Positions 1 through 64,000 of a stretch of DNA of 64,000 nucleotides are shown piece by piece; the first letter of the stretch is position 1, and each line of letters opens with the position of its first letter. A program made the position numbers and the translations under genes. The notes beneath the pieces were generated by a model that searched no databases, had not been told where the DNA came from, and saw nothing but the letters and a program-made list of their open reading frames with translations. This DNA comes from Eledone cirrhosa (taxonomy: Eukaryota), in NCBI GenBank assembly GCA_964016885.1, contig OZ024740.1:435984001-436048000 (forward strand). Reading direction: 5' to 3'.

Positions 1-3000
1 TGTGTATTACCTGATTGTGTTGTATGTGGTCCTAGATGTGTGTATTACCTGATTATGTGTTGTATGTGGCCCTAGATGTGTGTATTACCTGATTATGTGT
101 TGTATGTGGCCCTAGATGTGTGTATTACCTGATTATGTGTTGTATGTGGTCCTAGATGTGTGTATTACCTGATTATGTGTTGTATGTGGCCCTAGATGTG
201 TGTATTATCTGATTATGTGTTGTATGTGGTCCTAGATGTGTGTATTACCTGATTATGTGTTGTATGTGGTCCTAGATGTGTGTATTACCTGATTATGTGT
301 TGTATGTGGCCCTAGATGTGTGTATTATCTGATTATGTGTTGTATGTGGTCCTAGATGTGTGTATTACCTGATTATGTGTTGTATGTGGCCCTAGATGTG
401 TGTATTACCTGATTATGTGTTGTATGTGGTCCTAGATGTGTGTATTACCTGATTGTGTTGTATGTGGTCCTAGATGTGTGTATTACCTGATTATGTGTTG
501 TATGTGGTCCTAGATGTGTGTATTACCTGATTATGTGTTTATGTGGCCCTAGATGTGTGTATTACCTGATTGTGTTGTATGTGGTCCTAGATGTGTGTAT
601 TACCTGATTGTGTGTTGTATGTGGTCCTAGATGTGTGTATTACCTGATTGTGTTGTATGTGGTCCTAGATGTGTGTATTACCTGATTATGTGCTGTATGT
701 GGTCCTAGATGTGTGTATTACCTGATTATGTGTTGTATGTGGCCCTAGATGTGTGTATTACCTGATTGTGTTGTATGTGGCCCTAGATGTGTGTATTACC
801 TGATTATGTGTTGTATGTGGTCCTAGATGTGTGTATTACCTGATTATGTGTTGTATGTGGTCCTAGATGTGTGTATTACCTGATTGTGTTGTATGTGGCC
901 CTAGATGTGTGTATTACCTGATTATGTGTTGTATGTGGTCGTAGATGTGTGTATTACCTGATTATGTGTTGTATGTGGTCCTAGATGTGTGTATTACCTG
1001 ATTGTGTTGTATGTGGCCCTAGATGTGTGTATTACCTGATTATGTGTTGTATGTGGCCCTAGATGTGTGTAATACCTGATTATGTGTTGTATGTGGTCCT
1101 AGATGTGTGTATTACCTGATTATGTGTTGTATGTGGTCCTAGATGTGTGTATTATCTGATTATGTGTTGTATGTGGTCCTAGATGTGTGTATTATCTGAT
1201 TATGTGTTGTATGTGGTCCTAGATGTGTGTATTACCTGATTGTGTTGTATGTGGCCCTAGATGTGTGTATTACCTGATTATGTGTTGTATGTGGCCCTAG
1301 ATGTGTGTATTACCTGATTGTGTTGTATGTGGTCCTAGATGTGTGTATTACCTGATTATGTGTTGTATGTGGTCCTAGATGTGTGTATTACCTGCTTATG
1401 TGTTGTATGTGGCCCTAGATGTGTGTATTACCTGATTGTGTTGTATGTGGCCCTAGATGTGTGTATTACCTGATTATGTGTTGTATGTGGCCCTAGATGT
1501 GTGTATTACCTGATTATGTGTTGTATGTGGCCCTAGATGTGTGTATTACCTGATTATGTGTTGTATGTGGTCCTTGATGTGTGTATTACCTGATTATGTG
1601 TTGTGTGTGGTCCTAGATGTGTGTATTACCTGATTATGTGTTGTATGTGGTCCTAGATGTGTGTATTACCTGATTGTGTTGTATGTGGTCCTAGATGTGT
1701 GTATTACCTGATTATGTGTTGTATGTGGTCCTAGATGTGTGTATTACCTGATTATGTGTTGTATGTGGCCCTAGATGTGTGTATTACCTGATTATGTGTT
1801 GTATGTGGTCCTAGATGTGTGTATTACCTGATTGTGTTGTATGTGGCCCTAGATGTGTGTATTACCTGATTATGTGTTGTATGTCGTCCTAGATGTGTGT
1901 ATTACCTGATTATGTGTTGCATGTGGTCCTAGATGTGTGTATTACCTGATTGTGTTATATGTGGTCCTAGATGTGTGTATTACCTGATTGTGTTGTATGT
2001 GGCCCTAGATGTGTGTATTACCTGATTATGTGTTGTATGTGGTCCTAGATGTGTGTATTACCTGATTGTGTTGTATGTGGTCCTAGATGTGTGTATTACC
2101 TGATTATGTGTTGTATGTGGTCCTAGATGTGTGTATTACCTGATTATGTGTTGTATGTGGTCCTAGATGTGTGTATTACCTGATTGTGTTGTATGTGGCC
2201 CTAGATGTGTGTATTACCTGATTGTGTTGTATGTGGCCCTAGATGTGTGTATTACCTGATTGTGTTGTATGTGGTCCTAGATGTGTGTATTACCTGATTA
2301 TGTGTTGTATGTGGTCCTAGATGTGTGTATTATCTGATTGTGTTGTATGTGGTCCTAGATGTGTGTATTATCTGATTATGTGTTGTATGTGGTCCTAGAT
2401 GTGTGTATTATCTGATTGTGTTGTATGTGGTCCTAGATGTGTGTATTATCTGATTATGTGTTGTATGTGGTCCTAGATGTGTGTATTACCTGATTGTGTT
2501 GTATGTGGTCCTAGATGTGTGTATTACCTGATTATGTGTTGTATGTGGTCCTAGATGTGTGTATTACCTGATTATGTGTTGTATGTGGCCCTAGATGTGT
2601 GTATTACCTGATTGTGTTGTATGTGGCCCTAGATGTGTGTATTACCTGATTATGTGTTGTATGTGGTCCTAGATGTGTGTATTACCTGATTGTGTTGTAT
2701 GTGGTCCTAGATGTGTGTATTACCTGATTATGTGCTGTATGTGGTCCTAGATGTGTGTATTACCTGATTATGTGTTGTATGTGGCCCTAGATGTGTGTAT
2801 TACCTGATTGTGTTGTATGTGGCCCTAGATGTGTGTATTACCTGATTATGTGTTGTATGTTGTCCTAGATGTGTGTATTACCTGATTATGTGCTGTATGT
2901 GGTCCTAGATGTGTGTATTACCTGATTATGTGTTGTATGTGGCCCTAGATGTGTGTATTACCTGATTGTGTTGTATGTGGCCCTAGATGTGTGTATTACC

Positions 3001-6000
3001 TGATTATGTGTTGTATGTGGCCCTAGATGTGTGTCTTACCTGATTGTGTTGTATGTGGTCCTAGATGTGTGTATTACCTGATTATGTGCTGTATGTGGTC
3101 CTAGATGTGTGTATTACCTGATTGTGTTGTATGTGGTCCTAGATGTGTGTATTACCTGATTATGTGCTGTATGTGGTCCTAGATGTGTGTATTACCTGAT
3201 TATGTGTTGTATGTGGCCCTAGATGTGTGTATTACCTGATTGTGTTGTATGTGGCCCTAGATGTGTGTATTACCTGATTATGTGTTGTATGTGGCCCTAG
3301 ATGTGTGTATTACCTGATTGTGTTGTATGTGGCCCTAGATGTGTGTATTACCTGATTATGTGTTGTGTGTGGCCCTAGATGTGTGTATTACCTGATTGTG
3401 TTGTATGTGGCCCTAGATGTGTGTATTACCTGATTATGTGTTGTATGTGGTCGTAGATGTGTGTATTACCTGATTATGTGTTGTATGTCGTCCTAGATGT
3501 GTGTATTACCTGATTGTGTTGTATGTGGCCCTAGATGTGTGTATTACCTGATTATGTGTTGTATGTGGTCGTAGATGTGTGTATTACCTGATTATGTGTT
3601 GTATGTCGTCCTAGATGTGTGTATTACCTGATTGTGTTGTATGTGGCCCTAGATGTGTGTATTACCTGATTGTGTTGTATGTGGCCCTAGATGTGTGTAT
3701 TACCTGATTGTGTTGTATATCGTCCTAGATGTGTGTATTACCTGATTGTGTTGTATGTGGTCCTAGATGTGTGTATTATCTGATTATGTGTTGTATGTCG
3801 TGCTAGATGTGTGTATTACCTGATTGTGTTGTATGTGGCCCTAGATGTGTGTAATACCTGATTATGTGTTGTATGTGGTCCTAGATGTGTGTATTACCTG
3901 ATTATGTGTTGTATGTGGTCCTAGATGTGTGTATTATCTCATTATGTGTTGTATGTGGTCCTAGATGTGTGTATTATCTGATTATGTGTTGTATGTGGTC
4001 CTAGATGTGTGTATTATCTGATTATGTGTTGTATGTGGTCCTAGATGTGTGTATTACCTGATTGTGTTGTATGTGGCCCTAGATGTGTGTATTACCTGAT
4101 TATGTGTTGTATGTGGCCCTAGATGTGTGTATTACCTGATTGTGTTGTATGTGGTCCTAGATGTGTGTATTACCTGATTATGTGTTGTATGTGGTCCTAG
4201 ATGTGTGTATTACCTGATTATGTCTTGTATGTGGCCCTAGATGTGTGTATTACCTGATTGTGTTCTATGTGGCCCTAGATGTGTGTATTACCTGATTATG
4301 TGTTGTATGTGGCCGTAGATGTGTGTATTACCTGATTATGTGTTGTATGTGGCCCTAGATGTGTGTATTACCTGATTATGTGTTGTATGTGGTCCTTGAT
4401 GTGTATATTACCTGATTATGTGTTGTGTGTGGTCCTAGATGTGTGTATTACCTGATTATGTGTTGTATGTGGTCCTAGATGTGTGTATTACCTGATTGTG
4501 TTGTATGTGGTCCTAGATGTGTGTATTACCTGATTATGTGTTGTATGTGGTCCTAGATGTGTGTATTACCTGATTATGTGTTGTATGTGGTCCTAGATGT
4601 GTGTATTACCTGATTGTGTTGTATGTGGCCCTAGATGTGTGTATTACCTGATTATGTGTTGTATGTCGTCCTAGATGTGTGTATTACCTGATTATGTGTT
4701 GTATGTGGTCCTAGATGTGTGTATTACCTGATTGTGTTATATGTGGTCCTAGATGTGTGTATTACCTGATTGTGTTGTCTGTGGCCCTAGATGTGTGTAT
4801 TACCTTATTAAGTATTGTATGTGGTCCTAGATGTGTGTATTACCTGATTGTGTTGTATGTGGTCCTAGATGTGTGTATTACCTGATTGTGTTGTATGTGG
4901 TCCTAGATGTGTCATTTACCTGATTATGTGTTGTATGTGGTCCTAGATGTGTGTATTACCTGATTATGTGTTGTATGTGGTCCTAGATGTGTGTATTACC
5001 TGATTGTGTTGTATGTGGCCCTAGATGTGTGTATTACCTGATTGTGTTGTATGTGGTCCTAGATGTGTGTATTATCTGATTGTGTAGTATGTGGTCCTAG
5101 ATGTGTGTATTATCTGATTGTGTTGTATGTGGTCCTAGATGTGTGTATTACCTGATTATGTGTTGTATGTGGTCCTAGATGTGTGTATTATCTGATTGTG
5201 TTGTATGTGGCCCTAGATGTGTGTATTACCTGATTGTGTTGTATGTGGTCCTAGATGTGTGTATTATCTGATTGTGTTGTATGTGGCCCTAGATGTGTGT
5301 ATTACCTGATTGTGTTGTATGTGGTCCTAGATGTGTGTATTACCTGATTATGTGTTGTATGTGGTCCTAGATGTGTGTATTATCTGATTGTGTTGTATGT
5401 GGCCCTAGATGTGTGTATTACCTGATTGTGTTGTATGTGGTCCTAGATGTGTGTATTACCTGATTATGTGTTGTATGTGGTCCTAGATGTGTGTATTATC
5501 TGATTGTGTTGTATGTGGCCCTAGATGTGTGTATTACCTGATTGTGTTGTATGTGGTCCTAGAAGTGTGTATTACCTTATTATGTGTTGTATGTGGTCCT
5601 AGATGTGTGTATTACCTGATTGTGTTGTATGTGGCCCTAGATGTGTGTATTACCTGATTATGTGTTGTATGTGGTCCTAGATGTGTGTATTATCTGATTA
5701 TGTGTTGTATGTGGTCCTAGATGTGTGTATTACCTGATTATGTGTTGTATGTGGTCCTAGATGTGTGTATTACCTGATTGTGTTGTATGTGGTCCTAGAT
5801 GTGTGTATTACCTGATTATGTGTTGTATGTGGCCCTAGATGTGTGTATTACCTGATTATGTGTTGTATGTGGCTCTAGATGTGTGTATTACCTGATTATG
5901 TGTTGTATGTGGCCCTAGATGTGTGTATTACCTGATTGTGTTGTATGTGGTCCTAGATGTGTGTATTATCTGATTGTGTTGTATGTGGCCCTAGATGTGT

Positions 6001-9000
6001 GTATTACCTGATTGTGTTGTATGCGGTCCTAGATGTGTGTATTACCTGATTATGTGTTGTATGTGGTCCTAGATGTGTGTATTATCTGATTGTGTTGTAT
6101 GTGGCCCTAGATGTGTGTATTACCTGATTGTGTTGTATGTGGTCCTAGATGTGTGTATTACCTGATTATGTGTTGTATGTGGTCCTAGATGTGTGTATTA
6201 TCTGATTGTGTTGTATGTGGCCCTAGATGTGTGTATTACCTGATTGTGTTGTATGTGGTCCTAGATGTGTGTATTACCTGATTATGTGTTGTATGTGGTC
6301 CTAGATGTGTGTATTACCTGATTGTGTTGTATGTGGCCCTAGATGTGTGTATTACCTGATTATGTGTTGTATGTGGTCCTAGATGTGTGTATTATCTGAT
6401 TATGTGTTGTATGTGGTCCTAGATGTGTGTATTACCTGATTATGTGTTGTATGTGGTCCTAGATGTGTGTATTACCTGATTGTGTTGTATGTGGTCCTAG
6501 ATGTGTGTATTACCTGATTATGTGTTGTATGTGGCCCTAGATGTGTGTATTACCTGATTATGTGTTGTATGTGGCCCTAGATGTGTGTATTACCTGATTA
6601 TGTGTTGTATGTGGTCCTAGATGTGTGTATTACCTGATTATGTGTTGTATGTGGCCCTAGATGTGTGTATTATCTGATTATGTGTTGTATGTGGTCCTAG
6701 ATGTGTGTATTACCTGATTATGTGTTGTATGTGGTCCTAGATGTGTGTATTACCTGATTATGTGTTGTATGTGGCCCTAGATGTGTCTATTATCTGATTA
6801 TGTGTTGTATGTGGTCCTAGATGTGTGTATTACCTGATTATGTGTTGTATGTGGCCCTAGATGTGTGTATTACCTGATTATGTGTTGTATGTGGTCCTAG
6901 ATGTGTGTATTACCTGATTGTGTTGTATGTGGTCCTAGATGTGTGTATTACCTGATTATGTGTTGTATGTGGTCCTAGATGTGTGTATTACCTGATTATG
7001 TGTTTATGTGGCCCTAGATGTGTGTATTACCTGATTGTGTTGTATGTGGTCCTAGATGTGTGTATTACCTGATTATGCGTTGTATGTGGTCCTAGATGTG
7101 TGTATTACCTGATTGTGTTGTATGTGGTCCTAGATGTGTGTATTACCTGATTATGTGCTGTATGTGGTCCTAGATGTGTGTATTACCTGATTATGTGTTG
7201 TATGTGGCCCTAGATGTGTGTATTACCTGATTGTGTTGTATGTGGCCCTAGATGTGTGTATTACCTGATTATGTGTTGTATGTGGTCCTAGATGTGTGTA
7301 TTACCTGATTATGTGTTGTATGTGGTCCTAGATGTGTGTATTACCTGATTGTGTTGTATGTGGCCCTAGATGTGTGTATTACCTGATTATGTGTTGTATG
7401 TGGTCGTAGATGTGTGTATTACCTGATTATGTGTTGTATGTGGTCCTAGATGTGTGTATTGCCTGATTGTGTTGTATGTGGCCCTAGATGTGTGTATTAC
7501 CTGATTATGTGTTGTATGTGGCCCTAGATGTGTGTAATACCTGATTATGTGTTGTATGTGGTCCTAGATGTGTGTATTACCTGATTATGTGTTGTATGTG
7601 GTCCTAGATGTGTGTATTATCTGATTATGTGTTGTATGTGGTCCTAGATGTGTGTATTATCTGATTATGTGTTGTATGTGGTCCTAGATGTGTGTATTAT
7701 CTGATTATGTGTTGTATGTGGTCCTAGATGTGTGTATTACCTGATTGTGTTGTATGTGGCCCTAGATGTGTGTATTACCTGATTATGTGTTGTATGTGGC
7801 CCTAGATGTGTGTATTACCTGATTGTGTTGTATGTGGTCCTAGATGTGTGTATTACCTGATTATGTGTTGTATGTGGTCCTAGATGTGTGTATTACCTGC
7901 TTATGTGTTGTATGTGGCCCTAGATGTGTGTATTACCTGATTGTGTTGTATGTGGCCCTAGATGTGTGTATTACCTGATTATGTGTTGTATGTGGCCCTA
8001 GATGTGTGTATTACCTGATTATGTGTTGTATGTGGCCCTAGATGTGTGTATTACCTGATTATGTGTTGTATGTGGTCCTTGATGTGTGTATTACCTGATT
8101 ATGTGTTGTGTGTGGTCCTAGATGTGTGTATTACCTGATTATGTGTTGTATGTGGTCCTAGATGTGTGTATTACCTGATTGTGTTGTATGTGGTCCTAGA
8201 TGTGTGTATTACCTGATTATGTGTTGTATGTGGTCCTAGATGTGTGTATTACCTGATTATGTGTTGTATGTGGCCCTAGATGTGTGTATTACCTGATTAT
8301 GTGTTGAATGTGGTCCTAGATGTGTGTATTACCTGATTGTGTTGTATGTGGCCCTAGATGTGTGTATTACCTGATTATGTGTTGTATGTCGTGCTAGATG
8401 TGTGTATTACCTGATTATGTGTTGTATGTGGTCCTAGATGTGTGTATTACCTGATTGTGTTATATGTGGTCCTAGATGTGTGTATTACCTGATTGTGTTG
8501 TATGTGGCCCTAGATGTGTGTATTACCTGATTATGTGTTGTATGTGGTCCTAGATGTGTGTATTACCTGATTGTGTTGTATGTGGTCCTAGATGTGTGTA
8601 TTACCTGATTATGTGTTGTATGTGGTCCTAGATGTGTGTATTACCTGATTATGTGTTGTATGTGGTCCTAGATGTGTGTATTACCTGATTGTGTTGTATG
8701 TGGCCCTAGATGTGTGTATTACCTGATTGTGTTGTATGTGGCCCTAGATGTGTGTATTACCTGATTGTGTTGTATGTGGTCCTAGATGTGTGTATTACCT
8801 GATTATGTGTTGTATGTGGTCCTAGATGTGTGTATTATCTGATTGTGTTGTATGTGGTCCTAGATGTGTGTATTATCTGATTATGTGTTGTATGTGGTCC
8901 TAGATGTGTGTATTATCTGATTGTGTTGTATGTGGTCCTAGATGTGTGTATTATCTGATTATGTGTTGTATGTGGTCCTAGATGTGTGTATTACCTGATT

Positions 9001-12000
9001 GTGTTGTATGTGGTCCTAGATGTGTGTATTACCTGATTATGTGTTGTATGTGGTCCTAGATGTGTGTATTACCTGATTATGTGTTGTATGTGGCCCTAGA
9101 TGTGTGTATTACCTGATTGTGTTGTATGTGGCCCTAGATGTGTGTATTACCTGATTATGTGTTGTATGTGGTCCTAGATGTGTGTATTACCTGATTGTGT
9201 TGTATGTGGTCCTAGATGTGTGTATTACCTGATTATGTGCTGTATGTGGTCCTAGATGTGTGTATTACCTGATTATGTGTTGTATGTGGCCCTAGATGTG
9301 TGTATTACCTGATTGTGTTGTATGTGGCCCTAGATGTGTGTATTACCTGATTATGTGTTGTATGTGGTCCTAGATGTGTGTATTACCTGATTATGTGCTG
9401 TATGTGGTCCTAGATGTGTGTATTACCTGATTATGTGTTGTATGTGGCCCTAGATGTGTGTATTACCTGATTGTGTTGTATGTGGCCCTAGATGTGTGTA
9501 TTACCTGATTATGTGTTGTATGTGGCCCTAGATGTGTGTATTACCTGATTGTGTTGTATGTGGTCCTAGATGTGTGTATTACCTGATTATGTGCTGTATG
9601 TGGTCCTAGATGTGTGTATTACCTGATTATGTGTTGTATGTGGCCCTAGATGTGTGTATTACCTGATTGTGTTGTATGTGGCCCTAGATGTGTGTATTAC
9701 CTGATTATGTGTTGTATGTGGCCCTAGATGTGTGTATTACCTGATTGTGTTGTATGTGGCCCTAGATGTGTGTATTACCTGATTATGTGTTGTGTGTGGC
9801 CCTAGATGTGTGTATTACCTGATTGTGTTGTATGTGGCCCTAGATGTGTGTATTACCTGATTATGTGTTGTATGTCGTCCTAGATGTGTGTATTACCTGA
9901 TTATGTGTTGTATGTGGTCCTAGATGTGTGTATTACCTGATTGTGTTATATGTGGTCCTAGATGTGTGTATTACCTGATTGTGTTGTATGTGGCCCTAGA
10001 TGTGTGTATTACCTGATTATGTGTTGTATGTGGTCCTAGATGTGTGTATTACCTGATTGTGTTGTATGTGGTCCTAGATGTGTGTATTACCTGATTATGT
10101 GTTGTATGTGGTCCTAGATGTGTGTATTACCTGATTATGTGTTGTATGTGGTCCTAGATGTGTGTATTACCTGATTGTGTTGTATGTGGCCCTAGATGTG
10201 TGTATTACCTGATTGTGTTGTATGTGGCCCTAGATGTGTGTATTACCTGATTGTGTTGTATGTGGTCCTAGATGTGTGTATTACCTGATTATGTGTTGTA
10301 TGTGGTCCTAGATGTGTGTATTATCTGATTGTGTTGTATGTGGTCCTAGATGTGTGTATTATCTGATTATGTGTTGTATGTGGTCCTAGATGTGTGTATT
10401 ATCTGATTGTGTTGTATGTGGTCCTAGATGTGTGTATTATCTGATTGTGTTGTATGTGGCCCTAGATGTGTGTATTACCTGATTGTGTTGTATGTGGTCC
10501 TAGATGTGTGTATTACCTGATTATGTGTTGTATGTGGTCCTAGATGTGTGTATTATCTGATTGTGTTGTATGTGGCCCTAGATGTGTGTATTACCTGATT
10601 GTGTTGTATGTGGTCCTAGATGTGTGTATTACCTGATTATGTGTTGTATGTGGTCCTAGATGTGTGTATTACCTGATTGTGTTGTATGTGGCCCTAGATG
10701 TGTGTATTACCTGATTATGTGTTGTATGTGGTCCTAGATGTGTGTATTATCTGATTATGTGTTGTATGTGGTCCTAGATGTGTGTATTACCTGATTATGT
10801 GTTGTATGTGGTCCTAGATGTGTGTATTACCTGATTGTGTTGTATGTGGTCCTAGATGTGTGTTATACCTGATTATGTGTTGTATGTGGCCCTAGATGTG
10901 TGTATTACCTGATTATGTGTTGTATGTGGCCCTAGATGTGTGTATTACCTGATTATGTGTTGTATGTGGTCCTAGATGTGTGTATTACCTGATTATGTGT
11001 TGTATGTGGCCCTAGATGTGTGTATTATCTGATTATGTGTTGTATGTGGTCCTAGATGTGTGTATTACCTGATTATGTGTTGTATGTGGTCCTAGATGTG
11101 TGTATTACCTGATTATGTGTTGTATGTGGCCCTAGATGTGTCTATTATCTGATTATGTGTTGTATGTGGTCCTAGATGTGTGTATTACCTGATTATGTGT
11201 TGTATGTGGCCCTAGATGTGTGTATTACCTGATTATGTGTTGTATGTGGTCCTAGATGTGTGTATTACCTGATTGTGTTGTATGTGGTCCTAGATGTGTG
11301 TATTACCTGATTATGTGTTGTATGTGGTCCTAGATGTGTGTATTACCTGATTATGTGTTTATGTGGCCCTAGATGTGTGTATTACCTGATTGTGTTGTAT
11401 GTGGTCCTAGATGTGTGTATTACCTGATTATGCGTTGTATGTGGTCCTAGATGTGTGTATTACCTGATTGTGTTGTATGTGGTCCTAGATGTGTGTATTA
11501 CCTGATTATGTGCTGTATGTGGTCCTAGATGTGTGTATTACCTGATTATGTGTTGTATGTGGCCCTAGATGTGTGTATTACCTGATTGTGTTGTATGTGG
11601 CCCTAGATGTGTGTATTACCTGATTATGTGTTGTATGTGGTCCTAGATGTGTGTATTACCTGATTATGTGTTGTATGTGGTCCTAGATGTGTGTATTACC
11701 TGATTGTGTTGTATGTGGCCCTAGATGTGTGTATTACCTGATTATGTGTTGTATGTGGTCGTAGATGTGTGTATTACCTGATTATGTGTTGTATGTGGTC
11801 CTAGATGTGTGTATTGCCTGATTGTGTTGTATGTGGCCCTAGATGTGTGTATTACCTGATTATGTGTTGTATGTGGCCCTAGATGTGTGTAATACCTGAT
11901 TATGTGTTGTATGTGGTCCTAGATGTGTGTATTACCTGATTATGTGTTGTATGTGGTCCTAGATGTGTGTATTATCTGATTATGTGTTGTATGTGGTCCT

Positions 12001-15000
12001 AGATGTGTGTATTATCTGATTATGTGTTGTATGTGGTCCTAGATGTGTGTATTATCTGATTATGTGTTGTATGTGGTCCTAGATGTGTGTATTACCTGAT
12101 TGTGTTGTATGTGGCCCTAGATGTGTGTATTACCTGATTATGTGTTGTATGTGGCCCTAGATGTGTGTATTACCTGATTGTGTTGTATGTGGTCCTAGAT
12201 GTGTGTATTACCTGATTATGTGTTGTATGTGGTCCTAGATGTGTGTATTACCTGCTTATGTGTTGTATGTGGCCCTAGATGTGTGTATTACCTGATTGTG
12301 TTGTATGTGGCCCTAGATGTGTGTATTACCTGATTATGTGTTGTATGTGGCCCTAGATGTGTGTATTACCTGATTATGTGTTGTATGTGGCCCTAGATGT
12401 GTGTATTACCTGATTATGTGTTGTATGTGGTCCTTGATGTGTGTATTACCTGATTATGTGTTGTGTGTGGTCCTAGATGTGTGTATTACCTGATTATGTG
12501 TTGTATGTGGTCCTAGATGTGTGTATTACCTGATTGTGTTGTATGTGGTCCTAGATGTGTGTATTACCTGATTATGTGTTGTATGTGGTCCTAGATGTGT
12601 GTATTACCTGATTATGTGTTGTATGTGGCCCTAGATGTGTGTATTACCTGATTATGTGTTGAATGTGGTCCTAGATGTGTGTATTACCTGATTGTGTTGT
12701 ATGTGGCCCTAGATGTGTGTATTACCTGATTATGTGTTGTATGTCGTCCTAGATGTGTGTATTACCTGATTATGTGTTGTATGTGGTCCTAGATGTGTGT
12801 ATTACCTGATTGTGTTATATGTGGTCCTAGATGTGTGTATTACCTGATTGTGTTGTATGTGGCCCTAGATGTGTGTATTACCTGATTATGTGTTGTATGT
12901 GGTCCTAGATGTGTGTATTACCTGATTGTGTTGTATGTGGTCCTAGATGTGTGTATTACCTGATTATGTGTTGTATGTGGTCCTAGATGTGTGTATTACC
13001 TGATTATGTGTTGTATGTGGTCCTAGATGTGTGTATTACCTGATTGTGTTGTATGTGGCCCTAGATGTGTGTATTACCTGATTGTGTTGTATGTGGCCCT
13101 AGATGTGTGTATTACCTGATTGTGTTGTATGTGGTCCTAGATGTGTGTATTACCTGATTATGTGTTGTATGTGGTCCTAGATGTGTGTATTATCTGATTG
13201 TGTTGTATGTGGTCCTAGATGTGTGTATTATCTGATTATGTGTTGTATGTGGTCCTAGATGTGTGTATTATCTGATTGTGTTGTATGTGGTCCTAGATGT
13301 GTGTATTATCTGATTATGTGTTGTATGTGGTCCTAGATGTGTGTATTACCTGATTGTGTTGTATGTGGTCCTAGATGTGTGTATTACCTGATTATGTGTT
13401 GTATGTGGTCCTAGATGTGTGTATTACCTGATTATGTGTTGTATGTGGCCCTAGATGTGTGTATTACCTGATTGTGTTGTATGTGGCCCTAGATGTGTGT
13501 ATTACCTGATTATGTGTTGTATGTGGTCCTAGATGTGTGTATTACCTGATTGTGTTGTATGTGGTCCTAGATGTGTGTATTACCTGATTATGTGCTGTAT
13601 GTGGTCCTAGATGTGTGTATTACCTGATTATGTGTTGTATGTGGCCCTAGATGTGTGTATTACCTGATTGTGTTGTATGTGGCCCTAGATGTGTGTATTA
13701 CCTGATTATGTGTTGTATGTGGTCCTAGATGTGTGTATTACCTGATTATGTGCTGTATGTGGTCCTAGATGTGTGTATTACCTGATTATGTGTTGTATGT
13801 GGCCCTAGATGTGTGTATTACCTGATTGTGTTGTATGTGGCCCTAGATGTGTGTATTACCTGATTATGTGTTGTATGTGGCCCTAGATGTGTGTATTACC
13901 TGATTGTGTTGTATGTGGTCCTAGATGTGTGTATTACCTGATTATGTGCTGTATGTGGTCCTAGATGTGTGTATTACCTGATTATGTGTTGTATGTGGCC
14001 CTAGATGTGTGTATTACCTGATTGTGTTGTATGTGGCCCTAGATGTGTGTATTACCTGATTATGTGTTGTATGTGGCCCTAGATGTGTGTATTACCTGAT
14101 TGTGTTGTATGTGGCCCTAGATGTGTGTATTACCTGATTATGTGTTGTGTGTGGCCCTAGATGTGTGTATTACCTGATTGTGTTGTATGTGGCCCTAGAT
14201 GTGTGTATTACCTGATTATGTGTTGTATGTCGTCCTAGATGTGTGTATTACCTGATTATGTGTTGTATGTGGTCCTAGATGTGTGTATTACCTGATTGTG
14301 TTATATGTGGTCCTAGATGTGTGTATTACCTGATTGTGTTGTATGTGGCCCTAGATGTGTGTATTACCTGATTATGTGTTGTATGTGGTCCTAGATGTGT
14401 GTATTACCTGATTGTGTTGTATGTGGTCCTAGATGTGTGTATTACCTGATTATGTGTTGTATGTGGTCCTAGATGTGTGTATTACCTGATTATGTGTTGT
14501 ATGTGGTCCTAGATGTGTGTATTACCTGATTGTGTTGTATGTGGCCCTAGATGTGTGTATTACCTGATTGTGTTGTATGTGGCCCTAGATGTGTGTATTA
14601 CCTGATTGTGTTGTATGTGGTCCTAGATGTGTGTATTACCTGATTATGTGTTGTATGTGGTCCTAGATGTGTGTATTATCTGATTGTGTTGTATGTGGTC
14701 CTAGATGTGTGTATTATCTGATTATGTGTTGTATGTGGTCCTAGATGTGTGTATTATCTGATTGTGTTGTATGTGGTCCTAGATGTGTGTATTATCTGAT
14801 TATGTGTTGTATGTGGTCCTAGATGTGTGTATTACCTGATTGTGTTGTATGTGGTCCTAGATGTGTGTATTACCTGATTATGTGTTGTATGTGGTCCTAG
14901 ATGTGTGTATTACCTGATTATGTGTTGTATGTGGCCCTAGATGTGTGTATTACCTGATTGTGTTGTATGTGGCCCTAGATGTGTGTATTACCTGATTATG

Positions 15001-18000
15001 TGTTGTATGTGGTCCTAGATGTGTGTATTACCTGATTGTGTTGTATGTGGTCCTAGATGTGTGTATTACCTGATTATGTGCTGTATGTGGTCCTAGATGT
15101 GTGTATTACCTGATTATGTGTTGTATGTGGCCCTAGATGTGTGTATTACCTGATTGTGTTGTATGTGGCCCTAGATGTGTGTATTACCTGATTATGTGTT
15201 GTATGTGGTCCTAGATGTGTGTATTACCTGATTATGTGCTGTATGTGGTCCTAGATGTGTGTATTACCTGATTATGTGTTGTATGTGGCCCTAGATGTGT
15301 GTATTACCTGATTGTGTTGTATGTGGCCCTAGATGTGTGTATTACCTGATTATGTGTTGTATGTGGCCCTAGATGTGTGTATTACCTGATTGTGTTGTAT
15401 GTGGTCCTAGATGTGTGTATTACCTGATTATGTGCTGTATGTGGTCCTAGATGTGTGTATTACCTGATTATGTGTTGTATGTGGCCCTAGATGTGTGTAT
15501 TACCTGATTGTGTTGTATGTGGCCCTAGATGTGTGTATTACCTGATTATGTGTTGTATGTGGCCCTAGATGTGTGTATTACCTGATTGTGTTGTATGTGG
15601 CCCTAGATGTGTGTATTACCTGATTATGTGTTGTGTGTGGCCCTAGATGTGTGTATTACCTGATTGTGTTGTATGTGGCCCTAGATGTGTGTATTACCTG
15701 ATTATGTGTTGTATGTGGTCGTAGATGTGTGTATTACCTGATTATGTGTTGTATGTCGTCCTAGATGTGTGTATTACCTGATTGTGTTGTATGTGGCCCT
15801 AGATGTGTGTATTACCTGATTATGTGTTGTATGTGGCCCTAGATGTGTGTAATACCTGATTATGTGTTGTATGTGGTCCTAGATGTGTGTATTACCTGAT
15901 TATGTGTTGTATGTGGTCCTAGATGTGTGTATTATCTGATTATGTGTTGTATGTGGTCCTAGATGTGTGTATTATCTGATTATGTGTTGTATGTGGTCCT
16001 AGATGTGTGTATTATCTGATTATGTGTTGTATGTGGTCCTAGATGTGTGTATTACCTGATTGTGTTGTATGTGGCCCTAGATGTGTGTATTACCTGATTA
16101 TGTGTTGTATGTGGCCCTAGATGTGTGTATTACCTGATTGTGTTGTATGTGGTCCTAGATGTGTGTATTACCTGATTATGTGTTGTATGTGGTCCTAGAT
16201 GTGTGTATTATCTGATTATGTGTTGTATGTGGTCCTAGATGTGTGTATTACCTGATTGTGTTGTATGTGGCCGTAGATGTGTGTATTACCTGATTATGTG
16301 TTGTATGTGGCCCTAGATGTGTGTATTACCTGATTATGTGTTGTATGTGGTCCTTGATGTGTGTATTACCTGATTATGTGTTGTGTGTGGTTCTAGATGT
16401 GTGTATTACCTGATTATGTGTTGTATGTGGTCCTAGATGTGTGTATTACCTGATTGTGTTGTATGTGGTCCTAGATGTGTGTATTACCTGATTATGTGTT
16501 GTATGTGGTCCTAGATGTGTGTATTACCTGATTATGTGTTGTATGTGGTCCTAGATGTGTGTATTACCTGATTGTGTTGTATGTGGCCCTAGATGTGTGT
16601 ATTACCTGATTATGTGTTGTATGTCGTCCTAGATGTGTGTATTACCTGATTATGTGTTGTATGTGGTCCTAGATGTGTGTATTACCTGATTGTGTTATAT
16701 GTTGTCCTAGATGTGTGTATTACCTGATTGTGTTGTATGTGGCCCTAGATGTGTGTATTACCTTATTATGTATTGTATGTGGTCCTAGATGTGTGTATTA
16801 CCTGATTGTGTTGTATGTGGTCCTAGATGTGTGTATTACCTGATTGTGTTGTATGTGGTCCTAGATGTGTCATTTACCTGATTATGTGTTGTATGTGGTC
16901 CTAGATGTGTGTATTACCTGATTATGTGTTGTATGTGGTCCTAGATGTGTGTATTACCTGATTGTGTTGTATGTGGCCCTAGATGTGTGTATTACCTGAT
17001 TGTGTTGTATGTGGCCCTAGATGTGTGTATTACCTGATTGTGTTGTATGTGGTCCTAGATGTGTGTATTACCTGATTATGTGTTGTATGTGGTCCTAGAT
17101 GTGTGTATTACCTGATTATGTGTTGTATGTGGCCCTAGATGTGTGTATTACCTGATTGTATTGTATGTGGCCCTAGATGTGTGTATTACCTGATTATGTG
17201 TTGTATGTGGTCCTAGATGTGTGTATTACCTGATTGTGTTGTATGTGGTCCTAGATGTGTGTATTACCTGATTATGTGTTGTATGTGGTCCTAGATGTGT
17301 GTATTATCTGATTGTGTTGTATGTGGTCCTAGATGTGTGTATTACCTGATTATGTGTTGTATGTGGTCCTAGATGTGTGTATTACCTGATTGTGTTGTAT
17401 GTGGCCCTAGATGTGTGTATTACCTGATTGTGTTGTATGTGGCCCTAGATGTGTGTATTACCTGATTATGTGTTGTATGTGGCCCTAGATGTGTGTATTA
17501 CCTGATTGTGTTGTATGTGGTCCTAGATGTGTGTATTACCTGATTATGTGTTGTATGTGGTCCTAGATGTGTGTATTATCTGATTATGTGTTGTATGTCG
17601 TCCTAGATGTGTGTATTACCTGATTGTGTTGTATGTGGCCGTAGATGTGTGTATTACCTGATTATGTGTTGTATGTGGCCCTAGATGTGTGTATTACCTG
17701 ATTATGTGTTGTATGTGGTCCTTGATGTGTGTATTACCTGATTATGTGTTGTGTGTGGTTCTAGATGTGTGTATTACCTGATTATGTGTTGTATGTGGTC
17801 CTAGATGTGTGTATTACCTGATTGTGTTGTATGTGGTCCTAGATGTGTGTATTACCTGATTATGTGTTGTATGTGGTCCTAGATGTGTGTATTACCTGAT
17901 TATGTGTTGTATGTGGTCCTAGATGTGTGTATTACCTGATTGTGTTGTATGTGGCCCTAGATGTGTGTATTACCTGATTATGTGTTGTATGTCGTCCTAG

Positions 18001-20696
18001 ATGTGTGTATTACCTGATTATGTGTTGTATGTGGTCCTAGATGTGTGTATTACCTGATTGTGTTATATGTTGTCCTAGATGTGTGTATTACCTGATTGTG
18101 TTGTATGTGGCCCTAGATGTGTGTATTACCTTATTATGTATTGTATGTGGTCCTAGATGTGTGTATTACCTGATTGTGTTGTATGTGGTCCTAGATGTGT
18201 GTATTACCTGATTGTGTTGTATGTGGTCCTAGATGTGTCATTTACCTGATTATGTGTTGTATGTGGTCCTAGATGTGTGTATTACCTGATTATGTGTTGT
18301 ATGTGGTCCTAGATGTGTGTATTACCTGATTGTGTTGTATGTGGCCCTAGATGTGTGTATTACCTGATTGTGTTGTATGTGGCCCTAGATGTGTGTATTA
18401 CCTGATTGTGTTGTATGTGGTCCTAGATGTGTGTATTACCTGATTATGTGTTGTATGTGGTCCTAGATGTGTGTATTACCTGATTATGTGTTGTATGTGG
18501 CCCTAGATGTGTGTATTACCTGATTGTATTGTATGTGGCCCTAGATGTGTGTATTACCTGATTATGTGTTGTATGTGGTCCTAGATGTGTGTATTACCTG
18601 ATTGTGTTGTATGTGGTCCTAGATGTGTGTATTACCTGATTATGTGTTGTATGTGGTCCTAGATGTGTGTATTATCTGATTGTGTTGTATGTGGTCCTAG
18701 ATGTGTGTATTACCTGATTATGTGTTGTATGTGGTCCTAGATGTGTGTATTACCTGATTGTGTTGTATGTGGCCCTAGATATGTGTATTACCTGATTGTG
18801 TTGTATGTGGCCCTAGATGTGTGTATTACCTGATTGTGTTGTATGTGGTCCTAGATGTGTGTATTACCTGATTATGTGTTGTATGTGGTCCTAGATGTGT
18901 GTATTATCTGATTATGTGTTGTATGTGGTCCTAGATGTGTGTATTACCTGATTGTGTTGTATGTGGCCCTAGATGTGTGTATTACCTGATTATGTGTTGT
19001 ATGTGGTCCTAGATGTGTGTATTATCAGATTGTGTTGTATGTGGCCCTAGATGTGTGTATTACCTGATTGTGTTGTATGTGGTCCTAGATGTGTGTATTA
19101 CCTGATTATGTGTTGTATGTGGTCCTAGATGTGTGTATTATCTGATTATGTGTTGTATGTGGTCCTAGATGTGTGTATTACCTGATTGTGTTGTATGTGG
19201 CCCTAGATGTGAGTATTACCTGATTATGTGTTGTATGTGGTCCTAGATGTGTGTATTACCTGATTATGTGTTGTATGTGGTCCTAGATGTGTGTATTATC
19301 TGATTATGTGTTGTATGTGGTCCTAGATGTGTGTATTACCTGATTATGTGTTGTATGTGGTCCTAGATGTGTGTATTATCTGATTCTGTTGTATGTGGTC
19401 CTAGATGTGTGTATTATCTGATTATGTGTTGTATGTGGTCCTAGATGTGTGTATTATCTGATTGTGTTGTATGTGGTCCTAGATGTGTGTATTATCTGAT
19501 TATGTGTTGTATGTGGTCCTTGATATGTGTATTACCTGATTATGTGTTGTCTGTGGTCCTAGATGTGTGTATTATCTGATTGTGTTGTATGTGGTCCTAG
19601 ATGTGTGTATTACCTGATTATGTGTTGTATGTGGTCCTAGATGTGTGTATTATCTGATTGTGTAGTATGTGGTCCTAGATGTGTGTATTATCTGATTGTG
19701 TTGTATGTGGTCCTAGATGTGTGTATTACCTGATTGTGTTGTATGTGGTCCTAGATGTGTGTATTACCTGATTATGTGTTGTATGTGGTCCTAGATGTGT
19801 GTATTATCTGATTGTGTTGTATGTGGCCCTAGATGTGTGTATTACCTGATTGTGTTGTATGTGGTCCTAGATGTGTGTATTATCTGATTGTGTTGTATGT
19901 GGCCCTAGATGTGTGTATTACCTGATTGTGTTGTATGTGGTCCTAGATGTGTGTATTACCTGATTATGTGTTGTATGTGGTCCTAGATGTGTGTATTATC
20001 TGATTGTGTTGTATGTGGCCCTAGATGTGTGTATTACCTGATTGTGTTGTATGTGGTCCTAGATGTGTGTATTACCTGATTATGTGTTGTATGTGGTCCT
20101 AGATGTGTGTATTATCTGATTGTGTTGTATGTGGCCCTAGATGTGTGTATTACCTGATTGTGTTGTGTGTGGTCCTAGATGTGTGTATTACCTGATTGTG
20201 TTGTATGTGGCCCTAGATGTGTGTATTACCTGATTGTGTTGTATGTGGTCCTAGATGTGTGTATTATCTGATTGTGTTGTATGTGGTCCTAGATGTGTGT
20301 ATTACCTGATTATGTGTTGTATGTGGTCCTAGATGTGTGTATTACCTGATTGTGTTGTATGTGGTCCTAGATGTGTGTATTACCTGATTATGTGTTGTAT
20401 GTGGTCCTAGATGTGTGTATTACCTGATTATGTGTTGTATGTGGCCCTAGATGTGTGTATTATCTGATTATGTGTTGTATGTGGTCCTAGATGTGTGTAT
20501 TACCTGATTATGTGTTGTATGTGGCCCTAGATGTGCGTATTACCTAATTGTGTTGTATGTGGTCCTAGATGTGTGTATTACCTGATTATGTGTTGTATGT
20601 GGCCCTAGATGTGTGTATTACCTGATTATGTGTTGTATGTGGTCCTAGATGTGTGTATTATCTGATTATGTGTTGTATGTGGTCCTAGATGTGTGT
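1..20696. repeat. Satellite A, mixed 40/38-bp monomers (CTAGATGTGTGTATTACCTGATT[AT]GTGTTGTATGTGGYC), roughly 530 copies, truncated by the window start
   Basis: Monomer read directly. The 38-bp variant lacks AT after GATT. Recurrent GGTCC/GGCCC and TACC/TATC variants. Array ends at GATGTGTGT (20696) before a T-rich tract. Confidence 0.98.
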
Positions 20697-20893
20697 TCTA
20701 CTTGCTTCTGTTTTTTTCTTTTCTTTTTTTAATTTGTAATATTATTTATACAATAGGGAATAAAATAGATCTACATAGTGTTAACTCGTTACGGTTGAGT
20801 CAATAATTTCAGACATGAAATACATTGTTATCGGTGAAGGAAAGATAAGATTCTAACTGGCTGTGCTCAAAGTGTCTTTGACCCAGTTGACTG

Positions 20894-21079
20894 TGGGTTT
20901 TTCCATTTTTAGGATCTCAATTACCGGTTAATGTCTGAATTACCGGACATGCCTGCACACCTGCTCACAGCTGCAGACAGCATAACTATAGTCTGACCGC
21001 AGCTGTGAGCAGGTGTGCAGGCATGTCCGATAATTGAGACGTTAACCGGTAATTGAGATCCTAAAAATGGAAAAATCCA
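20894..21079. repeat. Long inverted repeat (foldback/MITE-like), ~80-bp arms with a 24-bp spacer
   Basis: 20898-20974 is the reverse complement of 20999-21075 with 3 mismatches in 77 bp, extendable 4 bp outward with one more mismatch. The spacer contains a CAGAC/GTCTG inner stem. No target-site duplication seen. Confidence 0.9.
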
Positions 21080-21150
21080 GCCTCCCCCCCCCCCCAACCC
21101 CCTCCCCCAGCTCCAAACGCCCCCCTAACGCGACCTTGCTCCCAAACGCC

Positions 21151-22068
21151 CCCTGGGGGACCCTCAGTTTGACATGTCTGGTGTACTCCAGGTATGTCAA
21201 ACATGTGGCCCTCGGGGGACCCTCAGTTTGACATGTCTGGTGTAATCCAGGTATGTCAAACATGTGGCCCTCGGGGGACCCTCAGTTTGACATGTCTGGT
21301 GTAATCCAGGTATGTCAAACATTTGGCCCTTGGGGGACCCTCAGTTTGACATGTCTGGTGTAATCCAGGTATGTCAAACATGTGGCCCTAGGGGGTCCCT
21401 CAGTTTGACATGTCTGGTGTAATCCAGGTATGTCAAACATGTGGCCCTCGGGGGACCCTCAGTTTGACATGTCTGGTGTAATCCAGGTATGTCAAACATG
21501 TGGCCCTCGGGGGACCCTCAGTTTGACATGTCTGGTGTAATCCAGGTATGTCAAACATGTGGCCCTCGGGGGACCCTCAGTTTGACATGTCTGGTGTAAT
21601 CCAGGTATGTCAAACATTTGGCCCTAGGGGGACCCTCAGTTTGACATGTCTGGTGTAATCCAGGTATGTCAAACATGTGGCCCTAGGGGGTCCCTCAGTT
21701 TGACATGTCTGGTGTAATCCAGGTATGTCAAACATGTGGCCCTCGGGGGACCCTCAGTTTGACATGTCTGGTGTAATCCAGGTATGTCAAACATTTGGCC
21801 CTAGGGGGACCCTCAGTTTGACATGTCTGGTGTAATCCAGGTATGTCAAACATTTGGCCCTTGGGGGAGCCTAAGTTTGACATGTCTGGTGTAATCCAGG
21901 TATGTCAAACATTTGGCCCTTGGGGGAGCCTCAGTTTGACATGTCTGGTGTAATCCAGGTATGTTAAACATTTGGCCCTTGGGGGAGCTTCAGTTTGACA
22001 TGTCTGGTGTAATCCAGGTATGTCAAACATTTGGCCCTTGGGGGACCCTCAGTTTGACTGGTGTAATC
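21151..22068. mobile_element. 59-bp tandem array (~15.5 units) of 51-bp hAT/Charlie-like mini-elements, each followed by an 8-bp spacer
   Basis: Unit = CAGGTATGTCAAAC-atgtggccctcgggggaccctca-GTTTGACATGTCTG + GTGTAATC. The 14-bp terminal inverted repeats (12/14 match) start with CAG, and the 8-bp spacer has a central TA, as for hAT-Charlie/Buster TSDs. First full element 21189-21239; the last (from 22015) has a 5-bp deletion in the right TIR. Confidence 0.75.
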
Positions 22069-22200
22069 CCTGTTAATTTATAGATAATGGACAAATATTT
22101 AAATATATACTGAGAGATTCTGTATTGCAAATTCAGCCAAACTGACTTAGGGAAAGACCAAAACAATGGGATCTTTGGTCTAAACAAATGACATTTACTG

Positions 22201-22302
22201 TGACTTGCTCATACAGAACTGTTTCTGGCTCAGTTTCTACAGCTTGATGCCCTAATGCCAACCACATTTATGGTGTGGATGGATGCTTTTTATCCTGGCA
22301 CC
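22201..22302 (-). mobile_element. Degenerate RTE-LINE 3'UTR fragment
   Basis: Reverse complement aligns by eye to ~49495-49601 (cttgctcatacag...tttctacagct.gatgccct...tgctttt...tggcacc). Confidence 0.8.
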
Positions 22303-22439
22303 AAAATGACAGGTTGGACTGGGTAGTTTTTCTCACATAGAGGGTCCCTTGTCTTCACACTCACAAATGCAGTACTAGTATTTTTTTTAGATTTAATTTA
22401 TTTGCATGAATTCATCACCACATTGATCACCATATTGAC

Positions 22440-22475
22440 CTAATGTTGTTGTTGTTGTTGTTGTTGTTGTTGCAG
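22440..22475 (+). promoter_or_regulatory. 3' splice site: CTAAT branch point, (GTT)9 tract, CAG acceptor
   Basis: CTAAT at 22440-22444 matches YTRAY. (GTT)9G at 22445-22472. AG at 22474-22475 directly precedes the TBC exon. Confidence 0.7.
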
Positions 22476-22550
22476 GCCTATTCCTTACATGACAGGGAAG
22501 TGGGATACTGTCAAGGTAGTGGTTTTATTGTAGGATTGTTACTCATGCAG
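22476..22550 (+). CDS. EVI5: Internal coding exon (75 bp, phase 0/0) of an EVI5/EVI5L-like TBC-domain Rab GTPase-activating protein
   Basis: Hand translation [25 protein letters not shown] carries the TBC glutamine-finger motif GYCQG and nearly matches EVI5 as recalled ([25 protein letters not shown]). Flanked by tgcag| and |gtaagt. Absent from the ORF track. Confidence 0.9.
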
Positions 22551-22660
22551 GTAAGTTAATCACTCTAATATATATAAATTGTCCATCACCTTTCTTTCCT
22601 TCTTCCAGTCACTTCTGTGTACTTCTCTTTGTCCCCCTCCTATTTCAATCTTTTCTACAT

Positions 22661-23063
22661 TTACCCAATTACACATCTCAAAGGCGATGACACACGACCA
22701 TGACCTCTGGCGTCACGCAGTAATACAGAGTACCCGACCTCCCATGGGTACAAGCTGAAGCATATAGACAATATGCCCCCACACCCTCCCACTGCAAGGT
22801 GGTCATGGAGGTGCCACGGCAAAAAGCACCCAGCCCACACTGTAAAGTAGATGTGTAGGCGCCACGAAAAAGCACCCATCACTCACTGTAAATGAGGTTG
22901 TTGTTAGGAAGGGCATCCAGCTGTAGAAATCAAGCGAAATCAGTTTCTGTATGAGCAAGGCATGGTCAGCCAACCAGACACTGCCCACAGCAGGACAACC
23001 CTTCTAACCCATGCTAGCGTGGAAGAACAGACGTAATACGGTGATGATGATGATGATGATGAT
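22661..23063 (+). mobile_element. 5'-truncated RTE-clade LINE (end of ORF, 3'UTR, (GAT)7 tail)
   Basis: Highly similar to 49342-49696, which follows an RTE RT C-terminus. Ends in a (GAT)n tail typical of RTE elements. Confidence 0.9.
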
Positions 23064-23066
23064 TTC

Positions 23067-26000
23067 ACCTGTCACCCACCTTGTGGATTGTCTCTCTCTG
23101 TTGACCACTGGCCGCTGGTCTCTGTCCTCTGAGGCATTATATTTCATCTGCTTGTCACCCACCTTGTGGATTGTCTCTCTCTGTTGACCACTGGCTACTA
23201 GACTCTGTCCTCTGAGGCATTATATATCATCTACCTGTCCCCCACCCTGTGGATTGTCTCTCCCTGTTGACCACTGGCTACTAGACTCTGTCCTCTGAGA
23301 CATTATATATCATCTACCTGTCCCCCACCTTGTGGATTGTCTCTCTCTGTTGACCACTGGCTACTAGACTCTGTCCTCTGAGACATTATATATCATCTAC
23401 CTGTCCCCCACCTTGTGGATTGTCTCTCTCTATTGACCACTGGCTACTAGACTCTGTCCTCTGAGACATTATATATCATCTACCTGTCCCCCACCTTGTG
23501 GATTGTCTCTCCCTGTTGACCACTGGCTACTAGACTCTGTCCTCTGAGGCATTATATATCATCTACCTGTCCCCCACATTGTGGATTGTCTCTCTCTGTT
23601 GACCACTGGCTACTAGACTCTGTCCTCTGAGACATTATATATCATCTACCTGTCACCCACCTTGTGGATTGTCTCTCTCTGTTGACCACTGGCTACTAGA
23701 CTCTGTCCTCTGAGACATTATATATCATCTACCTGTCACCCACCTTGTGGATTGTCTCCCTCTGTTGACCACTGGCTACTAGACTCTGTCCTCTGAGGCA
23801 TTATATATCATCTATCTGTCACCCACCTTGTGGATTGTCTCTCTCTGTTGACCACTGGCCGCTGGTCTCTGTCCTCTGAGACATTATATATCATCTACCT
23901 GTCACCCACCTTGTGGATTGTCTCTCTCTGTTGACCACTGGCTACTAGACTCTGTCCTCTGAGGCATTATATATCATCTACCTGTCACCCACCTTGTGGA
24001 TTGTCTCTCTCTATTGACCACTGGCTACTAGACTCTGTCCTCTGAGGCATTATATATCATCTATCTGTCACCCACCTTGTGGATTGTCTCTCTCTGTTGA
24101 CCACTGGCCGCTGGTCTCTGTCCTCTGAGACATTATATATCATCTACCTGTCACCCACCTTGTGGATTGTCTCTCCCTGTTGACCACTGGCTACTAGACT
24201 CTGGCCTCTGAGACATTATATATCATCTACCTGTCACCCACCTTGTGGATTGTCTCCCTCTATTGACCACTGGCTACTAGACTCTGTCCTCTGAGGCATT
24301 ATATATCATCTACCTGTCACCCACCTTGTGGATTGTCTCTCTCTGTTGACCACTGGCTACTAGACTCTGGCCTCTGAGACATTATATATCATCTACCTGT
24401 CACCCACCTTGTGGATTGTCTCTCTCTGTTGACCACTGGCTACTAGACTCTGTCCTCTGAGACATTATATATCATCTACCTGTCACCACCTTGTGGATTG
24501 TCTCTCTCTGTTGACCACTGGCTACTAGACTCTGTCCTCTGAGACATTATATATCATCTACCTGTCACCCACCTTGTGGATTGTCTCTCTCTGTTAACCA
24601 CTGGCTACTAGACTCTGTCCTCTGAGACATTATATATCGTCTACCTGTCACCCACCTTGTGGATTGTCTCTCTCTGTTGACCACTGGCTACTAGACTCTG
24701 TCCTCTGAGACATTATATATCATCTATCTGTCACCCACCTTGTGGATTGTCTCTCTCTGTTGACCACTGGCTACTAGACTCTGTCCTCTGAGGCATTATA
24801 TATCATCTACCTGTCCCCCACCTTGTGGATTGTCTCTCTCTGTTGACCACTGGCTACTAGACTCTGTCCTCTGAGGCATTATATATCATCTACCTGTCAC
24901 CCACCTTGTGGATTGTCTCTCTCTATTGACCACTGGCTACTAGACTCTGTCCTCTGAGGCATTATATATCATCTACCTGTCACACACCTTGTGGATTGTC
25001 TCTCTCTGTTGACCACTGGCTACTAGACTCTGGCCTCTGAGGCATTATATATCATCTATCTGTCACCCACCTTGTGGATTGTCTCTCTCTGTTGACCACT
25101 GGCTACTAGACTCTGGCCTCTGAGGCATTATATATCATCTACCTGTCCCCCACTTTGTGGATTATCTCTCTGTTGACCACTGGCTACTAGACTCTGGCCT
25201 CTGAGGCATTATATATCATCTACCTGTCCCCCACCTTGTGGATTATCTCTCTGTTGACCACTGGCTACTAGACTCTGGCCTCTGAGGCATTATATATCAT
25301 CTACCTGTCACCCACCTTGTGGATTGTCTCTCTCTGTTGACCACTGGCCGCTGGTCTCTGTCCTCTGAGACATTATATATCATCTACCTGTCACCCACCT
25401 TGTGGATTGTCTCTCTCTATTGACCACTGGCTACTAGACTCTGGCCTCTGAGGCATTATATATCATCTACCTGTCACCCACCTTGTGGATTGTCTCTCTC
25501 TATTGACCACTGGCTACTAGACTCTGGCCTCTGAGACATTATATATCATCTACCTGTCACCACCTTGTGGATTGTCTCTCTCTGTTGACCACTGGCTACT
25601 AGACTCTGGCCTCTGAGACATTATATATCATCTACCTGTCCCCCACCTTGTGGATTGTCTCTCTCTGTTGACCACTAGCTACTAGACTCTGGCCTCTGAG
25701 GCATTATATATCATCTACCTGTCACCCACCTTGTGGATTGTCTCTCTCTGTTGACCACTGGCTACTAGACTCTGTCCTCTGAGACATTATATATCATCTA
25801 TCTGTCACCCACCTTGTGGATTGTCTCTCTCTGTTGACCACTGGCCGCTGGTCTCTGTCCTCTGAGACATTATATATCATCTACCTGTCACCCACCTTGT
25901 GGATTGTTTCTCTCTATTGACCACTGGCTACTAGACTGTCCTCTGAGACATTATATATCATCTATCTGTCACCCACCTTGTGGATTGTCTCCCTCTATTG

Positions 26001-29000
26001 ACCACTGGCTACTAGACTCTGTCCTCTGAGGCATTATATATCATCTACCTGTCCCCCACCTTGTGGATTGTCTCTCTCTGTTGACCACTGGCTACTAGAC
26101 TCTGTCCTCTGAGGCATTATATATCATCTACCTGTCCCCCACCTTGTGGATTGTCTCTCTCTGTTGACCACTGGCTACTAGACTCTGTCCTCTGAGACAT
26201 TATATATCATCTATCTGTCACCCACCTTGTGGATTGTCTCTCTCTATTGACCACTGGCTACTAGACTCTGTCCTCTGAGGCATTATATATCATCTACCTG
26301 TCACCCACCTTGTGGATTGTCTCTCTCTGTTGACCACTGGCTACTAGACTGCCCTCTGAGACATTATATATCATCTATCTGTCACCCACCTTGTGGATTG
26401 TCTCCCTCTATTGACCACTGGCTACTAGACTCTGTCCTCTGAGGCATTATATATCATCTATCTGTCACCCACCTTGTGGATTGTCTCTCTCTGTTGACCA
26501 CTGGCTACTAGACTCTGGCCTCTGAGGCATTATATATCATCTACCTGTCACCCACCTTGTGGATTGTCTCTCTCTGTTGACCACTAGCTACTAGACTCTG
26601 TCCTCTGAGACATTATATATCATCTACCTGTCACACACCTTGTGGATTGTCTCTCTCTATTGACCACTGGCTACTAGACTCTGTCCTCTGAGACATTATA
26701 TATCATCTACCTGTCACCCACCTTGTGGATTGTCTCTCTCTGTTGACCACTGGCTACTAGACTCTGTCCTCTGAGACATTATATATCATCTACCTGTCAC
26801 CCACCTTGTGGATTGTCTCTCTCTGTTGACCACTGGCTACTAGACTCTGGCCTCTGAGGCATTATATATCATCTATCTGTCACCCACCTTGTGGATTGTC
26901 TCTCTCTATTGACCACTGGCTACTAGACTCTGGCCTCTGAGACATTATATATCATCTATCTGTCACCCACCTTGTGGATTGTCTCTCTATTGACCACTGG
27001 CTACTAGACTCTGGCCTCTGAGACATTATATATCATCTACCTGTCACCCACCTTGTGGATTGTCTCTCTCTGTTGACCACTGGCTACTAGACTCTGGCCT
27101 CTGAGACATTATATATCATCTATCTGTCACCCACCTTGTGGATTGTCTCTCTCTGTTGACCACTGGCTACTAGACTCTGGCCTCTGAGGCATTATATATC
27201 ATCTATCTGTCACCCACCTTGTGGATTGTCTCTCTCTGTTGACCACTGGCTACTAGACTCTGGCCTCTGAGGCATTATATATCATCTATCTGTCACCCAC
27301 CTTGTGGATTGTCTCTCTCTGTTGACCACTGGCTACTAGACTCTGGCCTCTGAGGCATTATATATCATCTACCTGTCCCCCACCTTGTGGATTGTCTCTC
27401 TCTGTTGACCACTGGCTACTAGACTCTGTCCTCTGAGACATTATATATCATCTATCTGTCACCCACCTTGTGGATTGTCTCTCTCTATTGACCACTGGCT
27501 ACTAGACTCTGTCCTCTGAGGCATTATATATCATCTACCTGTCACCCACCTTGTGGATTGTCTCTCTCTGTTGACCACTGGCTACTAGACTGTCCTCTGA
27601 GACATTATATATCATCTATCTGTCACCCACCTTGTGGATTGTCTCCCTCTATTGACCACTGGCTACTAGACTCTGTCCTCTGAGGCATTATATATCATCT
27701 ATCTGTCACCCACCTTGTGGATTGTCTCTCTCTGTTGACCACTGGCTACTAGACTCTGGCCTCTGAGGCATTATATATCATCTACCTGTCACCCACCTTG
27801 TGGATTGTCTCTCTCTGTTGACCACTAGCTACTAGACTCTGTCCTCTGAGACATTATATATCATCTATCTGTCACCCACCTTGTGGATTGTCTCTCTCTA
27901 TTGACCACTGGCTACTAGACTCTGTCCTCTGAGACATTATATATCATCTACCTGTCACCCACCTTGTGGATTGTCTCTCTCTGTTGACCACTGGCTACTA
28001 GACTCTGTCCTCTGAGACATTATATATCATCTACCTGTCACCCACCTTGTGGATTGTCTCTCTCTGTTGACCACTGGCTACTAGACTCTGTCCTCTGAGA
28101 CATTATATATCATCTACCTGTCACCCACCTTGTGGATTGTCTCTCTCTGTTGACCACTGGCTACTAGACTCTGTCCTCTGAGGCATTATATATCATCTAC
28201 CTGTCCCCCACCTTGTGGATTGTCTCTCTCTGTTGACCACTGGCTACTAGACTCGGTCCTCTGAGGCATTATATATCATCTACCTGTCACCCACCTTGTG
28301 GATTGTCTCTCTCTATTGACCACTGGCTACTAGACTCTGTCCTCTGAGGCATTATATATCATCTATCTGTCACCCACCTTGTGGATTGTCTCTCTCTGTT
28401 GACCACTGGCTACTAGACTCTGTCCTCTGAGACATTATATATCATCTACCTGTCACCCACCTTGTGGATTGTCTCTCTCTGTTGACCACTGGCTACTAGA
28501 CTCTGTCCTCTGAGGCATTATATATCATCTACCTGTCACCCACCTTGTGGATTGTCTCTCTCTGTTGACCACTGGCTACTAGACTCTGTCCTCTGAGGCA
28601 TTATATATCATCTACCTGTCACCCACCTTGTGGATTGTCTCTCTCTGTTGACCACTGGCTACTAGACTCTGTCCTCTGAGACATTATATATCATCTACCT
28701 GTCACCCACCTTGTGGATTGTCTCTCTCTGTTGACCACTGGCTACTAGACTCTGTCCTCTGAGACATTATATATCATCTATCTGTCACCCACCTTGTGGA
28801 TTGTCTCTCTCTGTTGACCACTGGCTACTAGACTCTGTCCTCTGAGGCATTATATATCATCTACCTGTCACCCACCTTGTGGATTGTCTCTCTCTGTTGA
28901 CCACTGGCTACTAGACTCTGTCCTCTGAGACATTATATATCATCTACCTGTCACCCACCTTGTGGATTGTCTCTCTCTGTTGACCACTGGCTACTAGACT

Positions 29001-32000
29001 CTGTCCTCTGAGACATTATATATCGTCTACCTGTCACCCACCTTGTGGATTGTCTCTCTCTGTTGACCACTGGCTACTAGACTCTGTCCTCTGAGACATT
29101 ATATATCATCTATCTGTCACCCACCTTGTGGATTGTCTCTCTCTGTTGACCACTGGCTACTAGACTCTGTCCTCTGAGGCATTATATATCATCTACCTGT
29201 CCCCCACCTTGTGGATTGTCTCTCTCTGTTGACCACTGGCTACTAGACTCTGTCCTCTGAGGCATTATATATCATCTACCTGTCACCCACCTTGTGGATT
29301 GTCTCTCTCTGTTGACCACTGGCTACTAGACTCTGGCCTCTGAGGCATTATATATCATCTACCTGTCACCCACCTTGTGGATTGTCTCTCTCTATTGACC
29401 ACTGGCTACTAGACTCTGTCCTCTGAGACATTATATATCATCTATCTGTCACCCACCTTGTGGATTGTCTCTCTCTGTTGACCACTGGCTACTAGACTCT
29501 GGCCTCTGAGGCATTATATATCATCTACCTGTCCCCCACTTTGTGGATTATCTCTCTGTTGACCACTGGCTACTAGACTCTGGCCTCTGAGGCATTATAT
29601 ATCATCTACCTGTCACCCACCTTGTGGATTGTCTCTCTCTGTTGACCACTGGCTACTAGACTCTGGCCTCTGAGGCATTATATATCATCTACCTGTCACC
29701 CACCTTGTGGATTGTCTCTCCCTGTTGACCACTGGCTACTAGACTCTGTCCTCTGAGACATTATATATCATCTACCTGTCACCACCTTGTGGATTGTCTC
29801 TCTCTGTTGACCACTGGCTACTAGACTCTGGCCTCTGAGGCATTATATATCATCTACCTGTCACCCACCTTGTGGATTGTCTCTCCCTGTTGACCACTGG
29901 CTACTAGACTCTGGCCTCTGAGACATTATATATCATCTACCTGTCCCCCACCTTGTGGATTGTCTCTCTCTGTTGACCACTAGCTACTAGACTCTGGCCT
30001 CTGAGGCATTATATATCATCTACCTGTCACCCACCTTGTGGATTGTCTCTCTCTCTGTTGACCACTGGCTACTAGACTCTGTCCTCTGAGACATTATATA
30101 TCATCTATCTGTCACCCACCTTGTGGATTGTCTCTCTCTGTTGACCACTGGCCGCTGGTCTCTGTCCTCTGAGACAACATTATATATCATCTACCTGTCA
30201 CCCACCTTGTGGATTGTCTCTCTCTGTTGACCACTGGCTACTAGACTCTGTCCTCTGAGGCATTATATATCATCTACCTGTCCCCCACCTTGTGGATTGT
30301 CTCTCTCTGTTGACCACTGGCTACTAGACTCTGTCCTCTGAGGCATTATATATCATCTACCTGTCACCCACCTTGTGGATTGTCTCTCTCTATTGACCAC
30401 TGGCTACTAGACTCTGTCCTCTGAGACATTATATATCATCTACCTGTCACCCACCTTGTGGATTGTCTCTCTCTATTGACCACTGGCTACTAGACTGTCC
30501 TCTGAGACATTATATATCATCTATCTGTCACCCACCTTGTGGATTGTCTCCCTCTATTGACCACTGGCTACTAGACTCTGTCCTCTGAGGCATTATATAT
30601 CATCTACCTGTCACCCACCTTGTGGATTGTCTCTCTCTGTTGACCACTGGCTACTAGACTCTGGCCTCTGAGGCATTATATATCATCTACCTGTCACCCA
30701 CCTTGTGGATTGTCTCTCTCTGTTGACCACTGGCTACTAGACTCTGTCCTCTGAGACATTATATATCATCTACCTGTCCCCCACTTTGTGGATTATCTCT
30801 CTGTTGACCACTGGCTACTAGACTCTGTCCTCTGAGACATTATATATCATCTATCTGTCACCCACCTTGTGGATTGTCTCTCTCTGTTGACCACTGGCTA
30901 CTAGACTCTGGCCTCTGAGGCATTATATATCATCTACCTGTCCCCCACTTTGTGGATTATCTCTCTGTTGACCACTGGCTACTAGACTCTGGCCTCTGAG
31001 GCATTATATATCATCTACCTGTCACCACCTTGTGGATTGTCTCTCTCTGTTGACCACTGGCTACTAGACTCTGGCCTCTGAGACATATATCATCTACCTG
31101 TCCCCCACCTTGTGGATTGTCTCTCTCTGTTGACCACTAGCTACTAGACTCTGGCCTCTGAGGCATTATATATCATCTACCTGTCACCCACCTTGTGGAT
31201 TGTCTCTCTGTTGACCACTGGCTACTAGACTCTGTCCTCTGAGACATTATATATCATCTACCTGTCACCCACCTTGTGGATTGTCTCTCTCTATTGACCA
31301 CTGGCTACTAGACTCTGGCCTCTGAGACATTATATATCATCTACCTGTCACCACCTTGTGGATTGTCTCTCTCTGTTGACCACTGGCTACTAGACTCTGG
31401 CCTCTGAGACATTATATATCATCTACCTGTCCCCCACCTTGTGGATTGTCTCTCTCTGTTGACCACTAGCTACTAGACTCTGGCCTCTGAGGCATTATAT
31501 ATCATCTACCTGTCACCCACCTTGTGGATTGTCTCTCTCTGTTGACCACTGGCTACTAGACTCTGTCCTCTGAGACATTATATATCATCTATCTGTCACC
31601 CACCTTGTGGATTGTCTCTCTCTGTTGACCACTGGCCGCTGGTCTCTGTCCTCTGAGACATTATATATCATCTACCTGTCACCCACCTTGTGGATTGTTT
31701 CTCTCTATTGACCACTGGCTACTAGACTGTCCTCTGAGACATTATATATCATCTATCTGTCACCCACCTTGTGGATTGTCTCCCTCTATTGACCACTGGC
31801 TACTAGACTCTGTCCTCTGAGGCATTATATATCATCTACCTGTCCCCCACCTTGTGGATTGTCTCTCTCTGTTGACCACTGGCTACTAGACTCTGTCCTC
31901 TGAGGCATTATATATCATCTACCTGTCCCCCACCTTGTGGATTGTCTCTCTCTGTTGACCACTGGCTACTAGACTCTGTCCTCTGAGACATTATATATCA

Positions 32001-35000
32001 TCTATCTGTCACCCACCTTGTGGATTGTCTCTCTCTATTGACCACTGGCTACTAGACTCTGTCCTCTGAGGCATTATATATCATCTACCTGTCACCCACC
32101 TTGTGGATTGTCTCTCTCTGTTGACCACTGGCTACTAGACTGCCCTCTGAGACATTATATATCATCTATCTGTCACCCACCTTGTGGATTGTCTCCCTCT
32201 ATTGACCACTGGCTACTAGACTCTGTCCTCTGAGGCATTATATATCATCTATCTGTCACCCACCTTGTGGATTGTCTCTCTCTGTTGACCACTGGCTACT
32301 AGACTCTGGCCTCTGAGGCATTATATATCATCTACCTGTCACCCACCTTGTGGATTGTCTCTCTCTGTTGACCACTAGCTACTAGACTCTGTCCTCTGAG
32401 ACATTATATATCATCTACCTGTCACACACCTTGTGGATTGTCTCTCTCTATTGACCACTGGCTACTAGACTCTGTCCTCTGAGACATTATATATCATCTA
32501 CCTGTCACCCACCTTGTGGATTGTCTCTCTCTGTTGACCACTGGCTACTAGACTCTGTCCTCTGAGACATTATATATCATCTACCTGTCACCCACCTTGT
32601 GGATTGTCTCTCTCTGTTGACCACTGGCTACTAGACTCTGGCCTCTGAGGCATTATATATCATCTATCTGTCACCCACCTTGTGGATTGTCTCTCTCTAT
32701 TGACCACTGGCTACTAGACTCTGGCCTCTGAGACATTATATATCATCTACCTGTCACCCACCTTGTGGATTGTCTCTCTCTATTGACCACTGGCTACTAG
32801 ACTCTGGCCTCTGAGACATTATATATCATCTACCTGTCACCCACCTTGTGGATTGTCTCTCTCTGTTGACCACTGGCTACTAGACTCTGGCCTCTGAGAC
32901 ATTATATATCATCTATCTGTCACCCACCTTGTGGATTGTCTCTCTCTGTTGACCACTGGCTACTAGACTCTGGCCTCTGAGGCATTATATATCATCTATC
33001 TGTCACCCACCTTGTGGATTGTCTCTCTCTGTTGACCACTGGCTACTAGACTCTGGCCTCTGAGGCATTATATATCATCTATCTGTCACCCACCTTGTGG
33101 ATTGTCTCTCTCTGTTGACCACTGGCTACTAGACTCTGGCCTCTGAGGCATTATATATCATCTACCTGTCCCCCACCTTGTGGATTGTCTCTCTCTGTTG
33201 ACCACTGGCTACTAGACTCTGTCCTCTGAGACATTATATATCATCTATCTGTCACCCACCTTGTGGATTGTCTCTCTCTATTGACCACTGGCTACTAGAC
33301 TCTGTCCTCTGAGGCATTATATATCATCTACCTGTCACCCACCTTGTGGATTGTCTCTCTCTGTTGACCACTGGCTACTAGACTGTCCTCTGAGACATTA
33401 TATATCATCTATCTGTCACCCACCTTGTGGATTGTCTCCCTCTATTGACCACTGGCTACTAGACTCTGTCCTCTGAGGCATTATATATCATCTATCTGTC
33501 ACCCACCTTGTGGATTGTCTCTCTCTGTTGACCACTGGCTACTAGACTCTGGCCTCTGAGGCATTATATATCATCTACCTGTCACCCACCTTGTGGATTG
33601 TCTCTCTCTGTTGACCACTAGCTACTAGACTCTGTCCTCTGAGACATTATATATCATCTACCTGTCACACACCTTGTGGATTGTCTCTCTCTGTTGACCA
33701 CTGGCTACTAGACTCTGTCCTCTGAGACATTATATATCATCTATCTGTCACCCACCTTGTGGATTGTCTCTCTCTATTGACCACTGGCTACTAGACTCTG
33801 TCCTCTGAGACATTATATATCATCTACCTGTCACCCACCTTGTGGATTGTCTCTCTCTGTTGACCACTGGCTACTAGACTCTGTCCTCTGAGACATTATA
33901 TATCATCTACCTGTCACCCACCTTGTGGATTGTCTCTCTCTGTTGACCACTGGCTACTAGACTCTGTCCTCTGAGACATTATATATCATCTACCTGTCAC
34001 CCACCTTGTGGATTGTCTCTCTCTGTTGACCACTGGCTACTAGACTCTGTCCTCTGAGGCATTATATATCATCTACCTGTCCCCCACCTTGTGGATTGTC
34101 TCTCTCTGTTGACCACTGGCTACTAGACTCGGTCCTCTGAGGCATTATATATCATCTACCTGTCACCCACCTTGTGGATTGTCTCTCTCTATTGACCACT
34201 GGCTACTAGACTCTGTCCTCTGAGGCATTATATATCATCTATCTGTCACCCACCTTGTGGATTGTCTCTCTCTGTTGACCACTGGCTACTAGACTCTGTC
34301 CTCTGAGACATTATATATCATCTACCTGTCACCCACCTTGTGGATTGTCTCTCTCTGTTGACCACTGGCTACTAGACTCTGTCCTCTGAGGCATTATATA
34401 TCATCTACCTGTCACCCACCTTGTGGATTGTCTCTCTCTGTTGACCACTGGCTACTAGACTCTGTCCTCTGAGGCATTATATATCATCTACCTGTCACCC
34501 ACCTTGTGGATTGTCTCTCTCTGTTGACCACTGGCTACTAGACTCTGTCCTCTGAGACATTATATATCATCTACCTGTCACCCACCTTGTGGATTGTCTC
34601 TCTGTTGACCACTGGCTACTAGACTCTGTCCTCTGAGACATTATATATCATCTATCTGTCACCCACCTTGTGGATTGTCTCTCTCTGTTGACCACTGGCT
34701 ACTAGACTCTGTCCTCTGAGGCATTATATATCATCTACCTGTCACCCACCTTGTGGATTGTCTCTCTCTGTTGACCACTGGCTACTAGACTCTGTCCTCT
34801 GAGACATTATATATCATCTACCTGTCACCCACCTTGTGGATTGTCTCTCTCTGTTGACCACTGGCTACTAGACTCTGTCCTCTGAGACATTATATATCGT
34901 CTACCTGTCACCCACCTTGTGGATTGTCTCTCTCTGTTGACCACTGGCTACTAGACTCTGTCCTCTGAGACATTATATATCATCTATCTGTCACCCACCT

Positions 35001-38000
35001 TGTGGATTGTCTCTCTCTGTTGACCACTGGCTACTAGACTCTGTCCTCTGAGGCATTATATATCATCTACCTGTCCCCCACCTTGTGGATTGTCTCTCTC
35101 TGTTGACCACTGGCTACTAGACTCTGTCCTCTGAGGCATTATATATCATCTACCTGTCACCCACCTTGTGGATTGTCTCTCTCTGTTGACCACTGGCTAC
35201 TAGACTCTGGCCTCTGAGGCATTATATATCATCTACCTGTCACCCACCTTGTGGATTGTCTCTCTCTATTGACCACTGGCTACTAGACTCTGTCCTCTGA
35301 GACATTATATATCATCTATCTGTCACCCACCTTGTGGATTGTCTCTCTCTGTTGACCACTGGCTACTAGACTCTGGCCTCTGAGGCATTATATATCATCT
35401 ACCTGTCCCCCACTTTGTGGATTATCTCTCTGTTGACCACTGGCTACTAGACTCTGGCCTCTGAGGCATTATATATCATCTACCTGTCACCCACCTTGTG
35501 GATTGTCTCTCTCTGTTGACCACTGGCTACTAGACTCTGGCCTCTGAGGCATTATATATCATCTACCTGTCACCCACCTTGTGGATTGTCTCTCCCTGTT
35601 GACCACTGGCTACTAGACTCTGTCCTCTGAGACATTATATATCATCTACCTGTCACCACCTTGTGGATTGTCTCTCTCTGTTGACCACTGGCTACTAGAC
35701 TCTGGCCTCTGAGGCATTATATATCATCTACCTGTCACCCACCTTGTGGATTGTCTCTCCCTGTTGACCACTGGCTACTAGACTCTGGCCTCTGAGACAT
35801 TATATATCATCTACCTGTCCCCCACCTTGTGGATTGTCTCTCTCTGTTGACCACTAGCTACTAGACTCTGGCCTCTGAGGCATTATATATCATCTACCTG
35901 TCACCCACCTTGTGGATTGTCTCTCTCTCTGTTGACCACTGGCTACTAGACTCTGTCCTCTGAGACATTATATATCATCTATCTGTCACCCACCTTGTGG
36001 ATTGTCTCTCTCTGTTGACCACTGGCCGCTGGTCTCTGTCCTCTGAGACAACATTATATATCATCTACCTGTCACCCACCTTGTGGATTGTCTCTCTCTG
36101 TTGACCACTGGCTACTAGACTCTGTCCTCTGAGGCATTATATATCATCTACCTGTCCCCCACCTTGTGGATTGTCTCTCTCTGTTGACCACTGGCTACTA
36201 GACTCTGTCCTCTGAGGCATTATATATCATCTACCTGTCACCCACCTTGTGGATTGTCTCTCTCTATTGACCACTGGCTACTAGACTCTGTCCTCTGAGA
36301 CATTATATATCATCTACCTGTCACCCACCTTGTGGATTGTCTCTCTCTATTGACCACTGGCTACTAGACTGTCCTCTGAGACATTATATATCATCTATCT
36401 GTCACCCACCTTGTGGATTGTCTCCCTCTATTGACCACTGGCTACTAGACTCTGTCCTCTGAGGCATTATATATCATCTACCTGTCACCCACCTTGTGGA
36501 TTGTCTCTCTCTGTTGACCACTGGCTACTAGACTCTGGCCTCTGAGGCATTATATATCATCTACCTGTCACCCACCTTGTGGATTGTCTCTCTCTGTTGA
36601 CCACTGGCTACTAGACTCTGTCCTCTGAGACATTATATATCATCTACCTGTCCCCCACTTTGTGGATTATCTCTCTGTTGACCACTGGCTACTAGACTCT
36701 GTCCTCTGAGACATTATATATCATCTATCTGTCACCCACCTTGTGGATTGTCTCTCTCTGTTGACCACTGGCTACTAGACTCTGGCCTCTGAGGCATTAT
36801 ATATCATCTACCTGTCCCCCACTTTGTGGATTATCTCTCTGTTGACCACTGGCTACTAGACTCTGGCCTCTGAGGCATTATATATCATCTACCTGTCACC
36901 ACCTTGTGGATTGTCTCTCTCTGTTGACCACTGGCTACTAGACTCTGGCCTCTGAGACATATATCATCTACCTGTCCCCCACCTTGTGGATTGTCTCTCT
37001 CTGTTGACCACTAGCTACTAGACTCTGGCCTCTGAGGCATTATATATCATCTACCTGTCACCCACCTTGTGGATTGTCTCTCTGTTGACCACTGGCTACT
37101 AGACTCTGTCCTCTGAGACATTATATATCATCTACCTGTCACCCACCTTGTGGATTGTCTCTCTCTGTTGACCACTGGCTACTAGACTCTGTCCTCTGAG
37201 ACATTATATATCATCTACCTGTCACCCACCTTGTGGATTGTCTCTCTCTGTTGACCACTGGCTACTAGACTCTGTCCTCTGAGGCATTATATATCATCTA
37301 CCTGTCCCCCACTTTGTGGATTATCTCCCTGTTGACCACTGGCTACTAGACTCTGGCCTCTGAGGCATTATATATCATCTACCTGTCACCCACCTTGTGG
37401 ATTGTCTCTCTCTGTTGACCACTGGCTACTAGACTCTGTCCTCTGAGACATTATATATCATCTACCTGTCACCCACCTTGTGGATTGTCTCTCTCTGTTG
37501 ACCACTGGCTACTAGACTCTGTCTTCTGAGACATATATCATCTACCTGTCACCCACCTTGTGGATTGTCTCTCTCTGTTGACCACTGGCTACTAGACTCT
37601 GTCCTCTGAGACATTATATATCATCTACCTGTCACCCACCTTGTGGATTGTCTCTCTCTGTTGACCACTGGCTACTAGACTCTGTCTTCTGAGACATTAT
37701 ATATCATCTACCTGTCACCCACCTTGTGGATTGTCTCTCTCTGTTGACCACTGGCTACTAGACTCTGTCCTCTGAGACATTATATATCATCTACCTGTCA
37801 CCCACCTTGTGGATTGTCTCTCTCTGTTCACCGCTGGCTACTAGACTCTGTCCTCTGAGACATTATATATCATCTATCTGTCACCCACCTTGTGGATTGT
37901 CTCTCTCTATTGACCACTGGCTACTAGACTCTGTCCTCTGAGACATTATATATCATCTATCTGTCACCCACCTTGTGGATTGTCTCTCTCTGTTGACCAC

Positions 38001-41000
38001 TGGCTACTAGACTCTGTCCTCTGAGACATTATATATCATCTATCTGTCACCCACCTTGTGGATTGTCTCTCTCTATTGACCACTGGCTACTAGACTCTGT
38101 CCTCTGAGACATTATATATCATCTATCTGTCACCCACCTTGTGGATTGTCTCTCTCTGTTGACCACTGGCTACTAGACTCTGTCCTCTGAGACATTATAT
38201 ATCATCTACCTGTCACCCACCTTGTGGATTGTCTCTCTCTGTTGACCACTGGCTACTAGACTCTGTCCTCTGAGACATTATATATCATCTACCTGTCACC
38301 CACCTTGTGGATTGTCTCTCTCTATTGACCACTGGCTACTAGACTCTGTCCTCTGAGACATTATATATCATCTACCTGTCACCCACCTTGTGGATTGTCT
38401 CTCTCTGTTGACCACTGGCTACTAGACTCTGTCCTCTGAGACATTATATATCATCTATCTGTCACCCACCTTGTGGATTGTCTCTCTCTATTGACCACTG
38501 GCTACTAGACTCTGTCCTCTGAGACATTATATATCATCTATCTGTCACCCACCTTGTGGATTGTCTCTCTCTGTTGACCACTGGCTACTAGACTCTGTCC
38601 TCTGAGACATTATATATCATCTACCTGTCACCCACCTTGTGGATTGTCTCTCTCTGTTGACCACTGGCTACTAGACTCTGTCCTCTGAGACATTATATAT
38701 CATCTACCTGTCACCCACCTTGTGGATTGTCTCTCTCTATTGACCACTGGCTACTAGACTCTGTCCTCTGAGACATTATATATCATCTACCTGTCACCCA
38801 CCTTGTGGATTGTCTCTCTCTGTTGACCACTGGCTACTAGACTCTGTCCTCTGAGACATTATATATCATCTATCTGTCACCCACCTTGTGGATTGTCTCT
38901 CTCTATTGACCACTGGCTACTAGACTCTGTCCTCTGAGACATTATATATCATCTATCTGTCACCCACCTTGTGGATTGTCTCTCTCTGTTGACCACTGGC
39001 TACTAGACTCTGTCCTCTGAGACATTATATATCATCTACCTGTCACCCACCTTGTGGATTGTCTCTCTCTGTTGACCACTGGCTACTAGACTCTGTCCTC
39101 TGAGACATTATATATCATCTACCTGTCACCCACCTTGTGGATTGTCTCTCTCTATTGACCACTGGCTACTAGACTCTGTCCTCTGAGACATTATATATCA
39201 TCTACCTGTCACCCACCTTGTGGATTGTCTCTCTCTGTTGACCACTGGCTACTAGACTCTGTCCTCTGAGACATTATATATCATCTATCTGTCACCCACC
39301 TTGTGGATTGTCTCTCTCTATTGACCACTGGCTACTAGACTCTGTCCTCTGAGACATTATATATCATCTATCTGTCACCCACCTTGTGGATTGTCTCTCT
39401 CTATTGACCACTGGCTACTAGACTCTGTCCTCTGAGACATTATATATCATCTACCTGTCACCCACCTTGTGGATTGTCTCTCTCTATTGACCACTGGCTA
39501 CTAGACTCTGTCCTCTGAGACATTATATATCATCTATCTGTCACCCACCTTGTGGATTGTCTCTCTCTATTGACCACTGGCTACTAGACTCGGTCCTCTG
39601 AGACATTATATATCATCTATCTGTCACCCACCTTGTGGATTGTCTCTCTCTGTTGACCACTGGCTACTAGACTCTGTCCTCTGAGACATTATATATCATC
39701 TATCTGTCACCCACCTTGTGGATTGTCTCCCTGTTGACCACTGGCTACTAGACTCTGTCCTCTGAGACATTATATATCATCTACCTGTCACCCACCTTGT
39801 GGATTAATTCTCTCTATTGACCACTGGCTACTAGACTCTGTCCTCTGAGGCATTATATTTCATCTGCTTGTCACCCACCTTGTGGATTGTCTCTCTCTAT
39901 TGACCACTGGCTACTAGACTCTGGCCTCTGAGACATTATATATCATCTATCTGTCACCCACCTTGTGGATTGTCTCTCTCTGTTGACCACTGGCTACTAG
40001 ACTCTGTCCTCTGAGACATTATATATCATCTACCTGTCACCCACCTTGTGGATTGTCTCTCTCTGTTGACCACTGGCTACTAGACTCTGTCCTCTGAGAC
40101 ATTATATATCATCTACCTGTCACCCACCTTGTGGATTGTCTCTCTCTGTTGACCACTGGCTACTAGACTCTGTCCTCTGAGACATTATATATCATCTACC
40201 TGTCCCCCACTTTGTGGATTGTCTCTCTCTGTTGACCACTGGCTACTAGACTCTGGCCTCTGAGACATTATATATCATCTATCTGTCACCCACCTTGTGG
40301 ATTGTCTCTCTCTGTTGACCACTGGCTACTAGACTCTGGCCTCTGAGACATTATATATCATCTACCTGTCCCCCACTTTGTGGATTATCTCCCTGTTGAC
40401 CACTGGCTACTAGACTCTGGCCTCTGAGACATTATATATCATCTATCTGTCACCCACCTTGTGGATTGTCTCTCTCTGTTGACCACTGGCTACTAGACTC
40501 TGTCCTCTGAGACATATATCGTCTACCTGTCACCCACCTTGTGGATTGTCTCTCTCTGTTGACCACTGGCTACTAGACTCTGTCCTCTGAGGCATTATAT
40601 ATCATCTACCTGTCCCCCACTTTGTGGATTATCTCCCTGTTGACCACTGGCTACTAGACTCTGGCCTCTGAGACATTATATATCATCTATCTGTCACCCA
40701 CCTTGTGGATTGTCTTTCTCTGTTGACCACTGGCTACTAGACTCTGTCCTCTGAGGCATTATATATCATCTACCTGTCCCCCACTTTGTGGATTGTCTCT
40801 CTCTGTTGACCACTGGCTACTAGACTCTGGCCTCTGAGGCATTATATATCATCTACCTGTCACCCACCTTGTGGATTGTCTCTCTCTATTAACCACTGGC
40901 TACTAGACTCTGTCCTCTGAGGCATTATATATCATCTACCTGTCACCCACCTTGTGTATTGTCTCTCTCTATTGACCACTGGCTACGAGACTCTGTCCTC

Positions 41001-44000
41001 TGAGGCATTATATATCATCTACCTGTCACCCACCTTGTGGATTGTCTCTCTCTATTGACCACTGGCTACTAGACTCTGGCCTCTGAGGCATTATATATCA
41101 TCTACCTGTCACCCACCTTGTGGATTGTCTCTCTCTATTGACCACTGGCTACTAGACTCTGTCCTCTGAGGGATTATATATCATCTACCTGTCACCCACC
41201 TTGTGGATTGTCTCTCTCTATTGACCACTGGCTACTAGACTCTGTCCTCTGAGGCATTATATATCATCTACCTGTCACCCACCTTGTGGATTGTCTCTCT
41301 CTATTGACCACTGGCTACTAGACTCTGTCCTCTGAGGCATTATATATCATCTACCTGTCACCCACCTTGTGGATTGTCTCTCTCTATTGACCACTGGCTA
41401 CTAGACTCTGGCCTCTGAGACATTATATATCATCTACCTGTCACCCACCTTGTGGATTATCTCTCTCTGTTGACCACTGACTACCAGACTCTGTCCTCTG
41501 AGACATTATATATCATCTACCTGTCACCCACCTTGTGGATTGTCTCTCTCTGTTGACCACTGGCTACTAGACTCTGGCCTCTGAGACATTATATATCATC
41601 TACCTGTCACCCACCTTGTGGATTATCTCTCTCTGTTGACCACTGGCTACTAGACTCTGTCCTCTGAGACATTATATATCATCTACCTGTCCCCCACCTT
41701 GTGGATTGTCTCTCTCTATTGACCACTGGCTACTAGACTCTGTCCTCTGAGACATTATATATCATCTACCTGTCACCCACCTTGTGGATTGTCTCTCTGT
41801 TGACCACTGGCTACTAGACTCTGTCCTCTGAGACATTATATATCATCTACCTGTCCCCCACCTTGTGGATTGTCTCTCTCTATTGACCACTGGCTACTAG
41901 ACTCTGTCCTCTGAGACATTATATATCATCTACCTGTCACCCACCTTGTGGATTGTCTCTCTCTGTTGACCACTGGCTACTAGACTCTGTCCTCTGAGAC
42001 ATTATATATCATCTACCTGTCACCCACCTTGTGGATTGTCTCTCTCTGTTGACCACTGGCTACTAGACTCTGTCCTCTGAGGGATTATATATCATCTACC
42101 TGTCACCCACCTTGTGGATTGTCTCTCTGTTGACCACTGGCTACTAGACTCTGGCCTCTGAGACATTATATATCATCTACCTGTCACCCACCTTGTGGAT
42201 TGTCTCTCTGTTGACCACTGGCTACTAGACTCTGTCCTCTGAGACATTATATATCATCTACCTGTCCCCCACCTTGTGGATTGTCTCTCTCTGTTGACCA
42301 CTGGCTACTAGACTCTGGCCTCTGAGACATTATATATCATCTACCTGTCACCCACCTTGTGGATTGTCTCCCTGTTGACCACTGGCTACTAGACTCTGGC
42401 CTCTGAGACATTATATATCATCTACCTGTCACCCACCTTGTGGATTGTCTCTCTGTTGACCACTGGCTACTAGACTCTGTCCTCTGAGACATTATATATC
42501 ATCTACCTGTCCCCCACCTTGTGGATTGTCTCTCTCTGTTGACCACTGGCTACTAGACTCTGGCCTCTGAGACATTATATATCATCTACCTGTCACCCAC
42601 CTTGTGGATTGTCTCCCTGTTGACCACTGGCTACTAGACTCTGGCCTCTGAGACATTATATATCATCTACCTGTCACCCACCTTGTGGATTGTCTCTCTG
42701 TTGACCACTGGCTACTAGACTCTGTCCTCTGAGACATTATATATCATCTACCTGTCCCCCACCTTGTGGATTGTCTCTCTCTGTTGACCACTGGCTACTA
42801 GACTCTGGCCTCTGAGACATTATATATCATCTACCTGTCCCCCACCTTGTGGATTGTCTCTCTGTTGACCACTGGCTACTAGACTCTGTCCTCTGAGACA
42901 TTATATATCATCTACCTGTCACCCACCTTGTGGATTGTCTCTCTGTTGACCACTGGCTACTAGACTCTGTCCTCTGAGACATTATATATCATCTACCTGT
43001 CACCCACCTTGTGGATTGTCTCTCTCTGTTGACCACTGGCTACTAGACTCTGTCCTCTGAGACATTATATATCATCTATCTGTCACCCACCTTGTGGATT
43101 GTCTCTCTCTGTTGACCACTGGCTACTAGACTCTGGCCTCTGAGACATTATATATCATCTACCTGTCCCCCACTTTGTGGATTATCTCTCTGTTGACCAC
43201 TGGCTACTAGACTCTGTCCTCTGAGACATTATATATCATCTACCTGTCCCCCACCTTGTGGATTGTCTCTCTCTGTTGACCACTGGCTACTAGACTCTGG
43301 CCTCTGAGACATTATATATCATCTACCTGTCACCACCTTGTGGATTGTCTCTCTCTGTTGACCACTGGCTACTAGACTCTGTCCTCTGAGACATTATATA
43401 TCATCTACCTGTCACCCACCTTGTGGATTGTCTCTCTCTGTTGACCACTGGCTACTAGACTCTGTCCTCTGAGACATTATATATCATCTACCTGTCACCC
43501 ACCTTGTGGATTGTCTCTCTCTATTGACCACTGGCTACTAGACTCTGTCCTCTGAGACATTATATATCATCTACCTGTCCCCCACCTTGTGGATTGTCTC
43601 TCTCTGTTGACCACTGGCTACTAGACTCTGTCCTCTGAGACATTATATATCATCTATCTGTCACCCACCTTGTGGATTGTCTCTCTCTGTTGACCACTGG
43701 CTACTAGACTCTGGCCTCTGAGACATTATATATCATCTACCTGTCCCCCACTTTGTGGATTATCTCTCTGTTGACCACTGGCTACTAGACTCTGTCCTCT
43801 GAGACATTATATATCATCTACCTGTCCCCCACTTTGTGGATTGTCTCTCTCTGTTGACCACTGGCTACTAGACTCTGGCCTCTGAGACATTATATATCAT
43901 CTACCTGTCACCACCTTGTGGATTGTCTCTCTCTGTTGACCACTGGCTACTAGACTCTGTCCTCTGAGACATTATATATCATCTACCTGTCACCCACCTT

Positions 44001-45619
44001 GTGGATTGTCTCTCTCTGTTGACCACTGGCTACTAGACTCTGTCCTCTGAGACATTATATATCATCTACCTGTCACCCACCTTGTGGATTGTCTCTCTCT
44101 ATTGACCACTGGCTACTAGACTCTGTCCTCTGAGACATTATATATCATCTACCTGTCCCCCACCTTGTGGATTGTCTCTCTCTGTTGACCACTGGCTACT
44201 AGACTCTGTCCTCTGAGACATTATATATCATCTACCTGTCCCCCACCTTGTGGATTGTCTCTCTCTGTTGACCACTGGCTACTAGACTCTGGCCTCTGAG
44301 GCATTATATATCATCTACCTGTCCCCCACTTTGTGGATTGTCTCTCTCTGTTGACCACTGGCTACTAGACTCTGTCCTCTGAGGCATTATATATCATCTA
44401 CCTGTCACCCACCTTGTGGATTGTCTCTCTCTGTTGACCACTGGCTACTAGACTCTGTCCTCTGAGACATTATATATCATCTACCTGTCACCCACCTTGT
44501 GGATTGTCTCTCTCTGTTGACCACTGGCTACTAGACTCTGTCCTCTGAGGCATTATATATCATCTACCTGTCACCCACCTTATGGATTGTCTCTCTGTTG
44601 ACCACTGGCTACTAGACTCTGGCCTCTGAGACATTATATATCATCTATCTGTCACCCACCTTGTGGATTGTCTCTCTCTGTTGACCACTGGCTACTAGAC
44701 TCTGTCCTCTGAGACATTATATATCATCTACCTGTCACCCACCTTGTGGATTGTCTCTCTCTGTTGACCACTGGCCGCTGGTCTCTGTCCTCTGAGGCAT
44801 TATATATCATCTACCTGTCACCCACCTTGTGGATTGTCTCTCTCTGTTGACCACTGGCTACTAGACTCTGGCCTCTGAGACATTATATATCATCTACCTG
44901 TCACCCACCTTGTGGATTGTCTCTCTGTTGACCACTGGCTACTAGACTCTGTCCTCTGAGACATTATATATCATCTACCTGTCACCCACCTTGTGGATTG
45001 TCTCTCTCTGTTGACCACTGGCTACTAGACTCTGTCCTCTGAGACATTATATATCATCTATCTGTCACCCACCTTGTGGATTGTCTCTCTCTGTTGACCA
45101 CTGGCTACTAGACTCTGGCCTCTGAGGCATTATATATCATCTACCTGTCACCCACCTTGTGGATTGTCTCTCTCTGTTGACCACTGGCTACTAGACTCTG
45201 TCCTCTGAGACATTATATATCATCTACCTGTCACCCACCTTGTGGATTGTCTCTCTCTGTTGACCACTGGCTACTAGACTCTGTCCTCTGAGACATTATA
45301 TATCATCTACCTGTCACCCACCTTGTGGATTGTCTCTCTCTGTTGACCACTGGCTACTAGACTCTGTCCTCTGAGACATTATATATCATCTACCTGTCAC
45401 CCACCTTGTTGATTGTCTCTCTCTGTTGACCACTGGCTACTAGACTCTGGCCTCTGAGGCATTATATATCATCTACCTGTCACCCACCTTGTGGATTGTC
45501 TCTCTCTGTTGACCACTGGCTACTAGACTCTGTCCTCTGAGACATTATATATCATCTACCTGTCACCCACCTTGTTGATTGTCTCTCTCTGTTGACCACT
45601 GGCTACTAGACTCTGGCCT
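23067..45619. repeat. Satellite B, 83-bp monomer (ACCTGTCACCCACCTTGTGGATTGTCTCTCTCTGTTGACCACTGGCTACTAGACTCTGTCCTCTGAGRCATTATATATCATCT), roughly 270 copies
   Basis: Period of 83 read directly (e.g. TACCTG at 23232 and 23315). Both array boundaries lie inside the window. Confidence 0.98.
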
Positions 45620-45664
45620 ATGGTTGTTCCAGCAATGAGTGTTCTCATTTTTATATGTATTCAT

Positions 45665-46066
45665 ATCTTCATCATTGTTTAACGTCCATCTTGAATGCTA
45701 GCATGGGTTAGCTGGGTTTGTCCCACTTGAGGCAAGGTTGGTTGAGTGACCGTGTCTCACTAGCATAGAGCTGTATCTGGCAGGTTTCCTACAGCTGGAT
45801 GCCCTTCCTAATGCCAACCTCATTTACAGTGTGAACTGGGAGCCTTTTTACCGTGTCTCCCACATGACCACTTTACAGGGTGGACTAGGTGCTTTTTCTC
45901 GTGACACCTACAAAACCACTTTACAGGGTGAACTGGGAGCCTTTTTACCGTGTCTCCCACACGACCACTTTACAGGGTGGACTGGGTGCTTTTTCTCGTG
46001 ACACCTACACGACCACTTTTCAGTGTGGACTGGGTGCTTTTTCTCGTGACACCTACATGACCACTT
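45665..46066 (-). mobile_element. RTE-LINE 3'UTR fragment (diverged subfamily) with an internal 48/49-bp repeat x5
   Basis: catcattgtttaacgtcc..atgctagcatgggttag and ctacagctggatgcccttcctaa..caacctcatttacagtg are reverse complements of motifs in the two plus-strand copies. Tandem units span 45823-46066. Confidence 0.85.
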
Positions 46067-46208
46067 GAGATCTGGATCTAGATGTTGAAAAGGCTGGAAC
46101 TTAGCCATTGGGGTCCTGAACCTTTTCCTATTTCCTACTCTACTACCCTAATTATTGAGTACTCTGGTGTGGTATGGTCCACCTGGTTCCTTACCACACT
46201 TTCTTTGT

Positions 46209-46365
46209 TATATATATATATATATATATACATATATACACATATATATATATATTTACAGGTCGATACGCAATAAATATTTTTCATATATAAACGAAAC
46301 TTCCTCGTTTTTTCTATTATATATATATATATATATGATGATGATGATGATGATGATGATATATA
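46209..46365. repeat. (TA)n and (TGA)n microsatellites
   Basis: TA-rich runs at ~46209-46256 and ~46318-46336, followed by (TGA)8. Confidence 0.9.
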
Positions 46366-46520
46366 GATATAACATTAATTATATAAAGGTAAAGAATACT
46401 TAATTTGTTGATTAAATACTATTGTTTAGAGATTAAGTAATTTTGAAATAAAATAGCAGTTGATTATTGTAATCATGTAACTACTAATTAGTCTGGCTAA
46501 TTAATGAGATTTATAATGTA

Positions 46521-47179
46521 CTAGCAGTAAAGCCCGGCGTTGCTCGGGGTCACTCAGTAGCTGTGTTAAAGTTACAATGTTAAGTTTCTTTTTTGGCTTA
46601 AAGTCTGTCTGCACGACTGTCTGTCTGCACGCCTAAGGAAATTTACAGATACATATATTTTAAATGAACTTATATAATTTTTGCTTTTTTTTACGAAATA
46701 TTTGCTTGTTTTACGTAGTCTTTAAATAGACTTGTTTTCAAGTAAAAATATTGTTTTAAAAGGCTTTTAAATGGAAATGAAGCAAAACGGAAGCTTAGTG
46801 TTCGAACTGATGAATTTTGCAGGTCAAAATTTTGCTGGCTCGACAACTGTTCGTGTATTGTGTTAATGTCATTTTAAACGCTGAGAAAGCCAGCGTAATT
46901 TTTTTAATTTTTGCACGCAGAAAATGTAAACAGAACGTAAGACGCTCAATGTAAACAGAACAAAGGGAAATAACTCGTCACTTGCGCTCAAAAATCGATA
47001 CATTAGATTCGATTTCGTCACATAGGGTGGGTCAATTTGAAATATTTTTTTCCGATGTCTTCGCTAGGGCTCAATGTACAAGTATAGCAATTTCGGTGCA
47101 ATTCCGTCAGAGATTCTAAGAGGAGATGTGTGCCAAAAATCGATAGACAGACAGACAACCACAGCTTTATATATATAGA
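46521..47179 (-). mobile_element. Complete non-autonomous Helitron (659 bp)
   Basis: Minus strand starts TCTATATATATAAAG and ends CTAG. A GC-rich hairpin CCCGAGCAACGCCGGG (46533-46548) lies 8 nt before CTAG. Inserted between A and T with no TSD; (GTCT)n near the 5' end. All are canonical Helitron hallmarks. Confidence 0.88.
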
Positions 47180-47207
47180 TTAAATATATGTCTGTTGAAA
47201 CGAGAAT

Positions 47208-47307
47208 ATAATAATAATAATAATAATAATAATAGTGGTGGTGACTATAATAAGGAAGCTTACAAAGGCAGTTAATAATAATGATGGTGGTGGTGGTGGT
47301 GGTGGTG
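47208..47307. repeat. (AAT)n and (GGT)n microsatellites
   Basis: (AAT)n at ~47208-47234 and (GGT)n at ~47286-47307. Confidence 0.85.
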
Positions 47308-47349
47308 GAGTAAATAAATTACTTGGGTGAATTATAATTTAGAGATGAC

Positions 47350-47353
47350 ATCT

Positions 47354-47415
<62 letters not shown>

Positions 47416-47515
47416 GTATATATATCTATATATATATATGTATGTATATGTATGTATATATATATATGTATATATATCTATATATATATGTATGTATAGG
47501 TATGTATATATATAT
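47350..47515. repeat. Compound (TA)n/(TATG)n microsatellite
   Basis: Direct reading. Confidence 0.95.
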
Positions 47516-48120
47516 GTCAGGTCACCAGTTGGTGCTACTGGTAACATGTATCCCAGTACAACCTGTCTCATGGTCGGGTCGTTGGCGACTAAACTGGCAA
47601 TCCCACCAAGGTTTCTTGGTGAGGAGGGTGACTTTGGACATCCTGCAGGACTAAAAACAAAACCTGTCAAAGGGCAAAGGAGCTCTTAAGAGTCAATGGC
47701 CATCCAAAATCACTGGGAGAGATGACCCCTTAGCCTTTGTCAAGGCAGAATTCTAGGAGAAGGAAAACTCTGATATAACACCTGCAACTCTGATGGTATC
47801 CAATGATGTTGACTTGTTCTTCTTTTTGGTAAATATCATCTTGGTTAAGAGAGTGGGACTGGCTTTGTGCAGTGCCTTTGCTCACTATAAAAGCTTCACG
47901 GCACAGGCATTGCTTTATATCTGGAGATCTCTCTGCACTTGTCGTCACATGGTACCATGGGCCTAGCACTGTGTCAATAATTGTCACAGGTGTAGTGTTT
48001 GTACCAGAGTTTTTCAAGTCGCTGGCTGGACTAAAGTCACATTCGTTCAGTGCATTGGTAGGAGTTCTCCTACATGGATATAAAGTAGTGGCCGTACTCG
48101 AAAATGAGTTGGCAGCCACC
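47516..48120. mobile_element. 605-bp hairpin-rich interspersed element between TA microsatellites, possibly a non-LTR retroelement 5' region or SINE-like element
   Basis: Sharp boundaries with TA tracts on both sides and many short stems. CTAGGAGAAGGAAAACTCTGA (47753-47773) resembles a motif I recall from RTE-type 5'UTRs. Family not established. Confidence 0.5.
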
Positions 48121-48171
48121 ATATATATATGTATATGTATGTATATGTATGTATGTATATGTATGTATATG

Positions 48172-48235
<64 letters not shown>

Positions 48236-48374
48236 GATATGTATGTATGTGTATATATATATATATATGTATGGATATGTATGTATATGTATGTATATGT
48301 ATGTATATATATATATATGTATGTATATGTATGTATATATATATATGTATATGTATGTATATATATATATATAT

Positions 48375-48422
<48 letters not shown>

Positions 48423-48756
48423 ATCTATATATATGTATGTATATAAATGTATATGTAAATATGTATGTATATATATATATGTATTTATGTATATATATAT
48501 ATGTATGTATGTGTATATATATATATGTATGTATTTATGTATATATATGTATGTATATGTATATATATATATGTATGTACATGTATGTATGTATGTGTAT
48601 ATATATATATGTATGTATTTATGTATATGTATATATATGTATGTATATATATATATGTATGTACATGTATGTATGTATGTGTATATATATATATGTATGT
48701 ATTTATGTATATGTATATATATGTATGTATATGTATATATATATATATGTATGTAC

Positions 48757-48810
<54 letters not shown>

Positions 48811-48815
48811 GTATG

Positions 48816-48868
<53 letters not shown>

Positions 48869-48873
48869 GTATG

Positions 48874-48932
<59 letters not shown>

Positions 48933-48994
48933 GTATATATATGTATATATATATATATATATATATGTATATGTATGTATATATATATATGTAT
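48121..48994. repeat. ~870-bp compound (TA)n/(TATG)n microsatellite
   Basis: Direct reading; it is the source of the YI/YM-rich spurious ORFs. Confidence 0.97.
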
Positions 48995-49696
48995 GGGCAG
49001 ACTGTATGATGTGTGTATCCGAACAGCAATGTTGCATGGTAGTGAGACCTGGGCGCTGAAGGTGGAAGACTTACGTAGATTAGAGAGAAACGAAGCCTGC
49101 ATGCTCCGATGGATGTGTAACAGTAATATACGTGAACGACAAAGCATAAATGAATTGAGAGAGAGACTGAGCATAAGAGGAATCAAATGCTGTGTGCAGG
49201 AGAGGCGGTTGCGCTGGTATGGACATGTGATGCGTATGAAGGATGACAGCTGCATAAAAAGGTGCAGAGCACTAGAAGTTGATGGAAATCGCGGAGTAGG
49301 GAGACCTAAGATGACCTGGGATGAAGTGATAAAAGCCGACCTTACCCAACTACACCTCTCAAAGGCAATGACACACAACCGTGACCTCTGGCGTCACGCA
49401 GTAATACAGAAGACCCCCCCCCCACACCCACGGGTACAAGCTGGAGCATATGGACAATATGCCCCCACACCCCCACTGCAAGGTGGTCGTAGAGGTGCCA
49501 CGGCAAAAAAGCACCCAGTACTCACTGTAAATGAGGTTGATGTTAGGAAGGGCATCCAGCTGTAGAAATCAAGCCAGATCAGTTCCTGTATGAGCAAGAC
49601 ATGGTCAGCCGACCAGACACTGCCCACAACAGGACAACCCGTCTAACCCATGCTAGCGTGGAAGAACGGACGTAAAACGGTGATGATGATGATGAT
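48995..49696 (+). mobile_element. 5'-truncated RTE-clade LINE: RT C-terminal region, 3'UTR and (GAT)n tail
   Basis: Frame from 48996 reads [21 protein letters not shown]...MLRWMC...[12 protein letters not shown]...[16 protein letters not shown]-like, LRWxGHV and GRP motifs are typical of the RTE ORF C-terminus. Frame open to 49565; tail ends 49696. Confidence 0.93.
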
Positions 49697-49908
49697 CTGC
49701 ATAACAATAATTAATCATTGTCCTCATCACCATCACCACCACCATTGTCATAGTTGGATGGGTCTACATAGACCAAGTCAGTACTGAACTGGTGCTGACT
49801 GACCTCCCAGACAGGCCACGGTTCTGTTGTCTCACTTATGTATGGTCTCATCTTCTACAGAGTGCACAGTGGAGGTTGTCATGTCTTTCACACTCCTCCG
49901 ACTCATAT

Positions 49909-51203
49909 GGACAGTTCTGTCAACATATTTACTACAGTAACATATAAGGACAGTTGTGTCAACATATTTACTACAGTAACATATAAGGACAGTTGTGTCA
50001 ACATATTTACTACAGTAACATATAAGGACAGTTGTGTCAACATATTTACTACAGTAACATATAAGGAGAGTTGTGTCAACATATTTACTACAGTAACATA
50101 TAAGGACAGTTGTGTCAACATATTTACTACACTAACATATAAGGACAGTTGTGTCAACATATTTACTACAGTAACATATAAGGACAGTTGTGTCAACATA
50201 TTTACTACAGTAACATATAAGGACAGTTGTGTCAACATATTTACTACAGTAACATATAAGGACAGTTGTGTCAACATATTTACTACAGTAACATATAAGG
50301 AGAGTTGTGTCAACATATTTACTACAGTAACATATAAGGAGAGTTGTGTCAACATATTTACTACAGTAACATATAAGGACAGTTGTGTCAACATATTTAC
50401 TACAGTAACATATAAGGACAGTTGTGTCAACATATTTACTACAGTAACATATAAGGAGAGTTGTGTCAACATATTTACTACAGTAACATATAAGGACAGT
50501 TGTGTCAACATATTTACTAGAGTAACATATAAGGACAGTTGTGTCAACATATTTACTACAGTAACATATAAGGACAGTTGTGTCAACATATTTACTACAG
50601 TAACATATAAGGAGAGTTGTGTCAACATATTTACTACAGTAACATATAAGGACAGTTGTGTCAACATATTTACTACAGTAACATATAAGGACAGTTGTGT
50701 CAACATATTTACTACAGTAACATATAAGGACAGTTGTGTCAACATATTTACTACAGTAACATATAAGGAGAGTTGTGTCAACATATTTACTACAGTAACA
50801 TATAAGGACAGTTGTGTCAACATATTTACTACAGTAACATATAAGGAGAGTTGTGTCAACATATTTACTACAGTAACATATAAGGACAGTTGTGTCAACA
50901 TATTTACTACAGTAACATATAAGGAGAGTTGTGTCAACATATTTACTACAGTAACATATAAGGAGAGTTGTGTCAACATATTTACTACAGTAACATATAA
51001 GGTCAGTTGTGTCAACATATTTACTACAGTAACATATAAGGACAGTTGTGTCAACATATTTACTACAGTAACATATAAGGACAGTTGTGTCAACATATTT
51101 ACTACAGTAACATATAAGGAGAGTTGTGTCAACATATTTACTACAGTAACATATAAGGACAGTTGTGTCAACATATTTACTACAGTAACATATAAGGACA
51201 GTT
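49909..51203. repeat. Satellite C, 39-bp monomer (GGACAGTTGTGTCAACATATTTACTACAGTAACATATAA), about 33 copies
   Basis: Very homogeneous; main variant GGACAG/GGAGAG. The 39-bp (13-codon) period explains three long ORFs. Confidence 0.98.
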
Positions 51204-51220
51204 ATAAACCAGTTATAAAC

Positions 51221-54200
51221 CAGTATATAAACCTCCCTTATCACTACCTAGCAACCCTAGCCAGTATATAAACCTCCCTTGTCACTACCTAGCAACCCTA
51301 GCCAGTATATAAACCTCTCTTATCACTACCTAGCAACCCTAGCCAGTATATAAAACTCTCTTATCACTACCTAGCAACCCTAGCCAGTATATAAACCTCC
51401 CTTATTACTACCTAGCAACCCTAGCCAGTATATAAACCTCCCTTATCCCTACCTAGCAACCTCAGCCAGTATATAAACCTACCTTATCACTACCTAGCAA
51501 CCTTAGCCAGTATATAAACCTCCCTTATCCCTACCTAGCAACCCTAGCCAGTATATAAACCTCCCTTATCACTACCTAGCAACCCTAGCCAGTATATAAA
51601 CCTACCTTATCACTACCTAGCAACCCTAGCCAGTATATAAACCTCCCTTATCACTACCTAGCAACCCTAGCCAGTATATAAACCTCCCTTATCACTACCT
51701 AGCAACCTCAGCCAGTATATAAACCTCCCTTATCACTACCTAGCAACCCTAGCCAGTATATAAACCTCTCTTATCACTACCTAGCAACCTCAGCCAGTAT
51801 ATGAACCTCCCTTATCACTACCTAGCAACCCTAGCCAGTATATAAACCTCCCTTATCACTACCTAGCAACCCTAGCCAGTATATAAACCTCCCTTATCAC
51901 TACCTAGCAACCTCAGCCAGTATATAAACCTCCCTTATCACTACCTAGCAACCCTAGCCAGTATATAAACCTCTCTTATCACTACCTAGCAACCTCAGCC
52001 AGTATATAAACTCCCTTATCACTACCTAGCAACCCTAGCCAGTATATAAACCTCCCTTATCACTACCTAGCAACCCTAGCCAGTATATAAACCTCCCTTA
52101 TCACTACCTAGCAACCTTAGCCAGTATATAAACCTCTCTTATCACTACCTAGCAACCTCAGCCAGTATATAAACCTCCCTTATCACTACCTAGCAACCCT
52201 AGCCAGTATATAAACCTCCCTTATCACTACCTAGCAACCCTAGCCAGTATATAAACCTCCCTTATCACTACCTAGCAACCTTAGCCAGTATATAAACCTC
52301 TCTTATCCCTACCTAGCAACCCTAGCCAGTATATAAACCTCCCTTATAACTACCTAGCAACCTTAGCCAGTATATAAACCTCTCTTATCACTACCTAGCA
52401 ACCCTAGCCAGTATATAAACCTCTCTTATCACTACCTAGCAACCTTAGCCAGTATATAAACCTCTCTTATCACTACCTAGCAACCTTAGCCAGTATATAA
52501 ACCTCTCTTATCACTACCTAGCAACCTTAGCCAGTATATAAACCTCTCTTATCACTACCTAGCAACCCTAGCCAGTATATAAACCTCTCTTATCACTACC
52601 TAGCAACCCTAGCCAGTATATAAACCTCCCTTATCACTACCTAGCAACCTCAGCCAGTATATAAACCTCCCTTATCACTACCTAGCAACCTTAGCCAGTA
52701 TATAAACCTCCCTTATTACTACCTAGCAACCTTAGCCAGTATATAAACCTCTCTTATCACTACCTAGCAACCTCAGCCAGTATATAAACCTCCCTTATTA
52801 CTACCTAGCAATCCTAGCCAGTATATAAACCTCCCTTATCACTACCTAGCAACCTTAGCCAGTATATAAACCTCCCTTGTCACTACCTAGCAACCCTAGC
52901 CAGTATATAAACCTCCCTTATTACTACCTAGCAACCTTAGCCAGTATATAAACCTCTCTTATCACTACCTAGCAACCCTAGCCAGTATATAAACCTCCCT
53001 TATCACTACCTAGCAACCCTAGCCAGTATATAAACCTCCCTTATTACTACCTAGCAACCCTAGCCAGTATATAAACCTCTCTTATTACTACCTAGCAACC
53101 CTAGCCAGTATATAAACCTCCCTTATTACTACCTAGCAACCTTAGCCAGTATATAAACCTCTCTTATCACTACCTAGCAACCCTAGCCAGTATATAAACC
53201 TCTCTTATCACTACCTAGCAACCCTAGCCAGTATATAAACCTCCCTTATCACTACCTAGCAACCTTAGCCAGTATATAAACCTCCCTTATTACTACCTAG
53301 CAACCCTAGCCAGTATATAAACCTCCCTTATTACTACCTAGCAACCCTAGCCAGTATATAAACCTCCCTTATCACTACCTAGCAACCTTAGCCAGTATAT
53401 AAACCTCTCTTATCACTACCTAGCAACCCTAGCCAGTATATAAACCTCTCTTATCACTACCTAGCAACCTTAGCCAGTATATAAACCTCCCTTATTACTA
53501 CCTAGCAACCCTAGCCAGTATATAAACCTCCCTTATCACTACCTAGCAACCCTAGCCAGTATATAAACCTCCCTTGTCACTACCTAGCAACCCTAGCCAG
53601 TATATAAACCTCCCTTATTACTACCTAGCAACCCTAGCCAGTATATAAACCTCCCTTATCCCTACCTAGCAACCCTAGCCAGTATATAAACCTCCCTTAT
53701 CACTACCTTGCAACCTCAGCGAGTATATAAACCTCCCTTATCACTACCTAGCAACCTCAGCCAGTATATAAACCTCCCTTATCACTACCTAGCAACCTTA
53801 GCCAGTATATAAACCTCCCTTATCACTACCTATCAACCTTAGCCGGTATATAAACCTCTCTTATTACTAACTAGCAACCCTAGCCAGTATATAAACCTAC
53901 CTTATCCCTACCTAGCAACCCTAGCCAGTATATAAACCTCCCTTATTACTACCTTGCAACCTCAGCCAGTATATAAACCTCCCTTATCACTACCTAGCAA
54001 CCTCAGCTAGTATATAAACCTCCCTTATCACTACCTAGCAACCTCAGCCAGTATATAAATCTCTCTTATCACTACCTAGCAACCTCAGCCAGTATATAAA
54101 CCTCCCTTATCACTACCTAGCAACCTTAGCCAGTATATAAACCTCTCTTATCACTACCTAGCAACCTCAGCCAGTATATAAACCTCCCTTGTCAGTACCT

Positions 54201-57200
54201 AGCAACCTTAGCCAGTATATAAACCTCCCTTATCACTACCTAGCAACCCTAGCCAGTATATAAACCTCCCTTATTACTACCTAGCAAACTTAGCCAGTAT
54301 ATAAACCTCCCTTATCACTACCTAGCAACCTTAGCCAGTATATAAACCTCCCTTATCCCTACCTAGCAACCCTAGCCAGTATATAAACCTCCCTTATTAC
54401 TACCTAGCAACCCTAGCCAGTATATAAACCTCCCTTATCACTACCTAGCAACCCTAGCCAGTATATAAACCTCCCTTATCACTACATAGCAACCTTAGCC
54501 AGTATATAAACCTCCCTTATTACTACCTAGCAACCTCAGCCAGTATATAAACCTCCCTTATCACTACCTAGCAACCTCAGCCAGTATATAAACCTCCCTT
54601 ATCACTACCTAGCAACCTTAGCCAGTATATAAACCTCTCTTATCACTACCTAGCAACCTCAGCCAGTATATAAACCTCCCTTGTCACTACCTAGCAACCT
54701 TAGCCAGTATATAAACCTCCCTTATCACTACCTAGCAACCCTAGCCAGTATATAAACCTCCCTTATCACTACCTAGCAACCTTAGCCAGTATATAAACCT
54801 CCCTTATCACTACCTAGCAACCTTAACCAGTATATAAACCTCTCTTATCACTACCTAGCAACCTTAGCCAGTATATAAACCTCCCTTATCACCACCTAAT
54901 AACCCTAGCCAGTATATAAACCTCCCTTATCACTACCTAGCAACCCTAGTCAGTATATAAACCTCCCTTATCACTACCTAGCAACCCTAGCCAGTATATA
55001 AATCTCCCTTATCACTACCTAGCAACCCTAGCCAGTATATAAACCTCCCTTATCACTACCTAGCAACCTTAGCCAGTATATAAACCTCCCTTATTACTAC
55101 CTAGCAACCCTAGCCAGTATATAAACCTCCCTTATCACAACCTAGCAACCTTAACCAGTATATAAACCTCTCTTATCACTACCTAGCAACCTTAGCCAGT
55201 ATATAAACCTCCCTTATCACTACCTAGCAACCCTAGCCAGTATATAAACCTCCCTTATCACTACCTAGCAACCCTAGCCAGTATATAAACCTCCCTTATC
55301 ACTACCTAGCAACCCTAGCCAGTATATAAACCTCCCTTATCACTACCTAGCAACCCTAGCCAGTATATAAACCTCCCTTATTACCACCTAGCAACCCTAG
55401 CCAGTATATAAACCTCCCTTTTCACCACCTAATAACCCTAGCCAGTATATAAACCTCCCTTATCACTACCTAGCAACCCTAGCCAGTATATAAACCTCCC
55501 TTATCACTACCTAGCAACCTTAGCCAGTATATAAACCTCTCTTATCACTACCTAGCAACCCTAGCCAGTATATAAACCTCCCTTATCACTACCTAGTAAC
55601 CCTAGCCAGTATATAAACCTCCCTTATTACTACCTAGCAACCTCAGCCAGTATATAAACCTCCCTTATCCCTACCTAGCAACCCTAGCCAATATATAAAC
55701 CTACCTTATCACTACCTAGTAACCCTAGCCAGTATATAAACCCCCCTTGTCACTACCTAGCAACCCTAGCCAGTATATAAACCTCCCTTATTACTACCTA
55801 GCAACCCTAGCCAGTATATAAACCTCCCTTATAACTACCTAGCAACCTTAGCCAGTATATAAACCTCCCTTATCCCTACCTAGCAACCCTAGCCAGTATA
55901 TAAACCTCCCTTATTACTACCTAGCAACCCTAGCCAGTATATAAACATTCCCTTATTACTACCTAGCAACCTTAGCCAGTATATAAACCTCCCTTATCAC
56001 TACCTAGCAACCTCAGCCAGTATATAAACCTCCCTTATCACTACCTAGCAACCTTAGCCAGTATATAAACCTCTCTTATCACTACCTAGCAACCTCAGCC
56101 AGTATATAAACCTCCCTTATCACTACCTAGCAACCTCAGCCAGTATATAAACCTCCCTTATCACTACCTAGCAACCTTAGCCCGTATATAAACCTCTCTT
56201 ATCACTACCTAGCAACCTCAGCCAGTATATAAACCTCCCTTGTCACTACCTAGCAACCTTAGCCAGTATATAAACCTCTCTTATCACTACCTAGCAACCC
56301 TAGCCAGTATATAAACCTCCCTTATCACTACCTAGCAACCTTAGCCAGTATATAAACCTCCCTTATCACTACCTAGCAACCCTAGCCAGTATATAAACCT
56401 CCCTTATTACTACCTAGCAACCTCAGCCAGTATATAAACCTCCCTTATCCCTACCTAGCAACCCTAGCCAGTATATAAACCTCCCTTATTACTACCTAGC
56501 AACCCTAGCCAGTATATAAACCTCCCTTATCACTACCTAGCAACCCTAGCCAGTATATAAACCTCCCTTATCACTACCTAGCAACCCTAGCCAGTATATA
56601 AACCTCCCTTATCACTACCTAGCAACCCTACCCAGTATATAAACCTCCCTTATCACTACCTAGCAACCCTAGCCAGTATATAAACCTCCCTTATCACTAC
56701 CTAGCAACCCTAGCCAATATATAAACCTCCCTTATCACTACCTAGCAACCCTAGCCAGTATATAAACCTCCCTTATCACTACCTAGCAACCCTAGCCAGT
56801 ATATAAACCTCCCTTATCACTACCTAGCAACCCTAGCCAGTATATAAACATTCACTTATTACTACCTAGCAACCTTAGCCAGTATATAAACCTCCCTTAT
56901 TACTACCTAGCAACCTTAGCCAGTATATAAACCTCCCTTATCACTACCTAGCAACCTTAGCCAGTATATAAACCTCCCTTATTACTACCTAGCAACCTTA
57001 GCCAGTATATAAACCTCCCTTATCACTACCTAGCAACCCTAGCCAGTATATAAACCTCCCTTATTACTACCTAGCAACCTCAGCCAGTATATAAACCTCC
57101 CTTATCCCTACCTAGCAACCCTAGCCAGTATATAAACCTCCCTTATTACTACCTAGCAACCCTAGCCAGTATATAAACCTCCCTTATCACTACCTAGCAA

Positions 57201-60200
57201 CCCTAGCCAGTATATAAACCTCCCTTATCACTACCTAGCAACCTCAGCCAGTATATAAACCTCCCTTATCACTACCTAGCAACCTTAGCCAGTATATAAA
57301 CCTCCCTTATCCCTACCTAGCAACCCTAGCCAGTATATAAACCTCCCTTATTACTACCTAGCAACCCTAGCCAGTATATAAACCTCCCTTATCACTACCT
57401 AGCAACCCTAGCCAGTATATAAACCTCCCTTATCACTACCTAGCAACCTTAGCCAGTATATAAACCTCCCTTATTACTACCTAGCAACCCTAGCCAGTAT
57501 ATAAACATTCCCTTATTACTACCTAGCAACCTTAGCCAGTATATAAACCTCCCTTATTACTACCTAGCAACCTTAGCCAGTATATAAACCTCCCTTATCA
57601 CTACCTAGCAACCTTAGCCAGTATATAAACCTCCCTTATCACTACCTAGCAACCCTAGCCAGTATATAAACCTCCCTTATCACTACCTAGCAACCCTAGC
57701 CAGTATATAAACCTCCCTTATCACTACCTAGCAACCCTAGCCAGTATATAAACCTCCCTTATCACTACCTAGCAACCCTAGCCAGTATATAAACCTCCCT
57801 TATCACCACCTAGTAACCCTAGCCAGTATATAAACCTCCCTTATCACTACCTAGCAACCTTAGCCAGTATATAAACCTCTCTTATCACTACCTAGCAACC
57901 TTAGCCAGTATATAAACCTCCCTTATCACTACCTAGCAACCTTAGCCAGTATATAAGCCTCCCTTATTACTACCTAGCAACCTTAGCCAGTATATAAACC
58001 TCCCTTATCACTACCTAGCAACCTCAGCCAGTATATAAACCTCCCTTATCCCTACCTAGCAACCCTAGCCAGTATATAAACCTCCCTTATTAATACCTAG
58101 CAACCCTAGCCAGTATATAAACCTCCCTTATCACTACCTAGCAACCCTAGCCAGTATATAAACCTCCCTTATCACTACCTAGCAACCCTAGCCAGTATAT
58201 AAACCTCCCTTATCACTACCTAGCAACCCTAGCCAGTATATAAACCTCCCTTATCACTACCTAGCAACCCTAGCCAGTATATAAACCTCCCTTATTACTA
58301 CCTAGCAACCTTAGCCAGTATATAAACCTCCCTTATTACTACCTAGCAACCTTAGCCAGTATATAAACCTCCCTTATCACTACTAGCAACCTTAGCCAGT
58401 ATATAAACCTCCCTTATCACTAGCAACCCTAGCCAGTATATAAACCTCCCTTATCACTACCTAGCAACCCTAGCCAGTATATAAACCTCCCTTATTACTA
58501 CCTAGCAACCTTAGCCAGTATATAAGCCTCCCTTATTACTACCTAGCAACCTTAGCCAGTATATAAACCTCCCTTATCACTACCTAGCAACCTCAGCCAG
58601 TATATAAACCTCCCTTATCCCTACCTAGCAACCCTAGCCAGTATATAAACCTCCCTTATTACTACCTAGCAACCCTAGCCAGTATATAAACCTCTCTTAT
58701 CACTACCTAGCAACCCTAGCCAGTATATAAACATTCCCTTATTACTACCTAGCAACCTTAGCCAGTATATAAACCTCCCTTATTACTACCTAGCAACCTT
58801 AGCCAGTATATAAACCTCCCTTATCACTACTAGCAACCTTAGCCAGTATATAAACCTCCCTTATCACTACCTAGCAACCCTAGCCAGTATATAAACCTCC
58901 CTTATCACTACCTAGCAACCCTAGCCAGTATATAAACCTCCCTTATCACTACCTAGCAACCCTAGCCAGTATATAAACCTCCCTTATCACTACCTAGCAA
59001 CCCTAGCCAGTATATAAACCTCCCTTATCACCACCTAGTAACCCAAGCCAGTATATAAACCTCCCTTATCACTACCTAGCAACCTTAGCCAGTATATAAA
59101 CCTCTCTTATCACTACCTAGCAACCTTAGCCAGTATATAAACCTCTCTTATCACTACCTAGCAACCTTAGCCAGTATATAAACCTCTCTTATCACTACCT
59201 AGCAACCTTAGCCAGTATATAAACCTCCCTTATCACTACCTAGCAACCCTAGCCAGTATATAAACCTCCCTTATCACTACCTAGCAACCCTAGCCAGTAT
59301 ATAAACCTCCCTTATCACTACCTAGCAACCCTAGCCAGTATATAAACCTCCCTTATTACCACCTAGCAACCCTAGCCAGTATATAAACCTCCCTTTTCAC
59401 CACCTAATAACCCTAGCCAGTATATAAACCTCCCTTATCACTACCTAGCAACCCTAGCCAGTATATAAACCTCCCTTATCACTACCTAGCAACCTTAGCC
59501 AGTATATAAACCTCTCTTATCACTACCTAGCAACCCTAGCCAGTATATAAACCTCCCTTATCACTACCTAGTAACCCTAGCCAGTATATAAACCTCCCTT
59601 ATTACTACCTAGCAACCTCAGCCAGTATATAAACCTCCCTTATCCCTACCCAGCAACCCTAGCCAATATATAAACCTACCTTATCACTACCTAGTAACCC
59701 TAGCCAGTATATAAACCCCCCTTGTCACTACCTAGCAACCCTAGCCAGTATATAAACCTCCCTTATTACTACCTAGCAACCCTAGCCAGTATATAAACCT
59801 CCCTTATAACTACCTAGCAACCTTAGCCAGTATATAAACCTCCCTTATCCCTACCTAGCAACCCTAGCCAGTATATAAACCTCCCTTATTACTACCTAGC
59901 AACCCTAGCCAGTATATAAACATTCCCTTATTACTACCTAGCAACCTTAGCCAGTATATAAACCTCCCTTATCACTACCTAGCAACCTCAGCCAGTATAT
60001 AAACCTCCCTTATCACTACCTAGCAACCTCAGCCAGTATATAAACCTCCCTTATCACTACCTAGCAACCTTAGCCAGTATATAAACCTCTCTTATCACTA
60101 CCTAGCAACCTCAGCCAGTATATAAACCTCCCTTGTCACTACCTAGCAACCTTAGCCAGTATATAAACCTCTCTTATCACTACCTAGCAACCCTAGCCAG

Positions 60201-63200
60201 TATATAAACCTCCCTTATCACTACCTAGCAACCTTAGCCAGTATATAAACCTCCCTTATCACTACCTAGCAACCCTAGCCAGTATATAAACCTCCCTTAT
60301 TACTACCTAGCAACCTCAGCCAGTATATAAACCTCCCTTATCCCTACCTAGCAACCCTAGCCAGTATATAAACCTCCCTTATTACTACCTAGCAACCCTA
60401 GCCAGTATATAAACCTCCCTTATCACTACCTAGCAACCTCAGCCAGTATATAAATCTCTCTTATCACTACCTAGCAACCTCAGCCAGTATATAAACCTCC
60501 CTTATCACTACCTAGCAACCTTAGCCAGTATATAAACCTCTCTTATCACTACCTAGCAACCTCAGCCAGTATATAAACCTCCCTTGTCACTACCTAGCAA
60601 CCTTAGCCAGTATATAAACCTCCCTTATCACTACCTAGCAACCCTAGCCAGTATATAAACCTCCCTTATCACTACCTAGCAACCTTAGCCAGTATATAAA
60701 CCTCCCTTATCACTACCTAGCAACCTTAACCAGTATATAAACCTCTCTTATCACTACCTAGCAACCTTAGCCAGTATATAAACCTCCCTTATCACCACCT
60801 AATAACCCTAGCCAGTATATAAACCTCCCTTATCACTACCTAGCAACCCTAGTCAGTATATAAACCTCCCTTATCACTACCTAGCAACCCTAGCCAGTAT
60901 ATAAATCTCCCTTATCACTACCTAGCAACCCTAGCCAGTATATAAACCTCCCTTATCACTACCTAGCAACCTTAGCCAGTATATAAACCTCCCTTATTAC
61001 TACCTAGCAACCCTAGCCAGTATATAAACCTCCCTTATCACAACCTAGCAACCTTAACCAGTATATAAACCTCTCTTATCACTACCTAGCAACCTTAGCC
61101 AGTATATAAACCTCCCTTATCACTACCTAGCAACCCTAGCCAGTATATAAACCTCCCTTATCACTACCTAGCAACCCTAGCCAGTATATAAACCTCCCTT
61201 ATCACTACCTAGCAACCCTAGCCAGTATATAAACCTCCCTTATCACTACCTAGCAACCCTAGCCAGTATATAAACCTCCCTTATTACCACCTAGCAACCC
61301 TAGCCAGTATATAAACCTCCCTTTTCACCACCTAATAACCCTAGCCAGTATATAAACCTCCCTTATCACTACCTAGCAACCCTAGCCAGTATATAAACCT
61401 CCCTTATCACTACCTAGCAACCTTAGCCAGTATATAAACCTCTCTTATCACTACCTAGCAACCCTAGCCAGTATATAAACCTCCCTTATCACTACCTAGT
61501 AACCCTAGCCAGTATATAAACCTCCCTTATTACTACCTAGCAACCTCAGCCAGTATATAAACCTCCCTTATCCCTACCTAGCAACCCTAGCCAATATATA
61601 AACCTACCTTATCACTACCTAGTAACCCTAGCCAGTATATAAACCCCCCTTGTCACTACCTAGCAACCCTAGCCAGTATATAAACCTCCCTTATTACTAC
61701 CTAGCAACCCTAGCCAGTATATAAACCTCCCTTATAACTACCTAGCAACCTTAGCCAGTATATAAACCTCCCTTATCCCTACCTAGCAACCCTAGCCAGT
61801 ATATAAACCTCCCTTATTACTACCTAGCAACCCTAGCCAGTATATAAACATTCCCTTATTACTACCTAGCAACCTTAGCCAGTATATAAACCTCCCTTAT
61901 CACTACCTAGCAACCTCAGCCAGTATATAAACCTCCCTTATCACTACCTAGCAACCTCAGCCAGTATATAAACCTCCCTTATCACTACCTAGCAACCTTA
62001 GCCAGTATATAAACCTCTCTTATCACTACCTAGCAACCTCAGCCAGTATATAAACCTCCCTTGTCACTACCTAGCAACCTTAGCCAGTATATAAACCTCT
62101 CTTATCACTACCTAGCAACCCTAGCCAGTATATAAACCTCCCTTATCACTACCTAGCAACCTTAGCCAGTATATAAACCTCCCTTATCACTACCTAGCAA
62201 CCCTAGCCAGTATATAAACCTCCCTTATTACTACCTAGCAACCTCAGCCAGTATATAAACCTCCCTTATCCCTACCTAGCAACCCTAGCCAGTATATAAA
62301 CCTCCCTTATTACTACCTAGCAACCCTAGCCAGTATATAAACCTCCCTTATCACTACCTAGCAACCCTAGCCAGTATATAAACCTCCCTTATCACTACCT
62401 AGCAACCCTAGCCAGTATATAAACCTCCCTTATCACTACCTAGCAACCCTACCCAGTATATAAACCTCCCTTATCACTACCTAGCAACCCTAGCCAGTAT
62501 ATAAACCTCCCTTATCACTACCTAGCAACCCTAGCCAATATATAAACCTCCCTTATCACTACCTAGCAACCCTAGCCAGTATATAAACCTCCCTTATCAC
62601 TACCTAGCAACCCTAGCCAGTATATAAACCTCCCTTATCACTACCTAGCAACCCTAGCCAGTATATAAACATTCACTTATTACTACCTAGCAACCTTAGC
62701 CAGTATATAAACCTCCCTTATTACTACCTAGCAACCTTAGCCAGTATATAAACCTCCCTTATCACTACCTAGCAACCTTAGCCAGTATATAAACCTCCCT
62801 TATTACTACCTAGCAACCTTAGCCAGTATATAAACCTCCCTTATCACTACCTAGCAACCCTAGCCAGTATATAAACCTCCCTTATTACTACCTAGCAACC
62901 TCAGCCAGTATATAAACCTCCCTTATCCCTACCTAGCAACCCTAGCCAGTATATAAACCTCCCTTATTACTACCTAGCAACCCTAGCCAGTATATAAACC
63001 TCCCTTATCACTACCTAGCAACCCTAGCCAGTATATAAACCTCCCTTATCACTACCTAGCAACCTCAGCCAGTATATAAACCTCCCTTATCACTACCTAG
63101 CAACCTTAGCCAGTATATAAACCTCCCTTATCCCTACCTAGCAACCCTAGCCAGTATATAAACCTCCCTTATTACTACCTAGCAACCCTAGCCAGTATAT

Positions 63201-64000
63201 AAACCTCCCTTATCACTACCTAGCAACCCTAGCCAGTATATAAACCTCCCTTATCACTACCTAGCAACCTTAGCCAGTATATAAACCTCCCTTATTACTA
63301 CCTAGCAACCCTAGCCAGTATATAAACATTCCCTTATTACTACCTAGCAACCTTAGCCAGTATATAAACCTCCCTTATTACTACCTAGCAACCTTAGCCA
63401 GTATATAAACCTCCCTTATCACTACCTAGCAACCTTAGCCAGTATATAAACCTCCCTTATCACTACCTAGCAACCCTAGCCAGTATATAAACCTCCCTTA
63501 TCACTACCTAGCAACCCTAGCCAGTATATAAACCTCCCTTATCACTACCTAGCAACCCTAGCCAGTATATAAACCTCCCTTATCACTACCTAGCAACCCT
63601 AGCCAGTATATAAACCTCCCTTATCACCACCTAGTAACCCTAGCCAGTATATAAACCTCCCTTATCACTACCTAGCAACCTTAGCCAGTATATAAACCTC
63701 TCTTATCACTACCTAGCAACCTTAGCCAGTATATAAACCTCCCTTATCACTACCTAGCAACCTTAGCCAGTATATAAGCCTCCCTTATTACTACCTAGCA
63801 ACCTTAGCCAGTATATAAACCTCCCTTATCACTACCTAGCAACCTCAGCCAGTATATAAACCTCCCTTATCCCTACCTAGCAACCCTAGCCAGTATATAA
63901 ACCTCCCTTATTAATACCTAGCAACCCTAGCCAGTATATAAACCTCCCTTATCACTACCTAGCAACCCTAGCCAGTATATAAACCTCCCTTATCACTACC
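51221..64000. repeat. Satellite D, 41-bp monomer (CAGTATATAAACCTCCCTTATCACTACCTAGCAACCCTAGC), more than 310 copies, truncated by the window end
   Basis: Monomer read directly. Strongly G-poor on the plus strand. Variants CCCTAG/CCTTAG/CCTCAG. Confidence 0.98.

What the first reader, a model, noticed from the sequence alone, without database searches (positions are those of the whole stretch)
21151..22068. Minisatellite made of whole 51-bp hAT-like transposons, each separated by one 8-bp target-site-like spacer
Seen: the 59-bp unit parses exactly as TIR CAGGTATGTCAAAC + 23-bp core + TIR GTTTGACATGTCTG + GTGTAATC. There are 14 intact elements, one with a damaged TIR and a leading right half, and the array ends precisely on a spacer (22061-22068). 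Known: hAT elements make 8-bp TSDs, and the Charlie/Buster group has CAG termini and prefers NNNTANNN targets; TGTGGCCC next to the TIR resembles Charlie subterminal motifs as I recall them. Inference: an extremely small MITE was amplified together with its TSD, by TSD-mediated unequal exchange or rolling-circle copying, or by repeated insertion into its own target site. The result is about 30 transposase-binding ends in an intron, a possible transposase sink or satellite seed.
Basis: partly seen in the sequence, partly recalled or inferred. Interest (0 to 1): 0.75.

Follow-up and report, generated by a model that had tools for sequence, protein, structure and literature searches.

The report
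Minisatellite of collapsed hAT transposon ends
A common small jumping-DNA element of this animal genome is cut down here to 51 bases, little more than its two ends, and is repeated about 15 times with its 8-base insertion footprint inside an intron, most likely by copying slips in place rather than by repeated jumping, which makes it a miniature case of a known route from transposon to satellite DNA.

Summary
The array is real: 15 units of 59 bp plus a leading right half. Each unit is both ends of a Buster-type hAT MITE family (mostly 160-220 bp, at least 507 left ends elsewhere, 14-bp TIRs, 8-bp nnnTAnnn TSDs, decayed transposase parents), joined at a 9-bp internal repeat, plus one 8-bp spacer that also closes the array. 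It lies in a 50.3-kb intron of a TBC-domain gene. The mobile 51-bp MITE does not: the short form was found at 2 loci only (this array; one single copy with a perfect, different TSD), no other TIR-TSD-TIR junction was found, and all units share two fixed TIR changes, so they descend from one copy amplified in place. Likely route: internal deletion, hairpin-aided slippage between the two TSDs, then unequal exchange. A dimer origin is not excluded, because a deletion removed the left boundary. No intact transposase was seen, so the sink idea is unsupported. Precedent: a ~16-copy hobo array with an 8-nt spacer (PMC5932611). Earlier scan notes describe satellites inside other MITEs of this genome, not this family.

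The parts
21151..22068 (+). 59-bp minisatellite: leading right half + 15 units of collapsed hAT element, each followed by the 8-bp TSD
21151..21180 (+). Leading right end of the hAT family (right TIR 21167-21180); everything left of it was deleted
21181..21188 (+). First spacer, one base different from the other 15
21189..21239 (+). First whole 51-bp unit: left TIR 14 bp, shared 9-bp repeat (deletion joint), 14 bp of right subterminal sequence, right TIR 14 bp
   Evidence: 1 mismatch to the family's left TIR (5 to the look-alike internal motif), 1 mismatch over the family's last 37 bp
22015..22060 (+). Last unit, 46 bp, 5 bp deleted from the right TIR
22061..22068 (+). Terminal 8-bp spacer, read as the 3' target-site duplication; single-copy DNA follows
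20697..21156 (+). Right part of a second, ~0.7-kb hAT MITE (family B) with an internal 87-bp inverted repeat (20894-20980 / 20993-21079); its last ~55 bp and TSD are missing, fused to the array through a short CCCT/GG overlap
   Evidence: 15 of 17 family B copies with both ends have an 8-bp TSD within 1 mismatch
1..20696 (+). 40-bp satellite, an internal unit of family B expanded to about 48 kb (starts about 27.6 kb upstream of the window, 187 bp after family B's left TIR)
22476..22550 (+). 75-bp exon of a TBC-domain (Rab-GAP) gene, 407 bp downstream of the array

Best explanation
The array is a 51-bp remnant made of the two ends of a Buster-type hAT MITE plus its 8-bp target-site duplication, and it was likely amplified in place, without transposase, from one ancestral copy. 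Steps: (1) a family member inserted into this intron and duplicated an nnnTAnnn target (family behaviour shown; this event inferred). (2) Its interior was lost between the two 9-bp repeats that lie just inside the left and right ends, leaving TIR-23 bp-TIR (the joint is shown; a single copy of the same product with a perfect TSD is shown at another locus). (3) The remnant folds into a hairpin that brings the two TSD copies together (predicted), so slippage of the new strand across 8-9 bp of identity would add one element + TSD (inferred). (4) Unequal exchange or further slippage grew the pair to at least 16 units (order of variants supports it). (5) A later deletion removed the left boundary and the right end of a neighbouring MITE (junction shown). 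The array is most likely neutral intronic DNA.
For: Family: 515 exact left-end matches, 8 of them in the array, control 0; in the first 30 listed loci 25 have a right end within 1.5 kb, 24 of 25 are 158-220 bp, 19 of 25 have a TSD within 1 mismatch, and flank positions 4-5 are T and A in 29 of 30 each. Parents of 1.9-2.4 kb with the same ends, TSDs and broken transposase frames (L126-128, L238); homologues are GTF2IRD2-like proteins with Spin-doc zinc finger and DUF4371. Single 51-bp copy with CTTTAGAG on both sides (L040). One ancestor: one changed base in the left TIR in 15 of 15 units and one in the right TIR in 15 of 15 ends that keep the site. In-place growth: 7 variable columns, 3.8% mean difference, neighbours more alike than shuffled order (p 0.049), difference rises with distance (r 0.27, p 0.022), lowest difference at lag 5. 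Hairpin -14.4 kcal/mol with the TSDs as its single-stranded feet. No other head-to-tail junction with an 8-bp spacer in the genome (14 of 14 matches in this array). Six other loci show the same family's right end tandemly repeated, so the family and genome are prone to it.
Against: The 5' TSD and the first element's left part are deleted, so it is not shown that the founder was a single 51-bp copy. The order statistics are only modestly significant with 15 units. The spacer scores in the lower part of the family's TSD range (5 of 30 score lower; 3.1% of random 8-mers reach it). The junction and 51-mer searches were exact or near-exact patterns and miss decayed copies. Hairpin-aided slippage is known mainly as a source of deletions (seen only in abstract listings); that it produced the duplication here is inference.
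Confidence: 0.62

Rival explanations
1. Double insertion: two ordinary ~200-bp copies landed head to tail in one target; the 59-bp junction (right end + TSD + left end), bounded by the two 9-bp repeats, was then amplified, and the interior of the last copy was removed by exchange with an array unit.
For: Gives the identical unit. Double insertion with the TSD kept at the joint is documented, including a ~16-copy hobo array with an 8-nt spacer (PMC5932611, passages). The junction itself is a strong hairpin (-9.6 kcal/mol, z -5.9). The left boundary is lost, so a long first copy cannot be excluded.
Against: The last element is short, which needs an extra deletion. No intact head-to-tail dimer found elsewhere (0 of 30 sampled loci have a right end directly upstream), whereas the single 51-bp intermediate is seen once.
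Confidence: 0.22
2. One burst of rolling-circle or repair-synthesis copying of the 59-bp element + TSD, reinserted or made in place.
For: All units descend from one copy; rolling-circle copying is a proposed route to tandem TEs (PMC5932611; PMC12628747).
Against: Variants are shared in blocks and graded along the array, which needs several rounds; a 59-bp double-stranded circle is very hard to bend (own knowledge). A burst followed by later turnover cannot be excluded.
Confidence: 0.1
3. The 51-bp element is itself a mobile MITE that inserted repeatedly into its own target site, giving a transposase-binding array.
For: A dispersed 51-bp copy with a perfect TSD exists (L040). Both ends are intact enough to be recognised.
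Against: 2 loci only; L040 differs from the array unit at 4 of 51 bases and departs from the family majority at other sites, as expected from separate deletions; studied hATs need about 100-220 bp of each end (Hermes, Tol2, Tag1, Ac; PMC10368747 passages); no intact transposase among 110 matches (a floor); units carry one shared set of changes.
Confidence: 0.04
4. The inverted repeat is incidental and the array is an ordinary minisatellite or an assembly artefact.
For: 12 of 14 inverted match is reached by 29 of 500 shuffles; the window is mostly tandem repeats.
Against: Unit boundaries fall exactly on the termini defined by dispersed copies and their TSDs; units differ from each other in an ordered way and the right flank is single-copy.
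Confidence: 0.02

Closest known systems
hobo tandem array of D. melanogaster line I03 and P-element dimers (McGurk and Barbash 2018, PMC5932611; passages read)
   Same: hAT element, whole copies head to tail, one identical 8-nt target-site motif between the TIRs, about 16 copies, one locus, descent from one founder.
   Different: There the units are kilobase elements and the founder is a double insertion; here the unit is 51 bp of ends only, minisatellite-sized, and a single collapsed copy is the likelier founder.
Mar MITE of Drosophila willistoni, Buster group of hAT (PMC3517528; passages read)
   Same: Internal-deletion MITE of a Buster transposon, CAG termini, 8-bp nnnTAnnn TSD, relic transposase close to GTF2IRD2-like proteins.
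   Different: 610 bp, dispersed; no tandem array in the passages read. Sequence kinship with this family was not tested.
MITE-derived satellites Xstir/Xmix and miDNA4 of Xenopus (seen only through the reviews PMC9659126 and PMC12628747; passages)
   Same: Tandem repeats born from a MITE; stem-loops and microhomology are invoked.
   Different: Those repeats come from internal MITE sequence (as the neighbouring 48-kb 40-bp satellite does here); this array repeats both termini and the TSD.

Membership tests
hAT superfamily (parent family of the unit) | 8-bp target-site duplication | tested here: met
   19 of 25 sampled copies with both ends have an 8-bp TSD within 1 mismatch; L040 perfect. In the array only the 3' copy and internal spacers survive.
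hAT superfamily (parent family of the unit) | Short TIRs (5-27 bp), length under 4 kb (as stated in PMC3517528) | tested here: met
   14-bp TIR, perfect in the family majority; parents 1938 and 2382 bp.
hAT superfamily (parent family of the unit) | hAT transposase between the same ends | tested here: met
   Broken frames in L124, L126, L238 match a 613-aa protein at 50-84% by piece; homologues carry PF18658, PF14291, some PF05699, and are named GTF2IRD2-like. Direct Pfam hit of the genome's own fragment to Dimer_Tnp_hAT is below cut-off (E 0.003).
Buster group of hAT | TSD consensus nnnTAnnn | tested here: met
   T at 4 in 29 of 30, A at 5 in 29 of 30; the array's spacer has TA at 4-5.
Buster group of hAT | Transposase falls in the Buster clade of a tree | not tested
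   No tree with reference Ac/Buster/Tip transposases was built; only the GTF2IRD2-like names and PMC3517528's statement that such proteins lie near Buster.
MITE family (the 51-bp form as a family of its own) | Many dispersed copies of uniform length with different TSDs | tested here: not met
   2 loci; met instead by the 160-220-bp family.
MITE family (the 51-bp form as a family of its own) | Mobilised in trans by a transposase | not testable with these tools
   Needs an excision/integration assay; no intact transposase seen.
Tandem TE array from double insertion | Spacer equals the element's TSD in length and motif | tested here: met
   8 bp, nnnTAnnn, same 8-mer closes the array.
Tandem TE array from double insertion | Founder is two independent insertions | tested here: inconclusive
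   Left boundary deleted; last unit short and its diagnostic base deleted; no other dimers found.
Minisatellite / VNTR | Head-to-tail units of 10-100 bp with variant units in ordered blocks | tested here: met
Minisatellite / VNTR | Copy number varies between individuals | not testable with these tools
   Only contig-level runs were laid; none spans the array.

The most novel reading that the evidence does not exclude
The 51-bp TIR-TIR element is a minimal hAT that was itself moved by the family's transposase (two loci with different TSDs), far below the 100-220 bp per end that studied hATs need, and any such collapsed element is a ready-made minisatellite seed because its hairpin sets its two TSDs side by side; arrays of ends can then travel as cargo, as the family's double-right-end composite did to four loci.
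Probability: 0.12. Interest if true: 0.55.

Novelty: new variant of a known kind. Interest (0 to 1): 0.33.

Why it matters
It is a clean, very small example of a transposon turning into a tandem repeat with its insertion footprint kept as the spacer, and it suggests that this can happen from one collapsed copy without a second insertion, which the double-insertion model does not cover. The parent family, the single collapsed intermediate and several sister arrays sit in one genome, so the route can be tested with alleles. It is a single locus with no sign of function, in a genome where tandem growth inside transposons is common, so the biological weight is low.

Tried and rejected
Empty or shorter allele: 13 runs listed, no RNA holder listed; 4 runs laid on 20700-22700 and 4 on 22040-22196 (7 different runs) gave repeat-family contigs and two 38-39-bp matches under 90% identity in AT-rich flank, taken as chance; no contig spans the array, so nothing follows on polymorphism or expression. 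Paralogous empty site: the right flank is single-copy. Considered that the unit's 'left TIR' is the family's look-alike internal motif: rejected, 1 mismatch to the left TIR against 5; the C458 hit is such an internal motif (L033) and was not counted as a 51-bp copy. Considered that the spacer is a fossil TSD carried in from another site, as in the 71/98-bp arrays: rejected, the same 8-mer closes the array against unique DNA. Considered derivation from the 46-bp right-end unit (L069, L050) by a 13-bp insertion: less parsimonious, since that insertion would have to recreate the left TIR. The shared GTGT start of spacers in the sister arrays is partly ascertainment, as they were found with this unit as query. 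Next downstream exon not found in 45600-49910 or the 30 kb after the window with the short motifs used. Literature: no paper held all terms in two searches; searches listed no description of an array of whole sub-60-bp MITEs, but the library lacks most subscription papers and Dfam/Repbase could not be searched, so absence from print is not shown. The O. vulgaris repeat paper (PMC13282606, passages) gives only hAT counts; its supplements were not opened.

Full report
Observation. The array is as described. TRF gives period 59, 15.4 copies, 96% matches. Splitting at the left TIR gives 15 starts at exact 59-bp steps from 21189 to 22015: 14 units of 51 bp, a last unit of 46 bp with 5 bp lost from its right TIR, and a leading right half. 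Of 16 spacers 15 read GTGTAATC and the first GTGTACTC; the last is 22061-22068, and the DNA behind it is single-copy. The unit's two TIRs match at 12 of 14, which 29 of 500 shuffles also reach, so the parse needed outside proof.

The family. The window lies at C1:435,984,001-436,048,000 of a 3.0-Gb genome; earlier AI notes call it octopus-like, which I did not test. A search with two units gave 93 matches from 40 of 877 candidates scored. The dispersed ones are right ends of a MITE that begins CAGGCATGTCAAAC and ends in its reverse complement. The 23-base left end has 515 exact matches, 8 in the array, control 0. In the first 30 loci listed (all on C1, chosen by position), 25 have a right end within 1.5 kb, 24 of these are 158-220 bp and one is 787 bp; 19 of 25 have an 8-bp TSD within one mismatch, 21 within two; flank positions 4 and 5 are T and A in 29 of 30 each. 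Longer copies with the same ends hold broken transposase frames: L126-128 (1938 bp, TSD on both sides) and L238 (2382 bp, TSD with one mismatch). A 335-aa open stretch found 19 homologues, the best at 66-67% identity, with Spin-doc zinc finger and DUF4371 domains; the named ones are mostly 'GTF2IRD2-like'. PMC3517528 (passages) gives nnnTAnnn as the Buster TSD and places such proteins near Buster. So the unit's ends belong to a Buster-type hAT family; the clade was not tested by a tree.

The 51-bp form. The unit is the family's first 14 bases (1 mismatch) joined to its last 37 (1 mismatch) at a 9-bp repeat that occurs just inside both ends: an internal deletion between short repeats. It is rare. 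A 35-place pattern found 13 matches, 12 in the array and one on C349; a 35-mer with up to 3 mismatches found 16, of which 14 in the array, the C349 copy, and one internal look-alike in a longer element. The C349 copy is a single 51-bp element with CTTTAGAG on both sides. It differs from the array unit at 4 of 51 bases and departs from the family majority at other sites, which fits two separate deletions as well as one old lineage. A right TIR, 8 bases and a left TIR in a row matched 14 times, all in this array. These are exact or near-exact searches and are floors.

How the array grew. All 15 left TIRs carry the same changed base, all 15 right TIRs that keep the site carry another, and all units share the deletion joint: one founder. 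Seven columns vary (3.8% mean difference); neighbours are more alike than in shuffled order (p 0.049), difference rises with distance (r 0.27, p 0.022), and lag 5 is the closest (units 2-5 resemble 7-10). That is the pattern of stepwise local duplication, though the significance is modest. Folded as single-stranded DNA, TSD-unit-TSD makes one hairpin of -14.4 kcal/mol (z -4.3) with the TSDs as its feet, and the junction makes another (-9.6, z -5.9). I infer that such a hairpin in a new strand let the second TSD re-pair at the first and added one unit; polymerase slippage across hairpins flanked by direct repeats appears in abstract listings (PMC4134008, PMC13465473; listing only), mainly as deletion. 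The rival is a double insertion whose junction was amplified; it yields the same unit, but needs a further deletion to shorten the last element, and no dimer was found elsewhere while the single collapsed intermediate was.

What is lost. Left of the array lies a second hAT MITE of about 0.7 kb (family B; 15 of 17 copies with both ends have a TSD within one mismatch). Its left TIR stands 95 bp after the upstream exon; its internal 40-bp unit has grown to about 48 kb. Its last ~55 bp and TSD are missing: homology stops at 21156 and runs into the array's leading half through a short overlap. A deletion therefore removed the array's left boundary, so the 5' TSD, the founder's left part and the original copy number cannot be read.

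Gene context. The exon upstream ends ..QESLFNVMK|GT and the exon at 22476-22550 continues in phase as a TBC-domain segment; the intron is 50,333 bp, almost all satellite. The name EVI5-like is my recall, not tested.

Sister arrays. The same family has tandem right ends at six other loci: 27, 7, 6 and 1 extra units made of a captured ~34-bp flank plus right end, each inside its own outer TSD (0, 2, 0 and 1 mismatches; L067, L068, L032, L232), and 15 and 2 extra 46-bp units (L069, L050). The first set shows that a copy with an inner right TIR could still move using the outer one. None repeats a whole element.

Function. A transposase sink needs a transposase. Of 110 matches to the 613-aa relative none covers it without stops or frame breaks; the best spans residues 75-612 with one stop (72 of 3627 candidates scored, so an intact copy is not excluded). 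Studied hATs need about 100-220 bp of each end (PMC10368747, passages), and the array adds 31 ends to about a thousand elsewhere. I find no support for function. Sequencing runs gave nothing on alleles or expression.

Comparison and verdict. Whole hAT copies in tandem with one 8-nt TSD between them are known: about 16 hobo copies in one fly line (PMC5932611, passages). MITE-derived satellites are reviewed in PMC9659126 and PMC12628747 (passages) and come from internal sequence. What differs here is the size (ends only, minisatellite scale) and the likely single-copy start. My searches listed no such case, but they cover an open library only. New variant of a known kind, one locus, interest 0.33.

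Noticed in passing
window 1-20696 and L073:2238 onward (C1:435,956,238): The 40-bp satellite of about 48 kb is an internal unit of a ~0.7-kb hAT MITE (family B); other copies hold 1 to at least 8 units. It accounts for nearly all of a 50-kb intron of a TBC-domain gene.
   Followed up: yes
L067, L068, L232 (C24:22.1-23.6 Mb), L032 (C1466): Composite subfamily: element + captured ~34-bp flank beginning with an old TSD-like 8-mer + second right end, found at four loci with four different outer TSDs and 27, 7, 1 and 6 extra units; three loci lie within 1.5 Mb on C24.
   Followed up: partly
L069 (C15:43.53 Mb), L050 (C10:25.70 Mb): Arrays of a 45-52-bp right-end unit whose joint uses a short overlap between the flank and an internal motif; the C10 copy has a different flank, so it may be a moved daughter.
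   Followed up: partly
window 21189-22023, + strand: The changed base in the left TIR makes CAG|GTATGT, a splice-donor-like motif (consensus from own knowledge), 15 times on the gene's sense strand and nowhere else on the window's + strand; with a weak AG upstream it bounds a 24-nt in-frame segment without a stop. No RNA evidence; such pseudo-sites are common in introns.
   Followed up: partly
G000 C25:19.3-23.9 Mb (L122, L125-L150): Dozens of near-identical decayed transposase copies, many with the same TSD (ACCTACAT), spaced about 100-200 kb apart: one insertion multiplied inside a large segmental array.
   Followed up: no
L034, L041, L045, L055, L059: The family's internal 22-bp and 27-bp subterminal repeats are expanded up to about 27 copies inside TSD-bounded elements.
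   Followed up: partly
L234, L236, L237 (C1:112.79 Mb, C1:172.35 Mb, C4:220.6 Mb): Several long transposase copies share ATCTAGAC before the left TIR but have unlike 3' flanks; at L236 a short copy ends on the same 8-mer 695 bp upstream. Possibly a larger composite or a preferred target.
   Followed up: no
window 23067-45619, 49905-51203, 51220-64000 and at least 30 kb beyond: Three more satellites (83, 39 and 41 bp; 22.5 kb, 1.3 kb and over 42 kb); their source elements were not identified.
   Followed up: no
window 20894-21079: 87-bp arms, 93% complementary, 12-bp loop, inside family B and shared by its dispersed copies.
   Followed up: partly
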